A stretch of 64,000 nucleotides of DNA from an uncultured Methanomicrobiaceae archaeon (lineage in GTDB: Archaea > Halobacteriota > Methanomicrobia > Methanomicrobiales > Methanoculleaceae). Made by a program: the position numbers and the translations under genes. The stretch spans positions 1,312,001-1,376,000 of the forward strand of contig CAWGXH010000004.1 in NCBI GenBank assembly GCA_963826525.1, given 5' to 3'. This document shows positions 1 to 64,000 of the stretch, piece by piece (position 1 is the stretch's first letter; each line of letters starts with the position of its first letter). The notes below the pieces were generated by a model. It saw nothing but the letters and a program-made list of their open reading frames with translations. It ran no database searches and was not told the DNA's origin.

Positions 1-56
1 AAACTCCACGCAATGCACAACCTAATGTATTTAATTACGTAATATAACTGATAATT

Positions 57-936
57 ATGGATTTGTCCCTCATTCAGAAAGATATCCTGATAACTCTTAT
101 TACTCTATATCATCAGTCGTCTCACTCTATAAAAGGTGAGGAGATCGCGGAGGTTCTCAAGCGAAACCCCGGGACTGTCCGCAACCAGATGCAGGCGTTA
201 AAAGCGCTCGGCCTCGTCGAAGGAGTGCCGGGGCCAAAGGGTGGGTATACCCCAACCGCCATGGCGTACCGGGAACTCAACCTCGTTGACTACGAGCACC
301 AGTCGGATGTTCCTATCGCTCGCGGCGGGGAGACGGTGACGGGGAGTGCGGGTTGCCGAGCTCGATTTTACAACGCTCTGCCACCCTGACCTCTGCCACG
401 CGGTCGTGAAGATCATCGGGAGCGTGAAACACTTCAAGGTCGGCGACCTCATCACCATCGGGCCGACGCCCGTCAATAAGCTGCTCGTCCGGGGAGAAGT
501 ATACGGTATGGATGAGAACCTCCCGGCGCTTCTGATCAGCATCTCCGAGATGATCTCTCTTCCAAAGCAGCCTATCAAGACATTCATGAGCGCCCCGCTG
601 CTCACCCTCTCTCACGACGACACGTTCCGGGATGCGGTGCGCCTCTTCAGCGCACACCGTATCCACGGGGCCCCGGTCATGAACGATGCCGAGCTCGTGG
701 GCATCGTTACGATAAGCGATATCATCCGGGGACTCGACGAGGGGATGACGATGGATACCGGCGTGACGGCGGTGATGACGACCGATGTGGTGAAGGCGCC
801 GTCGAACATCCGGATATTCGAACTGGTCGGTCGGTTCAAAGAACGGGAGATCGGACGGCTGATTGTCATGGAAGACGGCAAGCCCGTGGGTATCGTTACA
901 CAGTCCGACATCATCCGGGTGTTTCCCTCACTTTGA
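57..936 (+). CDS. Winged-helix + tandem CBS domain putative transcriptional regulator (frameshifted near 341-344)
   Basis: ORF 57..389 has an HTH (IKGEEIAEVLKRNPGTVRNQMQALKALGLVEGVPGPKGGY); ORF 346..936 continues into a CBS pair. Removing one G from gggg at 341-344 joins them. Confidence 0.8.
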
Positions 937-1082
937 TACCCTCTCCCTCGGGAAATTCGCCCGTGAACCCCGCTGACGACGGATAAGTATTTATATGAGT
1001 ATTCATATGTTGGTTCTGTAAACCGAGTCTCTGGGACAGAGTACATTTCCGAGAGCTCGAGCGAAAAGGGGGATATGAGATC

Positions 1083-1292
1083 ATGACTGATTTACCACTG
1101 GCACCTGTTGGCAGAATCGTAAAGAAATCCGGCGCTGAACGCGTCAGCTCCGATGCAAACGAAGAACTCGCAAAACTGATGGAGGCCTATGCCTCGAAGA
1201 TCGCAAAAGAGGCGATCAAGCTTGCCGGGCATGCGGGGAGGAAGACGGTCAAGGCGACTGACGTCCGGATGGCCGCCGAGACTGTAAAATAA
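1083..1292 (+). CDS. Archaeal histone (HMf family)
   Basis: 69 aa; LPLAPVGRIVK, ERVS and HAGRKTVKATD histone-fold signatures. Confidence 0.95.
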   Translation: MTDLPLAPVGRIVKKSGAERVSSDANEELAKLMEAYASKIAKEAIKLAGHAGRKTVKATDVRMAAETVK

Positions 1293-1369
1293 TAATCCCA
1301 ATTCTTTCTTCATTTACAGATTCCGGCATTTTGGAACAGTTTATATAGTACAACATACCCATCTTGGGT

Positions 1370-1627
1370 ATGAGCAAAACCTTCTGCCGTGTCTTAGCCA
1401 AAAAGAGAGTGATGAGCAATGATGGAATGCTCATCGGCACCATCAAGAATATCATGGTGGACATCGGGACTGGTCAGGTTGTGGATCTTATCGTCAAACC
1501 GGACGACTCTTTCAAGACTGACGGTTACCGGATGGACGGCGACAAGATGTTCGTCCCCTTCGAGGCCGTAAAAGATATTAAGGATTATATCGTGGTCGAT
1601 CGCTATCTGCTGAAGAAATCGGCGTAA
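1370..1627 (+). CDS. PRC-barrel domain protein
   Basis: KRVMSNDGMLIGTIKNIMVDIGTGQVVDLIV...VPFEAVKDIKDYIVV; ATG at 1370. Confidence 0.85.
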   Translation: MSKTFCRVLAKKRVMSNDGMLIGTIKNIMVDIGTGQVVDLIVKPDDSFKTDGYRMDGDKMFVPFEAVKDIKDYIVVDRYLLKKSA

Positions 1628-2307
1628 TACTTTTTTACCGCTTCGACAAATCCGTCACCGTATTTCTCTTCCGAGACGAAGTCGGCGGCCGCGCGGGTCA
1701 TCTCTGTGGAGTTTGCAACGGCAACGCCGACACCTGCTGCCCGGATCATCTCGATATCGTTCTCCGAGTCTCCGACGGCCATGATCTCGGCCGGGGATAT
1801 TCCCATCAGATCGGCAAGTTCGCGAAGAGCGGTGCCCTTGTTCACGCCGAGAACCTGGAGGTGAACGGCAAATCCGGTGTCGAGAACCCGTACCGGGAAG
1901 GCGTGGTCGCGGATCACCCGCCGGGCCTCGTCGACGTCGACGTTCCGCGCAAAGGCGACATCGGCGAACCGGTAGTCGGGGCTGTAGAGTTCAAGGTCTG
2001 TACCCTTCGCTGAAAAATGAGCCTGCAGGATGGAGAGAGCATCCCGGCATACCGTCTGGTCGCCGGCGACCTGGAGGGTGCCGTCGAAGTAGCGGCGGTA
2101 TACCCCTCCGTTCTCACCGATGATGGTGCCGTTCGTCCCTATCATCTTGCAGAGCCCGTCCATGAGGCAGACGGTGTTGCCGCTCGCTATGACCACGTCG
2201 ACTCCGCCGTCGACGAGGGTGCGGATACATTCGATGGCTGCGGTGTTGATCCGCCGGCGCGAGTCGGTGATAGTGCCGTCAACGTCAGTGACGAGCGCTT
2301 TTAGCAC
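1603..2307 (-). CDS. Archaeal phosphoglycolate phosphatase (HAD/Cof-like)
   Basis: DVDGTIT, NKG and GDSEND HAD motifs. Confidence 0.9.
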
Positions 2308-3275
2308 GGTTTGATCCCTGCCATCTCGACCATGAACGCAGCCTCTCCTTCGGGAAGGTTCGGGCTGTCTACGAGACGGGCGACGCGTTTGCCCGCTTTG
2401 CTCTTCCGGAGATAGAGCCGGAACGTTGCGGTATGTCCGACAATATTGCCGCCGATGGGCTTTGTCGGGTCGCCGAAGAGCACGGCGGGATTCGACATGA
2501 CCTGGTTTGTCACGAGCCCGACGGCATTGTGTTCGTCGATCAGCTTGAGAAGGTCGTGCATGTGCCGGTTCAGCTTCTGCTGCCGTGCAGCAAGTGTTCC
2601 CCTGCCGGCATACTCCGACCGGAAGAGCGACGTCAACGAATCGATGATGAAGAGCCGCACCGGACGATCGGATGTGCGCAGTTCGTTTGCAAGCTCCCGT
2701 GCGGATTCGATCAGCAGCATCTGGTGGTCGGAACTGTGCGCCCGTGCCACATGAATCCTGCTGAGCACTTCATCGAGCGTGCCGAGATCGGCATCGACAT
2801 CGAGGCCGTTCAACATCTGCTCGATACGCTCCGGTCGGAACGTATTCTCGGTATCGATGTAGACGGCGCTTCCGTTGAGGCCGCCGAGGTCGACAGGGAG
2901 CTGGACGTTGACCGCGAGCTGATGGACGAGCTGACTCTTTCCGGAACCGAACTCGCCGTATACCTCCGTGATCGCCTGGGTTTCAAGGCCGCCCCCCACC
3001 AGTGCGTCGAATTCGGGAACAAGGGTGCTGAGTTTCCGGACATCTTTGCGCTTGTCGAGGATGTCGCGTCCCGTCTTGAACGTGCCGATATCGGCCATCT
3101 TCCGGGCTGCCTGGATCAGTTTCTTTGCGGTCGACTCCCCTATCTCGGCAGCCTCCGCAAGGTCGGAGGTGGTTGCCGTAGCGATCCCCTCGACGGTTCC
3201 GTATCCTGCTTCGCGAAGTTTTTCGGCAATAGTGGGTCCGACACCCGGTAAATCTTCCAGATCAATCTCTGTCAT
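2301..3275 (-). CDS. radA: DNA repair and recombination protein RadA
   Basis: N-terminal HhH (LEDLPGVGP), Walker [28 protein letters not shown]; no intein. Confidence 0.97.
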
Positions 3276-3392
3276 ATGATTCCTCACTTGATCTCTTGTG
3301 TAGTCCTTCTGCTGTGCTACGTATACTATTTGTAGGGAACCATAAAGGTCGATGGCCTTGCGGGGTGAAAGTGAAAAATTCCCGTACCCGGG

Positions 3393-4676
3393 TTACGGGA
3401 TCAGCCGCTCCGCCCGGTCTGCAAGACCCTTCAGATCCGGTGTGACGGGCTCGTACTCCCGGACGGTGATCCGTTTGCGGTGAAGAGCGCCCCTGACTCG
3501 GACATCGAAGCCGACGGGGAGCGGCAGATCAAGGAGGTAACACCCGTCGGCGGTATCGAGACAGAGACCGAGGTCTGTCCGGATGACCGTCCCGGTAAGA
3601 TCGATCTCCTCTTCCGTGCCGCTCCGGATAAGAAACGCGCTCCCCCTGCCGAGGCTGAGTTCGAGGCCCCCGTATCGGCCGGGGCGTGCGGCCACGTTGA
3701 AGACCTCAAGAGCGTCTCCGGGAACCAGGTGCGCCTGCGCCTCCTCTCCCCAGAGGACGAGGGCGATCTCGCCGGTCGCGTCGGCGACGACCAGGTTTCG
3801 CACCCAGGACCGCCTGCCGTCCCGCGTGGTGAAACTGCGTGGAGGCTGGATGGTTACAATGCGCCCGGTCACTGAGTAGATTCCCCCGTCCCGCACCTCT
3901 GCTATGGGAGTGGTCGGGACGTCGATCTCGGCGGTATCCGCCGTCACGGTTGCGGACTCGCCGAGGCTGTACTCCACGCCCTGCTCTCCTGTCTTTACCG
4001 TTGCCCCGGCGATCCTGACCGCGGTGCCCGGTTCGAACCCTTCGAGGAGAGAGGGTACCCAGGCGACAAGGCGGCCGACGCCGGCGGCGTCCCCGATCAC
4101 CGCCTCGACCATCTCGCCGGGTGTGCCGTCGCGCCGGGTGAACGTCCGCAGGGGTTTTACAGCGATCAGTTTGACCAGCAGGTCTTCGCTCTGGGAGGAT
4201 GTCCGCATCTCTGCTCCGCCCGCCGTCCCGGTGCAGGTTATCTCGCAGGCAGCCTTCTGTAGTGCGGTAGCGTGGACCTCCGCGGGTGCCCCCCCCTTCG
4301 GCCGCCCGAGGATCTCGAGGACGTCGCCGATCTCGATCTCGCCCGCAGCTTCGGCTTTTTCATCCCAGAGGACGACGCGAGCCCTTCCGGTCTCGTCACC
4401 GACGATCAGATTAGCGACGAGACCTTTGGTGCCGTCCGGCCGCTCGAACTCGCGGGGTTTCCCGAGAGAGAGCACCTTTCCAAAGAAACAGACGAGGCTC
4501 GACTCCGGTGCGAGCCCCTGGATCCTGACGTGGGCGCGGCCCATATCCCGGACGACGAGCATGGCGGCGGTCTGCTCGTCCAGAAGATCGCCGGACGCGC
4601 CTATCCGCTCCTCTACCTGCTGTTCGAACGCTTTGCGACTGATGAGATCGTCAACCAGGAGGTAGTGGAACTGCAT
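3393..4676 (-). CDS. Replication protein A / multi-OB-fold ssDNA-binding protein
   Basis: Repeated OB folds (GDETGRARVVLW, ADATGEIALVLW); next to radA. Confidence 0.85.
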   Translation of the reverse strand: MQFHYLLVDDLISRKAFEQQVEERIGASGDLLDEQTAAMLVVRDMGRAHVRIQGLAPESSLVCFFGKVLSLGKPREFERPDGTKGLVANLIVGDETGRARVVLWDEKAEAAGEIEIGDVLEILGRPKGGAPAEVHATALQKAACEITCTGTAGGAEMRTSSQSEDLLVKLIAVKPLRTFTRRDGTPGEMVEAVIGDAAGVGRLVAWVPSLLEGFEPGTAVRIAGATVKTGEQGVEYSLGESATVTADTAEIDVPTTPIAEVRDGGIYSVTGRIVTIQPPRSFTTRDGRRSWVRNLVVADATGEIALVLWGEEAQAHLVPGDALEVFNVAARPGRYGGLELSLGRGSAFLIRSGTEEEIDLTGTVIRTDLGLCLDTADGCYLLDLPLPVGFDVRVRGALHRKRITVREYEPVTPDLKGLADRAERLIP

Positions 4677-4692
4677 GCGGCTCGTCTCCTGA

Positions 4693-5985
4693 CTACTGCT
4701 GCCACGCCGGCCGCTGCATCGGTGCCGTCAGGTCGTCGATAGATTCCGCCCGGCGCATGAGTGTCGCATCCTCTCCCCGGACGATCACTTCCGCAGAGCG
4801 CGGTCTGCTGTTGTACTGCGACGACATGGCAAATCCGTACGCCCCCGTATCGAGGACGGCGATGAGATCGCCTGCGGCGAGGGTGGGCAGCATCCGGTCT
4901 TTGGCGAGGATATCGCCGGTCTCGCAGATCGGGCCTGCGATGGTATACTCCTGCTCTAGAGGGGCGTCCGCTTTATTCGCTGCAACGACCGTATGGTAGG
5001 AGTCGTACATGACCGGCCGCACCAGCAGGTTGAACCCGGCATCGACGTTCGCGAAGGTCTTGTGCGCCTCTTTGACGGAGTTTACCCGGGTTACGAGGAT
5101 CGTGGAGTCGGCGACGAGCGATCTCCCCGGCTCGACCCAGAGTTCGGGCTCTATACCGATCTTCCGGATCCCTGCAAGGAAGATCGGCATGACGGCGCCC
5201 GCATAGTCCTCTGGTGTCGGTGCGCGGTCGGTCTCGCGCCGGTAGGGGATGCCGAGCCCTCCCCCGATATCGATGAACTGCAGGGTTACTCCCATCTTTG
5301 AGAGTTCCCCGGCGAGCTCGATAACGACCTCCATCTCGCGCGCGAAGGGTTCGACCTCAAGGATCTGGGAGCCGATGTGGCAGTGGATGCCGACGGGCTC
5401 GACGTTGCTGCAGGCGAGCGCTTCGCGGTAGGCGTCGAGGATCTGCCCTGCCGGGATGCCGAACTTGCTGGTTGCAAGACCCGTTGCAATCTTCGGGTGA
5501 GTGGGGACCTCGAGCGCCGGGTTGACCCGGAAGGCGATCTCGACGGTCTTCCCTGCAGCCTCTGCCGCAGCGTTCAGCTGCCGGAGTTCGTCGAACGAGT
5601 CGACCGAGACCCGTATGCCCTCTTTTACCGCGAGGGCGAGATCGGCGGCGCTCTTTGAGCTCCCGTTGAAGAGGAGGAGCCCGGGTTTCATCCCGGCTGA
5701 GAGAGCGAGGTGCAGTTCGCCCGCGGAGAAGACGTCGGCACCGGCGTTCAGCCCGGCGAGGATACGGAAGACTGCGAGGTTGCCGTTCGCCTTTGCCGCG
5801 TAGAGCACCTGGACTTTGTCGTAGTACCCGCCGAGCGCCTCTGCAAGACGCTGATAGTTCTCCCGGATCCGGTCTTCGTCGGTGACGTAGAGCGGCGTGC
5901 CGTACTGCTCCGCGAGCTCTACCGTATCGTGGCTGCCGATGACGAGGTGGCCGCCCCTGACGGTGAGGTGGGACGGGAGTATCAT
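4693..5985 (-). CDS. lysA: Diaminopimelate decarboxylase
   Basis: [29 protein letters not shown]...YNSRPR. Confidence 0.96.
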
Positions 5986-7130
5986 AGATTCATCTCCCGC
6001 ATCCGCCCGACCGCTTCTTCTATCCGCTCCACGGACCGGGTGATGGCGAACCTGACGTAGCCGTCGCCGTGGGTGCCGAACCCGACGCCGGGTGTCGCTA
6101 CGATGCCCGCCTGATCGAGGAGCCGTGCGGCGAATTTCATGCTGTCGTCGACGGCCATCCAGACATAGAACGTCGCTTTCGGCGACGAGACCTCAAAGCC
6201 CATCTCCGAGAGGCCTTTCACGAGGACGTCCCTCCGTTCCTCGTATATCTCGCACGCGTTTTTAACGCAGTCCTGCGGCCCGGTGAGGGCGGTGATCCCT
6301 GCGTGCTGGATGGCATCGAAAGCACCCGAGTCGATGTTGGTCTTCACCCGACCGAGACCGGCGATGATCTCGGGGTTCCCGCAGGCCATCCCTATACGCC
6401 ATCCGGTCATGTTGTAGGTCTTTGAGAGCGAGTGCATCTCGATACCGACCTCCATGGCGCCGTCGACTTCGAGGAACGAGGGGGCGGTGTAGCCGTCGAA
6501 GGTTATCTCGGAGTAGGCGTTGTCGTGGACGACGACGATCCCGTTGTCGCGGGCGAAGTCGACGACCTCCGCAAAGAAGGACTTCGGTGCTATTGCCGCC
6601 GTCGGATTGTTCGGGTAGTTGATGAACATCAGTTTCGCCTGTGCGACGACGTCTGCCGGGATATCGTCAAGCACCGGGAGGAAACCGTTCTCGGCGGCGA
6701 GCGGCATCTCGTAAATCTTCCCCTCGGCAAAGAGGGTGGAGGTCTTGTAGACCGGGTAGCCGGGATCTGCGGCGAGCACGTAGTCCCCGGGGTTGACGAA
6801 TGCTTCGGGCACATGGGCTATTCCCTCTTTGGAGCCGATGAGTGCGAGTACTTCGGTCTTCGGGGCAAGGTCGACCCCGAATCTGCCGGCGTACCACGCT
6901 GCCACGGCCTCCCGGTAGGCGAGCATACCGGTATAGGACGGATAGTGGTGGTTCTTTGGATCGCGCGCCGCCGTGCAGAGCGCATCGACGATATGCGCCG
7001 GTGTCGGGAGGTCGGGGTCTCCGACACCGAGGTCGATAACGTCGACACCCTGGCGGATCTTTTCTCCTTTGAGCTCGTCGATGCGTGCGAAAAGGTAGGG
7101 TGGAAGGTGATCCATACGTTGCGAGTACAT
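5982..7130 (-). CDS. dapL: LL-diaminopimelate aminotransferase
   Basis: Class I PLP aminotransferase ([21 protein letters not shown]), overlapping the lysA start. Confidence 0.88.
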
Positions 7131-7365
7131 TATCAGATCATTGCACACGAATCCCTATGTAAGTTTTGTACGGTTTTGATTGCATTTCAAAGAGTGGCGG
7201 GGCGGAATGATTCTTCTTTTCTCCCCCGCCCCGCCGCATGGGATCGGAGGGTCCGCTCAGTACCCGTGGTACCGCCGGCGCTGGAGTTCCCGATATGCGG
7301 TCAGGGCGATGTCCCGGGAAGGCTGCCCGCTGCGGTCGGCAGCGCGACGAATTTAAATACGGACG

Positions 7366-7701
7366 ATGAAAGAGATTGAATATATGGCTCCCCCCGAGTA
7401 TGTGGTGGTCTTCTGCACGGCTCCGGTGGCCGATGCGAAGGCGATTGCAGAGGCACTGGTCGACGCACGGTTGGCGGCATGCGTGAATATCACCGAGGTC
7501 GATTCGTGCTTCCGGTGGAAAGGAGACGTCTGCAACGAGCCCGAGCAGCTCCTCATCATCAAGACCCGCTACGATCTGATCGATCCGCTGATAGCCCGGA
7601 TTCGCGGGATGCACAGTTATGAGCTCCCGGAGATCATCGCTCTCCCCATCGTGGGCGGGTATGCCCCGTATCTCGACTGGATAGGAGAGGAGGCGGGCTG
7701 A
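7366..7701 (+). CDS. cutA: Divalent-cation tolerance protein CutA
   Basis: LVDARLAACVNI, FRWKG, HSYELPEII; true start may be 7384. Confidence 0.92.
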   Translation: MKEIEYMAPPEYVVVFCTAPVADAKAIAEALVDARLAACVNITEVDSCFRWKGDVCNEPEQLLIIKTRYDLIDPLIARIRGMHSYELPEIIALPIVGGYAPYLDWIGEEAG

Positions 7702-8450
7702 TGGATCTCTCCTGCTTTACCGGCATTCAGGTGAAAGGGGATACGGCGGCGGAGATCCACGACGATGTCATCGTCGAGGATCACTTCCGCCTCTTCTTCA
7801 ACGGCCGGTACCTCACGACGCTGGTTGCAAGCCCCGACCGTCTCGAGGACCTCGGTGCGGGCTTTATCATCTGCGAGGGGCTCTCCGATGAGATAGGTTC
7901 GATGAACGTCACCGGGAACGATATCTACGTCTCCGCCGTCCCGAGAAAGGATATCAACCTCGAGATCGAATCATCAGGTGGATTCCGGGTCATGGGTGAG
8001 GCGAAGACGGTCGAATCGTCGATCGAGATAACCCCGGACAGTATCCATGCGGTGACGGGAGCGATCGAGTCCGAGACCTGGCGGCGCACGGGCGGCGTCC
8101 ACTGTTCGGTGCTCTTCTGCGGAGGCGACCTGATCACCCGCGCATGTGACGTCGGGCGGCACAATACCCTCGACAAGGTGGTCGGCTATGCCGCGCGGGG
8201 CGGGCTTGACCGGTCGCAGTGCATCGTCGGCTGTACCGGGAGGCAGCCCGCGGGGATGGTGGCGAAGGTTGCGAACGCCGGCATTCCCATCATCGTCTCC
8301 CGTGCTGCATCCACCGACCGGGGGATCCGGGCTGCAGACCGGGCGGGTATCACGCTCATCTGCTTCTCGCGGGGTGATCGCTTCACCATCTATACGCACC
8401 CAGAAAGGGTGCCGGACGTCCTCGAACGAATGAGAAAGGTGGTTATATGA
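7701..8450 (+). CDS. fdhD: Formate dehydrogenase accessory sulfurtransferase FdhD
   Basis: TGGVH, DVGRHNTLDKVVG, CTGRQPAGMV. Confidence 0.92.
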   Translation: MDLSCFTGIQVKGDTAAEIHDDVIVEDHFRLFFNGRYLTTLVASPDRLEDLGAGFIICEGLSDEIGSMNVTGNDIYVSAVPRKDINLEIESSGGFRVMGEAKTVESSIEITPDSIHAVTGAIESETWRRTGGVHCSVLFCGGDLITRACDVGRHNTLDKVVGYAARGGLDRSQCIVGCTGRQPAGMVAKVANAGIPIIVSRAASTDRGIRAADRAGITLICFSRGDRFTIYTHPERVPDVLERMRKVVI

Positions 8451-8929
8451 CGGAAGAGAATGTAGCCGGGAAGACGGCACTGATCCTGCTCGGGTGCCCG
8501 CAGGTGCCGGTACAGACGAGCGTTGCCCTGTACTGCGCATACCTGCTGAAGCAGAACGGCATCCGCCCGATCATTGCGGGGACGACTGCGGCGCGGAAAC
8601 TTCTGGAGGTTGCCGACCCGGAGCGGCACTACGCAGAGACGCTCGAGGATCTCGACACGGTCATCGGCGAGTTTGCGGAGAAGAAGCGGGACGTCGACTA
8701 CTGCTTCGTCTTCGCCCACAACGACTCCGGCATCGCCTACGCCGGCACCATGGCGTACCTGTCACGGGCGCGGCTCTACGTCCTGCTCTTCGGAGAGCAC
8801 CCGGAGGAGGTCGCTACGGCAATCACATTCCCCTGCGAACAGGTGACGGCAAAAGCTGTTCACAACCCTATGCCGATGAAGAGAAAGATCGATGAGGTGA
8901 TACGATGGGTGGCTGCCTCGAAGCAATGA
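8447..8929 (+). CDS. DUF1890-like methanogen protein
   Basis: LLGCPQVPVQ, ADPERHY, HNDSG, AVHNPMP. Confidence 0.75.
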   Translation: MTEENVAGKTALILLGCPQVPVQTSVALYCAYLLKQNGIRPIIAGTTAARKLLEVADPERHYAETLEDLDTVIGEFAEKKRDVDYCFVFAHNDSGIAYAGTMAYLSRARLYVLLFGEHPEEVATAITFPCEQVTAKAVHNPMPMKRKIDEVIRWVAASKQ

Positions 8930-9183
8930 AACCCGATATACTCCTTTCGCGCTGCTCGTTTATGGAGGCGCGGGAGTACGTCAAGAAGAATATCAGAGAA
9001 TACTATGAAGTGGAGCCGGGCTACAAGATCTTCGACATCCACCTGATCGGTGTTCCACCGCTGCTCGTCGGTATCGACGGAGACGATGTCATCTTCCCGT
9101 ATACCAAGCCCTGCCACGGAACCTTTGTCGTGAAGGTCCCCGGCGGAGATGAGATCGCCAGGCTGCGTGCCCGGCGACGATAA
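8905..9183 (+). CDS. DUF1894-like methanogen protein
   Basis: PGYKIFDIHLIGVPP, FPYTKPCHGTF. Confidence 0.75.
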   Translation: MGGCLEAMKPDILLSRCSFMEAREYVKKNIREYYEVEPGYKIFDIHLIGVPPLLVGIDGDDVIFPYTKPCHGTFVVKVPGGDEIARLRARRR

Positions 9184-9232
9184 CCCGCTTTTTCACCGGT
9201 GGCACCGGCCACCCATAGAGCAATGAGGGTCT

Positions 9233-9364
9233 ATGGAAGAATACTTTTTACGAGATCTGCAACCGATAGATTCCGGAACGACGGCCATCAGAGTCAGCGA
9301 TCTCTCTAATACTCGTGACGGGAGACGCGTCCTTGATGCCGTCTCGTGCGTGGGCGGCGGCTGA
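9233..9364 (+). pseudogene. Possible N-terminal fragment of an ABC ATPase
   Basis: My translation is MEEYF...TAIRVSDLSNTRDGRRVLDAVSCV, resembling an ABC ATPase start but stopping before Walker A. Confidence 0.25.
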
Positions 9365-9677
9365 TGGTGGTCTTTCCGGAAGACGGAAGTATAAATGATG
9401 TGACACGTGTACAGGTACAGGCAGTTCCCTCCCGGCAGTATCCCGCGTATACGCTGCAATTTCTCTCCGCATCGCGCGCATCGGGCTCCGAAAACGCGAG
9501 ATGACGGCTCGGAACGGCTTTGCGCGGGAGAACGCCGGGGAACATCCTGAATGTTCACACCGGTGGTGGCTTTGGCCGCCCCGGGAGCGGGGAGTGGCGA
9601 TCTCTGTCCTCTCCGTGCGTAGATAAACTCGTATATCGCAAAACCGGTTAATAGCACCTGGTTTGCAGGGTGAAAGC

Positions 9678-12371
9678 ATGGACGATATGGTGAAGGTACT
9701 TCTGATCGAAGATGATCCCGCGGACGCCCGGTATATTCGGGAGAAACTCTGTGAAAGGGGCAGCCGGTTTGAGGTGGTGGAGTCTGGCAGGCTCGCGGCC
9801 GGACTTGCCGCGCTCTCCCGCGATGCGTTCGATCTTGTCCTGCTCGACCTGATGCTCCCGGACAGCGGAGGGGTTGAGACGTTTCTTTTGCTTCGGAACC
9901 ATGCTCCGGATATCCCGGTCATCGTTCTGTCAGGCCACGACGATGCGAATCTCGCCGCCCACACCGTGCAGAGCGGGGTTCTCGACTGCCTGGTAAAAGA
10001 GAGGATCGAGCCTGAGTTCCTGACCCGCTTTCTCCGGTATGCGCGGGAGCGGAAGCGACTCGAAGATACAGTGCGGCATCTGGAAGCGCAGCATCGGCAC
10101 TACCTCGATACCCTGCACGAAGGTGTCATCGCGATCGATCTTCGGGGCGGGATCACGTATCTCAATCCCCGCATGGCAGAGTTCCTCGGTTATGCCCCGG
10201 GAGATCTCGTCGGCAGCCCGGTCGCGGCGCTCGGTGAATGCCTCCGGAGTCTGAACGACAGGGAGAGCGGGATGTTCGAGGCGCCGCTGCTCCGCGGTGA
10301 CGGATCTTCCGTCTGTGTGCGCATCACCACATCTCCGGTCACCGATCTTACCGGGAAACGCCTCGGTACCCGTGCTGCTGTCTTCGAGATACCCGCCCGG
10401 AGCGGTGCCAAAGAGGTGCTCCGGGGGGGCGAAGAGCAGTATCGTCTTCTGGTGGACGGCCTGAACGAGGGGATCTGGGTCATCGACGAGGCGGCAACGA
10501 CGACGTTCGTCAATCCGCGGATGGTCGAGATACTTGGCTATCCAGAGCGCGCGATTATCGGGAGATCCGCTTTTGATTTTGTCGACGAGGCCAGCCGCCC
10601 GGTTATAGCCGGGTCCCTGCGCCGCCGCAGAGCGGGCCACCGGGAGCAGTACGAATGCACCCTTATCAGGAGCGACGGAGCCCGGCGGACGGCTCTCATC
10701 ACGGCAGCACCGCTGTTCGATGGCGACGGCCTTTTCCGGGGCTCTATTGCCGGGGTCACCGACATCACCGAACGCAAGAACGCCGAACAGCAGATGCGGG
10801 GTATGGAGAAGGCCATCGCCTCCTCCGTCAGTCCCATCGCGTTTGCCGATCTCGACGGGAACCTGACCTACGTCAATCCGGCGTTTCTCGAGCTCTGGGG
10901 ATACGCCTCGCCGGACGAGGTGGTCGGAAGGGCGCTCTCTTCCTTCTGGGAGGATGCATCCGAGGCGGAAGAGGTCTCGGAAGCCGTCTGGGGCGAGGGG
11001 CAGTGGACGGGCGAGCTCGTTGGGAGGCGGCGGGACGGCTCGATCTTCGATGCGCAGATCTCGTCGAACACCGTAACCGACGACTTCGGAGAGCCTATTA
11101 TCATCATGGTCTCGCTGATCGATATCTCCGAGCGGAAACGTGCCGAGCGAGAGATCCTCACGCGGAACAAACAACTCATGGTCTTAAACCGGATCATCGG
11201 CTCGTCCGCATCGTCGCTTTCGCTCTCCGAACTCCTCGAGACCGGGATGCGGCGTACGCTCGAATTGATGGAGTTTGACATCGGCATCGTTTATATGCTC
11301 GATGCCGAACGAAAGCGGGGACTTCTCCAGTATCAGGAGAACATCCCCGCCTCCGCCCTCTCCCGGCACCGGATCGTCAAGGTGCATCACTGGCCGTTCA
11401 ACTTTATCTTCATCGCAGGCCAGGCACGGTATATCGAGAGCAGCAAGGGTCTCAGTTCCATCGAGTCGGCGATCCTCGAGGATCTCGGGGCCGTATCGCT
11501 TGCCTGTATCCCGCTCGTCGCCGAATCCGTTGTTGTCGGAGCACTCTATCTCGGGAGCAAGACCGAACCTGCATTGTCGCCGGAAGAGAAGACGCTGCTT
11601 GAGGCGATAGGAAAGGAGATCGGTTCCGGCATCCTGAAGGGGATGCTCCATAAGCGTCTCGAGGCCGCGAACCGCGAGGCGAACCTCTACCTCGATATCA
11701 TGACCCACGATATCAGGAACGCTGAGAACGTCTCCACGCTGTACGCCGATCTTCTCATCGATATGCTCGAGGGCGAGGCCGCGCTGTACGCGAAGAAACT
11801 TCAGGGGAGCATCAGAAAGAGTATCGGGATCCTGCGGAGCGTCTCCACGATCCGCCGGATTCACCAGACCACGGCTGAGCTCCAGCCCGTCGACCTCGAC
11901 CGGGTGATCCGTGAAGAGCGTCTGGCCTTCCCCGGCGTTTCGATAGCCTATGAAGGATTACCCCGGGAGGTCTGGGCCGACGACCTCATCGCCGAGGTCT
12001 TCGGAAACCTGATCGGAAACAGCATCAAGTTCGGCGGGTCGGACGTCAAGATCGCCGTCCGCGTCGATGAGTACGATGGGGAGAGTCTGCTCGTCTCGAT
12101 TGAGGATACCGGCCCGGGAGTGCCTGATGCGGTCAAAGAGACGATATTCCACCGATTTGAACGGGGGAGAAGTCATGGCAGCGGTGAAGGGCTCGGTCTC
12201 TATATTGCAAAGACACTCATCGAGCGTTACGGTGGGAAGGTCTGGGTCGACGACAGAGTGGAGGAACGGCCCGACCTCGGAGCAGCCTTCCGGTTCACCC
12301 TGCAGGAGGTCATGCCTGCGGGTGACGATGAGACGGTGGACGATCCGTGCCCGCCTGAGGACGAGGAGTAG
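9678..12371 (+). CDS. Hybrid sensor kinase: receiver - 3x PAS - GAF - HisKA/HATPase
   Basis: LLIEDD/LLDLMLPD receiver, PAS repeats, YLDIMTHDIRN H-box, NLIGNSIKF, EDTGPG, GEGLGL. Confidence 0.92.
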   Translation: MDDMVKVLLIEDDPADARYIREKLCERGSRFEVVESGRLAAGLAALSRDAFDLVLLDLMLPDSGGVETFLLLRNHAPDIPVIVLSGHDDANLAAHTVQSGVLDCLVKERIEPEFLTRFLRYARERKRLEDTVRHLEAQHRHYLDTLHEGVIAIDLRGGITYLNPRMAEFLGYAPGDLVGSPVAALGECLRSLNDRESGMFEAPLLRGDGSSVCVRITTSPVTDLTGKRLGTRAAVFEIPARSGAKEVLRGGEEQYRLLVDGLNEGIWVIDEAATTTFVNPRMVEILGYPERAIIGRSAFDFVDEASRPVIAGSLRRRRAGHREQYECTLIRSDGARRTALITAAPLFDGDGLFRGSIAGVTDITERKNAEQQMRGMEKAIASSVSPIAFADLDGNLTYVNPAFLELWGYASPDEVVGRALSSFWEDASEAEEVSEAVWGEGQWTGELVGRRRDGSIFDAQISSNTVTDDFGEPIIIMVSLIDISERKRAEREILTRNKQLMVLNRIIGSSASSLSLSELLETGMRRTLELMEFDIGIVYMLDAERKRGLLQYQENIPASALSRHRIVKVHHWPFNFIFIAGQARYIESSKGLSSIESAILEDLGAVSLACIPLVAESVVVGALYLGSKTEPALSPEEKTLLEAIGKEIGSGILKGMLHKRLEAANREANLYLDIMTHDIRNAENVSTLYADLLIDMLEGEAALYAKKLQGSIRKSIGILRSVSTIRRIHQTTAELQPVDLDRVIREERLAFPGVSIAYEGLPREVWADDLIAEVFGNLIGNSIKFGGSDVKIAVRVDEYDGESLLVSIEDTGPGVPDAVKETIFHRFERGRSHGSGEGLGLYIAKTLIERYGGKVWVDDRVEERPDLGAAFRFTLQEVMPAGDDETVDDPCPPEDEE

Positions 12372-12720
12372 CGGCCAGAGGCTCCCCTGCTTCTCCGGTT
12401 CCCCAATCCCCCGGCAAAATGGGCGCGCAGGAAGAACTTCTCCTGTGAGACGAGATCCTCGGGCTTACCGGCGGGGTGGCGCAAAAGCACCTCTCTACGC
12501 GCTCGATCCAGTGGTACTGGATTTTTCCAATCCGATAAGGCTTATTAGTCCCTGCTAAATACTTTCTTTCCGAGCTGGTTCAGTGAGGATGAGTGGAGTC
12601 GGCCGAAGCGCACGCGAGCCCACCGGGCATCTCTCTGAAGGTTGCCGCGGCCCTGTTTTTTCCGTGACTATCCCGACAGAGAGAACAGGAGCAGAAGGGT
12701 CCGGGGGGGATATCTAGAGC

Positions 12721-15700
12721 ATGCAACGACTGGAGAAGGAGATCGAGGCTGCCCGGCGATGCCTTGACGATCTCGACCGGCAGGCCTGCATCTACCCGGA
12801 GCGGCCGGGTCTGCTGCTCGATATGATACACCATCTCTCCGCAGCGTTGAAGGAACTGTATCGCGAGCGGGAAGACCTGATGGCGGCAGGTGCGGATGCC
12901 GTCAGGGGAGAGAGGTATGCGGCTGATCTCTTCCCCCTCACCTCCGATGCGTGCCTCATAACCGATCCCGACGGCAGCATCCGGGAAGCAAACCCTGCGG
13001 CAGCAATCCTGCTCGGGTCTGCGCCCGGTGCGCTGATAGGCGAGCAGATCCGCCATTTCTTTCCCCCAGTGGATGCTGCATCGCTCGTTGCGCGGCATCG
13101 CCGGGTTCTGGCAGGCGAGGCTGTGCCTGCATGGGAACTCGATCTTCGGCAGGGGAGCGGCGGCCTGGCCGTCCTCGCAACAGTTACTCTCTGCGGTGAC
13201 GGCCGTGGATCTCCGGTCCGCCTGATCTGGCTCTTTCGGGATATCACCGGGGCGAAGGATCGCGATGCCGAACTCCGGATCAGAGATGCGGCTCTCGAAG
13301 CATCTACGGGTGCGGTGGTGATCGCCGGCGTTGACGGCAGGGTCATCTACGCAAACCGGGCGGCGTGCACGATCTGCGGATGCCTCCGTCCGGAGGATAT
13401 TATCGGAGAGCGGATCTCCCGGTTCCTTGGAGACGGCGATTGTACCGCGGCATTTCGGGATGGTCTCCTCCGGGATGGTATGTGGCAGGGGGAGGTAACC
13501 GGCCGGAGGCGGGACGGTTCGGAGTATATTCTGCAGTTATCGGCCAAGGTTGTCACCGGTGAGGCCGACACTCCCTCATATCTCGTCGTTTCCTGCACGG
13601 ATGCCGCCGGAGAGCGGAATGCCCGGGCACGCCTCTGCTCCTCCGGGAACCTCTGCCGGGCACTTCTTGAGATCTCGGGATCTGCGATGCTGATCGTCGA
13701 GGAGGACGGTACGATCGCTGCAGCGAATGCAGAGTGCGAGCGCCGCTTCGGCTTTGCCCGGCGCGACCTTGAGGGCTGCATACTCTGGAAACGTCTCTTC
13801 TCCGGGAGTAACCGGGACGTTATCTGCGAATACCTTCGGCTTTGCAGGGAAAATCCCGCATACGCTCCGCGGAACTACTCCGTCCCGCTCATCGACGTCG
13901 AGGGACCTGCCGTGACGTCGTCCTCTCCGTAGCGGCGATACCGGGGATGCAGCGCTACATCGTCTCGCTGGTTGATACGACCGAGACGAGGCGGCTCGAG
14001 GCGGCGCTGAAGGCAAGCGAGGAGAAGTTTCGGGAGATCGTCCAGCGCAGTTTCGACGTGCTCTTCACCTGCAACGGGGCATGCGTGCTGACCTACGTCT
14101 CGCCGGCGATCGAGCGGATCACCGGGTACACCCCGGAAGACCTGATCGGGCACTCTTTCGAAGAGCTCGATCATGCCCTCCTCGAAGAGGAGCCTCGAGG
14201 ATGCAGAGAGGACTCTCAAGCGCGGGCTGCCGGTCGAAGGTCTCGCCCTCACGATCGTCCGAAGGGATGGCATGCCCTGCGTCATCGAGATCAATGCCTC
14301 TCCCACCGGCAGCGGGGGGGTGATGGCCGGCGTTCAGGGTATCTGCAGGGATATCACGGATCGCATGCGTGCGGAGGCGGAACTCAAGATCAAGGAGATG
14401 GCCATAGCATCCTCCGTCAGCGCCATCCTGCTCCTCGACCTCGAAGGGGTGGTCGAATATGTCAACCCGGCATTCTTACGCCTCTGGGGATACGATTCGG
14501 GAGACGAGGTGCTCGACCGGCCGGTAGTTACGTTCTGGCAGCCCGAGCAGAGGGTGGAACAGGTCTTCTCCGCGCTCCGGCGGGACGGCACCTGGGTTGG
14601 GGAGATAGCGGGACTCCGGAAGGACGGATCACCCTTCGATGCGCAGATGTCGGCGAATGTCGTGACCGACGAGTACGGAAACTCCCTCTGCTTCGTCGGG
14701 TATGTCGTCGATATCTCCGACCGCAAAAGGGTCGAAGAGGCGCTTCGCTCCCGTAATAAGCAACTCTATGCACTTAACCAGATCATCGGCGCCTCATCGC
14801 AGTCATCCTCGATTCAGGAGATTCTGGAGAGCGCCCTTGCAAAGACGATGGATCTGCTCGGCTTTGATGTCGGTATCGCCTACCTCACGGATGAAGATCG
14901 AAAGAAGGGGTATGTCGCGTGCAGCCGGGGCGTCCCCGCGCCGTTCCTTGCGGCCAATCGCGTCATACGGATCCATCACTGGCCGTTCAACTACGTCTTC
15001 GTCGCCGGCCAGCCTCGGTACCTCATGAAGGAGGCGAGACTTGACCCCGGTTCGACGGAACGGGTGCTGCTGCGGGAGCTCGGGGTTTCGTCGCTCGCCT
15101 GTATCCCCCTCGTTGCAGAGTCGGTGATCGTGGGGGGACTCTACATCGGCAGCAGGTGTGGGGAAGCACTGCCGCGGGAAAAAAGGATCCTCCTCGAGAC
15201 TATCGGGCGTGAGGTGGGCTCCGGAATCCTGAAAGGGGTGCTCCATAAGCGTCTCGAGGCCGCGAACCGAGAGGCGAACCTCTACCTCGACATCATGACC
15301 CACGATATCAGGAACGCCGGGAACGTCGCCAGCCTGTACTGCGATATCCTGAGCGATGCGCTCGAAGGGGAGATGGGGCTCTACGTGAAGAGGCTGCGGG
15401 GGAGCATCAGCAAGAGTATCGGAATTTTAGCCAACGTCTCGACGATCCGCCGTCTCCATCAGGAGGAAGTCGATGTAAAGCCGGTGCATCTCGACTCCGT
15501 CATCAGAGAGGAGTTGAGCCAGTTTCCCGATCTGCGGTTCGTCTACGAGGGCTCTTCGGTCTATGTCGAGGCGGACGATCTCCTGCCGGAGGTCTTCACC
15601 AATCTGATCGGCAATAGCGTCAAGTTCGGAGGGCAGGATGTTGAGGTTCGTATCCTGGTGGAGGAGGAGGACGAGAACGTCCTCGTCACGATCGAGGATA

Positions 15701-15966
15701 CCGGCCCGGGGATACAGGACGATCTGAAACAATCCATCTTCCATCGATTCGAGCGCGGGAAGAATCCGGCGAGCGGTGAGGGTCTCGGCCTCTATATCTC
15801 CCGGATGCTCATCGAGCGGTACGGTGGGAGAATCCTCGTCCGGGATCGGGTGGAGAAGCAGCCCGAAGCGGGGGCGGCATTCTATTTCTCTCTGCGAAAA
15901 GCGGGTATGCCCGACGGAGAGGGGCCGTTTGTCGGACAATACGATTTAATCTCAAAAGATTTATAA
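12721..15966 (+). CDS. Multi-PAS - GAF - histidine kinase (frameshifts near 13900 and 14170)
   Basis: PAS-like sequence passes through ORFs 12721.., 13842.. and 14173..15966; YLDIMTHDIRN, EDTGPG, GEGLGL. Confidence 0.8.
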
Positions 15967-15989
15967 ATTCTAGTCGCTTTATTGATTTC

Positions 15990-16475
15990 GTGAGCATTCC
16001 CTTCGTTAATATTGTCAAGTTCATCGTCGCGATAGCCGTATGCCAGGCTGCCGGCCTCATCGGGACGATATTCACCATTCCGGCGATTCCGACATGGTAT
16101 GCCGCACTTGAGAAACCCGCCCTCACGCCGCCGTCGTTCCTCTTCGGTCCGGTCTGGACGGTTCTCTTCTTCCTGATGGGTATCGCGCTCTACCTGGTCT
16201 GGCTGCGGGGATGGGAGCGAAAAGACGTGAAGCTCGCAGTCTCGATTTTCGGTATCCAGCTCGTCCTCAATGTCCTCTGGTCGTACTTCTTCTTCGGACT
16301 TCAGATGCCCTTCTTTGCCCTGATCGAGATCATCATCCTCTGGGTTGCGATCGCATTCTCGATATGGAGTTTTGCCAAGGTCTCCGTACCTGCGGCGCTT
16401 CTGCTCCTTCCCTATATTCTCTGGGTGAGTTTTGCCGCCTACCTTAACTACGGTATTTCCGTTCTCAACCCGTAG
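15990..16475 (+). CDS. TspO/MBR family tryptophan-rich sensory protein
   Basis: WYAALEKP, PP..LFGPVWT, LNVLWSYFFFG, LLPYILWVSFAAYLN. Confidence 0.92.
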   Translation: MSIPFVNIVKFIVAIAVCQAAGLIGTIFTIPAIPTWYAALEKPALTPPSFLFGPVWTVLFFLMGIALYLVWLRGWERKDVKLAVSIFGIQLVLNVLWSYFFFGLQMPFFALIEIIILWVAIAFSIWSFAKVSVPAALLLLPYILWVSFAAYLNYGISVLNP

Positions 16476-16856
16476 AGGCGGGGAGAGGGTCGCGGGTGGT
16501 TGCCCACCCGTTCATGATCTCCCGGCTCCTTCATGGCACACACTTCTCCGATCCCACCATACCGGGAACGCCACAGACCCTTTTGATCGCCCGATCACGA
16601 CTCCTTACATATCGGCGGGTACCTCTGTGAAACCGTTGCAGCGCCTCTCCGGTGGAAGACGCATGGTGGGCGACCTCGGCGGTTATTCAACGGCATCCTG
16701 TATGTCCTGATACTCGGGTACGTCCGGCAGAATGAACGGAAAAATGCAGGGCGAAAGTGACGGTATGTCGGCACGACCTCGAACTCCGGGAGAAGAGAGT
16801 CTGCCTGGGGATCTTCCCCGACCGTCTCCGATCGGGGTCTTGAGGCCGGGGACGCC

Positions 16857-17459
16857 TCATTCCGTATCGATCTGCCGCCAGGTGTGGGCGAACCGCTGCA
16901 GTGCCGTGTAGTGCCCGAAGATGCCGAAGATGACGAGGAGCCAGCCGAGATAATTGAGGCCGAAGATGGCTCCTGGTATCATGATGGTCAGGATACCGGC
17001 GAGGATGATCAGAACCAGGCGGTCTGCCCTCCCGAGCAGCCCTCCGTAGTACCGGCCGACACCGACCGCCTGCGCCTGGGTTCCGAGGTACGACGACATC
17101 AGAACACCGGTCAGTGCGAAGACGCCGATCTGCCAGGATGCCGCACCCCCGGCGAAGATGCCGGTGATGATGAAGATATCGGCATATCGGTCGATGACGT
17201 GGTCGAGGAAATCGCCGCGGAGACCGGCTGTCCCGAGATCCCGGGCGAGGGCACCGTCGAGCGCATCGAAGAGGGCGTTGAGCCCGACCATCAGAACGCC
17301 GAGGGCGATGCCGCCTGCCCAGAACGCGGCGCCGGCAGCAGCCGAGAAGGCCAGGGATGCGACGGTATAAGTATTCGGAGTCAGCCCGAGCTTCTTTGAT
17401 ATCTTCACCATGGGCTGAAAGATGCCCTGCACCATCGGTCGAAACTGATCGAGCGTCAT
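16857..17459 (-). CDS. CDP-alcohol phosphatidyltransferase (archaetidylinositol-phosphate synthase-like)
   Basis: DALDGALAR...GDFLDHVIDRYAD signature. Confidence 0.88.
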   Translation of the reverse strand: MTLDQFRPMVQGIFQPMVKISKKLGLTPNTYTVASLAFSAAAGAAFWAGGIALGVLMVGLNALFDALDGALARDLGTAGLRGDFLDHVIDRYADIFIITGIFAGGAASWQIGVFALTGVLMSSYLGTQAQAVGVGRYYGGLLGRADRLVLIILAGILTIMIPGAIFGLNYLGWLLVIFGIFGHYTALQRFAHTWRQIDTE

Positions 17460-17968
17460 AAGCCGGTATCCAGATAGGGAGTCCAGTCGATGTTCCCGTA
17501 GGATGGTGGCAGTTTTCCTTTCATAAACTGCTCGATTTTATCCGCACACTCCTCTACCGACTGCTCCGTCGTATCGAGCTCGTAGATGGTATCTTCGGGG
17601 CGCTCTTCGAGCGTCTCTATCAGGATGACGTCGAGGGCTTCCGCTTCGGCGTTTTCACGGATCTTCTCGAGGCCGTAGCCCCGGGGTGAGAGCCGTGCGG
17701 CAAGAATATCCGGGCGGCACCGGAGCACGACGATCCGGTCGCACGGGAGGAAGTGGGCAAGGTGCCCTTCGACGATCCCGTCGACCGCGGGAAACTTCTC
17801 TGCCCAGCGTTCGACGTCGACGACGAGCGTGTCCCGCTCCCTATCTTCTTCGAGGATGTACTCTTCGATAGTCTCCCCGATCCGGACGACGTGGTGCCCG
17901 CGCCGCAGAAGTTCGTGGGCGATCGCTGATTTTCCCGTGCCGGGCGTCCCGGTGATGCCGACCATCAT
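17456..17968 (-). CDS. Archaeal adenylate kinase (AK6/Fap7-type)
   Basis: GTPGTGKS, VEGH, KIRENAEAEALD. Confidence 0.85.
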   Translation of the reverse strand: MMVGITGTPGTGKSAIAHELLRRGHHVVRIGETIEEYILEEDRERDTLVVDVERWAEKFPAVDGIVEGHLAHFLPCDRIVVLRCRPDILAARLSPRGYGLEKIRENAEAEALDVILIETLEERPEDTIYELDTTEQSVEECADKIEQFMKGKLPPSYGNIDWTPYLDTGL

Positions 17969-19020
17969 AGTGATCCTATCGCCTCGAGGAATCGATTGTT
18001 TTCCCAGTCGTCACCGATGCTGACGCGGATATAGTGATCGCCGAGCCCCGGGAAGCTCGTGCACGACCGGGCGAGCACACCCTTCGCCGCGAGGAGGTCG
18101 ACGACCTCGTCACCCGTATGGGGGGCGACGTCCAGCATGACGAAGTTCGCGTCCGAGGGCAGAGCCGGAAACGGTGTCTCTGCAAGGAAACGCTTCCGCC
18201 ACCGGCAGACGTGGTCGCAGGTTGCCGTGACATGCCCGCTATCGGCGAGCGCTCCGATCGCCGCTGCCGCCGAGACGGCGTTGAGTGCGAACGGTGTTGC
18301 CGCCCGCAGGTAGAACGGCTCGAACCACGCCGGCACGAAGGCATAGCCGACCCGGAGGCCGGCAAGCGAGAACATTTTGGACATCGTCCTGCCGAGGATG
18401 AGGTTATCGTATTCCTGCATGAGCGGCCGGTAATCTATCCCGGAGAAATCGACGTAGGCGTTGTCGAGGAAGAGCATGCCGTCGATCGCATCGAGGATCT
18501 CCCGCACCGCCGGAGGCGGCGTCACCGTTCCGGTCGGATTGTTCGGCGAGCAGAGGAACGCTAGTTTTGCGCCCCGGCAGGCATCGGTGAATGTGCTGGT
18601 ATCCACTGAGAAGTCGGCGTTCCGGGGCACGTTCTGGACGACGGCGCCGTGCGCGCCGGCCGCAATGGCGTAAAAAGAGAAGGTGGGCGACGCAACGACC
18701 ACCCGTTCGCCGGGCTCGACGATCGTCCTGATGACGGTCTCGATGACGCCGTCCATCCCGGAGCCGGTCACGAATCGGAAATCCCCGTGATAGCGGCGGA
18801 GTGCCTCACAGAGAGCGTCCATCCGCTCGTCAGGATACCGGTTTCCGCCCCGGAGGGCCGCATGAGCCGCCTCGATGGCGAGGGAAGAGGGGGGGCGGGG
18901 GTTTTCGTTGCTTGCGAGCCGGGCAATCCGGTCAAACCCGTGCTCCCGTGCGACCTCGTCCGCCTTTCTGGCGTACGAGTATCCCTGCCGGGAGAAGCGC
19001 GCCCTAATCAAGTGCTGCAT
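17965..19020 (-). CDS. hisC: Histidinol-phosphate aminotransferase
   Basis: LASNENP, CSPNNPTG, RTMSKMFSLAGLRVGY. Confidence 0.93.
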   Translation of the reverse strand: MQHLIRARFSRQGYSYARKADEVAREHGFDRIARLASNENPRPPSSLAIEAAHAALRGGNRYPDERMDALCEALRRYHGDFRFVTGSGMDGVIETVIRTIVEPGERVVVASPTFSFYAIAAGAHGAVVQNVPRNADFSVDTSTFTDACRGAKLAFLCSPNNPTGTVTPPPAVREILDAIDGMLFLDNAYVDFSGIDYRPLMQEYDNLILGRTMSKMFSLAGLRVGYAFVPAWFEPFYLRAATPFALNAVSAAAAIGALADSGHVTATCDHVCRWRKRFLAETPFPALPSDANFVMLDVAPHTGDEVVDLLAAKGVLARSCTSFPGLGDHYIRVSIGDDWENNRFLEAIGSL

Positions 19021-20131
19021 TCAGGACTCCGATCACGCGGTCGATCTCGTCGTCGGTGATGACGAGCGGCGGGACCAGACGGAGGTTGCCGTCGGCGGCG
19101 CAGTTGACGAGGACACCTTCGGCCGCACACCGCTGCTGAACCTCCGGGCAGCGTTCGCCGACGGTGATACCGATCATCAGCCCGCGAACACGCGGGTTGT
19201 GGGAGCTGAGCCCCTGGCGGAACCGCTCGCCCCTCCGTGGGATATCCGCGAGGATCTCTTCGACGACACCGAGTGTGGCGAGCGCCGCGGCGCAGGCGAG
19301 CGGCCCGCCCGCAAAGGTGCTCCCGTGCTCGCTCTTCTGGAACTCGAGCCCCTCGCGGGCAACGAGCGCGCCGATGGGAAACCCGCTCGCAAGCCCCTTC
19401 GCAAGGGTGACGATGTCAGGCGTAACCCCGGTGTGCTGGATGCCGAGCCATTTTCCTGTCCTGCCGATACCGGTCTGGACCTCGTCGACGATCATCAGCG
19501 CGCCGGTATCGTCGCAGATCTCCCGGATGCCTTTAAAGAAACTGTCGGGCGGGATGATGACGCCGGCTTCGCCCTGGATCGGCTCGACGAAGATGCCCGC
19601 GGTGGTGCCGTCCACCGCCTCCATGACACCGTCGAGGTCGCCGTACTCGACGAAGGTGCAGGCCGGTTCGAGCGGCGCGAACGGCTCGCGGATCGCCGGC
19701 TTGTGGGTGACGGCGAGCGACCCGCACGTCCGGCCGTGGAACCCGTGGATGAACGCGACGAACGTCTTCTTCCCCGTCCTGACCCGGGCGAGCTTGATGG
19801 CTCCTTCGTTCGCCTCGGCTCCGGAGTTTGAAAAGAACGCCTTACCTAACCCTGTGATCGCTACGAGTTTCTCTGCAAGTTCGGCCTGATTCGGGACGTA
19901 GTAGAGGTTCGAGCAGTGGATGAGTTCTCCTGCCTGCCTCCGGATAGCGTCCACTACTGCTGGGTGGCAGTGGCCGGTGCTGCAGACCGCTATCCCTGCC
20001 ACACAGTCGATGTACTCGTTTCCCGCATCGTCCCAGACGTGCGAACCCCGGCCGCGGACGATCTTCATCGTCCTGCCGAAAGCCGGCATGTAGTATTTTG
20101 CATCAAGAGCCCGTGTATCCGTATCTTCCAT
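19004..20131 (-). CDS. argD: Acetylornithine aminotransferase
   Basis: SNSGAEANE, FHGRT, EPIQGE, DEVQTG.GRTG, LAKGL. Confidence 0.9.
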   Translation of the reverse strand: MEDTDTRALDAKYYMPAFGRTMKIVRGRGSHVWDDAGNEYIDCVAGIAVCSTGHCHPAVVDAIRRQAGELIHCSNLYYVPNQAELAEKLVAITGLGKAFFSNSGAEANEGAIKLARVRTGKKTFVAFIHGFHGRTCGSLAVTHKPAIREPFAPLEPACTFVEYGDLDGVMEAVDGTTAGIFVEPIQGEAGVIIPPDSFFKGIREICDDTGALMIVDEVQTGIGRTGKWLGIQHTGVTPDIVTLAKGLASGFPIGALVAREGLEFQKSEHGSTFAGGPLACAAALATLGVVEEILADIPRRGERFRQGLSSHNPRVRGLMIGITVGERCPEVQQRCAAEGVLVNCAADGNLRLVPPLVITDDEIDRVIGVLNAALD

Positions 20132-20141
20132 CTCGACCGCC

Positions 20142-21071
20142 TCACTCGTACTCGATCGTCGCCGGGGGTTTCGGCGTCACGTCGTAGACGACGCGGGCGA
20201 CACCCGGGATCTCGGAGGTTATCCGCGATGCCATGCTCGTGAGCACTTCGTACGGGAGGAGGAGCGGGTCGGCAGTCATCCCGTCGCGCGAGAAGACCGC
20301 ACGGACGGCGACGATCCAGCCGTGGAGCCGGACGTCCCCTTTCACGCCGGTTCCCTGCCCGACGAGTGCGGCGAAGCACTGCCAGGGGCGGAACTCCTCG
20401 ACCAGGTACTCCTCGACGATGGCGTTCGCCTCCCGGACTATGTCGACCTTCTCGCGGGTAACCTCGCCGATGATCCGCACAGCGAGTCCCGGGCCCGGGA
20501 ATGGCATCCGGTGCTGGATCTCGGGCGGGAGGTCAAGTCCGCCTGCCACCTCGCGCACCTCATCTTTGTAGAGGTCTGCTATCGGTTCGATGACCGACTT
20601 GAACTCCATATGAAGGGGCATTCCGCCGACGTTGTGGTGGCTCTTGATGCCGCCCTCGCTCTCGATCCGGTCGGGGTAGATGGTTCCCTGCAGGAGGTGG
20701 GATGCACCCGTCCGCCTCGCTTCGCGCTCGAAGACCCGAACGAACATCTCTCCGATGGCCTTTCGCTTCTCCTCGGGGTCGGTGAGCCCGACAAGGACGG
20801 CGAAGAACTCGTCCGCGGCATCGACGATGTGGAGGTTCAAGTCCCCAAAGAGCGTCCGGATCCGGTCGGTCTCGCCCTTGCGCATGAGACCGGTATCCAC
20901 GTAGATTGGCACGAGCCGGTCGCCTATGGCGCGTGCTGCGAGCGCAGCGCAGACCGAACTGTCGACGCCTCCCGAGAGCGCCATGACGACCTTGTCGTCG
21001 CCCGCCTCTTTCTGTATCCGGGATATTGCTTTTTCGATAAATTTCTCGACGTTGACCATTGCTTCATTCAC
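20142..21071 (-). CDS. guaAB: GMP synthase subunit B (ATP pyrophosphatase)
   Basis: [37 protein letters not shown]; start may be 21059. Confidence 0.95.
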
Positions 21072-22660
21072 CTTGTCTGGGTGGTTGTCTTATTCTTCCG
21101 GCACGCTCCGACGAACCCGAGGTACGGCGGCGATGGGTGTGTCGGGCTCGACTTGAACTCGGGGTGGAACTGGGTGGCGAGGAAGAAGGGATGATCCCGA
21201 ATCTCGCAGACCTCCATCCGGTTTCCACAGGTGCCCGAGAAGACGAGGCCTGCCTCTTCGATCCCCTCGATGAACTCGGGATTCACCTCATAGCGGTGGC
21301 GGTGCCGCTCCACGACCTCCCGCCTGCCGTAGAGGTCGAAGATCCTCGTTCCCTCTTTGAGGTTGACGGTGCAGTCGCCAAGGCGCATCGTGCCGCCGAG
21401 ATCGACCACATCCTCCTGCTCGGGGAGGATGGCGATGACATGGCTTCCCGGTCCCATCTCCTCGCTGGTGGCGTCCGGAATGCCGACGACGCTGCGGGTA
21501 TACTCGATCACCGCGAGCTGGAAACCGAGGCAGAGACCGAGGTACGGGATGTTGTTCTCACGCGCATAGCGGATCGCCTGGATCTTCCCCTCGATGCCTC
21601 GCTTGCCGAACCCCCCGGGGACGAGGATGCCGTCGACATCGGCGAGGTGTTTCCGATCGCAGGTCTCGGCATCGAGCCAGCGGATGTTCACCTCGGTCGA
21701 GAGCGCTCTCCCCGCGTGCTTGAGCGACTCCTTGATGGAGATGTAGACGTCCTCGATCCCGTATTTGCTGACGATGGCGACGGTGATGCGGTTCGTATAC
21801 TCCTGCGAGACGGTGTGGTACCACCCCGAGTCGGGTTCGCCGCGGTTCTCGAGGTTCAGGTACTCGATCAGAACATCCGCGAGCCCTTCTTTCTCAAGTT
21901 CCATCGGCACCTGGTAGATGTCGGGGACGTCCTTTGCACTGATGACCGCCCGTGCGGGAACATCGGTGAAGGCGGAGATCTTCTTCTTCGCCTGAGGCCC
22001 GATCACCTGTTCGCACCGCCCGACGATGATGTCGGGGTGGAGCCCGAGTTCCCGCAGCGCCTTGACCGAGTGCTGGGTGGGCTTGGTCTTGAGGTCTCCC
22101 ATCGTATCGACCGGGACGAGCGTGACGTGGATCAGCGCCATATCCTCTCGCGGAAGTTCGCCGTGCATCTGCCGGATGGCTTCGAGGAACGGCATGCTCT
22201 CGATATCGCCGACGGTGCCGCCTGCCTCGACGAGACAGATGTCCGCCGTCTTATCAGGCTCGAGTTCCTCGTGCGCCGCCTGGCTGATGCAGTGCTTGAT
22301 CTCGTCGGTGATGTGCGGGATGATCTGGACGGTCGCTCCGAGGTAGTCACCGCGCCGCTCTTTCTCGATGACGTTCCGGTAGACCTTTCCCGTCGTGATG
22401 TTGTGGATCGATTTGAGATTGATATCCAGGAATCGTTCGTAGTTGCCGAGGTCGAGGTCGACCTCGCCTCCGTCGCTGAGCACGAAGACCTCTCCGTGCT
22501 GGGCGGGGTTCATGGTGCCGGCATCGATATTGAGATAGGGGTCGATCTTCACCGCGGTTACCCGATACCCGCGGTTCTTGAGCAACCGGCCGACCGATGC
22601 GGTGGTGATGCCCTTACCAAGGCCGCTCATTACGCCGCCAGTAACCACAATGTACTTCAA
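21068..22660 (-). CDS. pyrG: CTP synthase
   Basis: [39 protein letters not shown]. Confidence 0.97.
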
Positions 22661-22803
22661 AATGTCCTACTCCTGCAAGTCTGGATCGCTACACGCTTCA
22701 GCTCAAGTACGTATACGCGCGGTATAGACAAAGGTATTGCCCTTGAAATGGCGGGGGTGCGCCCCGTGCCCCCTCCTCCTCTTTCCGGAGCACCCATTCC
22801 GGT

Positions 22804-23211
22804 TTATACTTTCACGACGGCGAACGACGCGGTTGTCCGTGAGAGCAGTGTCCCGTCCGTGCTTGTGATCTCGCTCTCGGTGAAGGCGACCCGGCGCCCT
22901 TTCCTGACGACCCGGGCGGCTGCGGTGATGGTGCCGCCGGCAACCCCCCGGAAGAAGCTCGTGTTCTCCGATATGGTGGCGATCCCCTCGCCCTCCTCGA
23001 GGACGGTGTAGAGGGCGAGCGCCATCGCTTCGTCGGCGAGGGCGACGAAGACCCCGCCCTGCAGCCAGCCGGCGCCGTTCATCATGTCGGGCCGGACAGT
23101 CATCGAGAGCTCTGCGGCGCCGTCTCCATACGTCCCGACCTCGATCTCCATCAGCCGGAAGAAGGGGTTTGCGTCTCTTCCCTGCGCGGCGAGTGCATCA
23201 AGATACTCCAT
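22804..23211 (-). CDS. PaaI-family hotdog thioesterase
   Basis: NGAGWLQGGVFVALADEAM, VRKGRRVAF. Confidence 0.88.
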   Translation of the reverse strand: MEYLDALAAQGRDANPFFRLMEIEVGTYGDGAAELSMTVRPDMMNGAGWLQGGVFVALADEAMALALYTVLEEGEGIATISENTSFFRGVAGGTITAAARVVRKGRRVAFTESEITSTDGTLLSRTTASFAVVKV

Positions 23212-23317
23212 AGGTCACCTCTCCTCCCGAAGCGTTTGCGATCTCGCTGAATAAGCGTTGCTATTGGCCTTGCGGAGGATCGAAACGGTGATGTGGCGCC
23301 TCTTCCTTTCATCCTGT

Positions 23318-23549
23318 ATGGAACAGGATGAGACCCGAGAAATGCTCCGCGATCTTGTCTGGCTCAACGCCGTGATCGCCACGGAGCTGATCCAGATAAC
23401 CGAGAATACGTCGTCGATTCTGCGAAAAGAGCCGCCGCCGGAGACCTGCCTCGAAGAGCATGCGGCGCTCCGGGCGACGGCGCTTGCGATGGCGGAGAAG
23501 GTACCGGCCAGGAACGGCGCTCCGTCAGCACATCGAGAAGCATCAGTGA
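23318..23549 (+). CDS. Small hypothetical protein (probable +1 frameshift near 23500)
   Basis: MEQDETREMLRDLVWLNAVIATELIQITEN...; removing one G gives ...KYRPGTALRQHIEKHQ-stop. Confidence 0.55.
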
Positions 23550-23582
23550 GCGTCCCATTCCGGCGGTGAGAGAGGAGCGGGG

Positions 23583-25889
23583 TTACACCCGATCCCCGTC
23601 TCCGGATTCTTCCGTCCTGTTCGGCATCTCCGTTTCGTCGGCGTCATATTCACTGTCGGTGTTTCGTTCACGACCGGCGTCTCCGTTATCGTCGGCGTCG
23701 TCACATTCACTGTCGGTGTTTCGTTCACGACTGGCGTCTCTGTTGCCGTCGGCGTCATCATTCATCGTCGGTGTTTCATTCACTGACCGGCGTCTCCGTT
23801 GCCGTCGGCGTCTCGTTCACCGTCGGGGGCGGCGCGGGGACCAGCCCGGCATCGATCGTCAGGTTCTCCTCTCCCGGCCGCAAGGGAGATCGCTCCCGTC
23901 CGCCCGGTAGTCGGGGTTCGGGATCGCTGTCCCGGCGCATCGTCGGCACCCTGATTCTGAGTCGTAAACGTAAACGATTCCGGGGGCAGGAACTCGACCG
24001 AGTAGATGCCTGCGGAGAGGTTGGTGAAGCGGTACAGCCCGCGCTCGTCCGTCGAAGCATTGTTCACCGTCGTGCCGTTCGCATAGAGCAGGCGAAGAGT
24101 GAATATTGGCAATGCCGGGCTCCGCGGAATCCTGGATGCCGTCGGCGTTGGTATCGTTCCAGACGAGGCCACCGATGGTCCCGTTCACATCCCCGTCTCG
24201 TTCGGGATAAGTCCGGCGTCCCAGGTTCCTGATTCTCTCCCGACCGGAGGGTGATATTCTCCGTTCTGCCGGTCGTCAGGTTGGCATCGCTGTCGACAGA
24301 GTCGTTCGTGCCCTGGTTTTCGAGGGTGAAGGCGTACGCGGCCGGGGGCGTGAACTGCACGGAGTAGGTTCCTTCTGTGAGGTTCCCGAACCGGTACATC
24401 CCGTCCGCATCGGTCGCGGTCGTCCCGACCGGTTTCATCTCCCGATTAAGGAGTTGTACCAGGATATCGGGCACACCCGGCTCTCCGCTATCCCGGGTGC
24501 CGTTCCGGTTCGTGTCGTTCCAGACAATGCCACCGATGGAGCCGTTCTTCACAACCTGCGTCGGTGTAGGGGTGAGGGTGGGCGTCGCCGCTGTCGGCCC
24601 CGGTGTCGGGCACGACGGCGGGCAGAACGGCTTCGGGGGTTTCGGGGGCTTTGGCGTCGGCGCCGGTGGCGTCACCGTTGCTTTGAGTTTCACCACCCAG
24701 GCATCGGTCTCTGCCGCCGCCTCTTGTCCTGTGGTGAAGACGCCGGCAAAGACATACTCGTTTTCTGCCGTCTCGAGAACCGCCTTCGCGCGGTCGGCCA
24801 GGGCGCCGCCATAGGTCGCATTCCAGATCTCGGATCCGTTCCCGTCGAGTTTGACGATCCAGGCGTCGGTATTCTCATTCCCCACGCCGCCCGCTCACCG
24901 GCAAAGAGCGAGCCTCCGTCGTTGGTCAGGATGAGGGCATACGCCGATGCGTTATCCGCGGGACTTCCGTAGGTGGCGTTCCAGACTACCTCTCCGTCAC
25001 CGGTGAGCCGGACGACGAGCGCATCGGTATCGGTGCGGTTCTGGCCGTCCCGGGACGTATACGTCCCTGCAAAGAGGAGGCTGCCGTCGGGAGCGGCGAC
25101 GAGCGATCGTGCGGTGTCGTTGTCAGGGCCGCCGCAGGTCCGGTTCCAGACCTCGGATCCGTTCCCGTCGAGTCTGACGATCCAGGCATCGGTTCCTCCC
25201 GCGCTCCCGGAGTCGGTCGAGCCTGCGAGGCCGTAGCCTCCGTCCGGCAGGGCGGCGATCGCGTACGCGGTCTCATTTCCCCCGGGCGCCCCGTAGGTCA
25301 TGTTCCACTCTTCGCCACCGGACTCGTTCACCTTCACTACCAGGGCGTCGGTGCGCCCCGTCCCGTAAGGCTCCACCGAGCCTGCGAGGAGATACCCGCC
25401 TTCCTTCGCCCTGGTCGCGGCGTTCGCCGTCGCGTTGACCGCAGCGCCGCCGTACTTCTCGTTCCAGACCTCCGCGCCGGAACCGTCGATCATGACCGCC
25501 CAGGCATCGGTATCCCTCCTGGTATTGTCGGTGATGAAGGTGTAGGTGCCGGCAAAGAGCGTCCGGTTCTCCGTGACCGGGACGAGAGCACGGGCGGTAT
25601 CGTTCTCACCCCTACCGTAGGTCATGTTCCCGACTTCGTCGCCGTCCCCGGTGAGGGCGACGACCCAGGCGTCCGTTCCTCCTGCCCCGTAGGATCCGGT
25701 CTTCCCGGCGAAGAGGTATCCGGAACCGTTCGGGGGTTCGATGATCGCGTATGCCGAGTCATTTCCCCCGGTTCCGCCGTAGGTCATATTCCAGACGACC
25801 GAAAGGTCGACTGCCGCCGTGGCGGTGATCGGAAGACAGATGCAGAGCATGAGAACTGTCAGGTAGGTACATCTTCGATTCCATTCCAT
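23583..25889 (-). CDS. Secreted surface glycoprotein: beta-propeller-like repeats + 2 SdrD-B-like domains + Thr/Pro tail (several frameshifts)
   Basis: Signal peptide; repeats of DAWVV.L...G.EVWN.TYG; GSIGGIVWNDTN..G..DSGEPG domain twice; spread over ORFs 24690.., 24064.., 23859.., 23780.. and 23543.. Confidence 0.75.
23636..23826 (-). repeat. ~54-57 nt coding tandem repeat (TPTATETPVVNETPTVNVT-like)
   Basis: cgtcggcgtc...tcggtgtttc.ttcac..c.ggcgtctc.gtt recurs at ~23636, 23690 and 23748, with a partial copy at ~23803. Confidence 0.85.
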
Positions 25890-26321
25890 AGGATACACCT
25901 CCGGGTGTACGAGCCCGGAAGAGCATGGTCACCATTCGGCCACCGGCCGGTCGTGTCCATCGGAAAACCGGGGGGCAGGAGGGTACGGAAGAGCTCTCCG
26001 GCGGACTCAGCAGCCCATCATCAGATTATTATAATAATGTTTTTATGTCTCGGGAGTTCTCCCCGTTTCGGCGGATCTGCCTCCGGGAGGACTACCCCGG
26101 AAGAGCCGGTACTCACGGTCGTCCTTGTGCGTATCCGGGCATTCCCGGCATCGGACAAACACTCTTATTGGCAGACCGTGATCAGTACATACGAATGCTG
26201 CTCTCCGCCATCACCCCGATACCGGGAGATCACGGTCTGCCGGAGTACCGGCCGTTGCCAGCAGGCACACTATCACCGGGGGCAGCAGTAGAATATGCCG
26301 AAAATATCGTAGCGAAGTCGA

Positions 26322-27036
26322 ATGGTGAACAAATCACAGCCGGTGCGGGTGGATCAGCGGGATTGCACGCTGGTAGTCCCCGCCTATAACGAGGAGGCGC
26401 GGATACAGAGCCTCCTCTCCGACGTCTCGTCTTTTGCGGGAGAGCTGATCTTCGTCTGCGACGGGACGGACTCGACCGCGAATATCATCCGTGCGTTTGC
26501 AGACGAGCGGCCCGAGCTTCGCATCCGCTGTCTTGTCTTCAACCACCGCCTCGGAAAAGGTGGGGGGGTGTTTGCCGGGATGAAGGCTTCCGAGGGCAGT
26601 CTACGTCGGGTATATGGATGCCGACGGGTCGACGGCACTCGATCAGATGACCGTCCTCTTCGACCGCCTCGGGCAGGCTGACGGAGCGATCGGTTCCCGG
26701 TGGGTTCCGGGCGCGGTCCTTGTAGTAAAGCAGAATCTCGTGCGGCGGGTGCAGAGCCGGCTTTTCAACCTTACCGTGAAGGTGCTCTTCGGGCTCGAGT
26801 ATCGCGATACCCAGTGCGGCGCTAAGGTCTTTCGGAGAGAAGCACTTGAGGCGGTCTATCCCGATCTCCGGGCAACGGGATTTGAGTTCGACGTCGAACT
26901 GCTCTGGCGGCTGCGGCAGAAGGGGTTTGCCGTCGAAGAGGTCTCGATAGTCTGGGAGAATAAGGACGCATCGAAGGTCGGGGGATCCGACGTGTTCGGG
27001 ATGCTCACCGGGATGCTGCGTCTCCGGCTCGGATAG
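26322..27036 (+). CDS. GT2 glycosyltransferase, dolichyl-phosphate hexosyltransferase-like (frameshift near 26600)
   Basis: VVPAYNEE, GKGG, MDADGS, DTQCGAK, FEFDVELL split over two ORFs. Confidence 0.85.
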
Positions 27037-27162
27037 TAGTTGGTCAGGTCTATAAACCGGATGTTGCTATATAAAAAATCTGCCTGATCGCTCGCTGTTT
27101 CTCAAAATACTCTCGCTTTCGGAGTATATCTCTTTGTCGCTCCGGAACCGGAGAGGGGGCGT

Positions 27163-27309
27163 TCACCCCTTCAGGTACATCTCCGGGTTCTTCTCGAAGA
27201 GCTTCTTACAACCCGGGGCGCAGAAGTAGTACTTCTTCCCCTGATACTCGGACGTGAACTTTGCGGACGCTTCATCGACGTCCATCTTGCATACCGGATC
27301 GACTGCCAT
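27163..27309 (-). CDS. YHS/TRASH domain protein (48 aa, below the ORF-track cutoff)
   Basis: My translation: MAVDPVCKMDVDEASAKFTSEYQGKKYYFCAPGCKKLFEKNPEMYLKG; directly downstream of copA. Confidence 0.92.
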   Translation of the reverse strand: MAVDPVCKMDVDEASAKFTSEYQGKKYYFCAPGCKKLFEKNPEMYLKG

Positions 27310-27316
27310 GATTCAC

Positions 27317-29769
27317 TCACCCTCCGCGTGACAAGACTCCCTTCTTCGCCGGGGGTATATATGCTTTGAGCAGCAGCGAGAGCGAGACCACGGTGACGGA
27401 GCTCAGGGCCATCGCAAGCGCCGCGAGCTCCGGCCGGAAGGTGATCCCGAAGAACGGGTAGAGAACACCTGCGGCGACCGGGATTAAGAGGGCGTTGTAG
27501 GCGAACGCCCAGAAGATATTCTGCTTGATCCGGCCCATCACCTTCCGTGAGAGCTGGACTGCGGCCACGGCGTCCGTAAGGTCGTCCTTGATCAGCACGA
27601 TATCGCCGCTCTCGATCGCAACGTCCGTGCCGCTCCCGATGGCGATCCCGACATCCGCCCGGGCGAGCGCGGGCGCATCGTTGATCCCGTCCCCGACGAA
27701 CGCCACGCTCTCTCCCTGCTCCTGGAGCCTCTTCACCTCACGTGCCTTCTCCTCCGGCAGCACGTCGGCGAGCACCGTGTCGATGCCGATCTGCCGGGCG
27801 ATGGCGTCTGCCGTTCGGGCATTGTCGCCGGTTATCATCATCACGGAGAGCCCCATCCGTTTGAGAGCCGCGACGGCAGGCCCGGTCGTCGGCTTGAGGG
27901 TATCGGCGATCCCGATGATGCCCGCAAACTTCCCGTCCCCGGCGACGAGGACGGCCGTCTTCCCCTCGTCCTGCAGGCGGCCGATCGCCTCGGTGCTCGA
28001 CGGTGCGAGGGAGACGCCCCGCTCTTCCAGAAATGCGGGATTCCCGATGAGCACCTCCGTCCCGTCCACGGTGGCACTGACGCCCCGCCCGCCGAAGGTG
28101 GTAAATCCCATCGTTTCACGGAGGGGGGTTCCGGCCGCCTCGGCCCTTCTGACGATAGCTTCGGCGAGGGGATGCTGCGAGTTCCTCTCGACGCTCGCGG
28201 CAAGGGCGATGAGCCTCTCTTCATCCATACCGACCGCGATAACGTCGGTGACATCGGGTTTTCCCCGGGTGAGCGTTCCGGTCTTGTCAAAGACGATCGT
28301 CGTTAAGTGTTCGGAGACCTCGAGCGCCTCGCCGTTTCGGATCAGCACGCCGAGCTCCGCCCCCCTGCCGATCCCGACGGTGACGGCCGTTGGGGTTGCA
28401 AGGCCGAGAGCACAGGGGCAGGCGACGACGAGGATGGAGATGAGCACGGTGAGGGAGAAGAGGAGCGTGGCGCCGAGGGCAATGTACCAGACGACGAACG
28501 CGGCGATCGCGATCGAGAGCACGACCGGGATGAAGTAGCTCACCGCTGTATCGGCAATACGCTGAACCGGCGGCTTTGATCCCTGAGCATCCTTCACCAG
28601 CCTGATGATCTGTGAGAGCGCCGTATCACGGCCGATCCGTGTCGCCCGGATCCGGAGCATCCCGTTCGTGTTCAGCGTTCCGCCGACCGCTTCGTCGCCG
28701 GGCTGCTTGTAGACGGGGATTGACTCGCCTGTGATCATCGACTCGTCCACCGCGCTCTCGCCGCCCACGACCTGCCCGTCGACCGGCACCTTCTCGCCGG
28801 GTCTGACCATGAGGACGTCGCCGACCTGCACATCGTCTATCGCCACTTCCTCCTCCTTGCCGTCCCTGATCACCGTGGCGGTCTTTGGTTGCAGGCCGAC
28901 CAGTTTTTTGATAGCCTCCGACGTCCTCCCTTTCGCCCGCGCTTCCAGGTAGCGGCCGAGGGTGAGGAACGAGGCGAGCATCACCGCGGTAGCGTAGAAG
29001 TTGAACGCCGGCGTCAGGACGAGGCCGAACGTGCCGAGGATGCTCGCGCCGTACGCGACACCGATACCCATCGAGTACATCACATCCATATTCAGCGTCC
29101 GGTGCCGCAGCGCCCCGAGTGCGGCGTGGAAGATCGGGTAACTGACGTAGACGAAGACCGGGGCGGTGATGACGAGCATGATGAGGTTGATCGAGACCGG
29201 GAGCTCGACGAGCGCCGGAAGCCCGAGGAGCATCACGAAGAAGAGGGGTATGCTCACGGCAAACCCGACGGAGAACCGGAGTAGTTTGTCGCGGAGATCC
29301 TTATCCCGTGCACGCTCCTCTTCGTCTTCGGCGACCTCTCCCTCGACGCCGAGGTACTGGTACCCGCGTCCTCGATGGCCGCTTTCATATCGGCGACGGA
29401 GACGGTGGCCGGGGTATAGGTGACGTGCGCGTTCTCCGTCGCGAGGTTCACCCGGACATCGAGGACGCCGTCGAGGTCGCGCAGGGCGGCTTCGATCACC
29501 TGGACGCAACTCGCACAGACCATGCCGCCAATCTTCAGCGTTATCCTGCTCGTAACGACCCCGTATCCGGCTTCATCCACCGTGCGTTCGAGCTCGGCGA
29601 GGTTCGTCTTTTCCGGGTCGTACTCGACGGTTGCGGTCTCCTCTGCAAAGTTCACCCGGGCATCGTAGACATCATCGCGATCCTTGAGCGCTTTTTCGAC
29701 GTTGAGAGCGCAGGATGCGCAGTGCATTCCGGATATCTTGAGATCCGCTCGTTTCCGCTCCTCCGGCAT
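27317..29769 (-). CDS. copA: Cu(I)-translocating P1B ATPase (frameshift near 29363)
   Basis: Two HMA domains (GMHCASC, GMVCASC), [22 protein letters not shown] and MALSS. Confidence 0.92.
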
Positions 29770-29937
29770 ATGTACATCTCCTTGTCCCCCGTTCTCATAT
29801 AGGTGCATCCCTCATGCCGCCGCTGCGCGATCTGCCGCGGCATCCTCTTTTCTGTGGAAATACCATTCCGTTATTTTTATAGAAAAGATTATTATATTGT
29901 TCGTCCGCTAGGGGGGACCGTTGCGGAGGCGATACCG

Positions 29938-30861
29938 ATGCAGAGACGAGATGTGGTTACTGAGGAGAAGCAGGAGAGAGGACGATATGACGTTGATCTG
30001 CTGCGATCGGAGGGTGACGTAGACGGTCTGACCGATGCGCTGGACAGTCCCGATGCGCTGATCCGTCAGCGCGCCGCCCAGGCGCTCGGCATCCTCGGGG
30101 ATCCGGCGGCCGTCGATCCCCTCATCGGGGTGCTCGGCGATCCGGTGGTGGGTGTGCGGGAGGCTGCCGCCGATTCACTCGTGATGGTGGGGAACCTGGC
30201 GGTCGAACCGCTGATACAGGTGCTCGAAGGGTCCTGGTGGGCCGAGAGGTACGAATGGGCCGGTGAAGCCCGGGAGGGTATGGCGCAGCACGATATGCTC
30301 GGCGGTCCTGCCGACGTGGAGCCGGAAGACAAAGAATCCCTCCGCCGTGAGTCGCTGCCCCAGCACGATATGTATGCAGGGCCCGGGGATATCGGCCCGA
30401 AGAAGGGTCTTCGGAAGGGGGATATGACCCAGCAGGATCTCCTCGGCGGGCCTGCCGATGTGGATCAGAAGGCGAAGGCGGAGTTCCGGCGTGAGCCGCT
30501 CCCGCAGCACCAGATGTACGGCGGGCCTACCGATGTCGGCAGCAGGAAGTCTCTCCGGCACGGCGATCTGGCGCAGCACGATCTCCTCGGCGGCCCCGAG
30601 GACGTGCGGGGGCATGAGGCGCTTCATACGCGGGAGACCCTCCGGGGCGAAGGGCCTCCCGGCACCTGGGATGTCCGGACCCGGCGCATCCATGCGGCGG
30701 CAATCCTCGGTGAGATCGGGGATACCCGTGCACTCGACGCTCTCCGGCAACTGACGCAGAACGCGGACAGCGAGGTTCGGAGCGTTGCGGAGGATGCGAT
30801 CGGCAAGATCCAGGCGAGATCGGGTGCGATGCAGACGCCGCCACCGCCCACGTCCCGCTGA
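29938..30861 (+). CDS. HEAT/PBS-lyase repeat protein with an internal repeat insert
   Basis: IRQRAAQALGILGDPAAVDPLI and AAAILGEIGDTRALDAL flank five QH(D)M/L..GP.D repeats. Confidence 0.8.
   Translation: MQRRDVVTEEKQERGRYDVDLLRSEGDVDGLTDALDSPDALIRQRAAQALGILGDPAAVDPLIGVLGDPVVGVREAAADSLVMVGNLAVEPLIQVLEGSWWAERYEWAGEAREGMAQHDMLGGPADVEPEDKESLRRESLPQHDMYAGPGDIGPKKGLRKGDMTQQDLLGGPADVDQKAKAEFRREPLPQHQMYGGPTDVGSRKSLRHGDLAQHDLLGGPEDVRGHEALHTRETLRGEGPPGTWDVRTRRIHAAAILGEIGDTRALDALRQLTQNADSEVRSVAEDAIGKIQARSGAMQTPPPPTSR
30286..30606 (+). repeat. Five in-frame motif repeats with alternating 75/69 nt spacing (144 nt higher-order unit)
   Basis: cagca(c/g)... starts at 30286, 30361, 30430, 30505 and 30574. 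Confidence 0.9.
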
Positions 30862-30888
30862 ACCCGACAACCTTTCTTCTTTTTTCCG

Positions 30889-32136
30889 TTACCTGCGGCG
30901 GATGCGCACCGACTCTGCGTGAGCGGCGAGCCCCTCGGCGTCGGCGATCGTCTCGACGAGATCACCTATCGCCTCGAGGCCTTCCCGGGAGATTACCTGC
31001 ACCGACGAGGTCGTGCAGAAGTGGCGGACGTCGAGCCCCGAGTACTGGCGGGCGTAGCCTGCCGTCGGGAGGACGTGGTTCGTCCCTGAGGCGTAGTCTC
31101 CGCAGGCAACCGCTGCGTAGGGGCCTACGAAGATGGAGCCGGCGTGCCGGATGCGTGAGAGGACGGCGAGCGGGTCGGCCACCTGGATGGAGAGGTGTTC
31201 GGGTGCGATGCCGCTCGCTGCCTCGATTGCTTCGTCGAGGTCGTCGACGACCACGAACCCGGAGTTTTCGAGCGCCCGGCCGATGATCTCGCTCCGCTCC
31301 GCTGCTCCCGCCATCCGCTCGACGGCGTGCCCGACGGCCTTTGCAAGCGCGGCATCGGTGGTGATGAGGACGCAGGCCGCCCGGGGATCGTGCTCCGCCT
31401 GCGCCAGGATATCGGCGGCGATGAACTCGGGGTTTGCCGTGCCGTCAGCGACGACTGCGATCTCGCTCGGGCCTGCCGGGAAGTCGATCTCGGCCTCCTC
31501 CCGGAGGAGCATCTTCGCCGCGGTCACGTAGACGTTCCCGGGCCCGACAATCTTCTCGACCTTCGGGATGGTCTCGGTGCCGAGCGCCATCGCTGCGATC
31601 GCCTGCGCCCCGCCGACACGGTAGATCTCATCGACCCCCGCGATGTCGAGCGCCACCAGAGTGATGGGGTTTACGGGCGGCGGCGTGCAGCAGCAGATCT
31701 CGGAGACGCCCGCAACCCGGGCGGGCACGGTGCACATCAGGGCGGTCGAGGGGTAGGCCGCTCTCCCACCGGGGACGTAGGCGCCGATCCGCCGGAGCGG
31801 CGAGACCTTCTGGCCGAGGATGATCCCGGGCTCGATCTCCCGCAGCCAGAGATCCTCCGGCCGCTGCATCTCGTGAAACTCCGTTATCCGCGCCTCCGCC
31901 TCGATCAGGCTCTCGACGAGCTGCGTGTCGACCTTCTCGTAGGCCTCCTCCCGCTCCTCGTCGGTGACCGCGATCTCCGCAAGGTCGATGCCGTCGAACT
32001 TCTTCGTAAGGTCGTAGAGTGCCGCGTCTCCCTCCGCCCGAACTCTCCCGATGATCTCGGAGGCCGGTCCCTTCGCGGCGTCGAGGCTCGAGCGCCGCCC
32101 GGCAATCCACGTATCGATATCCAGCGCCTTCCACAT
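30889..32136 (-). CDS. hisD: Histidinol dehydrogenase
   Basis: YVPGG, GPGNVYV, AGPSE, AQAEHD, PEHL, GDYASGTNHVLPT. Confidence 0.96.
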   Translation of the reverse strand: MWKALDIDTWIAGRRSSLDAAKGPASEIIGRVRAEGDAALYDLTKKFDGIDLAEIAVTDEEREEAYEKVDTQLVESLIEAEARITEFHEMQRPEDLWLREIEPGIILGQKVSPLRRIGAYVPGGRAAYPSTALMCTVPARVAGVSEICCCTPPPVNPITLVALDIAGVDEIYRVGGAQAIAAMALGTETIPKVEKIVGPGNVYVTAAKMLLREEAEIDFPAGPSEIAVVADGTANPEFIAADILAQAEHDPRAACVLITTDAALAKAVGHAVERMAGAAERSEIIGRALENSGFVVVDDLDEAIEAASGIAPEHLSIQVADPLAVLSRIRHAGSIFVGPYAAVACGDYASGTNHVLPTAGYARQYSGLDVRHFCTTSSVQVISREGLEAIGDLVETIADAEGLAAHAESVRIRRR

Positions 32137-32334
32137 GGCAGAGATGGTTATCGAGCCGTGGTTATTACGGTTTCGATAGAGCGGTATGCCGGGAGTCTGT
32201 GCGGTCTTGGGTATCCCATCGTCCCCGGACGAGCCCGGCGGGCGCATCGGCGGTACCGACCTGCGGATCGAGAGCCTTCACTCCCGGTACGCCTTGTGAT
32301 CGATACATGTCGAAAAGAGGCGAATTGTCGATTG

Positions 32335-32354
32335 GTTAACCCGATGTCTTTTAC
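32335..32354. promoter_or_regulatory. Candidate operator GTTAA-N10-TTTAC upstream of tupA copy 1
   Basis: Matches the dyad at 41610, 37486 and 54394. Confidence 0.45.
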
Positions 32355-32419
32355 TCCGTCGGTATTCAGTGATTAATATAATAATATTTTTATATTATTA
32401 CCCGGTAGTGCCTGACCCT

Positions 32420-33376
32420 ATGACTACGAAAGCATGGATGCCCCGTGTGGGCATCGTGGCATTGCTGGTGCTGATCTGCTGCACGGCGTGGGCCTGCGCC
32501 CAGCCGGTCGGCCCCGATCAGGCATCTGCTTCCGAACCGGCGGATCCGGGTGTGCTCAAAATTGCAACGACAACGAGTCTTGATAACACCGGACTGCTTG
32601 CTGCGCTGGAGCAGGTCTACGAGAACGAAACCGGCGTCGACCTCCAGTTCATCGCACAGGGGACGGGCCAGGCACTCGATACCGCCAGCAGGGGCGATGT
32701 CGACATGGTCATGGTGCACGCCCCGAGCCTTGAGGAACAGTTTATCAGCGATGGTTACGGTGTCAATCCCCGCTGCTTCGCCTACAACTACTTCATCATC
32801 GTCGGACCGCCGGATGACCCGGCAGGTATCCAGGGACTCTCTGCCGCGGATGCGTTCAAGCAGATATATCTCGCGGGCAGCAACGGAACCTCCGGTGTCG
32901 TCTTCGTCTCCCGCGGTGACAACTCCGGCACTAACACGAAAGAGAAGGAACTCTGGGAAACTGCCGGCTACAACTACACCAGCCAGGTTCAGGGTTCCAG
33001 CAACTGGTATCTGGAGTCCGGGAAGGGCATGGGCGACACGCTGGTGCTCGCCAACGAGAAGAACGGCTATACCCTCTCCGACGAAGGCACCTACCTCGCA
33101 TTCAAGTCGCAGCTGAACCTCGTGCCGCTCGTCAACCAGAGCCCGGAACTGCTGAACCGCTACAGCGCAATCCTGGTGAACCCGGAGAAGTACCCCACCA
33201 CGAATTATCCGGGAGCTGTTAACTTCACCAACTGGCTCATCACGAACGACACCAAGGAGTTCATCGGTAACTTCGGTGTGGCGGAGTACGGGCAGCCGCT
33301 CTTCACCCCGCTGTACGAGCCGCAGTGTGCAGAACCATCCTTCAACTGCACCTGCACCGGAAACATAACTGCATAA
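32420..33376 (+). CDS. tupA: Tungstate ABC substrate-binding protein, copy 1
   Basis: ATTTSLDNTGLL, GTGQA, VHAP, SRGDNSGT, YTLSD. Confidence 0.9.
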   Translation: MTTKAWMPRVGIVALLVLICCTAWACAQPVGPDQASASEPADPGVLKIATTTSLDNTGLLAALEQVYENETGVDLQFIAQGTGQALDTASRGDVDMVMVHAPSLEEQFISDGYGVNPRCFAYNYFIIVGPPDDPAGIQGLSAADAFKQIYLAGSNGTSGVVFVSRGDNSGTNTKEKELWETAGYNYTSQVQGSSNWYLESGKGMGDTLVLANEKNGYTLSDEGTYLAFKSQLNLVPLVNQSPELLNRYSAILVNPEKYPTTNYPGAVNFTNWLITNDTKEFIGNFGVAEYGQPLFTPLYEPQCAEPSFNCTCTGNITA

Positions 33377-33646
33377 CGACCACGGTACCCATCAATGAAC
33401 GCGGACAATTCCCGCCGCCTGTGCCGGGAGGTGCGGGCGGCGGAGAGATCCGCTTGCGGCCGGATACAGGCCCCTGTATGCTTTTTGCGCCCTCCGAATC
33501 CCGGAAATGTATCGCTATCGTCACGGAGCAGATCGGTGAGGTGTCGACCGGTATTGAGAGGAGAGAGTAGAGGAGATCTCCTTAACCCCAACCGATCAGT
33601 TGCAGTAAATTATATATGTGAGATTAATCTTTCCAGACAGCTGAGT

Positions 33647-34639
33647 ATGAGACCGAAACTGACGCTTCTTACGGCCGGTATTGTCGTACTCGCTGTCATC
33701 ACTGCTCTGTGTGCAGGGTGCACCGGGACAACACCGGGGAACGAAACTCCGAATGCGACGGCGAACGCGACACCCGTCGGGACTGCAGGAGCTGCCGGCG
33801 GCAGCAATGTCCTCCGTATTGCGACTACGACGAGCCTCGATAACACCGGACTGCTTACCGCGATGGAGCAGGTCTACGAGAACGAGACCGGTGTCGACCT
33901 CCAGTTCATCGCACAGGGGACGGGCCAATCCATCGATACCGCCACGCGCGGCGACGTGGATATGATCATGGTCCATGCGCCGGCGCTCGAGCAGGTATTC
34001 ATCGACCAGGGCTACGGCATCAATCCCCGCTGCTTCGCCTACAACTACTTCATCATCGTCGGGCCGCCCGCCGACCCGGCAGGGATCCAGGGACTGTCCG
34101 CCGCGGATGCGTTCAAGCAGATCTATCTCGCGGGCAGCAACGGAACCTCCGGTGTTGCCTTCGTCTCTCGCGGTGACAACTCCGGCACCCATACGAAGGA
34201 GAAGGAACTCTGGGCTCTTGCAGGCTACAACTACACCAGCCAGGTTCAGGGTTCCAGCAACTGGTATCTGGAGTCCGGGAAGGGCATGGGCGACACGCTG
34301 GTGCTCGCCAATGAGAAGAACGGCTATACCCTCTCCGATGAAGGCACCTACCTCGCATTCAAGTCGCAGCTGAACCTCGTGCCGCTCGTCAACCAGAGTC
34401 CGGAACTGCTGAACCGCTACAGCGCGATCGCAGTGAACCCGGAGAAGTATCCGGATACGAACATCCAGGGTGCGGATGAGTTCATCAACTGGATAATCTC
34501 GGACGAAGGGAAGCAGTTGATCGGTAATTACGGTGTTGAGGAGTACGGAAAGGCGCTCTTCACTCCGCTGTACGCACCCGAGTGCACGCAGCCGCCGTTC
34601 AACTGCACCTGTGCGGAACCGATCCCGATACCTGCATAA
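33647..34639 (+). CDS. tupA: Tungstate ABC substrate-binding lipoprotein, copy 2
   Basis: Lipobox CAGC; ATTTSLDNTGLL, SRGDNSGTH; near-identical to copy 1 at offset 1257 nt. Confidence 0.92.
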   Translation: MRPKLTLLTAGIVVLAVITALCAGCTGTTPGNETPNATANATPVGTAGAAGGSNVLRIATTTSLDNTGLLTAMEQVYENETGVDLQFIAQGTGQSIDTATRGDVDMIMVHAPALEQVFIDQGYGINPRCFAYNYFIIVGPPADPAGIQGLSAADAFKQIYLAGSNGTSGVAFVSRGDNSGTHTKEKELWALAGYNYTSQVQGSSNWYLESGKGMGDTLVLANEKNGYTLSDEGTYLAFKSQLNLVPLVNQSPELLNRYSAIAVNPEKYPDTNIQGADEFINWIISDEGKQLIGNYGVEEYGKALFTPLYAPECTQPPFNCTCAEPIPIPA

Positions 34640-34738
34640 GGAAGGAACTGCGTTCGATATGGAATGAAAACCCTGGCAGCGAGGGGAGGGACAACATGGG
34701 GATCCGGTGATCCCGACACAACCGGGAGATGATGAGCG

Positions 34739-35432
34739 ATCGCAGAGAATGAGATCATCCAGGGAATCATCGAGGCGATCAACCTCATCATCACCCTCAA
34801 CCCGAGCGTCGTACAGATCACCATCCTGTCCCTCTACATATCCCTCACCGCCACCCTCATCGCCGCATCCGTCGCCATGCCGCTCGGGGCTTTTATCTAC
34901 TTTAAGGAGTTCCGGGGAAAGCAGGCGGTCATCAGCACGCTCCAGACACTGTATGCACTTCCCACGGTTATCGTCGGGCTGCTGATGTTTCTGCTCCTCT
35001 CCAACGTGGGGCCGTTAGGGTTTCTGCGCCTCCTCTACACGCCGACCGGCATGATCGTGGCGCAGACGGTTCTCATCATTCCTCTGCTCACCGGGTTGAC
35101 GGTCACGGCGCTCTCGGGCATAGACCGGGAGAAGCGCTATACCATTATCAGCTCTTGGCGCCAGCTCGTTCCAGTCCATCACTACCATCCTCCTGGAGGC
35201 GAAATTCGCGATTATAGGCGCGGTGGTGCTCGGCTTCGGGCGGGCGATCTCCGAGGTGGGCACGGTGATGATCGTCGGCGGTAACATCCGCGGCTACACC
35301 CGGGTGCTCACCACCGCGATCGCGCTCAACACCTCCATGGCGAACTACTCGATGTCGATCGCGCTCGGCATCATTCTGCTGGGGGTTGCGCTCGGGGTGA
35401 ACATTGCCCTCTCCCTGGTACAACGCAGGTGA
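34739..35432 (+). CDS. tupB: Tungstate ABC permease (frameshift near 35150; start uncertain)
   Basis: NEIIQGIIEAINLII..., YALPTVIVGL, FGRAISEVG..MIVGGNIRGYTRVLTTAI. Confidence 0.85.
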
Positions 35433-35437
35433 ACCGG

Positions 35438-36545
35438 ATGATCATCGAAGCACATGAACTCACCAAGGCATACAACTCCCGCGAAGTGCTCCACGGGATT
35501 ACCATTGACGTCAGTGAAGGGGAGACCCTCGGGATCATCGGACCGAGCGGTTCGGGAAAGAGCACCCTGCTCCGGCTTCTGGACCTGATCGAGCCGCCGA
35601 CCTCGGGGGATCTCAGGCTCTTCGGGGTGAACGTGACGGATAAGCATCCCCGGATAGAGATCCGGCGGCGGATGGGCATGCTCTTCCAGAAGCCGATCGT
35701 CTTCAACTCCAGCGTCTATAACAATGTCGCCATGGGGATGAAGTATCGGAAGGTGCCGAGAAACGAGATCGACCGGCGCGTCACAGGAGGCGCTTGAGGC
35801 GGTGGGTCTCTCCCAGTACATCAGGAGCAAAGCGCCCGATCTCTCCGGCGGCGAGCAGCAGCGGGTGGCGTTATCAAGGGTGATCGTCACCGAGCCGGAG
35901 ATCCTCTTCCTCGACGAGCCGACGGCAAACCTCGACCCGACTTCCACGGCCACCATCGAGGAGATAGTGCTGCGGCTGAACCGTGAGCTCGGAACCACTA
36001 TCGTCATAAACACCCACGACATGCTCCAGGGTCAGCGGCTCTCGCAGCGGGTCGGGGTCATGATCGCGGGTGAGATCATGCAGGTTGGAAAACCGAGAGA
36101 GATCTTCCACAATCCGAATAACCTTCAGATCGCACGGTTTGTGGGGGTCGACAACATCCTCTCCGGCAGGATCGTCCCGGGCGGTCAGAATGGCCTTACG
36201 GTGGTCGAGGTGCAGGGAAAACGGATCGAGGTTGCAGAGCAGCCTCCGGGCAGGAGGAATGCCGGGGTGAAGGTCGTCTTCCGGGGAGAGGACGTCACGA
36301 TCGGAACCGGGGAACCGGCCACGACGAGTGCCCGGAACGTCTTTTCGGGTTTCATTACAGGTATCGAATCGACCGCGCCGTTCGTCGCCGTGACGATTGA
36401 CTGCGGATTTCCGGTCACGGCGCTCGTGACCGCCCGTTCCGCGGATGCTATGGACTTAGAGGCCAAAAAAAGAGTCTGGGTCTCCTTCAAGGCCAGCGCC
36501 CTGCACCTCATCCCGGAGGAGGCGGATGCCGGCGCCGGGGGATAG
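35438..36545 (+). CDS. tupC: Tungstate ABC ATPase with TOBE domain (frameshift near 35785)
   Basis: GPSGSGKS, LSGGEQQRV, LDEPT, TSARNVF. Confidence 0.85.
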
Positions 36546-36559
36546 TATCATGACGATAC

Positions 36560-37396
36560 ATGCAAGATGTGTCAAGCAGGAGTATGACTATGAGTCCGAG
36601 ACGAGAGATGGAGTCGAAGCTGAAAGGAGAATCGCTGGTGAGGCGCGGGTTGATGCGGCGGTATGAAGGCCGGCCGCAGATCCGGATCGCTCCCGAACTT
36701 AACGTCGTCAAGATCGGCGGGCATGGCATCATCGATTACGGCGCTCCGGTTGTCCAGCCGCTGGTTGATGAGATCGGGGAGCTCTCGAAGACGTATAAGA
36801 TGCTCGTCGTGACCGGCGGCGGCGTGCGGGTGCGGCACATCCTCGACATCGGCCTTGATCTCGGGATGCCGACGGGCGTCCTTGCGGAGCTGACGAGCAA
36901 GATCAGCGAGCAGAATGCGATCATGATGGCGGTGCTGCTCTCCCGGTACAGCGGCATGCGGATCCATACCGCCGACCTCCTCGATATTCCCATGCTGCTG
37001 AAGATGGGCATGCTGCCGGTGACGCACGGGACGCCCCCCTACGGGCTCTACGAGTACCCGCCCGATATCGGGATGATCCCGCCGCACCGCACCGATACCG
37101 GAGCGCTCCTCGCGGCAGAGGTGGTCGGGGCGAAGAGCTGTATTCTCGTCAAGAACGTCGACGGCCTCTACACGGAAAACCCCTTTGTGAACTCCGATGC
37201 GGAGCTGATCAGGGATATCTCGGCACGGGAACTTCTCGATATGCAGATGGAGGATCTTGTCCTCGAGGATAAAGCCGTCGAGCTGCTGCTCCATACCAAG
37301 AACGTGAAGAAAGTGCAGATCATCAACGGGCACAAACCGGGTCTGCTGACGGCCGCGCTCCGTGGGGAGAACGTCGGCACGATCATCAGGGCGTAA
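36560..37396 (+). CDS. Molybdenum storage protein (MosA/MosB-like, amino-acid-kinase fold)
   Basis: VVKIGGH.IIDYG, PLVDEI, TGGGVRVRH, GMPTGVLA, EQNA, PPHRTDTG, VKNVDGLYTENP, GENVGTII, as recalled for Azotobacter MoSto; start may be 36584 or 36590. Confidence 0.8.
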   Translation: MQDVSSRSMTMSPRREMESKLKGESLVRRGLMRRYEGRPQIRIAPELNVVKIGGHGIIDYGAPVVQPLVDEIGELSKTYKMLVVTGGGVRVRHILDIGLDLGMPTGVLAELTSKISEQNAIMMAVLLSRYSGMRIHTADLLDIPMLLKMGMLPVTHGTPPYGLYEYPPDIGMIPPHRTDTGALLAAEVVGAKSCILVKNVDGLYTENPFVNSDAELIRDISARELLDMQMEDLVLEDKAVELLLHTKNVKKVQIINGHKPGLLTAALRGENVGTIIRA

Positions 37397-37485
37397 CGTC
37401 TCTTGCAGGGGCGGGAGGCAACCCTTTCCCTCTTTCTGCGAAAAAAGTAACCTCTCTTCTTTAATTCCTTCTCTGAGTACGCCTC

Positions 37486-37505
37486 GTTCAGTAAATTGCC
37501 TTAAC
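37486..37505. promoter_or_regulatory. Candidate operator GTTCA-N10-TTAAC upstream of wtpABC
   Basis: Same 20-bp dyad geometry as the other sites. Confidence 0.5.
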
Positions 37506-37554
37506 TCAAGGTGAATATAGAAACTATATATTGGTGTCAGTTCATGGTTTTTTC

Positions 37555-38630
37555 ATGAACAATATGCGCATATGTGCACTTCTGTGCCTGTGCCTCTGCG
37601 CCGCAGTCATGATCTGCGGCTGCACCGGCACGTCGACCGAGACCCCCGAGTCGGGAAACGCCACTGCCACTCCGACGTCTGCAGAGCAGATTCAGGTCAA
37701 GGTCTTCCTTGCCGGAAGCCTCGCCGGGCCGTTTGAGAAGATGAAAGCGGCATTTGAAGCAGAGTTCCCGAACACCGAAGTGCTCCTCGAACCCGCAGGG
37801 AGCGTCGACACCATCAAGAAGGTGACGGAGAACGGCAAGCCCGCTGATGTCGTTGCATCCGCCGACTATGCACTCATTCCGCAGATGATGGTTCCCGATC
37901 ACGCCGACTGGTATCTCACCTTCGCCAAGAACACGATGGTGATCACCTACACGAACGAGAGCAAGTACGCTGATGAGATCACCGCGGATAACTGGTATGA
38001 TGTCCTTAACCGCGACGGCGTCAAGTGGGCGTTCTCGGACCCGAACTCCGACCCCTGCGGCTACCGCACGCCGATGGTGATCCAGTCTCGCCGAGGCCTG
38101 CTACAACAACGACCAGATCTTCGAGACACTTCTCGGGGAGCACAGCGGCATCACCGCTACCGAAGAGAACGGCACCTATACCATCCACGCCACCGAACCG
38201 AACCCCGACACCACAACCCTGACCATCCGCCCGAAGAGCGTCGAGCTCGGTGCAGATGGTGCAGTCCGGCGGCCTTGACTATGCGTGGGAGTACCGGAGC
38301 GTCGCGGTGCAGAACGACCTGCAGTTCGTGGAGCTTCCGGCAGCGATCGACCTCTCCTCCGTCGAGTATGCCGACACCTATGCGACCGTCCAGATCGAGT
38401 GCAAGAAGGGCAACGGCACAACCATCTATGTGGGCGCCCCCATCGTCTACGGCGTGACCGTCCCCGCGATCGCCGAGCACCCCGAGATGGGTATCGAGTT
38501 TGTCAAGATGCTGATCGGTCCCACCGGGCAGGCGATCCTGACCGAAGACGGACAGCCCCCGATCGTCCCGGCCAGTGGCTATGGCAACGTGTCCGCGCAG
38601 CTGAACTCCCTGGTTGCCATGAAGGCCTAA
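37555..38630 (+). CDS. wtpA: WtpA-type tungstate/molybdate-binding lipoprotein (+1 frameshifts near 38086 and 38249)
   Basis: ICGC lipobox, AGSL, GSV, ASADY, SDPNSDPCGYR, RPKS, WEYRSVA, PIVYGVTVP. Confidence 0.88.
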
Positions 38631-38697
38631 ACCTCCCTTTTTATTACCGCTCAGAGAAAACGAACGTATCTGAAACGCTCAGAGGACGTTTTTACCG

Positions 38698-39582
38698 ATG
38701 AAGATGGCAACACTCCTGAAAGATCTCTTTCCGCCTGGTGAGGACATGGCCGGATGGTTTGACAGATCCGGCTGGTCTCAACGCAGGATCGACTGGTGCA
38801 TCCTCGGGTTCTGTCTCCTCGGGTCGGTCATCGTCGGCATCACGGTGCTCGCGCTTGCAAATATCTCGATCACCGAATTTGCCAACCCCGGGCATCTGTT
38901 CGAGGTGGCCACGAGTGCGGAGGTCATCGGATCGATCCTGCTCACCTTCGGGGCTGGTCTGAACGCTGTCCTGCTGCTCATCCTCTTCGGCACCCCGCTC
39001 GCCTACGTGCTCGCCCGGTCGCAGCCATCGCGCACAAAGGAGGTGGTGGAGAGCATCGTCGATATCCCGCTCATCCTGCCCCACACGGTGGCCGGTATTC
39101 TGGTGTACCTCCTCTTCATGCGAAGAGGATGGCTCGGAGCACCGCTTGCGGACGTCGGGCTCTCCTTTGAGGACGCCTACCCCGGTACTGTCGTTGCGAT
39201 GCTCTTCGTGGCATCCCCGTTCTACATCAACACGATGCGGGAAGGTTTTCTGAAAGTGCCGGTACACCTCGAGAACGTTGCCCGGACACTCGGGGCGACG
39301 AGGTTCCAGACCTTCTTCCGGGTGACGCTGCCCTTAAGTTTCCGCCACATGTACAACGGTTCGATCCTTGCCTGGGGCCGTGCAATCGGTGAGTTTGCTG
39401 CCGTTATCATGATCGCATACTACCCGTTCATCGCCTCCACGCTGATCTACTACTCGTTTACAACGGACGGTATCAGGACGAGCAGAAGCATCGCGTTCAC
39501 CGTCATCGTCGTCAGTTTTGTGGTCTTCCTGGTGCTCCGGCGCCTGACGCGCTATATGGGGAGGTACGATGATCGAGTTTGA
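38698..39582 (+). CDS. wtpB: Wtp/Mod-type ABC permease
   Basis: DIPLILPHTVAG, LENVARTLGA, WGRAIGEFAAV; start may be 38746. Confidence 0.85.
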   Translation: MKMATLLKDLFPPGEDMAGWFDRSGWSQRRIDWCILGFCLLGSVIVGITVLALANISITEFANPGHLFEVATSAEVIGSILLTFGAGLNAVLLLILFGTPLAYVLARSQPSRTKEVVESIVDIPLILPHTVAGILVYLLFMRRGWLGAPLADVGLSFEDAYPGTVVAMLFVASPFYINTMREGFLKVPVHLENVARTLGATRFQTFFRVTLPLSFRHMYNGSILAWGRAIGEFAAVIMIAYYPFIASTLIYYSFTTDGIRTSRSIAFTVIVVSFVVFLVLRRLTRYMGRYDDRV

Positions 39583-40654
39583 CCGCGTATCGCTGGCGCT
39601 CGGGCAGTTTGCTCTGAAGGAAGTCAGCCTGACCATCAACGAGGGCGACTACTACTTCATCGTCGGGCCGTCCGGTGCCGGGAAGACGGTGATGCTCGAG
39701 GCGATCGCCGGGCTCCACCGCCCGGAGCGCGGGCGCGTGCTCCTCCGCGGCGAGGATATCACTGCTACGCTGCCGGAAGAGCGGCGTATCGGGCTTGTGT
39801 ACCAGGACTACTCGCTCTTCCCGCACATGACCGTCTACGGCAATATCGCCTTCGGCCTGCGTCTCCAGGGGCGTTCGAAGGAGGAGGTCTCCCGTGACGT
39901 CGACGACCTTCTGCAGCGGTTCGGCATCGAACACCTGCAGGATCGCTACCCGCTGACGCTCTCAGGAGGGGAACAGCAGCGGGTGGCGCTCGCCCGTTCC
40001 ATCGCGGTGAAGCCCGATATCCTGCTGCTCGACGAACCGCTCTCGGCGCTCGATCCGGTCACCCGGGAGAAGTTCATGCAGGACCTTGCGGCTCTCCACC
40101 GCGAGCAGCACCTGACGATCGTCCAGGTGAGCCACGAGCGGAGCGAAGCGCGGCGGCTCGGCACCCGGATGGCGGTGATCATCGACGGCAGGCTCGTCGC
40201 CGAAGACCGTGTCAGCGCGGTGCTGAACGCCCCGGGCCGCCCGGACGTCGCCAGGTTCGTCGGCATCGAGAACGTCCTCGAGGGCAGCGTGATCGAGAAC
40301 GCCGGTGGCCTCGCCGTGATCGAGGTCTCTGGCCTCCGGTTCGAAGCGGTGACGGAGGCCCGACCCGGGACCTGCGTCTGCCTCTGCATCAGGGGCCAGG
40401 ACGTCGGCATCGCACTCTCCGGGAACCCGGCATCGAGCGCCCGGAATGTCTTTTCCGGAACCGTGACCGGCCTTGTCGGCAACGGGCCGCTCGTCGACGT
40501 CAGGGTCGACTGCGGTGTGGCAGTGACCGCGCTGCTGACGGAGAAGTCGGTCGAAGACCTTCGGCTAAATCCCGGATCAGGGGTCGTTCTGCTCATCAAG
40601 GCGAGCGCCATTCATGTAATTGCCGGAGACCCCCCCCGGAAGATCGGTGCATAA
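39569..40654 (+). CDS. wtpC: Wtp-type ABC ATPase with TOBE domain
   Basis: GPSGAGKT, LSGGEQQR, LLDEPLSALD, SSARNVF. Confidence 0.87.
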   Translation: MIEFDRVSLALGQFALKEVSLTINEGDYYFIVGPSGAGKTVMLEAIAGLHRPERGRVLLRGEDITATLPEERRIGLVYQDYSLFPHMTVYGNIAFGLRLQGRSKEEVSRDVDDLLQRFGIEHLQDRYPLTLSGGEQQRVALARSIAVKPDILLLDEPLSALDPVTREKFMQDLAALHREQHLTIVQVSHERSEARRLGTRMAVIIDGRLVAEDRVSAVLNAPGRPDVARFVGIENVLEGSVIENAGGLAVIEVSGLRFEAVTEARPGTCVCLCIRGQDVGIALSGNPASSARNVFSGTVTGLVGNGPLVDVRVDCGVAVTALLTEKSVEDLRLNPGSGVVLLIKASAIHVIAGDPPRKIGA

Positions 40655-40683
40655 CAAACTCCGGAGGTATTCTGGAAGTTCTC

Positions 40684-41145
40684 TCAATCAGAAACAGCGT
40701 TGTGTTCGTCTTCGCCTTCGGTATCCGGGCTTTGCGGCCCGTCGAGCGAAGGTCTGCCCGTGGGAGCGTGATCCTGGTATCTGCCGCGCGTGGTCTGATC
40801 CGGTTTTATCTTCATCTTTCTGAGGAGTTCGGCGAGCATTCCGACGCCCAGTACCTCCTCGGCTGCATCGGCATACGTCGTCTCCATCATCCGGAGGAGG
40901 CAGCGCGTCCCCTCCGGGGTGGTCGATATCCCGACTCGCTCAACCCGGCGGATCAGTCCGTCCTGCTCCATCGCGGCATAGGCGGGAAGGACGTAGTAGT
41001 GCGGAACGTCGAGGTACTCGGCGAGCTTCCGCGTTGTCGGGAGGCGTATCGAGACGCCGCCCGGGGTAATACTGACGGTCATGCATCGATCTGCAAAGAG
41101 GAGGATCCGTAATGCCGCATCGAATATGTCATCCTGGTCGGACAT
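40684..41145 (-). CDS. GntR-like winged-helix protein
   Basis: RLPTTRKLAEYLDV...AYAAMEQDGLIRRVERVG resembles a GntR HTH. Confidence 0.65.
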   Translation of the reverse strand: MSDQDDIFDAALRILLFADRCMTVSITPGGVSIRLPTTRKLAEYLDVPHYYVLPAYAAMEQDGLIRRVERVGISTTPEGTRCLLRMMETTYADAAEEVLGVGMLAELLRKMKIKPDQTTRGRYQDHAPTGRPSLDGPQSPDTEGEDEHNAVSD

Positions 41146-41201
41146 GGTATCTGCTCGTGTATCGCTAAAATAGAATGGTTTTAATGGGAGCAGCGGAAGG
41201 A

Positions 41202-41429
41202 TCACTCCTTCTTCTTCTCGCCCCGCTCTTCTTCGGCCATCTCTTCGAGGTAGATCATCTCGGCACCGACGTCCTGCGCGATCTGCTCAAGTTCGGTCTT
41301 CCGAAAGTGCGTCCCCTCGATCTTCAGGTGTTTATCGTCTCCCTTCTCACCGGTTACGGCGACGACGCGGAAACGCGGCTGCTTTACGCCGGTTCCGACC
41401 TTCTGGCGCTCACGTACGTAGATCTTCAT
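41202..41429 (-). CDS. Small hypothetical protein (75 aa)
   Basis: Natural-looking composition; GAGGTGA RBS-like sequence upstream on the minus strand. Confidence 0.7.
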   Translation of the reverse strand: MKIYVRERQKVGTGVKQPRFRVVAVTGEKGDDKHLKIEGTHFRKTELEQIAQDVGAEMIYLEEMAEEERGEKKKE

Positions 41430-41608
41430 ACTCTTTTCACCTCTGATACAGTTGGTATACCACCTGGTATATTTCCTGAAATCTTAATACTTTCGCCGGA
41501 TCCCACCGGTGTCAAGAGACCGGAATCACGCATCTTTGCGGTTGCCCGGCTGAAATAAGATGTATCGATGGTATTCTCAGGCACCGGGGGGTTCTGTCGG
41601 TCTTGTTT

Positions 41609-41630
41609 AGTTAATCTGATTGCATTAACT
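41609..41630. promoter_or_regulatory. Perfect inverted repeat AGTTAAT-N8-ATTAACT in a divergent promoter
   Basis: agttaat ctgattgc attaact, between the regulator pair and the TiaS-like gene. Confidence 0.6.
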
Positions 41631-41689
41631 CTGCGAGGCTTCTTCACCGAAAAGAGCCGATGATAGAGAAAGGCTCCGGAGCAGAGACC

Positions 41690-42388
41690 ATGACAGTATA
41701 TCTCGGTATCGACGACACCGACACCCCCGAATCCCGCGGAACCGGGCTGCTTGCCCGGAAGATTGCGGCAAAACTTGCCGGGAGCTGCCGAATAGCCGGT
41801 GTGACCCGGCACCAGCTCTATGTTCATGACGATATCCCATACACGTCCCAGAACAGCTGCGCCGTCATCCACATCGAGGAGACGGAGAACGGATCCCTCC
41901 GGGAGATCCTCGGCGCTGCCCGCGAGATGATCCTCGCAGACTTCGTCGAAGGGAGCGACCCCGGTATCTGTATCGCTTCTGGGGATCAGGTAGCCGGGCA
42001 TTTGCTCTCATTCGGAATGCGGGCGAAGAGCGCCGTGGTGACGGAGGACGAGGCGCGGCACCTCGCCCGGGACACAGGCATCACGCTTGAAGGGCTCGGC
42101 GGCACGAACGGCGGCATCATCGGAGCGCTCGCCGGGGTCGGGCTCGCCGCCTCCCGGAACGACGGCAGGTTCGTCGTTCGCGGGCGCACACGGGATCTCA
42201 AAGGCTGCCAGACTGTTGCGACGCTCCTCGGCGGCGGCGTCGACAGCGTCATGACTCCGGACGGCATGCTCGTCACCGACGGTGTCGTCGAGATCCGGAA
42301 GTTCCCAAAACCCGCTCTCCGGCAGGGGCGGGCGGTGCTCTTCGTCGAGGATGCCGGCGGCGTCTACCGCGACCTCGTGGTCGGGTAG
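41690..42388 (+). CDS. Stand-alone TiaS N-terminal-like (GIDDTD) protein
   Basis: YLGIDDTD...GTG, RHQL...IPYTSQNS, EGSDPG, GIIGALAGVG; too short for full TiaS. Confidence 0.7.
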   Translation: MTVYLGIDDTDTPESRGTGLLARKIAAKLAGSCRIAGVTRHQLYVHDDIPYTSQNSCAVIHIEETENGSLREILGAAREMILADFVEGSDPGICIASGDQVAGHLLSFGMRAKSAVVTEDEARHLARDTGITLEGLGGTNGGIIGALAGVGLAASRNDGRFVVRGRTRDLKGCQTVATLLGGGVDSVMTPDGMLVTDGVVEIRKFPKPALRQGRAVLFVEDAGGVYRDLVVG

Positions 42389-42715
42389 CCGCCGGTATCC
42401 CGGCGCCCGGGTGAGGGTGGACTCGCCCTCATTCTGTCCTGAACAGAGGACAATATGACTCTCTTTTTCGATTTTACCAGAGGTTTATGAGGGCGGATCC
42501 CGGTGCTGGAATTAACCAGAGCAGATCGTCATGTTTCCTTAAAAACGGAAGGATTTTGGGGATATGGTGGCCGTATGAGCGGGGGTAATCGTGGGAGGAT
42601 GGTTACCCTGCCGCGCCTTGAGATCGGCTGTCTACGGGCTTCTGTGAGGGTCGAAACTCCGGCGAATTCTGGCCGGATTACGGGTATCTAAAGGTTTCCT
42701 GACCCCTCCCCTCCC

Positions 42716-43703
42716 TCACCCGAGCGGCTGCGGCCACCCGTCCCTGCCCTCCGCGAAGGCCTCCAGCATAAAGGCGACGAACGAGGCGGCCTCTTCCGGG
42801 TGCTCCGCCGCCGTCGGGACGGTCACGGCATAGACGATAGGCGCTCCCGTCCTGAGATTTCCGATGGAGCCGAACCGCTGAAACCCGAGCTGCACCGCCA
42901 CGTTCCGGTAGCGATCGGCGTAGTCCGCGCTCGAGAGATCGATCTCGGGCGGGAGATCGATGGAGGAGAGGCCATGGGCGTCGGCCACGCTCCGGTACTC
43001 GAAGGCGTAATCGATACCGCCCGCATCGAGGAGCGAGAGGAGGTAGATGGAACCATCCCGGATCTGCACCTTCCCGTCCGACGGGCGCAGCACCTCGGGG
43101 AGCGTGATCGTGACAGTCCCGCCCGCCCGGTTCACGACCGGCCGGGGGTCGAGGTGATCGGCGATGATTCCGTCAAAGAGTGCCCTGTTCCCGTAGTACT
43201 CTTCGGCGAGTGCCGTCACCATCAGCGCCCGGTAGCCGCATGCGTCGAGCATCGGGTTTGAAAACCCCACCCGCACGTCCGGCCGGGCAAGCACGGCATA
43301 CCAGTTCTCCGCGGTGATCTCATCGGCATGCAGGCTCTTTTCGGTGTAGGCGATCACCATCTCGTTCGTGGCGAACGATGTGTAGGTATCGGTGTAATTG
43401 CCGCCCCCGTCTTCCATCGGGCGGAACATCATCTCCGGGATCAGGGACTCGTCAGCGACAGCGACGACGTCGATAGCCCGGTGCAGATCGGTGACCTGCC
43501 TGACCGCCTGGATGCTCCCGTGCCCCTCGACCCGGACGTCGATTTCGGGGTGCAGGTTCTCGTAGGCTGCCTCGATCTCCTCCATGGGCAGGAGCAGGCT
43601 GCCTGCCGGTACGACGCGGAGCTCCCGTGGTTTCGCCCTCTCCCGTGCAGCCCGCACTGAAGATCAGCAGGACGGCGCAGAGCGCAAGTAGCATCGCCTT
43701 CAT
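42716..43703 (-). CDS. wtpA: Second, orphan WtpA-type binding lipoprotein (frameshift near 43640)
   Basis: SAGC lipobox, PAGSL, HGSIQ, AVAD, SNPMLDACGYR, FEYRSVA, PIVYAVTVP. Confidence 0.85.
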
Positions 43704-43706
43704 CCG

Positions 43707-44261
43707 TTACCGCCTGTGCACTTCGACCCGGTCGACCCACTTCACCCACGAACTCCCCTCGGTGATGACGTCGGGGCTCTCGGTGATGATGACGATCCGT
43801 AAGGGGCCGCCCTCCTCGTAGGTGAGCGGTCTGCTGTCCTGCTCGTAAGCCAGGATCACCCGGAGGGGCGGCGGCGGGATCTCGTGGAGATTCTCATCGA
43901 ACGTGAAGAACCCCTCTCCCCGCACCTGGTCGGTATCGAAGACCCAGAGATACCCGTCTTCGGCGGAGACGTAGACGAGGTCATTCTCATCCGCCCCGCC
44001 CGCCATCGCAGCGAGGTTGGTGAGGAGCACCCCCCGGTACCGGTTCGGCCCGAAGGTTATCCCGACGGTGGAGACCGCATACCCGTATCCCTCCTCCGCG
44101 GGCAGTGCCCGCAGTTCCGCAAGCGAAAGCACTTCTTCGGTCTCGCCGGCAACCGTGAGGTTCCAGGCTATCTGCTCCTCGACCCCGTCTCCGCCCTGCC
44201 CGGTGCACCCGGAGATGCAGACGGCGGCAGCGAGCAGGAGAGCGTATACAACACGCAGCAC
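43707..44261 (-). CDS. Lipoprotein with a molybdopterin-oxidoreductase (SUOX/MsrP)-like domain
   Basis: ISGC lipobox; WNLTVAG, LSLAELRALP, YRGVLL, AEDGY, ILAYEQD, GGPLRI, WVKWVDRVEV. Confidence 0.75.
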   Translation of the reverse strand: MLRVVYALLLAAAVCISGCTGQGGDGVEEQIAWNLTVAGETEEVLSLAELRALPAEEGYGYAVSTVGITFGPNRYRGVLLTNLAAMAGGADENDLVYVSAEDGYLWVFDTDQVRGEGFFTFDENLHEIPPPPLRVILAYEQDSRPLTYEEGGPLRIVIITESPDVITEGSSWVKWVDRVEVHRR

Positions 44262-44267
44262 CTGTCG

Positions 44268-45098
44268 TCACCTCCTGCCGCAGAAGAAACTTGCCGCGCC
44301 GATCGCGAGAGGTACCGGCAGCAGCGAGAGGGGTGTTCCGACAGCCCCGGCAGTGGTCGTATCGGCAGCAGGTCCGGTCTTCTGGAGCGACTTGACAAGT
44401 GCGCTCCGCTCACCCTGGTAGCCTCCCTCGTAGACCCTGACCTCGTCCACCCACTTCACGGATAGGCCGCTCGTGGAGGGGAGCAGGTCGTAGAAATGCT
44501 GGGCGGCCTCGGGCAGCGTCTCGTACATATCCTGGTTGCCGTAGACGTGCAGGCCTTCCGCATTTGTCGAGTTGTCGGCGAAGAACGTAAGCCGCATTCC
44601 GTTGTAGAACTCCGGGACATAGCCGGTGCCTTGGCGCTCGCCCGCTCCCGTCTCATCGCCGTTGTACCAGGTGATCCCGATCGGCCCCTGCCGGGGATCG
44701 GGCTGGTAGACGTTCTCGTAGGCAAACTCGACGTGGTAACCGTCGGCGGCCTTCACCATCACCTCGTCGCCGGGCTCCGCACCGCCGACCAATTCGGCGA
44801 GATCACGGATATCGGTGCCCTTCACGGCACCCCGGTCCTTGAAGTTCGTCGTCTCGTTCGGATCCCACTTCTCTCCCTCGAAGACCGGGCCCTGGTGGTA
44901 GTAATGAGTCACGCCGTCACCGAGCACCGGGAGGTTCTCTTCCATCCAGCGGTAGTCCACCGTCGTTTCGTTCAGGATCGTCGCCTGGTCGGCCGCGATC
45001 TTCACCACATGGAGCTCGGTGGTGGGCGCTGCCTCTGCCGCACCCGCCGCTGCCAACAGAAGCAGGGCGACGGCGAGTATTCGTGTCAGTGATGTCAT
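44268..45098 (-). CDS. Secreted, C-terminally anchored protein with a 'WMEENLPV' domain
   Basis: Signal peptide; YRWMEENLPV, YYHQGPVF, KAADGY, GMRL, SVKWVDEV; hydrophobic tail + RR. Confidence 0.8.
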   Translation of the reverse strand: MTSLTRILAVALLLLAAAGAAEAAPTTELHVVKIAADQATILNETTVDYRWMEENLPVLGDGVTHYYHQGPVFEGEKWDPNETTNFKDRGAVKGTDIRDLAELVGGAEPGDEVMVKAADGYHVEFAYENVYQPDPRQGPIGITWYNGDETGAGERQGTGYVPEFYNGMRLTFFADNSTNAEGLHVYGNQDMYETLPEAAQHFYDLLPSTSGLSVKWVDEVRVYEGGYQGERSALVKSLQKTGPAADTTTAGAVGTPLSLLPVPLAIGAASFFCGRR

Positions 45099-45136
45099 AT
45101 CGTGTCAATCTCCGGAATCTGTACGTTTGGGTCTGG

Positions 45137-47459
45137 TTACGTATCTTCAAATAGCACGGTGCAGTCGACCGTCGCCCCCGGCGCCACGACGACATTCTCG
45201 ATAGTTCGGCTTTTCGTTTCGCCGACGACCTTCACCGCGTAGGCGCCGATCCGCATCCCCGGGAAGGTATGCGGCGTCGTCTCCCCGGTGTAGCGTCCAT
45301 AGAGGTAGATCTTCGCTCCCGGCGGGGTGCTGTTCACGCTGAGCGATCCGCAGGGATATTCGGTCAGGGTCGACCGGATCGTCCCTCCTGCTCCTGCCGG
45401 AGCACCCGGCGGGATCGTGATCTCCCCGTTCGCCGGGAGGTATCCGGGGAGCGAGAGGGTGATCGTGTGCCTCCCCGACGAGAGATCGCGAACGACGGCG
45501 GGCGTCCGAAGATCGGTTGGATACCCGTCCACGAAGACCAGCGCTCCCGGCGGGTCGGAGACGACCGTGACGGCGTACGTCTCCCCCGCCCCGGGCACTG
45601 CGGTGAACTGCTCCCCGTCCGCGAGGGTGTCGGGCAGCGCGATCGAGTGGTAGGTATCATTCTCGCGGAGGGTGATCCAGGCTCCGTTGCCGTCTATATC
45701 CACCGTCGCCGGCAGGGTATACGCCGGGTACGCCCCGTTGACGGTGAACGTTGCTCCGGCAAGGTCGGGGTTCCCGAATGTGATCGTCCGGACGCGCCGG
45801 TTCTGCACACCATCTACACGGACTGGTGTGATGGTGTCGGGATAGACCCACACCCGGCGTGTCCCGTAGTGGATGCCGGTATCCGCAGAATCGATGCTGC
45901 TCGCGGCTTCGTAATCGAGGGCGATCGTGTGGAGTCCTTCGCGGAGCCCGTACACCACGGAGGGGGTGTTCCGGTCGATCCGCGTATTGTCGATGGTGAT
46001 CGCCGCGTCCTGCGGGAAGGAGTCGATGAAGAGTCCGCCGGAGCGGTTCGAGCGAACCGCCTCAGGCGTCACGGTTGGTGCTGCTGTCGGGGTTTCCGGC
46101 AGTTCGCTCCCCAGATCAGGCTCCGGCAGGCCTTCAGGCGTCCCGAGCGCAGGTTCGCTCTCATCAGAGCCTCCGGTGATGAGGGAGGCGATGAAGTGGA
46201 AGAGTGCGAAGAGCGGGTCGAACAGTCCGGGCGTGGCCGGGGTCGCCGTCGCGGTCGGCACAGGCCGGGTGGTCGCCGGGGTCGCAGGCGACGTCGTGGT
46301 AGCCGGGACGGTCACGGTGAGAGATACTGCCGGCAGTGGTTCCGATCCATTGAGCGGCGCGAGCACCAGATCGACGGCGACCGTCTCATCCGCCACGGCG
46401 GTGACCGTCGTGGTGGCGTTCTCGTAGCCCTCCCTGAAAAGGACGATGGTATGCTCCCCGACCGCGACTTCCTCGAGGATTGTATCGGTCACGTTCCCGG
46501 TCTCGTTTCCGTCGAGGACGATCGCCGCTCCCGTGGGCAGGGACGAGACGGCGATGCTCCCCTGCAGCGGGAGAAGGTCGAAGGTGATCTGCCCGGTTTC
46601 CAGTGCTTTTACGGTGATCCATCGCTCCTGACTTGCGGCGTAGCCGTCCTTCTCCACCCTGACCGAGTGCGACCCTATCTCAAGATCGCGGATCGTGCAT
46701 GGCGTGAGCTGACCGGTGTTCTCGTCGTCGAGGTAGACGGTTCCCCCCGCAGGGCTTGATTCGACCTCGAGCGCTCCGGTCGCCTCTTCCTCGCTGAAGA
46801 TGGCGACCTCGCTGACGTACTGTGCGGATAGGCCGGTCGTCGTCGGCACACCGGGCTGGAAGAAATGCCAGTACTCGGGATCGAAGCACTCCTGCATATC
46901 GGTGACACCGAAGGTGTGGTTTCCCCAGGGGTTGACGGAGGTGTCCGCAAAGAAGACGAGCCGCATCCCCTCCCGGTACTCGGGAACGTATCCCTCGTCG
47001 GCACGGTACCAGGTAACGACCATCGGCCCCTGCCGCGGTTCGGGCTCGTAGACGTTCCGGTAGGGAAAGATCTTTGAAAACCCGTCGGGGGCCTTCACCC
47101 TGACGGTTTCGCCCTCCGCCATCCCCCCGACAAGGTCGCAGAGGTCGGCGAGGTCGGTGCCCTTCACCGCACCCATATCCTTCTCATGTGACGTTGGTAT
47201 CTTCTCCGCCGGATTCCAGGGATCTGACCGGGTCGAAGACCGGCCCCTGGTGGTAGTAGTGCGTCTCCCCGTCCCCGAGGACGGGCAGGTTCTCCTCCAT
47301 CCACCGGTAGTCGACGGTCGTCTCCTGAAGGACGGTTGCTCCGTCGGCAGCATAGCGCACGATATGCACCTCCGTCGTCGCGGCACCGACGCTCCCCGGG
47401 ATGAGGATGCAGAGGAGCAGCAGAATGGCCATAAGCCGGAAAAGAGCATGTATCGGCAT
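45137..47459 (-). CDS. Secreted 'WMEENLPV' domain + multiple PEGA domain protein (frameshifts near 47195-47230)
   Basis: N-terminus in ORF 47184..47468, remainder in 45137..; repeated VxSxPxGAxIxxDG...G.H.I PEGA motifs. Confidence 0.78.
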
Positions 47460-47508
47460 AGGGATCACCGTTGTGCAGATGAGGAACTCTGAAAAAGAGG
47501 CATGGGTG

Positions 47509-48926
47509 TTATCTCCTGCGGAGGAGGAAGAGCAGCCCGAGGGCGAGCACCGGTACCCAGGTCGGGACGGGGAGCGACAGCGGGAACCACGATCCGCCGG
47601 CCGCCGTCGTCGTCTCCGTTGCGGCTGCGGCGATCACCGCTGTCTGCTGCGCTGAGGCGGTCGGGGCGGCTGTCGGTTCACTGGCGGCGGTTGTGGTCAC
47701 CGGCGTGGCGAAGGTCGCTTCGGGGTTGTAGTCGAAGCTCGATTTGGCCGGTGAACCTCCGCTGCTGCTGCTCCCCGAACCTCCCGAGCTCGGCGGCGTC
47801 GTCGGTGCGGGAGTAACCGGGCTTACCGTGGACGTTCCGATGAGGGCGAAGATCGAGAGCCCGCTTGGAGATGCGGCCTCGAAGACGTAGTTGCCGGCAT
47901 CATCGGTGCCGATGAGCGTCGTTGCGAGAGCAGTCGTGGTGCCGTCATCGGCTCTACGCATGATCACGACCTTCTCCACTCCGCCGACCGCCGTCACCCA
48001 GGCCGGGCTGACGGCCATCCGGATCGTCGCGGCCGTGATGACACCGCCGTCGCCAGCGTTCGCAATATTGCTCTTCTGGACGTTCATGACGTATGCGATA
48101 TCCGTGATACCGCTTCCCGACTGCTGGGCGGTGAGGAGGAATGCGCTCTGTGCCGCAGGGTCGGGCTCCCGTGCGATCGTCGTCGTGAGCCGTGCATCCG
48201 ACGGCGGCATCTCGCTCATGTCGAGCGCGATCTGCGCTGCTGCCGTCCCGACGGTAGCATCGACGTTCGCCGTCACCGGGCTGCTCCGCGCGGTCACGCC
48301 GGTGACGGTTCCGGTGACGGTCGTCTCGCCGACCGCAGGTTCATCCCCGGTCTCGATGACGATCTCCTCCCAGCCGCTGCCAACGTCCTGCATCACGATT
48401 CTGTTGCCGTCGGTCGTGACGTTGGCCGTGGTCTCCTGCCGGTTGATCGTCACCTGCTGTGCCCCGCCTGCCGTAGTTGTCTGCACGCCGCCGGGGGCGA
48501 AGGAGCAGTCGCCCGATCCGATCGGGGTCTCCGCCTCTCCGCCCCGCTCCCGGTGGTAAACGTAAGATCGATCGCACTGGCATCGCTGGGTGCGTAGAGG
48601 CATCTCCTGGTCTGCCTGGTCTGCTGCCGACCCAGAACGTGACCGTTGGTGTATCGGATGCGACGAGATCGAACTCCGTAGCCCGCACGACGAGCCGGCT
48701 TGCCCAGATTCCCTCCGCCCCGTAGGTGCCGGGCTCGGTGAGGGTGAAACGCCCGCGTTCGTTCCAGTTTATTTTGGCGATGATGACGGTGCCTGCAGGT
48801 GCGTCGGCACCGTCGATGACGGCCGTTCCCCAGGTACTGTGCGGGAAGAACCGGCATCGATTCGGCGGCTGCCGCTCCCACCAGCAGGAGCAAAAGAAAT
48901 AGTGTGATGATTGGTCTGCTATCCAT
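47509..48926 (-). CDS. Cell-surface protein with a PGF-pre-PGF-like domain and C-terminal anchor (several frameshifts at 48580-48830)
   Basis: Signal peptide; MAVSPAWV...IMRRADDG...L.T...YVFEAASPSGLSIFAL; T/S linker; hydrophobic tail + RRR. Confidence 0.7.
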
Positions 48927-48938
48927 GGTTATCTCTGC

Positions 48939-51900
48939 CTACAAGGCGATTGCTGCAAGTTCACCGCTTCCCCGAAGGTACACCCAGTAGCCTTTGCCCG
49001 GAGAGCAGATCTCCCGTGTCGGCATGCGAACCAGATCCTCCGCGAATGATGGCGGTTTCGTATTCCTGGTTTTCTGCATCGAATCCGATCACCTGTGTCC
49101 ATGCGTCGCCGAGGGAGAGGAGGGTGTCGCGTGCCTGTGCAGGTTCGGTGTCGGTGAATCCGACCGCGTTCCAGCCCTTATAGAGATCTGCTGTCGGCGG
49201 CGTCTGCAGGGGCTCGTCGCTGAAATAGAGCGACACGTTGCAGGCGGCTGCATGAGTAGATCCAGTACGCCGCGAGGGGTTTCAGCGTATCGGTCGCCTG
49301 GACTTCCTCCCAATACTTAATCGCCGCATTGTAGCGCCAGATCGCGTGGTTTGCGGTATTGACATCGCTGAAGATCGCGGCGGTGTTGCTGCCGGCTGCA
49401 AGCCTCTTGGGGATGGAGACGAAGTTCAAGCCCTGATGCAGGGCAGAGCTCCGCATCGGCGGGAATGGGGAGATCGATCAGGGCGATCTCGTCGATGCTT
49501 CCGATCTTCTGTTTGCCGCTCGTCAGTGCGGAACCGACGAGTTTCAGCGGCCATGACGGTTTGTCGCCGTCCGCCGGGAGCGGGATGCCGTTTATCTCGT
49601 TGGCGACGATGATGTTGTTGTTCAGTTTGATGAAGCTGCTCTCGAAGGTGGCGGAGAAGTCGTCCTCGGTGCCCTTTGTATTGTCGGGGCCGTAGTCGAT
49701 GACGGTGACGTTGTAGCCGATATCGGCGAGCGTTCCGTTGAAGGGATTGGTACCGTAGTCGTGCTTGTTGGCATCGTCGACCCAGCCGACGAGGAGCCAG
49801 AGCGGCATTCCCGACCAGACGTTGCCGTCATCGTCGGTGTAGGTTGCTCCGTGGCCGCCGAGGGCGCAGGCCTTCCCGGCTTCGAAGTACGAGCGAGTGA
49901 TGGTGTCGGTGATCGCGCCGGTCAGGATGAGGTTCCAGTCCTCGCGTGCGCCGGGGTGAATCTCGACCGTGGCGATATTCTTGTTCGCGACTCCGGCAGC
50001 GGATGGATACTGAATGCCGCCGCTCCAGTAGTAGTGCCAGTAGTCCTCGGCGAGGCATGCCCGCATATCGTCGGCTCCGAAGATGCCGTCGGGGGCATTG
50101 AAGAAGAGGCGGATTCCGTCGCGGTAGTCGGGGACATACTCGTCGTCCGCCCACCATGCCAGAATAGCCTCGCCCTGCCGGTCAAGTGGTGTATAGAGGT
50201 TGGTGTAGTTGATCTTTGCTTCGTAGCCGTCGGAGGCGACGAGGACGATCTCGCTGCCCTCGGGCGCTCCGCCGACGAGGTCGCAGAGATCCTTGATGCA
50301 CGTACCCCGGACGACGTTATCGACTTTGCCGGGGTTTATATCCTCAGCGGGATTCCAGAGGTCGTCCGGATCGAAGGTCGGACCCTGGTAGCGGAGGCGG
50401 ACACCGTCGGCGCCGCCGATGACGGGGAGGTTCTCCTCCATCCACTGGTAGGTCTTCGTCGTCTCGTTAAGAACCGTCACGCCGTCGGCGGCGTAGCGGA
50501 TGATCTGTACGGAGGGAAGGTCGGTCGGCTCCTGGAACTCTGTCAGGGCGATCTTCTCGATGTTGCCGACGCTCTTGCTGCCAACCGCTCCCTCGCCGAC
50601 GAGACGGAGCGGGAACGCTCCGCCGGTGATGGCAGAGCCGTTGACCTTGTTGGCGACGATGTAGTTATTCTTATTCGCTACGATCTCCTGGCTGGTAAAC
50701 TCCTTGCTGTAGGGAGAGACGCCGCCCGAGGAGACGATGACCGTGTAACCGGCCGCTGCGAGGTTGTCGTTGAATGCACCCGAACCGTGCATGACGTCGT
50801 CGTCGACCCAGCCTGCGAGATACCAGAGCGGAACGCCCGTCCAGGTGGAGACGCCATCGTTGTAGGTCGCGCTGTGGCAGGCGGCACCTTCTTCGAACTC
50901 GGCCTCGGAGATGACGGCGGTGATCGCAGCCCCTTCGAGGGTGAGCGTCCATTCTCCTTCCTCAGGTGCACCGGGCAGATCGACGAGGGTGATCGAGGCG
51001 ATGTTGCCGACTCTCTGTTTGCCGCTCGTCAACGCGGAGCCCTGCAGTTTTAGGGGGTAGCCGTCGTCGTTCCCGAGCGGGCTGGCGTTCAGCTTGTTCG
51101 CAACGATGTAGGCGTTGCTCTCTGCGATATCGGCGCTGTCGAGGGTGACGGTGTAGCCGTCCTCTGCGGTGACGTTGATGGTGTATCCTTCGGCCGCAAG
51201 TGCATCGTCGAACGTCCAGTGGTTCGAGGTCTCGATATCGTCGACGACGCCGACGAGGTACCAGAGCGGCATTCCCGTCCAGACGCGGTCACTGCTGTCG
51301 GTATAGGGTGCAGCGTGGCCGCAGGCAATGCCTTCCTCGAACTCTTCCTGCGTCAGGGTGCGGGAGAACTTCCCGTTCAGGGTAATCGTCCAGCCGTCGG
51401 AAGGCTCCGGAAGCCCGATGAGTTCGATCTCGACGACGTTCCCGACCTTCTGGCCTGCGTTCACATGAGCGCCGATCATCTGGAGCGGCCAGCAGGGTTT
51501 CTCGCTGTCCCCGATGACTGCCGGGAGGGGTTCGCCGTTCAGGGTGTTCGCGACGATGATCGCATCGTCACGGGCGACGCTGGCGCTCTCGAAGTTAACG
51601 CTGTAGCCATCGCCGGCGATGACTTTAATCGAGTAGCCCTCTTCGGCGAGGTCGTCGTTGAATGCACCGGCACCGTGCTTTTTGTCGTCGTCGACCCAGC
51701 CTGCGAAATACCAGAGCGGGACACCCGACCAGACGTTTCCGTCATCGTCGGTGTAGGTTGCGCCGTGGCCGCAGTCGACGGCATCCTCGAAGTACGCCTG
51801 GTCGATGGTATCGGTCAGGGCACCTTTCAGGGAGAGCGTCCAGTCTCTCGGGCTCGGCGATATCGACCGTGATGCCGACCATCGCGGTGGCGGTCTCAGG

Positions 51901-52805
51901 GGTAACGCCGTCTTCGCCATAGTAGAAGACAACTTCATCGCCGTCGACGAGTTCGTAGACGTCGACACCCTCGGAGGCAGACTGCAAACCCGTCGAGCGG
52001 ATCGCCGTTCACCATGTAATACCAGGAGGCACCCCCTTTGACGTAGCAGTATTCGCTGACGTTATCGAGGAGGAGAAAACCATTGGAGACCTTCTTCTTG
52101 TCCCCGACGGCGTAGGTGAAGCCTTCTGCTTCGGCGACGGCATCAAGTGCCCCGAGCGGCGTGAGCGTATCGACGGTGTACCCTGTCCCCGATGTCGCGG
52201 TGCAGGTGAAGGTGCCGTCTTCCAGCGTCACCGGACCGTCATAGAGGACGTCCATCGCCTCGTTGATCGAAACGGTGATATTGACGAGCGCGGTTGCGTT
52301 CTCCGGAGTAATGCCGTCCTCTCCGTAGTAGAAGACGACCTCGTCGCCGTCGACGAGTTCGTAGACGTCGACACCCTCGGAGGCAGCTGCAAACCCGTCG
52401 AGCGGATCGCTGTTCACCATGTAATACCAGGAGGCACCCCCTTTGACGTAGCAGGTACTCGCTGACATTATCGAGGAGGAGAAAACCGTTCGAGAGCTTC
52501 TTCTTATCCCCGACGACGTAGGTGAATCCTTCGGCATCGGCGACGGCATCGAGCGCTCCGAGCGGCGTGAGCCGGTCAACGGTGTACTCCGTTCCCGAGG
52601 ATGCGGTGCAGGTGAAGGTGCTGTCGGTCAGCGTCACCGTATCGTCAAAGAGCAGATCGGCCGTAGCAATCATGGCGGCGGTGTTCTCCGGGGCATACGG
52701 TTCGACCGGGAGCCCGGTATCGGCTCCCGCCGCAGGCACGATGAGGATCATCAGTGCGAGCAGCACAGTAAAGCAGATCACTTTGTTTTCCTTAAAATGT
52801 ATCAT
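48939..52805 (-). CDS. Large secreted multidomain protein: 2x DUF4430-like, 4x Cys/His SUOX-fold-like, 1x 'WMEENLPV', C-terminal GWN repeats (about 6 frameshifts)
   Basis: Homologous domains continue across ORFs 52239.., 51935.., 51742.., 49317.., 49178.. and 48961..; inferred end ...YWVYLRGSGELAAIAL-TAG at 48939. Confidence 0.72.
51860..52660 (-). repeat. ~405 nt direct repeat (two copies) encoding the duplicated N-terminal domain
   Basis: 51941-52080 is nearly identical to 52347-52487. Confidence 0.9.
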
Positions 52806-52895
52806 AAACTCACCTTTTCGCAAACAGGCTGCCAAGACGTCTCCCAGCATGTGCAAGGCATTAAAAAGGTGGAAGGGGGCGAGTATATAGTTTGC

Positions 52896-52915
52896 ATTTA
52901 CTTAATCTATTGAAC
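52896..52915. promoter_or_regulatory. Candidate operator (minus strand GTTCA-N10-TAAAT) upstream of the surface-protein operon
   Basis: attta cttaatctat tgaac; a TATA-like tatata lies at 52884-52889. Confidence 0.35.
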
Positions 52916-53032
52916 TAACTTAATGTGGTTAACTCGTCCGGTGGCGGGCAAAGGGGCTAAAAAAAGGGCGAAAACGTAAAATCCATTTCAATTCTGCCGT
53001 ATCTCCGGGTGCCGACTTTCGGAGCGCCCCCG

Positions 53033-54172
53033 TCAGTCCTCCGGGGATCGCCTCATCCCCGGCCGCCATCGCTGCAGGGCGTATGCGAGCACCATGCCGG
53101 CGATGAACGCGACCGTGAGCCCGACCGCCAGGGTGAGGATGGCGATCACTGCGGTGACGATATACGAGTCGGTCTTGATGCTATGCTTTCCGAGCTCGAT
53201 TCCGACGAAGACGAGCAGCCCGCCGAAGATGCCGAGCGGGATCAGGGTCAGCACCTCGGGAGGTGCGAAGAGCAGGGCGAAGGCGAGGATGAAGAGGCCT
53301 GCGGCGATGTTCGCTCCACCGGTGCGGGCGCCGAACCGGTACTGGGCTGCCATCCCTCCGGCGCCGTGGCACATCGGGAACCCGCCGAGGGGTGTCGAGA
53401 CCAGGTTCATCAGGCCGATCGTCCGGGAGAGGCGATCGGGTTTGACCTCCTTGCCGAAGAGATCGATCGTCAGGAGCGAGGTCGCGAGGATTGCGTTCGT
53501 CAGCGTCAGTGGGATCTGCGGGAGAACCAGTGTCCACGCTCCTGCGACAAAGTCCGCTGCGGTAGGAATGATCAGGTACGGGAGGGGGATAAAGCGGAGC
53601 GGTGGGAACCCTGCAGTGAGGATCCCGGCACCAAGGCCGATAGCGATCACCACCAGGGCAGAGATGTCCGGCAGTCGGGTCCGGTTTGCGAGGACGAAGA
53701 AGGCGAGGATGATCGCGATCGAGAGCACGGCGAACGAAAGGTCGGTGAGAATGTATCCGAGCGACGTCCGGAGCAGCAGGAGTGCAAGCCCGGCCTGAAC
53801 GCCGCGAATGACGCTTTGCGGGATCCACTTCCGGATACGCTCCATGCCGCCGAATACCCCGAGCAGGAAGAAGATCACGCCGAGGATGATCCCGGCCGCT
53901 GCGATCTCCCCGCCGCTCAGCCCTTCGGCGATGACGATAGCCCCTATCGCTTTCATCGGTTCGATAGGGATCGGGAGCCGGTAGTAGAGGCCGGCGATGA
54001 CGTACCAGGCAGCCATGAAGAGGAAGATGTGGCTGATATTGACGTCCGAGACAAGGGCGACACCGAGGATGATCGGAAAGATCGTGCCGATATCCCCGAG
54101 TCCCCCTGCGATCTCCTCAAGCGTGAACCGGATGCTTGGGGGATCAGTTGTTGGGCGAGCGTGCGGTGCCAT
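53033..54172 (-). CDS. MOT1-family molybdate transporter
   Basis: EIAGGLGDIGT, PIPIEPMKAI, PQIPLTLTNA, PMCHGAGGMAAQYRFGART. Confidence 0.88.
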   Translation of the reverse strand: MAPHARPTTDPPSIRFTLEEIAGGLGDIGTIFPIILGVALVSDVNISHIFLFMAAWYVIAGLYYRLPIPIEPMKAIGAIVIAEGLSGGEIAAAGIILGVIFFLLGVFGGMERIRKWIPQSVIRGVQAGLALLLLRTSLGYILTDLSFAVLSIAIILAFFVLANRTRLPDISALVVIAIGLGAGILTAGFPPLRFIPLPYLIIPTAADFVAGAWTLVLPQIPLTLTNAILATSLLTIDLFGKEVKPDRLSRTIGLMNLVSTPLGGFPMCHGAGGMAAQYRFGARTGGANIAAGLFILAFALLFAPPEVLTLIPLGIFGGLLVFVGIELGKHSIKTDSYIVTAVIAILTLAVGLTVAFIAGMVLAYALQRWRPGMRRSPED

Positions 54173-54393
54173 TCATCTCCTCACGGGTAGTCTGTAGGCG
54201 GTAATGATTAATGATGTTTGTTGATTTCGATACCGGGACGAAAGCAGAGACCCGTGTCGTAGATGGGAACATCATCAGTCGTCTGGGGAAGTGGGGTCTC
54301 TTTTGTCCCCTCGGTCGGGTGAGCCTGTTCTCTGAGCCCTGCCGGAGCGTTCGCGCCTTTCCGTGCCCGAAATTTGCGCTCTACCGATGGTGT

Positions 54394-54413
54394 GTAAATT
54401 AAATAAATTTAAC
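54394..54413. promoter_or_regulatory. Candidate operator GTAAA-N10-TTAAC between the MOT1 gene and modA
   Basis: gtaaa ttaaataaat ttaac. Confidence 0.45.
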
Positions 54414-54477
54414 TTTTGCGCCCAAACGATGTGCTCCATTATAAACAGTTATCTTCTGCGGTCGGTCAATCCTTTTT

Positions 54478-55294
54478 ATGCACAAAAAACGGGTTGTTTT
54501 CATGCTTCTGCTCATCACCTGTGCATCCGTCTTCATCTGCGGGTGCACCGGTCCTGCAGCAACTACTGAGTCGACTGAAACCACGGGTGAGTCGGCATCG
54601 CTCCTGGTCTACTGTGGTGCCGGCATGCGTGAGCCTATGGAGGAGATCGCCACCGTCTTTACAGAGAAGTATGGTGCTACCGTAAACTACAACTTCGGCG
54701 GATCGAATGCACTGCTCTCGCAGATGGAGCTGGTTAAGCAGGGCGACGTCTACATGCCGGGTGCGACCTCGTACTTCGATACTGCCCGCGAGAAAGGCTT
54801 TGTCCAGAAGGAAGAGACTCGTTGTCTACCACGTCCCGGCGATCGTCGTGCCGAAGGGCAACCCGGCGAACATCACCTGTCTTGCCGACCTTGCAAAGCC
54901 GGGGGTCAGGGTGGAGCTCGGTGACGCGGAGGCCTGTGCGATCGGCAAACTCTGCGACAGCCTGCTCACCAAGAGCGGCATCCAGGATGAAGTCCTTGCC
55001 AACACCGTTGCACGGACGGCCACCGTGAACGAGCTCATCGTTCATGCCTCGCTCAGACAGGCAGACGCCGCAATCGTCTGGGAGGATCTCTACGAAAGCG
55101 AGAAGCTTGACCTCATCGAGATCCCGAAGGAGAACAACATCGTCAAGATCGTCCCCATCGGTACCCTGATCTTCTCCGAACATCAGGAGCTCGCCGATCA
55201 GTTCGTCACCTTCGTCTCGTCGGATGACGGCAAGGCGATCTTTACCGCGCACGGATTCACGACCTACCCGGACGCCTACTATGGGACAGTCTGA
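54478..55294 (+). CDS. modA: Molybdate ABC binding lipoprotein (frameshift near 54815)
   Basis: ICGC lipobox, YCGAGM, FGGS..LLSQ, GDVYMPG, KGNPANI, AIG, TVNEL, DAAIVW. Confidence 0.85.
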
Positions 55295-55312
55295 ACGGGC
55301 TTAAAAACGAGG

Positions 55313-55861
55313 ATGGTAATTACCGTGAACCGAAACGATCAGGACGTGAAGAACATGGAGATCCGATACCGACCGATAGGCATCATTCATTCCGAGTTCA
55401 CCGAGCAGGATGAGACGCCGATTCAGGGCATCTTCAACGAATCCGTGGGCCAGGTTGAGGTCTTTCCCGAGTTTGCGGAGGGCCTCCGGGATATCGAGTC
55501 CTTCTCGCATATAATCCTCCTCTACCACTTCGACCGGGCGGACGGGTGCACCCTCCTTCAGAAACCGTTCCTGGACGGCGAAAAGGAGCGCGGTATCTTT
55601 GCTATCAGGCACTTCAAGCGCCCGAACCCGATCGGTATCTCAATCGTCCGTCTGCTTGGGGTGCAGGGGAACGTGCTCGAGATCAAAGGTGTGGACGTCC
55701 TCGACGGGACACCGCTGCTCGACATCAAGCCCTATGTCTACCGGTTCGATCACCGTGATGAGGTCCGGAGCGGATGGGTTGATAACCAGCATATCGACGA
55801 CATCGCAGAATGGAACAGCACGCCGAGAGCGCTGCGCGACCGTGAGAGGACAAACCGGTGA
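55313..55861 (+). CDS. TrmO/TsaA (YaeB)-like SAM-binding beta-barrel protein
   Basis: YRPIGIIHSEF, TPIQG, FSHIILLYHF, GIFAIRHFKRPNPIG, DGTPLLDIKPY; start may be 55355. Confidence 0.88.
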   Translation: MVITVNRNDQDVKNMEIRYRPIGIIHSEFTEQDETPIQGIFNESVGQVEVFPEFAEGLRDIESFSHIILLYHFDRADGCTLLQKPFLDGEKERGIFAIRHFKRPNPIGISIVRLLGVQGNVLEIKGVDVLDGTPLLDIKPYVYRFDHRDEVRSGWVDNQHIDDIAEWNSTPRALRDRERTNR

Positions 55862-56652
55862 ATGCGTATCTCCGCTCGCCGCTGAAGACCGTCACTATCG
55901 GCGCAGGCGTCGGGCTCGCTCTCTTCATTGTGGTGCTCCTGCTCCTGGTGATGAGTCATCCGACGCCGGATGGCCTCATCTCCTCGCTCCTCTCTCCCGA
56001 GATCTGGTTTGCCATCTACCTGAGCCTGGGGACGTCGTTTGTCTCGACGTTTCTCTGTATTCTGGTTGGTATTCCAGCAGCGTACGCGCTTGCACGCTAC
56101 GACTTCTTCGGGAAGCACGCCGTAAACACGATCCTCGACATGCCGCTCGCACTCCCGCCGCTGGTGGCGGGTGTCGGGCTGCTGCTCTTCTTCGGTGCGA
56201 CCCCGATTGGAGAGGCGCTGTCAATGGCGGGACTGGTCTTCGTCTTTACGCCTCTCGGTATCATCGTCGCGCAGTTCTTCGTCAACGTCCCCTTCATGCT
56301 ACGCATCATGCGGTCCACCTTCGAGGGGATCAGCCCGCGGTATGAGTACGTGGCAAAAACGCTCGGGTGCACCGATACCCAGGCGCTCTGGCGCGTCACT
56401 CTGCCGATGGCTATGAACGGGTTTTTTGCGGGTTCGGTGATCACCTGGGCGAAGGGCATCGGCGAGTTCGGTGCCGCACTGATGATCGCCGGGGCAACCC
56501 GGATGGTGACGGAGACACTGCCGATCTCGCTCTTCCTGAATATGTCGTGCGGGAAACTGGACCTCGCCATCTCGGCGGCGACCATCCTGATCGCCATCAG
56601 CGTCGTTTCACTCTACGTCTTCGAACGCTACGGCGGGTGGGCGCGCCTGTAG
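55858..56652 (+). CDS. modB: Molybdate ABC permease
   Basis: DMPLALPPLVAGVGLL, YEYVAKTLG, WAKGIGEFGA. Confidence 0.88.
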   Translation: MNAYLRSPLKTVTIGAGVGLALFIVVLLLLVMSHPTPDGLISSLLSPEIWFAIYLSLGTSFVSTFLCILVGIPAAYALARYDFFGKHAVNTILDMPLALPPLVAGVGLLLFFGATPIGEALSMAGLVFVFTPLGIIVAQFFVNVPFMLRIMRSTFEGISPRYEYVAKTLGCTDTQALWRVTLPMAMNGFFAGSVITWAKGIGEFGAALMIAGATRMVTETLPISLFLNMSCGKLDLAISAATILIAISVVSLYVFERYGGWARL

Positions 56653-56662
56653 GAGTGAACGG

Positions 56663-57721
56663 ATGCTGCAGATAACGAATGTATCAAAGGACATGGGTGA
56701 GTTTTTCCTGGACAATGTCTCACTTGAGGTTCTGGACGGGGAGTACCTGGTGATCATCGGTCCGACCGGGGCGGGAAAGACGATCCTTCTCGAGACGGTT
56801 GCCGGGATCTACGAACCGGACAGCGGAGAGATCCGCCTCGACGGACGCGAGATCACCGATGCGCCGCCGAAGGACCGGAAGATCTGCATGGTCTACCAGG
56901 ACTATATGCTCTTCCCGCACCTGACCGTCGAGGAGAATATCGGGTTTGGCCTCACGTCAAAGAAGGTCCCGAAGGAGGAGATCGCCGAGGCGGTCCGGAA
57001 CTATGCAGGGATGCTGAACATCGCGCACCTGCTCCACCGGTATCCGGGCACGCTCTCCGGCGGCGAACAACAGCGGGCTGCAATCGCGCGGGCGATGGTT
57101 ATGAGCCCGCGGGCGCTCCTTCTGGACGAGCCGCTCAGCGCGTTGGATGCAAAGACCCGCGAGATCCTCCGGAGGGAACTAAAATCGCTGCATGCCCGGA
57201 CGAAGACGACCGTCATTCACATAACGCACAACTTCGAGGAGGTCTTCGACCTTGCCGACCGTGTCGCTATCATGAATCAGGGTCGGATCGTTCAGGTAGG
57301 AAAACCCGACGAGATCTTCCGGAGGCCGAAAGATCGGTTCGTGGCCGATTTTGTGGGTGTGACAAATCTTTTCCGGGGGATATCCACGGTTGATGACGGT
57401 ATCGCCGTTATCGCGATCGACGGGCCACAGATCCGTGCTCATTCGGTTGAGGAGGGAGAGGTCCACGTCTCCGTCCGGCCGGAGGATATCCTGATCTCGA
57501 CAGAGCCCCTCGCATCGCCGGTGCGGAATTCATTCCCCGGAACGATCCGGGAGATCGTGCACGTCGGCGCGTTTGTCAGGCTCACGGTTGATGCAGGAGC
57601 GGAATTTATCGTTGCGCTGACACGGCAGGGATTCGAGGAAACCGGTCTTTCCATCGGCGATCCGGTTTTCATCGCATTCAAAGCCACTGCCGCCCACGTA
57701 TTCCCCGGCGGGAACGCCTGA
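56663..57721 (+). CDS. modC: Molybdate/tungstate ABC ATPase with TOBE domain
   Basis: GPTGAGKT, LSGGEQQR, LLDEPLSALD, VRNSF. Confidence 0.85.
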   Translation: MLQITNVSKDMGEFFLDNVSLEVLDGEYLVIIGPTGAGKTILLETVAGIYEPDSGEIRLDGREITDAPPKDRKICMVYQDYMLFPHLTVEENIGFGLTSKKVPKEEIAEAVRNYAGMLNIAHLLHRYPGTLSGGEQQRAAIARAMVMSPRALLLDEPLSALDAKTREILRRELKSLHARTKTTVIHITHNFEEVFDLADRVAIMNQGRIVQVGKPDEIFRRPKDRFVADFVGVTNLFRGISTVDDGIAVIAIDGPQIRAHSVEEGEVHVSVRPEDILISTEPLASPVRNSFPGTIREIVHVGAFVRLTVDAGAEFIVALTRQGFEETGLSIGDPVFIAFKATAAHVFPGGNA

Positions 57722-57759
57722 GTGCCCCGGCATCCCTCGCATTCTCTTTTCGGGGCGAT

Positions 57760-58250
57760 AGCGGGGAGCGTCTCGGATGTCTGAAACGGCTGCGCATCCG
57801 CGTCCGGAACTCTTCCGTTTCTATCGATCCCGCCCGATGTCCCTCAAGGGTCATGATCCGATCCACCCGGGCGATCAGGATGTCGAGCGAACGTGCAGCA
57901 GAGAGGAGCGCCGTCTCGCTGAGCGCCTCACGGCGGGTCGCAAGTGGTCGTCGCATCCCCGCTCCGGAGGCACCCGGGCACGAGAAGGTTCATCACCGAC
58001 CGGTCGTCGTCGAAGATCAGCAGGGGTGCCTGCTTCCGGACGGCTGTCTGGAACTCGTGCGCCATCACTATCGATCCGTTCCTCTGGCCAGATCGCTCGC
58101 GGCGTGCCGCCGATACCGGGGGATACGGACACGTGACTTGATCTCTTCGAACAGCACCGCGACCGCGTCGTCGGCACCGGTAGGATTTCGGCACAGTTTT
58201 TCGAGGATTCTCCCGTCGATCAGCACCGGCAGGCTGGACACGCCGGAGGT
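57760..58250 (-). pseudogene. Degenerate fragment of a COG3044-like 'ATPase of the ABC class'
   Basis: Across frames: GIGGTPRAI / GSIVMAHEFQTAVRKQAPLLIFDDDRSVMNLLV / SLDILIARVDRIM, resembling the family's SGSTSQA...LLIDEDTSATN segment. Confidence 0.4.
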
Positions 58251-58331
58251 CGACGTCCCCCTCTCTGTTCACGTCGATATGTTTACTTCGATAATTAATC
58301 AGTATTAGTAACTTTATTGAGTAAACCTGCG

Positions 58332-58351
58332 ATTAAATCTCAAGATTTATC
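58332..58351. promoter_or_regulatory. Inverted repeat TAAATCT-CA-AGATTTA upstream of tupA copy 3
   Basis: Perfect 7-bp arms at 58334-58349; also reads ATTAA-N10-TTATC. Confidence 0.45.
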
Positions 58352-58381
58352 TTAGAATTTCACATATGTTAACCGATCGCT

Positions 58382-59302
58382 ATGAAGATGCAGAAATACC
58401 TTCTTGTTGCGGCAATCCTGATTGCTGCGCTTCTCGTCTGCGGGTGCACGCAGACCGCAACGACAACGGCTGAATCACCGCAGACACTCCGTATTGCGAC
58501 GACGACGAGCCTCTACGACACGGGGCTCCTTGACTCCCTCACCCCCGCGTTCGAGAAGGAGCATAACGCCGTCGTACAGGTCGTCTCCGCCGGAACCGGC
58601 AAGGCGCTCGAGTACGGGCAGCGCGGCGACGTCGACATCATGATGGTGCACGACCGTGCCCGCGAGGATACGTTCATCGCCGATGGGTATGGCACCGACC
58701 GCCGTGTCTTCGCCTACAACTACTTCGTCGTCGTCGGCCCTGAGTCCGACCCGGCCGGCATCGCGGGCATGCAGCCTGAAGAGGCGTTCATCACCATTCG
58801 TGAGAAGGGTATGAACGGCACCGGCGTGGTCTTCGTCTCCCGCGGCGACAGCTCCGGCACTCACGCAAAGGAACAGGCTCTCTGGAAAGGGGCAGGGTTC
58901 AACTACTCGACCGAGGTTCAGCAGTCCGGCGACTGGTATGTCGAGGCCGGAACCGGCATGGGCGCGACCCTGGTGATGGCGAGCGAGAAGCAGGCATACA
59001 CGCTCTCCGATATCGGCACCTACCTCGCTTACAAGGGCGACCTTGCGCTCGTCACGCTCGTCGATGAGGGAGACAGTCTCCTCAACATCTACAGCGTGAT
59101 GGCCATCGACCCCGCAAAGCACCCGGGTGTCAACAACAGCATCGCGAAGGACTGGATCAACTACATCGTTTCCGACGACGTGCAGCAGCAGATCGCCGAC
59201 TTCGGCGTCACGGAGTACGGCCAGCCGCTCTTCTTCCCCGCTGCCGGGAACGCCGAGACGATCGGTGTCCCCGCCGACGAGTGCGCGACCCCGCTGAACT
59301 GA
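58382..59302 (+). CDS. tupA: Tungstate ABC substrate-binding lipoprotein, copy 3
   Basis: VCGC lipobox, ATTTSLYDTGLL, GTGKA, SRGDSSGTH, YTLSD. Confidence 0.93.
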   Translation: MKMQKYLLVAAILIAALLVCGCTQTATTTAESPQTLRIATTTSLYDTGLLDSLTPAFEKEHNAVVQVVSAGTGKALEYGQRGDVDIMMVHDRAREDTFIADGYGTDRRVFAYNYFVVVGPESDPAGIAGMQPEEAFITIREKGMNGTGVVFVSRGDSSGTHAKEQALWKGAGFNYSTEVQQSGDWYVEAGTGMGATLVMASEKQAYTLSDIGTYLAYKGDLALVTLVDEGDSLLNIYSVMAIDPAKHPGVNNSIAKDWINYIVSDDVQQQIADFGVTEYGQPLFFPAAGNAETIGVPADECATPLN

Positions 59303-59366
59303 CGGGAGATCCGGACACTCCTCATTTTTCTCGTTACACTCAAAATATCATACTAGCAGGAATCCC

Positions 59367-60068
59367 ATGAACGAGATTGTCGAGGCGTTCTTCCAGGCCG
59401 TCGAGTTGATTGTTACCCTCAACCCGACAGTGATGGAGATCGCACTCCGGAGTATTCTGATCTCCCTCTCGGCAACCCTCGTCGCGACGGCGATCGCGAT
59501 CCCCCTCGGCTTTCTCATCCAGATCAACGAATTTTCCGGCAAAAGGATGGTGATCAACATCATCCAGACGCTTTATGCCCTCCCGACGGTGATCGTCGGA
59601 CTCTTCGTCTTCGTCTTCATCTCCCGTGCAGGGCCGCTCGGTTTCCTCGGTCTCCTCTTCACGCCGACGGCGATGGCCATCGCGCAGACGGTGCTCATCC
59701 TTCCTATCATGACCGGGCTCACTATCTCCGCACTATCGGGGGTCGACCCGACAGTCCGCGACACCATCCGCTCTCTCGGGGCGAACACCCGCCAATACCT
59801 CGGCCTGCTTATCCGGGAGGCGCGGTTCGCCATCCTCGCGGCGGTGGTGGTCGGGTTTTCGCGGGCGATCTCCGAGGTCGGCGCGGCGATCATGATCGGC
59901 GGCAATACCCAGACCTCGGCGTTCTGGACATCGACGAGGGTTTTGACGACGGCGATCTCGCTCGAGACCTCGATGGGGAATATCGAGTTTTCGATGGCGC
60001 TCGGGATCATTCTCCTCATCATCGCCCTCGTGGTGAATCTCGTGCTGATGACGGTGCAGCAGCGGTGA
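59367..60068 (+). CDS. tupB: Tungstate ABC permease
   Basis: YALPTVIVGL, GPLG, RAISEVGAAIMIGGN, TRVLTTAI. Confidence 0.92.
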   Translation: MNEIVEAFFQAVELIVTLNPTVMEIALRSILISLSATLVATAIAIPLGFLIQINEFSGKRMVINIIQTLYALPTVIVGLFVFVFISRAGPLGFLGLLFTPTAMAIAQTVLILPIMTGLTISALSGVDPTVRDTIRSLGANTRQYLGLLIREARFAILAAVVVGFSRAISEVGAAIMIGGNTQTSAFWTSTRVLTTAISLETSMGNIEFSMALGIILLIIALVVNLVLMTVQQR

Positions 60069-60074
60069 CCTTCT

Positions 60075-61187
60075 ATGATTGACGTCCGAGGTGTATCAAA
60101 ACGGTTCGGCGAGAAAGAGGTGCTCCGCGACGTGAACGTGACCGTCCAGGACGGGGAGATCTTCGGGATCATCGGCCCGTCGGGTTCGGGGAAATCGACG
60201 CTGCTCCGGATACTCAATCTCCTCGAAACGCCGACGACCGGGCAGGTGATCTTCGACGGCGTCGACATCCACGCCCGGAACGATCGGTCGCTCGCCGTCC
60301 GGAGACGGATGGGCATGGTCTTCCAGAAGCCGGTTGTTCTGACGACCAGTGTCTTTGAGAACGTCGCCGCGGGGCTCCGAATCAGGGGAGCGGAAGATGG
60401 GCACCTTCGGTCGAAAGTGGAGCAGGCACTTGAGGTTATCGGGCTTGCCGACCGTGCGGAGCAGCCTGCAAAGACGCTCTCCGGCGGAGAGATGCAGCGG
60501 GTGGCGATAGCGCGGGTGCTCGTCACCGACCCCGCCCTCCTGCTCCTGGACGAGCCGACGGCCAGCCTCGACCCGCTCTCGACCGAGATGGTCGAGGATC
60601 TCATCCGCCGGATAAACCGGGATTTCAACACCACCCTGATCCTGACGACGCACGACCTCCTCCAGGGGCAGCGCCTCGCCGACCGGATCGGGGTGATGAT
60701 CGACGGGACGTTTGCCCAGGTCGGAACGCCGCGGGAGATCTTCGCCGCACCGCAGCGCCGGAGCGTCGCCCGGTTCGTGGGGATGGAGAATATCCTTGAG
60801 GGCACCGTTCTCCGGAGCGATCAGGGGCTCGCGACGGTGGCGGTCGGCAGCGCATCCCTCGCTGCGGCAACCGATCGCCGTCCGGGCGAGCGGGTCACGC
60901 TCTGCATCCGGCCCGAGGATGTTACCCTCCACCTGCCCGGGAGCGGCACGGGGAGCGCCCGGAACGTCTTTTCAGGGATCGTGACCGGTATCCGGTCGCT
61001 CGGGCCATTCTCCCGGATCGACCTCGACTGCGGTTTTCCCATTATCGCCCTCGTCACCTGGAAGGCGGTCGACGACCTCGGCATCGTTCCCGGCGCCACG
61101 ATTACGGTTGCGTTTAAGGTAAGTGCCATCCACGTGATGACACCTGCGGAGGAGCGCGACAGGAGCAGCGGTATATCCCGGACCTGA
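60075..61187 (+). CDS. tupC: Tungstate ABC ATPase with TOBE domain
   Basis: GPSGSGKS, LSGGEMQR, LDEPT, GSARNVF. Confidence 0.9.
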   Translation: MIDVRGVSKRFGEKEVLRDVNVTVQDGEIFGIIGPSGSGKSTLLRILNLLETPTTGQVIFDGVDIHARNDRSLAVRRRMGMVFQKPVVLTTSVFENVAAGLRIRGAEDGHLRSKVEQALEVIGLADRAEQPAKTLSGGEMQRVAIARVLVTDPALLLLDEPTASLDPLSTEMVEDLIRRINRDFNTTLILTTHDLLQGQRLADRIGVMIDGTFAQVGTPREIFAAPQRRSVARFVGMENILEGTVLRSDQGLATVAVGSASLAAATDRRPGERVTLCIRPEDVTLHLPGSGTGSARNVFSGIVTGIRSLGPFSRIDLDCGFPIIALVTWKAVDDLGIVPGATITVAFKVSAIHVMTPAEERDRSSGISRT

Positions 61188-61289
61188 TATATTTGGTTGG
61201 GCTCCTCGATATCCTGCACGGAACGGCTGCTCCAGCAATGAACCTCTCTGCCGGTGACACTGGTTGCTTTACGGCATTCCATAGCTCCC

Positions 61290-61490
61290 GACCGCCGGAT
61301 GCACCCGAAGCGAGGAAGGCCACGCTGGTTTGATCCGGAGTTTCTCTACGAAGCGAGGTGCTCCCAAACTCTGTTTCAGCCGGATAAAGGCATTTTCATG
61401 GAGATTACTCCCCGATACGATCACTACGCGAACTTGCTCCTCGGTTTTATCTGTCCGGCATGCGCCACCATGATCCGGTGCCTATCTCCT
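61290..61490 (+). mobile_element. Degenerate C-terminal remnant of an IS5-family transposase
   Basis: PKRGRPRWFDPE.LYEAR / FSRIKAF (other frame) / ITPRYDHYANLLLGFICPAC match the IS5 C-terminal pattern. Confidence 0.6.
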
Positions 61491-61777
61491 TCTCGCATTG
61501 ATTTCACGCGAAACTCTTCGGCAGGAAGGGATGACCTTCTACCGATACGATAACCCGGAGACCGCCCGTGCTTACGTTCCGGTCGCCAGTGCAACTCTTC
61601 TCTGCTTGCGAGATTAGGGGAGAGTGTTCCGATAGTCGATCCTCATTCCCTTACACGTGCAGGATGTGCCCGGGTACAGCATGTCAGGATGGCCTTCAAG
61701 AGTATATCCGCGGAAAAGTCCGGTGGAAACCACGTAAATTGGGGATCCTGTGGTTCACCGGAGGGGGTATCCCTGAT

Positions 61778-63483
61778 TTACACATCGGGTGGTGAGACGA
61801 ACCGGTATCCGTTCCGCGGAATACGGATCTCGAACCGGGCGCCGGCGCTCGCGGTGCCGGCTTCCCTGATGGTAATTCCGGTAACGGAGAGGATCTCCCG
61901 CACAAGGAAGAGACCCTGCCCCTGTTTTCGCTCACGCCGTCTTTCAAAGACTGTTTCCTTCATCCCGTCGGGTATTCCTGTTCCGTTGTCTTCGAAGACG
62001 AGGGTCAGCCCCTCATCTGTTTCACGGTACCAGAGAGATACTTCCGTCGCCGTGGTGCCGTGTCCGATCACGTTCTCGGCGAGGTTGAAGAATACGGTTT
62101 CCAGCAGCGGATCGGCATAGATCTCAAGACCCTCCACATGGAGCTTCCGGGATATACCGGTGAAATCCAGGTGCGAGATCCCATAGATGAAGGCAAGGTT
62201 CACATTCTGCCATGCAGGCGGGCGCAGGCCGAGATCCTGGTACATCTCCGCGAACTGTATCCAGTTCTCCACCTGACCGACGAGCAACGTCTGCTTTTCC
62301 AGGTAATCCAGTGCATTCTCATCCGTTGCCAGTTGTTTCTGCAGCTCGATATACCCGGAAAGGCTGAACATTGCGTTTTTTATGTCGCTGAAGGTGATCA
62401 GATTCAGGAGGTTCAGCTTCCGGGTAGCCAGGTGCAACGCCTCCTCCGCACGCTTGCGCTCCGAGATATCCCTGTCGATCGCGAAGACGTATTTTTTTGC
62501 GCCGATGGAGAGCACCCGGGAATTGATCTCTATCGGGAAACAGGTTCCATCCTTTCGCACATGGACAACCTCCCCCTGCAGACGCTCGCCCTTCAGCACA
62601 CGTTCGAACCGTTCCGGTGCCGACTGCCGCGACTCCTCGGTATCGAGATTGGTAATCTTCATGCCTTTCAGTTCCGCGACGGTGTACCCGTGCATCTCTG
62701 CTGCAGCCCGGTTTGCATCAACGATCCGCCCCTGCTCCTCACCGTCGCCCTCGAACATCAGGATGCAGTCGCCAGCCATTTCAAAGAGCGTCCGGTACTT
62801 CTTCTCGCTCTCCTCAAGCTGTTTCTCGTCCGATCCCCTGCGGCGTTCGACGACGCAAACCCCGGCACCCGCAGAGATCAGGGCAATAAGCCAGAGAATG
62901 TAGAGACTTCTGTCAACGGCGTTCAGTTTCTCCAGGACAACAGTTTCTTCCATATCTACGCCGACAATGCCCACGACATTTCCCGCACTATCCCTGACCG
63001 GCGCAAATCCCGAGAGCACCGTCCCCCACTCGTCGGTCGTAAACTCGGTGTCGGCAGACGGCTCGGCAAAACCGAGAAGAGCTCCGGTTCCGCCTCCGGA
63101 TATGGCTCTCCTATCGGTGCGGCATCGGCGGCATAGCCATAATCGCCGTCAACGACGAATTCGATGGCATCGCCGCCTCTTCGCATGGTATAGATATAGA
63201 GAATATTCGGAGTTGCCTCCTTTGTCCGCCGGAGCTGGTCCCTGATGCGGATGAAATCCGCAGTATCCTCATCGCCGCTCTGTATCCGGGCGAGCGCATC
63301 GCCGTCGATCTGGGATGCCGTGACACTTGCAACCGAGATAAGTTGCTCCTGGACCTCTCCGTAGACCGTATCCTTGGTTCCCGTCGAGACTGAATAGACG
63401 AGCCCGCCGGATAGTACGATAATAAGTATGACGAATGCCACTGAGGCGATTCGGTGGTTCTTTCTCATCATGCCTGCCATCAC
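61778..63483 (-). CDS. Membrane sensor: TM - Cache-like - TM - PAS - HATPase (frameshift near 63075)
   Basis: YIYTMR, DEWGTVLSGFAPVRDSAGNVVGIVGVD, PAS, NLAENVIGHG, FEDNGTGI, GQGLFL. Confidence 0.82.
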
Positions 63484-64000
63484 ATCACACGGCGGGAAAC
63501 GTATCTCCGGTCAGGAAAACCCTTATAAATATGATGTATCTGTACGACTAAAAACGATACCTTTTTGTTCGTTGCGTCAACCCCGTCACTGTGCAGTTCC
63601 CTGCTTTCGTCACTGCCCGGTTGCACGAACGACTGCACTGCGGAGATGCAGTCCGGTAGCCTCCCCGATACCGCTCAAACCTCGACCACTTCCAGTCATC
63701 CCTGCTGTGCCTCCAGAACTTCGCCGTTGCGGAGTAACATATCCGGCAGCGTTTCTGTTTCGCGTTCAGGGTAGGGCGACTCGTCAATGACCTGGGAGAT
63801 GCGAGCGAGCCCGGGTACATTGGTCTTTGCTATCTCGCGGATCTTCTTCATGGGGCGGGTTATACGGCCGGCAACGGCCTGACCCTCCTCCCCCTCTCTT
63901 CTCCGGGCAAGGCGGTGTGCTGCCGAACTGCTCACGGCGCCGCTTCCCGCACCATGGGGCAGACGTTGCACCCCTCCATCTCGCCAAAGCAGAAGTTGAA

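Follow-up and report, generated by a model that had tools for sequence, protein, structure and literature searches.

A single-gene, MosB-like homologue of the molybdenum storage protein beside tungstate-type transporter genes in Methanomicrobiales, and the small protein that co-occurs with it

Methanogens depend on two scarce metals, tungsten and molybdenum, in the initial step of CO2 reduction and in the oxidation of formate. A literature search found no paper on how methanogens buffer their supply of the two metals. The closest described system is the molybdenum storage protein (MoSto) of Azotobacter vinelandii (MosA and MosB; PDB 2OGX, 4F6T, 6GU5), an (alpha-beta)3 hetero-hexamer encoded by a mosB-mosA tandem, an arrangement seen in 74 of the 80 canonical loci that we compared. 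Passages of two published accounts describe storage of molybdenum or tungsten as clusters by the Azotobacter protein and the need for ATP in loading it (PMC6448029, PMC4504029), and the first of these, from 2019, refers in one passage to MoSto as unique and without known homologues (PMC6448029). Intracellular holding of tungstate or molybdate beside uptake genes is also described, in part of another source, for binders of the Mop/ModG/Tub type (PMC11980592). These TOBE-domain proteins (Mop, ModG, and Tub of Eubacterium limosum) resemble the protein described here in its proposed role but have an unrelated fold, and they bind a few oxyanions without ATP, whereas proteins of the MoSto type, according to passages of the accounts cited above, use ATP to store clusters that amount to about 70-100 atoms (PMC4504029, PMC6448029).

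The window analysed here is a 64-kb stretch of archaeal DNA, and it contains a MoSto-like gene flanked by tungstate-type transporter genes, as follows.

32369..33376, forward strand: tupA-like tungstate-binding protein, copy 1; sole NCBIfam match TupA (204.7 bits), Pfam PBP_like_2
33395..34639, forward strand: tupA-like tungstate-binding protein, copy 2; NCBIfam TupA, 212 bits, over residues 136-391
34877..35432, forward strand: tupB-like permease in two frames, both pieces matched by NCBIfam ABC_perm1 and TupB
35429..36545, forward strand: tupC-like ABC ATPase with TOBE domain in two frames; Pfam ABC_tran and TOBE
36560..36589, forward strand: in-frame upstream ATG stretch of the longer ORF, probably an untranslated leader, with AGGAG at 36578-36582
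36590..37396, forward strand: MoSto-like gene for a MosB-like single subunit of 268 aa with the amino-acid-kinase fold
37531..38630, forward strand: wtpA, split, both pieces matched by NCBIfam WtpA
38698..40654, forward strand: wtpB and wtpC, overlapping genes at 38698-39582 and 39569-40654
42716..43657, reverse strand: second WtpA tungstate/molybdate-binding protein, intact; NCBIfam TIGR03730, 333.1 bits (cut-off 242.75)

The first tupA-like product falls below the TupA equivalog cut-off of 400 bits, and the true start of the second copy probably lies later within its ORF. Relative to the sister genome G110, there are 1-nt insertions in tupB (near 35151) and tupC (near 35784), and two further 1-nt insertions (near 38086 and 38250) split wtpA. 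Among sequencing runs, four DNA data sets were listed as containing this DNA, with shares of at most 0.09, and no RNA data set was. WtpB (241.7 bits) and WtpC (363.2 bits, with a TOBE domain) are the best NCBIfam matches of the overlapping pair, each below its equivalog cut-off.

The ORF at 36560..37396 is intact and encodes 278 aa, but its relatives are 268 aa long and the starts of homologues align with position 36590; because the AGGAG ribosome-binding site sits 7 nt before the ATG there, this is the likely start. The ATPase gene, tupC by context, ends at 36545, and the gap is therefore 44 nt, or 14 nt if counted to 36560, so that the start within about 50 nt of the tupC stop given in the preliminary description of this DNA holds in either case. 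The 44-nt gap contains only the ribosome-binding site, an AT-rich spacer of 134 nt follows the gene, and the MoSto-like gene is probably co-transcribed with the tup operon. As had also been described, the window contains a single copy; there is likewise one in the whole assembly (87.6% complete), in which the next-best match to the protein is pyrH with an E value of 0.05. The prediction that annotation pipelines would label the product uridylate kinase proved right for NCBI, but JGI already names it molybdenum storage protein.

The likeness to MosA and MosB that had been noted along the gene is indeed full-length. In phmmer searches of PDB chains the ORF matches MosB with an E value of 2.8e-58 (200.8 bits; query 15-278, chain 6-269) and MosA with 1.6e-49 (172.1 bits), whereas the best UMP kinase match (7.5e-11) covers residues 173-276 only. 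A family alignment of 34 sequences has 10 invariant and 28 nearly invariant columns, and the protein retains every one of them, including the same kinase-fold motifs as in MoSto (KIGG, TGGG, RxRH, RTD and VKxxDG..DP, plus PPY). As in MoSto, the KIGG motif (residues 41-44 of 268) is preceded by an N-terminal arm, about 35-40 residues long in the family and here of 38 residues. Identity to the cage-forming relatives is 43-49% across the whole length, arm included. Archaeal PyrH (TIGR02076) has the amino-acid-kinase fold in common with the MoSto-like protein, but the similarity is C-terminal only (E about 1e-10), and pyrH proteins lack the arm and begin at the strand equivalent to the KIGG strand. 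The sole Pfam match is AA_kinase (3e-25), and a TOBE-type binder was rejected because the protein has no TOBE domain (PF03459). By these sequence comparisons it is a true member of the MoSto family and not a PyrH.

The tree agrees with this placement. MoSto family and UMP kinases are split with 100/100 support, the branch on either side measuring 2.4 substitutions per site, and the comparison with MosA, MosB and PyrH that had been proposed places the window protein within a separate, monophyletic archaeal clade (96/100) that is neither MosA, MosB nor PyrH, with no clustering with PyrH. Its sister group (89/97) is a clade of uncharacterised bacterial single-gene MoSto-like proteins from Chloroflexota, Acidobacteriota, Syntrophomonas and Desulfobacterota (the P0124 cluster), the loci of which were gathered with the single protein P0124 as query. 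These relatives are 45-52% identical to the archaeal protein and, as here, there is one gene per locus (80/80). In a quick tree MosA and MosB formed a single subclade (SH-aLRT 86), but a careful tree left both in a basal polytomy; as the two disagree, we claim no placement of the alpha/beta duplication relative to the archaeal clade.

At one diagnostic lysine and at two indels the protein resembles MosB. The lysine of VK(N/D)xDG is present in all 58 archaeal, all 79 bacterial single-gene and all 51 MosB sequences and is replaced by glutamate in all 74 MosA sequences, and the protein lacks both MosA-specific indels, a MosB-like state. Three MosA residues, Glu129, His140 (which we take to be the histidine on the three-fold axis) and His156, are absent: the Glu129 position is His in 79% of the archaeal sequences, and in the archaeal clade the other two positions are Leu and Gly, respectively. 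One passage on the Azotobacter protein lists Glu129 and His156 among the covalent cluster ligands of MosA (PMC4504029). These ligands are also missing from MosB. The archaeal clade differs from MosB as well, in that the position of Met149, which Brunle et al. reportedly proposed in 2019 to be a gate, is Thr in 58/58 archaeal sequences but Met in 79/79 bacterial single-gene ones. Near the nucleotide motifs the archaeal proteins differ from all other clades, the bacterial single-gene relatives included, by the changes DRG to DYG, DPK to NPF and KD to KN, and because these substitutions alter charged residues the chemistry may differ.

The MoSto-like gene is present in 96 of 151 Methanomicrobiales genomes and single-copy in 87 of the 96, which bears out the earlier view of a one-gene system. 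As in Azotobacter, there is a genomic link to molybdenum or tungsten uptake: an ABC transporter gene of the tup, wtp or mod types lies within 8 kb in 17 of 20 archaeal loci. The preference could be for tungsten, as had been suggested, or for molybdenum: in this lineage the gene lies between tup and wtp, modABC is among its neighbours elsewhere in archaea, and in 9/20 other archaeal loci the module adjoins a transporter whose example (locus L051) is modA-like and of the molybdenum type. In the lineage studied here the gene has probably left its usual place at the side of a small gene, orf75, and taken up the last position of the tup operon.

The proposed search of the genome for a second subunit revealed no second kinase-fold subunit, but orf75 occurs in every one of the 114 genomes that carry the MoSto-like gene (96 Methanomicrobiales and 18 others of the phylum), a co-occurrence that is new here. 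The elements around it in the window are the following.

40684..41145, reverse strand: orf173, about 120-150 aa, winged-helix-like region, candidate regulator; longest ORF to 41205
41202..41429, reverse strand: orf75, a basic protein of 75 aa, candidate partner or dedicated regulator
41457..41470, no strand: palindrome ATACCACCTGGTAT, candidate operator, about 28 nt upstream of the orf75 start
41660..42388, forward strand: orf242, N-terminal ~155 residues like the TiaS TCKD kinase, with an invariant DDTD

The orf75 product, roughly 60-75 aa across genomes, has no match in Pfam, NCBIfam or the PDB sequences, and the Atlas clusters that it falls into are all unnamed. The conserved module has orf242 as its third gene, in 46/80 bacterial and 5/20 archaeal loci; an orf242 profile matches PDB entry 3u02 with an E value of 6e-13 and TiaS chains with about 1e-10. 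Present in 14/20 archaeal but 0/80 bacterial loci, orf173 gives a profile that weakly matches the winged-helix protein 2x4h (E 0.011). No Moco riboswitch or other Rfam element was found near the MoSto-like gene in the window, nor was a Moco riboswitch found by Rfam in 11 bacterial loci, where the lone cobalamin riboswitch detected is unrelated.

Taken as a whole, we think it somewhat more probable than not that the gene encodes a MosB-like, one-subunit store, an ATP-loaded cage for tungsten and/or molybdenum that is linked to orf75. PyrH forms hexamers, and by analogy with the homo-hexamers of UMP kinases and with alpha3beta3 MoSto the protein would form a hexameric cage from a single kind of subunit. 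The Tup, Wtp or Mod transporters encoded nearby would bring in tungstate and/or molybdate, which would then be driven into the cage by ATP and held there as metal-oxide clusters. The genome contains three FwdB/FmdB paralogues and one AOR-family gene, and the store would feed such pterin enzymes, namely the three formylmethanofuran dehydrogenase B paralogues, the AOR-family enzyme and formate dehydrogenases, and would not be specific to nitrogenase. Several observations weigh against this reading: the loss of the MosA cluster ligands (which MosB lacks too), the Thr at the Met149 position of MosB, the altered charged residues close to the nucleotide motifs, and the frameshifts in tupB, tupC and wtpA of this assembly. 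The protein would work together with orf75 or under its control; that is, orf75 could be a partner subunit or a dedicated regulator, and the two roles lead to different accounts of the functional unit.

If orf75 is an obligate partner (a lid, a plug, an assembly factor or a means of metal hand-over), the functional unit would be hetero-oligomeric, in conflict with the homo-oligomer that had been proposed beforehand. We regard this as a real possibility, albeit one held at rather less than even confidence. The invariable co-occurrence with the MoSto-like gene speaks for it, as does the arrangement of the two genes, which are usually adjacent: 39 of 58 loci have them as divergent neighbours with a median spacer of 95 nt; in genus g17, Desulfobacterota and Syntrophomonas the two share a strand, with orf75 immediately upstream; and in genus g6 both genes are co-duplicated and alternate as two pairs. 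The association reaches into bacteria, with orf75 in 72/80 loci of the sister clade, yet is absent from all 80 canonical mosB-mosA loci. In genus g37, which has lost the MoSto-like gene, three of six orf75 copies contain in-frame stops, and the invariant Arg, Lys and His of orf75 would suit the binding of a polyanion. However, orf75 is still intact in three g37 genomes that lack the MoSto-like gene, and no fusion of orf75 with the kinase-fold protein was found (two longer proteins were recovered, both lacking PF00696). The monomer model of orf75 is poor (pLDDT 64), and the conserved palindrome at the orf75 promoter, seen in archaea and in related form in Chloroflexota, would suit a small DNA-binding autoregulator equally well.

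That palindrome is central to a second alternative, for which our confidence is low, in which orf75 is a dedicated regulator that controls transcription of the module in response to molybdenum or tungsten, with the kinase-fold protein acting alone as a homo-hexamer. The product is small and basic, and 10 of 20 archaeal loci have the motif ATACCA-N2-TGGTAT at a distance of 15-85 nt from orf75. The motif is also present in most divergent intergenic regions between orf75 and the MoSto-like gene. In the window a near-copy, ATACAGTTGGTAT, precedes the palindrome at 41457..41470, which is the sole match in 64 kb to TACCANNTGGTA with at most one mismatch (0.39 expected). A second motif, GGG[CT]ATAT[AG]CCC, is present in 18/80 bacterial loci (0.26 expected); in the loci whose positions were compared, its distance upstream of orf75 is about 26-50 nt. 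The archaeal and bacterial palindromes have the half-site GGTAT in common, and the loci that bear them share no genes other than orf75, the MoSto-like gene and orf242. Against a regulator, the searches with orf75 recognised no DNA-binding family or fold that is known, the archaeal loci have a separate winged-helix candidate in orf173, and no such palindrome was seen in the Desulfobacterota loci.

It is improbable, in our judgement, that the protein is not a store at all but an ATP-dependent enzyme that activates oxyanions and passes the metal to cofactor synthesis, or to orf75 or orf242, without forming large clusters. Such an enzyme would account for the retention of a MosB-like catalytic signature without the known covalent cluster ligands, for the position of the archaeal-clade substitutions next to the nucleotide motifs and for the presence of orf242, a TiaS-TCKD-like, ATP-using protein, in the same module. 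However, the identity to cage-forming relatives runs through the whole protein and its N-terminal arm, MosB itself lacks the MosA ligands, and there is no evidence of any alternative substrate.

A molybdenum store for nitrogenase, as in Azotobacter, is very doubtful. This genome does have nifD, split in the assembly, and one bacterial relative adjoins a MOT1 molybdate transporter and nif-like (nifB/EN-like) genes, but among Methanomicrobiales the MoSto-like gene is present in only 7/24 genomes with nifD (6/23 above the cut-off, the seventh being this genome) as opposed to 89/127 without it, and here it is directly flanked by tup and wtp genes. The archaeal gene, in contrast to that of Azotobacter, occurs in strict anaerobes and has no positive link to nitrogenase. 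The NCBI name, a second uridylate kinase, has next to nothing to recommend it, since despite the AA_kinase fold and pyrH_arch as the best NCBIfam match the scores are far under the cut-offs (TIGR02076, 65.7 bits against 158.05; TIGR02075, 42.2 against 243.9), a true pyrH of 258.5 bits lies elsewhere in the assembly (G000:C3:622147-622809), and the deep split in the tree and the arm missing from pyrH sequences speak against a PyrH paralogue, a reading that was rejected.

The gene behind the preferred reading of a one-subunit, ATP-loaded store has homology and uptake context in common with Azotobacter MoSto and differs from it in being a single gene that is accompanied by orf75 in all 114 archaeal genomes with the gene. 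It invites a broader proposal, which we put forward as speculation: that there is a second MoSto architecture, made of a MosB-like subunit and orf75, often with orf242, which is older-looking and far more widespread than the canonical one, serves anaerobes as a tungsten or molybdenum store, and has orf75 in the role of MosA. It would span strict anaerobes of both domains, including Methanomicrobiales, other Halobacteriota, Chloroflexota, Desulfobacterota and syntrophs. If this were true, methanogenesis and anaerobic respiration, and not nitrogenase, would have their pterin enzymes fed by an ATP-driven cluster store, and orf75 would count as a new component of that store, either structural or for the hand-over of metal.

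A MosB-like, one-gene form, carried by about two thirds of the Methanomicrobiales genomes sampled, would provide a simpler model for the ATP-driven deposition of metal clusters. It would correct a widespread mis-annotation as uridylate kinase, and it brings into view a strictly co-occurring small protein that has gone unstudied. It also makes testable the question of whether one subunit is enough to build the cage, and of which metal that cage would hold.

The open reading frame at 36560-37396 (+ strand) picked out in the preliminary description is present and intact in the window, and because its relatives are 268 aa long and the ATG at 36590 is preceded, at a distance of 7 nt, by an AGGAG, the likely gene is 36590-37396. 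It does lie close behind tupC, as described, with the TOBE-domain ABC ATPase gene stopping at 36545, 44 nt upstream. Searched against the complete set of PDB chain sequences, the protein aligns over residues 15-278 with residues 6-269 of MosB, the beta subunit of MoSto (E 2.8e-58, 200.8 bits), and also with MosA, the alpha subunit (E 1.6e-49), confirming the reported likeness along its length; the best UMP kinase match (7.5e-11) covers the C-terminal third only. The sole Pfam match is the AA_kinase fold, the score with the archaeal pyrH model, 65.7 bits, falls below that model's cut-off of 158, and a true pyrH is encoded separately in the same assembly (258.5 bits). Among named relatives the nearest is a protein from Methanoculleus taiwanensis (94% identity). 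The predicted database label of uridylate kinase is the one used by NCBI, but JGI uses 'molybdenum storage protein'. A single copy in the window was described, and a search for a second MoSto gene recovered one gene only in the window's assembly, G000 (16 contigs, 87.6% complete).

The local gene order is tupA, tupA, tupB, tupC, the MoSto-like gene, wtpA, wtpB, wtpC, orf173 (-), orf75 (-), orf242 (+) and wtpA (-), and includes the following features.

32369-34639, two tandem TupA-like binding-protein genes ahead of tupB; the same pair is in the sister genome G110
36590-37396, + strand, MoSto-like gene, likely extent
41202-41429, - strand, orf75, companion gene
41457-41470, palindrome ATACCA-N2-TGGTAT, 28 nt upstream of orf75; sole match in the window, with 0.39 expected at <=1 mismatch
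41660-42388, + strand, orf242, resembling the TiaS TCKD kinase domain (6e-13 to 3U02), with an invariant DDTD
42716-43657, - strand, second wtpA, intact

The MoSto family is small, with 52 clusters at 50% identity reaching E 1e-30 among 1.84 billion representatives, including orthologues of MosA (P0147, 2e-141 to 2OGX_A) and MosB (P0127, 1e-94). No publication about relatives of MoSto that are archaeal or encoded by one gene, or about tungsten storage in methanogens, turned up in full-text searching of main articles, with most subscription journals outside its range. A careful maximum-likelihood tree was built from 61 rows picked by hand with fragments excluded; 12 archaeal pyrH formed the outgroup to 31 archaeal sequences and 18 representatives from the rest of the family. 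The MoSto family separates from UMP kinases with support of 100/100, the archaeal MoSto-like sequences, with the window protein among them, form one clade (96/100), and P0124/P0125, representing single-gene proteins of anaerobic bacteria, are its sister (89/97). The window protein is therefore not an orthologue of MosA, MosB or PyrH. MosA groups with P0143 (98/86) and MosB lies in a basal polytomy; because a quick tree had united MosA with MosB and the careful tree does not, we do not place the alpha/beta duplication. The window protein (genus g1, family f1) clusters with sequences from families f4, f15 and f17, and apart from the numerous g2 genomes in its own family, with which it shares 64-69% identity; this suggests that the gene was transferred, or is an old paralogue, within the phylum.

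Residues were compared among distinct sequences (58 archaeal, 79 bacterial single-gene, 74 MosA and 51 MosB). PMC4504029 names Glu129 and His156 as covalent cluster ligands of MosA.

Residues by clade at selected MosA and MosB positions
MosA Glu129 (cluster ligand): MosA, Glu 99%; MosB, Asp commonest, 53%; bacterial single-gene, Gly commonest, 43%; archaeal, His 79%
MosA His140 (cluster ligand): MosA, His 100%; MosB, Tyr 78%; bacterial single-gene, Tyr 96%; archaeal, Leu 83%
MosA His156 (cluster ligand): MosA, His 99%; MosB, Gly commonest, 57%; bacterial single-gene, Asp commonest, 56%; archaeal, Gly 97%
Lys of VK(N/D)xDG: MosA, Glu 74/74; MosB, bacterial single-gene and archaeal, all Lys
MosB Met149: MosA, Phe; MosB, Met; bacterial single-gene, Met; archaeal, Thr 58/58

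Unlike Azotobacter MoSto, the archaeal clade thus lacks the MosA ligands, with His, Leu and Gly in their places, and its Lys state is that of MosB. We take the His on the three-fold axis of MosA to be His140. Neither of two indels specific to MosA occurs in the MosB, bacterial single-gene and archaeal groups. Changes confined to the archaeal clade lie beside nucleotide motifs (GGQS to GGHG, DRG to DYG, KD to KN, DPK to NPF). Brunle et al. in 2019 are said to have proposed MosB as the subunit attacking ATP with molybdate, and Met149 as a gate. By these residues the single-gene proteins look like competent MosB-type subunits, with added changes in the archaeal clade.

Of 151 Methanomicrobiales genomes sampled, 96 carry the MoSto-like gene (78/121 of those of high quality), and 87 of the 96 show one match. 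Seven genomes of genus g6 have two adjacent full-length copies, G056 has three matches, one with a stop, and in G108 the two matches are fragments lying at contig ends. The 61-row tree marks the g6 duplication as specific to that lineage (100/99), orf75 is doubled along with the MoSto-like gene, and the event is an independent parallel to the Azotobacter alpha/beta duplication. In L048 and L049 7683-9953 the whole module is tandemly duplicated, and two alternating orf75/MoSto-like pairs occur in every two-copy g6 genome. Across the phylum 65/401 genomes carry the gene, 18 of them outside the order (families f10, f14, f15 and f17); families f7 (0/52) and f8 (0/64) gave no match. One 732-aa protein, P0134, carries a MoSto-like domain at residues ~465-729, after a long N-terminal stretch of hydrophobic and Gly-rich appearance; it may be a form anchored to the membrane or fused to a transporter.

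The companion gene follows this distribution closely. orf75 has no relative in Pfam, NCBIfam or PDB; archaeal homologues listed share 58-89% identity, with Arg6, Arg8, Arg43, Glu46 and Ala51 invariant and His41 near-invariant. It is found in 98/151 genomes of the order, including 96/96 with the MoSto-like gene, the two orf75-only cases being a 62%-complete genome and a 2.5-kb contig end, and in 71/401 of the phylum, where none of the 65 carriers lacks it. The six orf75-only genomes there all belong to genus g37 (G154, G174, G193, G223, G258 and G276; loci L262-L267); three of these six copies have in-frame stops (TAG or TAA), G258 retains a C-terminal MoSto-like remnant beside orf75, and no g37 orf75 genome has an intact MoSto-like gene. 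The two genes are divergent neighbours in 39/58 loci (median spacer 95 nt; two scans sharing genomes), and in genus g17 orf75 is directly upstream on the same strand. A fused form was looked for and none was found. orf75 may be a partner subunit, a reading that we hold tentatively.

Members of the bacterial sister clade come from Chloroflexota, Acidobacteriota, Syntrophomonas and Desulfobacterota, and the clade's 80 loci have one MoSto-like gene each, with orf75 in 72 (73 by ORF search). In contrast, 74 of 80 canonical loci retrieved with the MosA orthologue contain a mosB-mosA tandem, and orf75 and orf242 are absent from all 80, many of which are on short contigs (32 exceed 6 kb). orf242, a stand-alone TiaS TCKD relative whose nearest NCBIfam is 'methanogenesis marker 11', is tied to the module in both domains (46/80 bacterial loci, L102-L181). 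The winged-helix-like orf173 (~120 aa) is confined to archaeal loci among those compared.

Palindromes recur near orf75. ATACCA-N2-TGGTAT is common to divergent orf75/MoSto-like spacers, often doubled (L022-L040, L083-L089), and lies just upstream of orf75 in several archaeal families (also L041-L060); the window keeps it with orf75 and orf242, the MoSto-like gene having relocated behind tupC. In 20 archaeal loci, 11/16 matches lie <=90 nt from orf75, in 10 loci, and shuffles give ~8 matches in total. GGG[CT]ATAT[AG]CCC occurs once each in 18/80 bacterial loci (0.26 expected), ~26-50 nt upstream of orf75 and past a -10-like box in the loci with positions compared; one occurrence, in L151, is distant from orf75. 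In Chloroflexota-type loci (L102-L132; for example L102:3958 and L118:7722) this perfect palindrome, which differs from the archaeal one and lies within TT(T/A)TGGG..CCCA(A/T)AA, directly follows a TTGACA/TATAAT-like promoter upstream of orf75. Because the archaeal and bacterial palindromes have the half-site GGTAT in common and few genes are shared among the loci, orf75 could instead be a DNA-binding regulator of the module, a reading we rate only slightly below that of a partner subunit.

Context was scored within 8 kb on each side of 20 archaeal loci selected to span all six families. Any W/Mo-type transporter gene is present in 17/20, a TupA-like gene in 11/20, a WtpA-like gene in 9/20, and a third transporter type, beside orf173, in 9/20; in L051 the latter comprises modA above cut-off and a 'Mo_ABC_porter' permease. 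The bacterial relative of a Desulfofustis isolate has as neighbours a molybdate transporter (MFS_MOT1) along with nifB/EN-like genes. With modA and MOT1 among the neighbours, the surroundings tie the gene to the handling of Mo/W oxyanions in general and do not bear out the tungsten preference proposed earlier. A position right behind tupC is a trait of the window lineage (G110, G027), not of the family.

Relative to G110, 1-nt insertions split tupB, tupC and wtpA (two) at 35151, 35784, 38086 and 38250, and nifD of G000 is in two frames (G000:C4:163052-164615). All lie outside long homopolymers, and could be assembly errors or real transporter decay. nifD is above cut-off in 23/151 genomes, plus G000; the MoSto-like gene is present in 7/24 nifD genomes versus 89/127 others, a descriptive comparison of related genomes in which four with partial or sub-threshold nifD were scored as without it.

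The G000 genome encodes three FwdB/FmdB paralogues and one AOR-family gene. The MoSto-like gene probably encodes a MoSto-type ATP-dependent W/Mo store with one MosB-like subunit, which would serve pterin enzymes.

Follow-up and report, generated by a model that had tools for sequence, protein, structure and literature searches.

In the 64,000-nt stretch of DNA analysed here (the window), which comes from an uncultured Methanomicrobiaceae archaeon, we confirmed an operon of six co-directional minus-strand genes at positions 42716-52805. Four of the six encoded proteins carry a total of eight SUOX-like domains of three types (A, A', and B), and the last gene encodes a WtpA-type substrate-binding protein. 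The operon genes and their flanks are listed below, with the lengths of the orthologues in the same-genus genome G001.

48939..52805, minus strand: large multidomain surface protein (1305 aa in G001); Sec signal peptide at the N-terminus, then two to three DUF4430-like repeats; six frame breaks in the assembly
51405-51845, 50970-51395, and 50532-50954, minus strand: first three SUOX-like A' domains of the large protein
49950-50513, minus strand: SUOX-like B domain of the large protein, after the third A' domain
49467-49940, minus strand: fourth A' domain of the large protein, followed by a C-terminal domain of ~90 aa
47509..48926, minus strand: signal-peptide protein, tentatively PGF-like (461 aa in G001); Thr/Pro-rich linker and C-terminal hydrophobic anchor ending in RRR; two frame breaks
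45137..47459, minus strand: PEGA-repeat surface protein (~780 aa in G001) with a SUOX-like B domain at the N-terminus; one frame break near 47190-47230
44268..45098, minus strand: anchored single-domain protein (277 aa in G001); signal peptide, one B-type SUOX-like domain, C-terminal membrane anchor; intact
43707..44261, minus strand: lipoprotein (184 aa in G001) with a single A-type SUOX-like domain; intact
42716..43703, minus strand: WtpA2, a diverged WtpA-type substrate-binding lipoprotein (328 aa in G001); one frame break near 43626, between the lipobox signal peptide and the mature portion
37531..40654, plus strand: canonical wtpA1, wtpB, and wtpC, convergent with the operon; wtpA1 is frameshifted here
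53033..54172, minus strand: MOT1-family molybdate transporter (PF16983 MFS_MOT1, 194 bits), just upstream of the operon

All six genes are intact in G001, where they are spaced by 3-60 nt, and each of the six G001 orthologues has either a lipobox or a signal peptide of the Sec type at its start; no twin arginine was found in these six N-termini. An earlier sequence-only reading of this DNA had described six closely spaced genes with such export signals, about eight SUOX-like domain copies in four proteins, and frameshifts in the operon, and our comparison bore these points out. The domain tally is four A' and one B in the large protein, one B each in the PEGA and anchored proteins, and one A in the lipoprotein. 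Of the gene labels given in that reading, WtpA (TIGR03730, 333 bits) and PEGA (183 bits over four stretches in the window; 192.9 bits over five in G001) stand, but PGF-pre-PGF is weak, since the 47509..48926 protein and its orthologue score 22.4 and 21.7 bits against TIGR04213, under the cut-off of 28. This protein has no SUOX domain and matches no Pfam family in either the window or G001. The operon was also said to end in an orphan wtpA; it does lack permease and ATPase genes, but the canonical wtpA1BC genes stand 2 kb away on the other strand. Together, these genes lie within a 27-kb W/Mo island that contains Wtp, Tup, and Mod systems, the MOT1-like transporter, and a homologue of the Mo-storage protein.

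The assignment of these domains to the SUOX fold, proposed earlier as SUOX/MsrP, is supported by PF00174 scores and by structural alignment with VIA-align. PF00174 matches the lipoprotein at 46 bits and the large protein at 58.7 bits in the window (56.8 bits in G001, where the large protein also matches DUF4430 at 27 bits, cut-off 23.8); the anchored protein matches no Pfam family. The lipoprotein model (pLDDT 89.9) aligned at Z 10.6-15.5 with a top ten consisting of SUOX-fold chains only, and Foldseek and VIA-align grouped it with SorA, SoxC, and PruR (Z 15.4-15.5). For the B domain of the anchored protein (AlphaFold2, pLDDT 71.4), the top ten were likewise all of the SUOX fold (Z 6.3-10.0), and the next unrelated chain scored Z 4.0. 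In hhalign comparisons, the lipoprotein family aligned to the anchored B-domain protein at 96.4% and to the genome's own canonical paralogue at 96.3%.

The operon domains share their fold and C-terminal motifs with the SUOX-family Moco enzymes (sulfite oxidase, SorA/SorT, SoxC, and MsrP/YedY), and the motifs D-G-Y and W-V-K-W-V are retained. However, those enzymes have a Mo-ligating Cys and use Tat when exported, whereas the operon proteins use Sec, occur partly as tandem arrays, and have no conserved Cys in their A and B domains. In the lipoprotein family, the sole Cys is the lipobox Cys19 (alignment of 30 sequences), and the hairpin tip at the position of the enzymes' Cys is Ser-Thr; no Cys is invariant across 27 B-domain sequences. 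Because the proteins are Sec-exported, their SUOX-fold domains are expected to be cofactor-free. Both A and B domains have many invariant polar and aromatic residues, which suggests a specific pocket.

The binding protein of the operon had been taken for an ordinary WtpA. By sequence, it is instead a diverged WtpA subfamily, which we named WtpA2. The window and G001 proteins exceed the TIGR03730 cut-off of 242.75 (333 and 326 bits) and fall under the NF003196 cut-off of 355 (299 and 301 bits); the G001 WtpA1 clears both cut-offs. WtpA2 matches MA_0280 (E 3e-67) and is a clear homologue of the WtpABC/class III ModA proteins (Pyrococcus furiosus WtpA; PDB 3cg1, 2onk, 3cfx, and 3cfz). According to published accounts of the solved WtpA/ModA structures, the carboxylate ligand pair is Asp160/Glu218 and W is coordinated octahedrally. 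WtpA2 keeps the Asp of the S-N-P-x-x-D motif. In the solved proteins, the second carboxylate ligand (Glu) lies in the R-S-M-E-x-E-L motif, at a position that we infer, and WtpA2 has no acidic residue at either candidate: these are Ser and Tyr/Phe in all 16 aligned WtpA2 proteins, with the Ser invariant in 26 of 26. Also unlike WtpA, it has an invariant His in an E-G-H-G-S motif and two insertions.

A survey of gene neighbourhoods for wtp linkage had been suggested, and the linkage of the lipoprotein and SUOX-fold genes to wtp genes is very strong, in counts that come from related genomes and hence are not independent. At all 16 order-level loci, wtpA2 comes immediately after the lipoprotein gene. 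Strong orthologues in other families of the phylum show this arrangement at 12/12 loci, eight of which also have wtpB downstream on that strand, at most 3 kb away. So do 69/73 named Methanomicrobiales loci; of the four that depart from it, three carry a tandem duplication of the anchored-protein and lipoprotein genes ahead of wtpA2. A B-domain gene is immediately upstream of the lipoprotein in 68/68 named loci, and a wtpA-wtpB-wtpC run follows the lipoprotein in 23/60. Among 31 relatives, the 17 genomes with WtpA2-type matches (507-579 bits) are exactly those that encode the lipoprotein, and the other 14 have neither. Four genomes (G007, G008, G010, and G012) have wtpB-wtpC without an adjacent wtpA, and the only WtpA that they encode is the WtpA2 belonging to the surface operon. 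One genome has a 673-aa ORF that fuses SBP_bac_11 (residues 56-342) to two Oxidored_molyb stretches. Judged by gene context only, WtpA2 probably works with the WtpB permease and the WtpC ATPase.

We estimate a probability of about one half that the operon encodes an accessory stage, located outside the cell, for a tungstate/molybdate ABC importer of the Wtp type. Under this interpretation, the Sec-exported, cofactor-free SUOX-fold domains (eight here) would be exposed at the cell envelope, accompanied by DUF4430 and PEGA modules, and would bind W/Mo species outside the membrane, presumably at the site where SUOX enzymes hold Mo. The W/Mo species would then be passed directly to membrane-anchored WtpA2, which would dock on WtpBC, whose genes belong to this operon in many relatives and stand 2 kb off here. 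As the candidate ligand, an oxyanion or thio-form is favoured, because elsewhere canonical WtpA1 is served by WtpBC orthologues of 76-83% identity. The ligand may instead be a pterin, since the retained D-G-Y and W-V-K-W-V motifs serve in pterin binding in PruR and the enzymes. Against a capture stage, a small anion has no obvious need for an outer receptor, the archaeal S-layer being porous. The wider use of the A' domain as a surface module and the incomplete conservation of its Cys (both detailed below) also count against it.

In Gram-positive bacteria, the Isd/NEAT haem relay uses wall-anchored proteins with a repeated binding fold, encoded beside a binding lipoprotein and an ABC permease. 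The likeness to our operon, with its repeated-fold surface proteins beside a binding lipoprotein and with a permease encoded nearby, is a functional analogy; the fold, ligand, and domain of life all differ, and protein-to-protein transfer is only proposed here. More tentatively, Methanomicrobiales and some neighbouring lineages might possess an extramembrane W/Mo relay, in which three diverged cofactor-less SUOX pockets keep the metal at the enzyme Mo position as an oxyanion, thiometalate, or pterin-dithiolene complex and hand it stepwise to WtpA2 with a remodelled, non-octahedral site. The proposed pocket chemistries are Ser/Thr for A, Cys/His for A', and His/Tyr for B. If true, W/Mo capture outside the cytoplasm would have its first example, and the SUOX fold a second role that is not enzymatic. 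We know of no described Wtp system with surface accessory proteins, and a literature search found no published description of such a surface SUOX-fold/Wtp system, in agreement with the sequence-only reading. That reading had nevertheless missed PruR, a described Cys-less secreted pterin binder of the SUOX fold, and its interpretation as a whole is partly supported.

[quoted passage not shown] The published description has it sandwiching monapterin or neopterin between a Tyr and a Trp, plus an Asn (Asp in some groups), with a Pro-Trp motif at the Cys position and the cyclase/phosphodiesterase DcpA as partner. The operon domains are structurally as close to PruR as to the SUOX enzymes: PruR 7kp2 aligned with the lipoprotein at Z 15.4 over 134/138 residues and ranked first for the B domain (Z 10.0), and the lipoprotein resembles PruR in being a small (184 aa, lipobox) secreted Cys-less protein. 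It is thus conceivable, though rather unlikely, that these domains are PruR-like binders of free pterin or molybdopterin/tungstopterin, which then sense and modulate WtpA2/WtpBC or salvage metallopterin. The invariant D102, Y104, W172, and W175 of the lipoprotein family (30 sequences) would fit, with an equivalence to the PruR residues that is only putative. However, the lipoprotein has Ser-Thr in place of Pro-Trp, and the partner is a WtpA-type oxyanion binder with WtpBC rather than a DcpA-type cyclase. WtpA2 is also the sole binding protein for WtpBC in four genomes, and therefore oxyanion import would still be required. Furthermore, PruR is proteobacterial and single-domain, whereas the operon domains are archaeal, of three types, and multiplied in giant surface proteins.

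Another view, which we regard as improbable, is that these are envelope or S-layer-associated structural proteins, co-transcribed with wtpA2 for envelope assembly and with no role in metal capture. Features such as PEGA repeats, PGF-like anchors, and Thr/Pro-rich linkers are typical of the envelope. Elsewhere, A' domains accompany PKD, CARDB, InlB-B-repeat, and Shr-like modules, in some cases of bacterial type; A' is therefore a general surface module, whose W/Mo link is seen through this operon only. The many invariant polar and aromatic residues of the A and B domains, the perfect co-occurrence with WtpA2, and the fusion of a binding protein to SUOX-like domains all speak against a purely structural role.

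A similarly poor prospect is that the operon is a decaying pseudogene cluster in this strain, with genuine frame breaks. About 10 frame-breaking insertions interrupt its 10 kb (one in wtpA2, one in the PEGA gene, two in the PGF-like gene, and six in the large gene), compared with about nine in the remaining 54 kb, a rough count with overlapping ORFs. However, the clear breaks are all +1 insertions, six fall in the repeat-rich large gene, and ~5100 aligned codons contained no nonsense substitutions, the single stop seen being a frameshift consequence. Moreover, tupC, wtpA1, and modA are also broken, the source genome is 87.6% complete in 16 contigs, and the examined relatives have intact orthologues. 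Because the single-base insertions are missing from the same-genus genome G001, the breaks are probably assembly errors.

Catalysis by extracellular Moco- or Wco-dependent SUOX oxidoreductases is highly implausible: public records do name the lipoprotein family 'molybdopterin-dependent oxidoreductase', and the A' Cys (present in 62/75 local domains and in 224/345 wider ones, of which about one third lack it) does align colinearly with the Mo-ligating Cys of Escherichia coli MsrP over 133 columns, but at a probability of only 6.7%, while the A and B domains lack a conserved Cys, the domains form tandem repeats, the operon has no Tat signal or redox partner gene, and an RR-like N-terminus occurs in just 4/150 representatives. 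By contrast, the Cys motif is present in both of the canonical PF00174 paralogues of this genome (125.6 and 123.1 bits), and the full-length one has an RR-bearing N-terminus.

The principal result of this analysis is the linkage of the surface operon to genes for tungstate and molybdate (W/Mo) transport. The operon itself, which the sequence-only reading had described as six minus-strand genes, is present as six co-directional genes, four of them broken in the present assembly. All six are intact in G001, a genome of the same genus, where the orthologues measure 1305, 461, about 780, 277, 184, and 328 aa and are separated by gaps of 3-60 nt. In operon order, they encode a big multidomain protein, a PGF-like protein, a PEGA protein, an anchored protein, a lipoprotein, and a diverged WtpA (WtpA2). 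The canonical WtpA (WtpA1) is encoded nearby, and the W/Mo island is arranged in the window as follows:

32369-36545 (+): two tandem tupA-like genes, tupB (truncated), and tupC (split in two ORFs)
36560-37396 (+): Mo-storage-protein homologue (MosB, E 2.8e-58; MosA, E 1.6e-49)
37531-40654: wtpA1-wtpB-wtpC, convergent with the operon
40684-41205 (-): winged-helix-like small protein, between wtpC and wtpA2
41660-42388 (+): protein weakly resembling the TiaS TCKD domain and methanogenesis marker 11
42716-52805 (-): the six-gene surface operon
53033-54172 (-): molybdate transporter of the MOT1 family (PF16983, 194 bits), adjoining the operon on its upstream side
54416-59302 (+): modA (interrupted by frame breaks), trmO (TrmO_N domain), modB, modC with TOBE domains, and a further PBP_like_2 gene

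The proposed link to W/Mo transport was borne out by a survey of gene neighborhoods. A WtpA2-type gene lies immediately 3′ of the lipoprotein gene in all 16 order-level loci and in all 12 strong-orthologue loci from other families of the phylum, eight of which also have wtpB on the same strand at a distance of up to 3 kb. Named loci long enough for the comparison came from Methanoculleus, Methanoregula, Methanolinea, Methanocalculus, Methanogenium, Methanofollis, Methanospirillum, and Methanocorpusculaceae, and the same arrangement was found in 69 of these 73; of the four exceptions, three have a tandem duplication with wtpA after it. The gene for a B domain (one of three domain types, below) is directly upstream of the lipoprotein gene in 68/68 loci, and wtpA-wtpB-wtpC follows downstream in 23 of 60 named loci. 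The WtpA2 type, which scores 507-579 bits on its own profile vs. 238-319 bits for canonical WtpA, has exactly the distribution of the lipoprotein: 17 of 31 relatives have both, and the remaining 14 have neither. These relatives are kin rather than independent counts, but inside a single genus the module is present in 7 of 12 genomes. In four genomes, wtpB-wtpC has no adjacent wtpA, and the sole WtpA is the surface-operon copy. Furthermore, in a genome from a different family of the phylum, a 673-aa ORF (locus L069:8581-10602, minus strand) joins a WtpA-like SBP_bac_11 domain with two Oxidored_molyb (PF00174) stretches, upstream of wtpA2-wtpB-wtpC.

All six intact orthologues carry a Sec-type signal peptide or lipobox, and no twin arginine was found among their N-termini, both as read from the sequences. 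The terminal gene is a WtpA (TIGR03730, 333 bits; cut-off 242.75), and PF00174 matches the lipoprotein (46 bits) and the big protein (58.7 bits). The PEGA protein has four to five PEGA repeats, and in the intact orthologue the big protein's N-terminal repeats score above threshold for DUF4430 (27 bits; cut-off 23.8). The match behind the earlier PGF-pre-PGF-like label falls short of threshold (22.4 bits; cut-off 28), and the count of about eight related domains across four proteins proved correct. Three types can be told apart among these domains: A is that of the lipoprotein, A′ occurs four times in the big protein, and B is found in the anchored protein, at the PEGA protein's N-terminus, and once in the big protein. 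In profile comparisons, A was joined with A′ at 94% and with B at 96.4%, and the direct comparison of B with A′ was weak (38%).

The A′ family has 697 representatives at E <= 0.001, and its domains are also found with PKD, CARDB, InlB-B-repeat, Shr-like, and other surface modules, which makes A′ a general surface module. Four representatives (P0366, P0370, P0308, and P0309) carry Shr-like haem-binding HID, InlB B-repeat, PKD, CARDB, CBM96, and NosD modules; therefore, the family extends into bacterial-type surface proteins. Against PDB sequences, the matches of the A′ profile were all weak (E 0.013). For the B domain, Protein Atlas returned hypothetical clusters, one with PF00174 on 35% of its members. 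A search for longer relatives of the lipoprotein that carry a fusion gave one match of 457 aa, which is weak evidence.

Matches of two predicted structures establish a sulfite-oxidase (SUOX) fold for the operon domains, as the earlier reading had claimed. For the lipoprotein model (pLDDT 89.9), which Foldseek likewise placed with SorA, SoxC, and PruR, the top ten VIA-align hits are SUOX-fold chains only, from SoxC (Z 15.5), SorA (15.4), and PruR 7kp2 (15.4) down to 10.6, and the next chain has Z 5.2. For the B-domain model (pLDDT 71.4), Foldseek gave no match at E <= 0.001; exhaustive VIA-align placed PruR first (Z 10.0), followed by nine further SUOX-fold chains down to 6.3 and then a drop to 4.0.

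The Mo-ligating Cys of this fold is lost in types A and B. Across 30 lipoprotein sequences, the lipobox Cys is the sole Cys, and the invariant residues are Ser64-Thr65 at a hairpin tip, D102, Y104, R155, W172, K174, and W175. The B domain has no invariant Cys and many invariant polar or aromatic residues, including a T-H-Y-Y-H-Q-G-P stretch. The A′ type has a C-x-H motif whose Cys is kept by 62 of 75 local copies and, across 150 representatives, by 224 of 345; when A′ is aligned colinearly with E. coli MsrP, this Cys falls on the Mo-ligating one, at a probability of only 6.7%. The hhalign probabilities against E. coli MsrP were just 3.4 and 6.7%. The best 120 MsrP homologues are at least 90% identical, except one at 73%, and therefore a useful MsrP profile could not be built. 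Two PF00174 paralogues of canonical type that have the Cys motif (125.6 and 123.1 bits) are also encoded in the genome under study (G000), and of these the full-length protein starts with an RR-bearing N-terminus. The lipoprotein family aligns to this full-length paralogue at 96.3%, with the Cys strand in an alignment gap. This alignment, together with the contrast in Cys and RR, thus marks the operon proteins as diverged relatives of a real enzyme in the same cell; judged from their sequences, they are Sec-exported and probably cofactor-free. The two paralogue genes, at L165:1303-1989 (+, full-length) and L166:1441-2019 (-), are near-identical and MsrP-like, and a similar gene for a membrane protein adjoins each, pointing to a recent duplication or to a duplicate created in assembly.

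WtpA2 falls under the NF003196 cut-off that WtpA1 passes. In solved WtpA proteins, W is described as coordinated by one Asp and one Glu. WtpA2 shares the Asp of the S-N-P-x-x-D motif, whereas in the R-S-M-E-x-E-L motif it has Ser and Tyr/Phe at two positions where the solved proteins have acids. We infer the ligand Glu to be at one of these positions; neither is acidic in WtpA2, which further differs by two insertions and an invariant His in E-G-H-G-S.

These observations are consistent with an extracellular capture stage for W/Mo that feeds Wtp import, to which we assign a probability of about 0.5. Envelope-displayed SUOX-like domains would bind a W/Mo species and hand it to the lipoprotein WtpA2, which would supply WtpBC; in this model, we infer the ligand, its site, and its transfer. 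The strongest rival, to which we give a clearly smaller chance, is pterin binding as in PruR, described as a secreted, Cys-less SUOX fold that holds pterin between Tyr and Trp (PMC11194511; PMC13259868). The operon domains keep D-G-Y and Trp residues, a likeness to PruR at the level of motifs. However, WtpA2 must still hand over whatever WtpBC imports, because WtpB orthologues with 76-83% identity serve canonical WtpA1 elsewhere.

Hydrogenotrophic methanogens rely on enzymes with W or Mo, namely formylmethanofuran and formate dehydrogenases, and where these organisms live both metals are in short supply and bound to sulfide. If W/Mo capture by the operon is correct, an outer stage would alter the view of trace-metal-limited methanogenesis in digesters and sediments, accessory proteins would join a supposedly complete Wtp system, and a Moco-binding fold would have been put to use as a plain binding module on at least two occasions. 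Full-text literature searches brought up no account of surface proteins with the SUOX fold that are linked to Wtp. Public records list these proteins as "molybdopterin-dependent oxidoreductase" or "YedYZ catalytic subunit," the lipoprotein family among those given an oxidoreductase name; this systematic annotation error is corrected here.

We read the frame breaks in the operon as assembly errors. Compared with G001, the operon in the window has about 10 uncompensated single-base insertions (one in wtpA2, one in the PEGA gene, two in the PGF-like gene, and six in the big gene). Nonsense substitutions are absent from about 5100 aligned codons, and the single stop seen is a frameshift consequence. 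Within the window, tupC, wtpA1, and modA are likewise split, and the G000 assembly is 87.6% complete in 16 contigs. Real decay of the operon is unlikely. The breaks are denser there than in the remainder of the window, and six of them are inside the repeat-rich big gene. Same-strand overlapping ORFs at 24064-27036 (24064-24885 with 24690-25898; 25925-26389, 26322-26681, and 26614-27036) suggest more frame breaks outside the island. Rfam at gathering thresholds gave zero matches in 30000-56000, and the only upstream motif that the operon shares with tup, wtp, or mod is a TATA-like 10-mer (52884-52893), common with the wtpA1 upstream region. Among sequencing runs searched by sequence words, one DNA run matched, at 0.05 of the words, and no RNA run did.

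The adjacent wtpA1-wtpB-wtpC makes the label "orphan," given earlier to the operon's wtpA, wrong in context. The mod cluster is the third ABC system of the island, and the tandem TupA-like genes (205 and 212 bits) fall under the NF041772 cut-off of 400. The full-length Mo-storage homologue, likened to Azotobacter storage protein subunits and seen as a single subunit gene, lies between tupC and wtpA1 and stands beside wtp genes in several relatives; MOT1-family homologues adjoin wtpC in three. A plus-strand ORF at 53009-54190 was rejected as a marker, being an antisense artefact of the MOT1-like gene. The proteins at 40684-41205 and 41660-42388 recur beside wtp genes in other genomes, and the former is a candidate regulator. 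Elsewhere in the window, an FdhD/NarQ-family gene is followed by a DUF1890 gene (7701-8929, plus strand).
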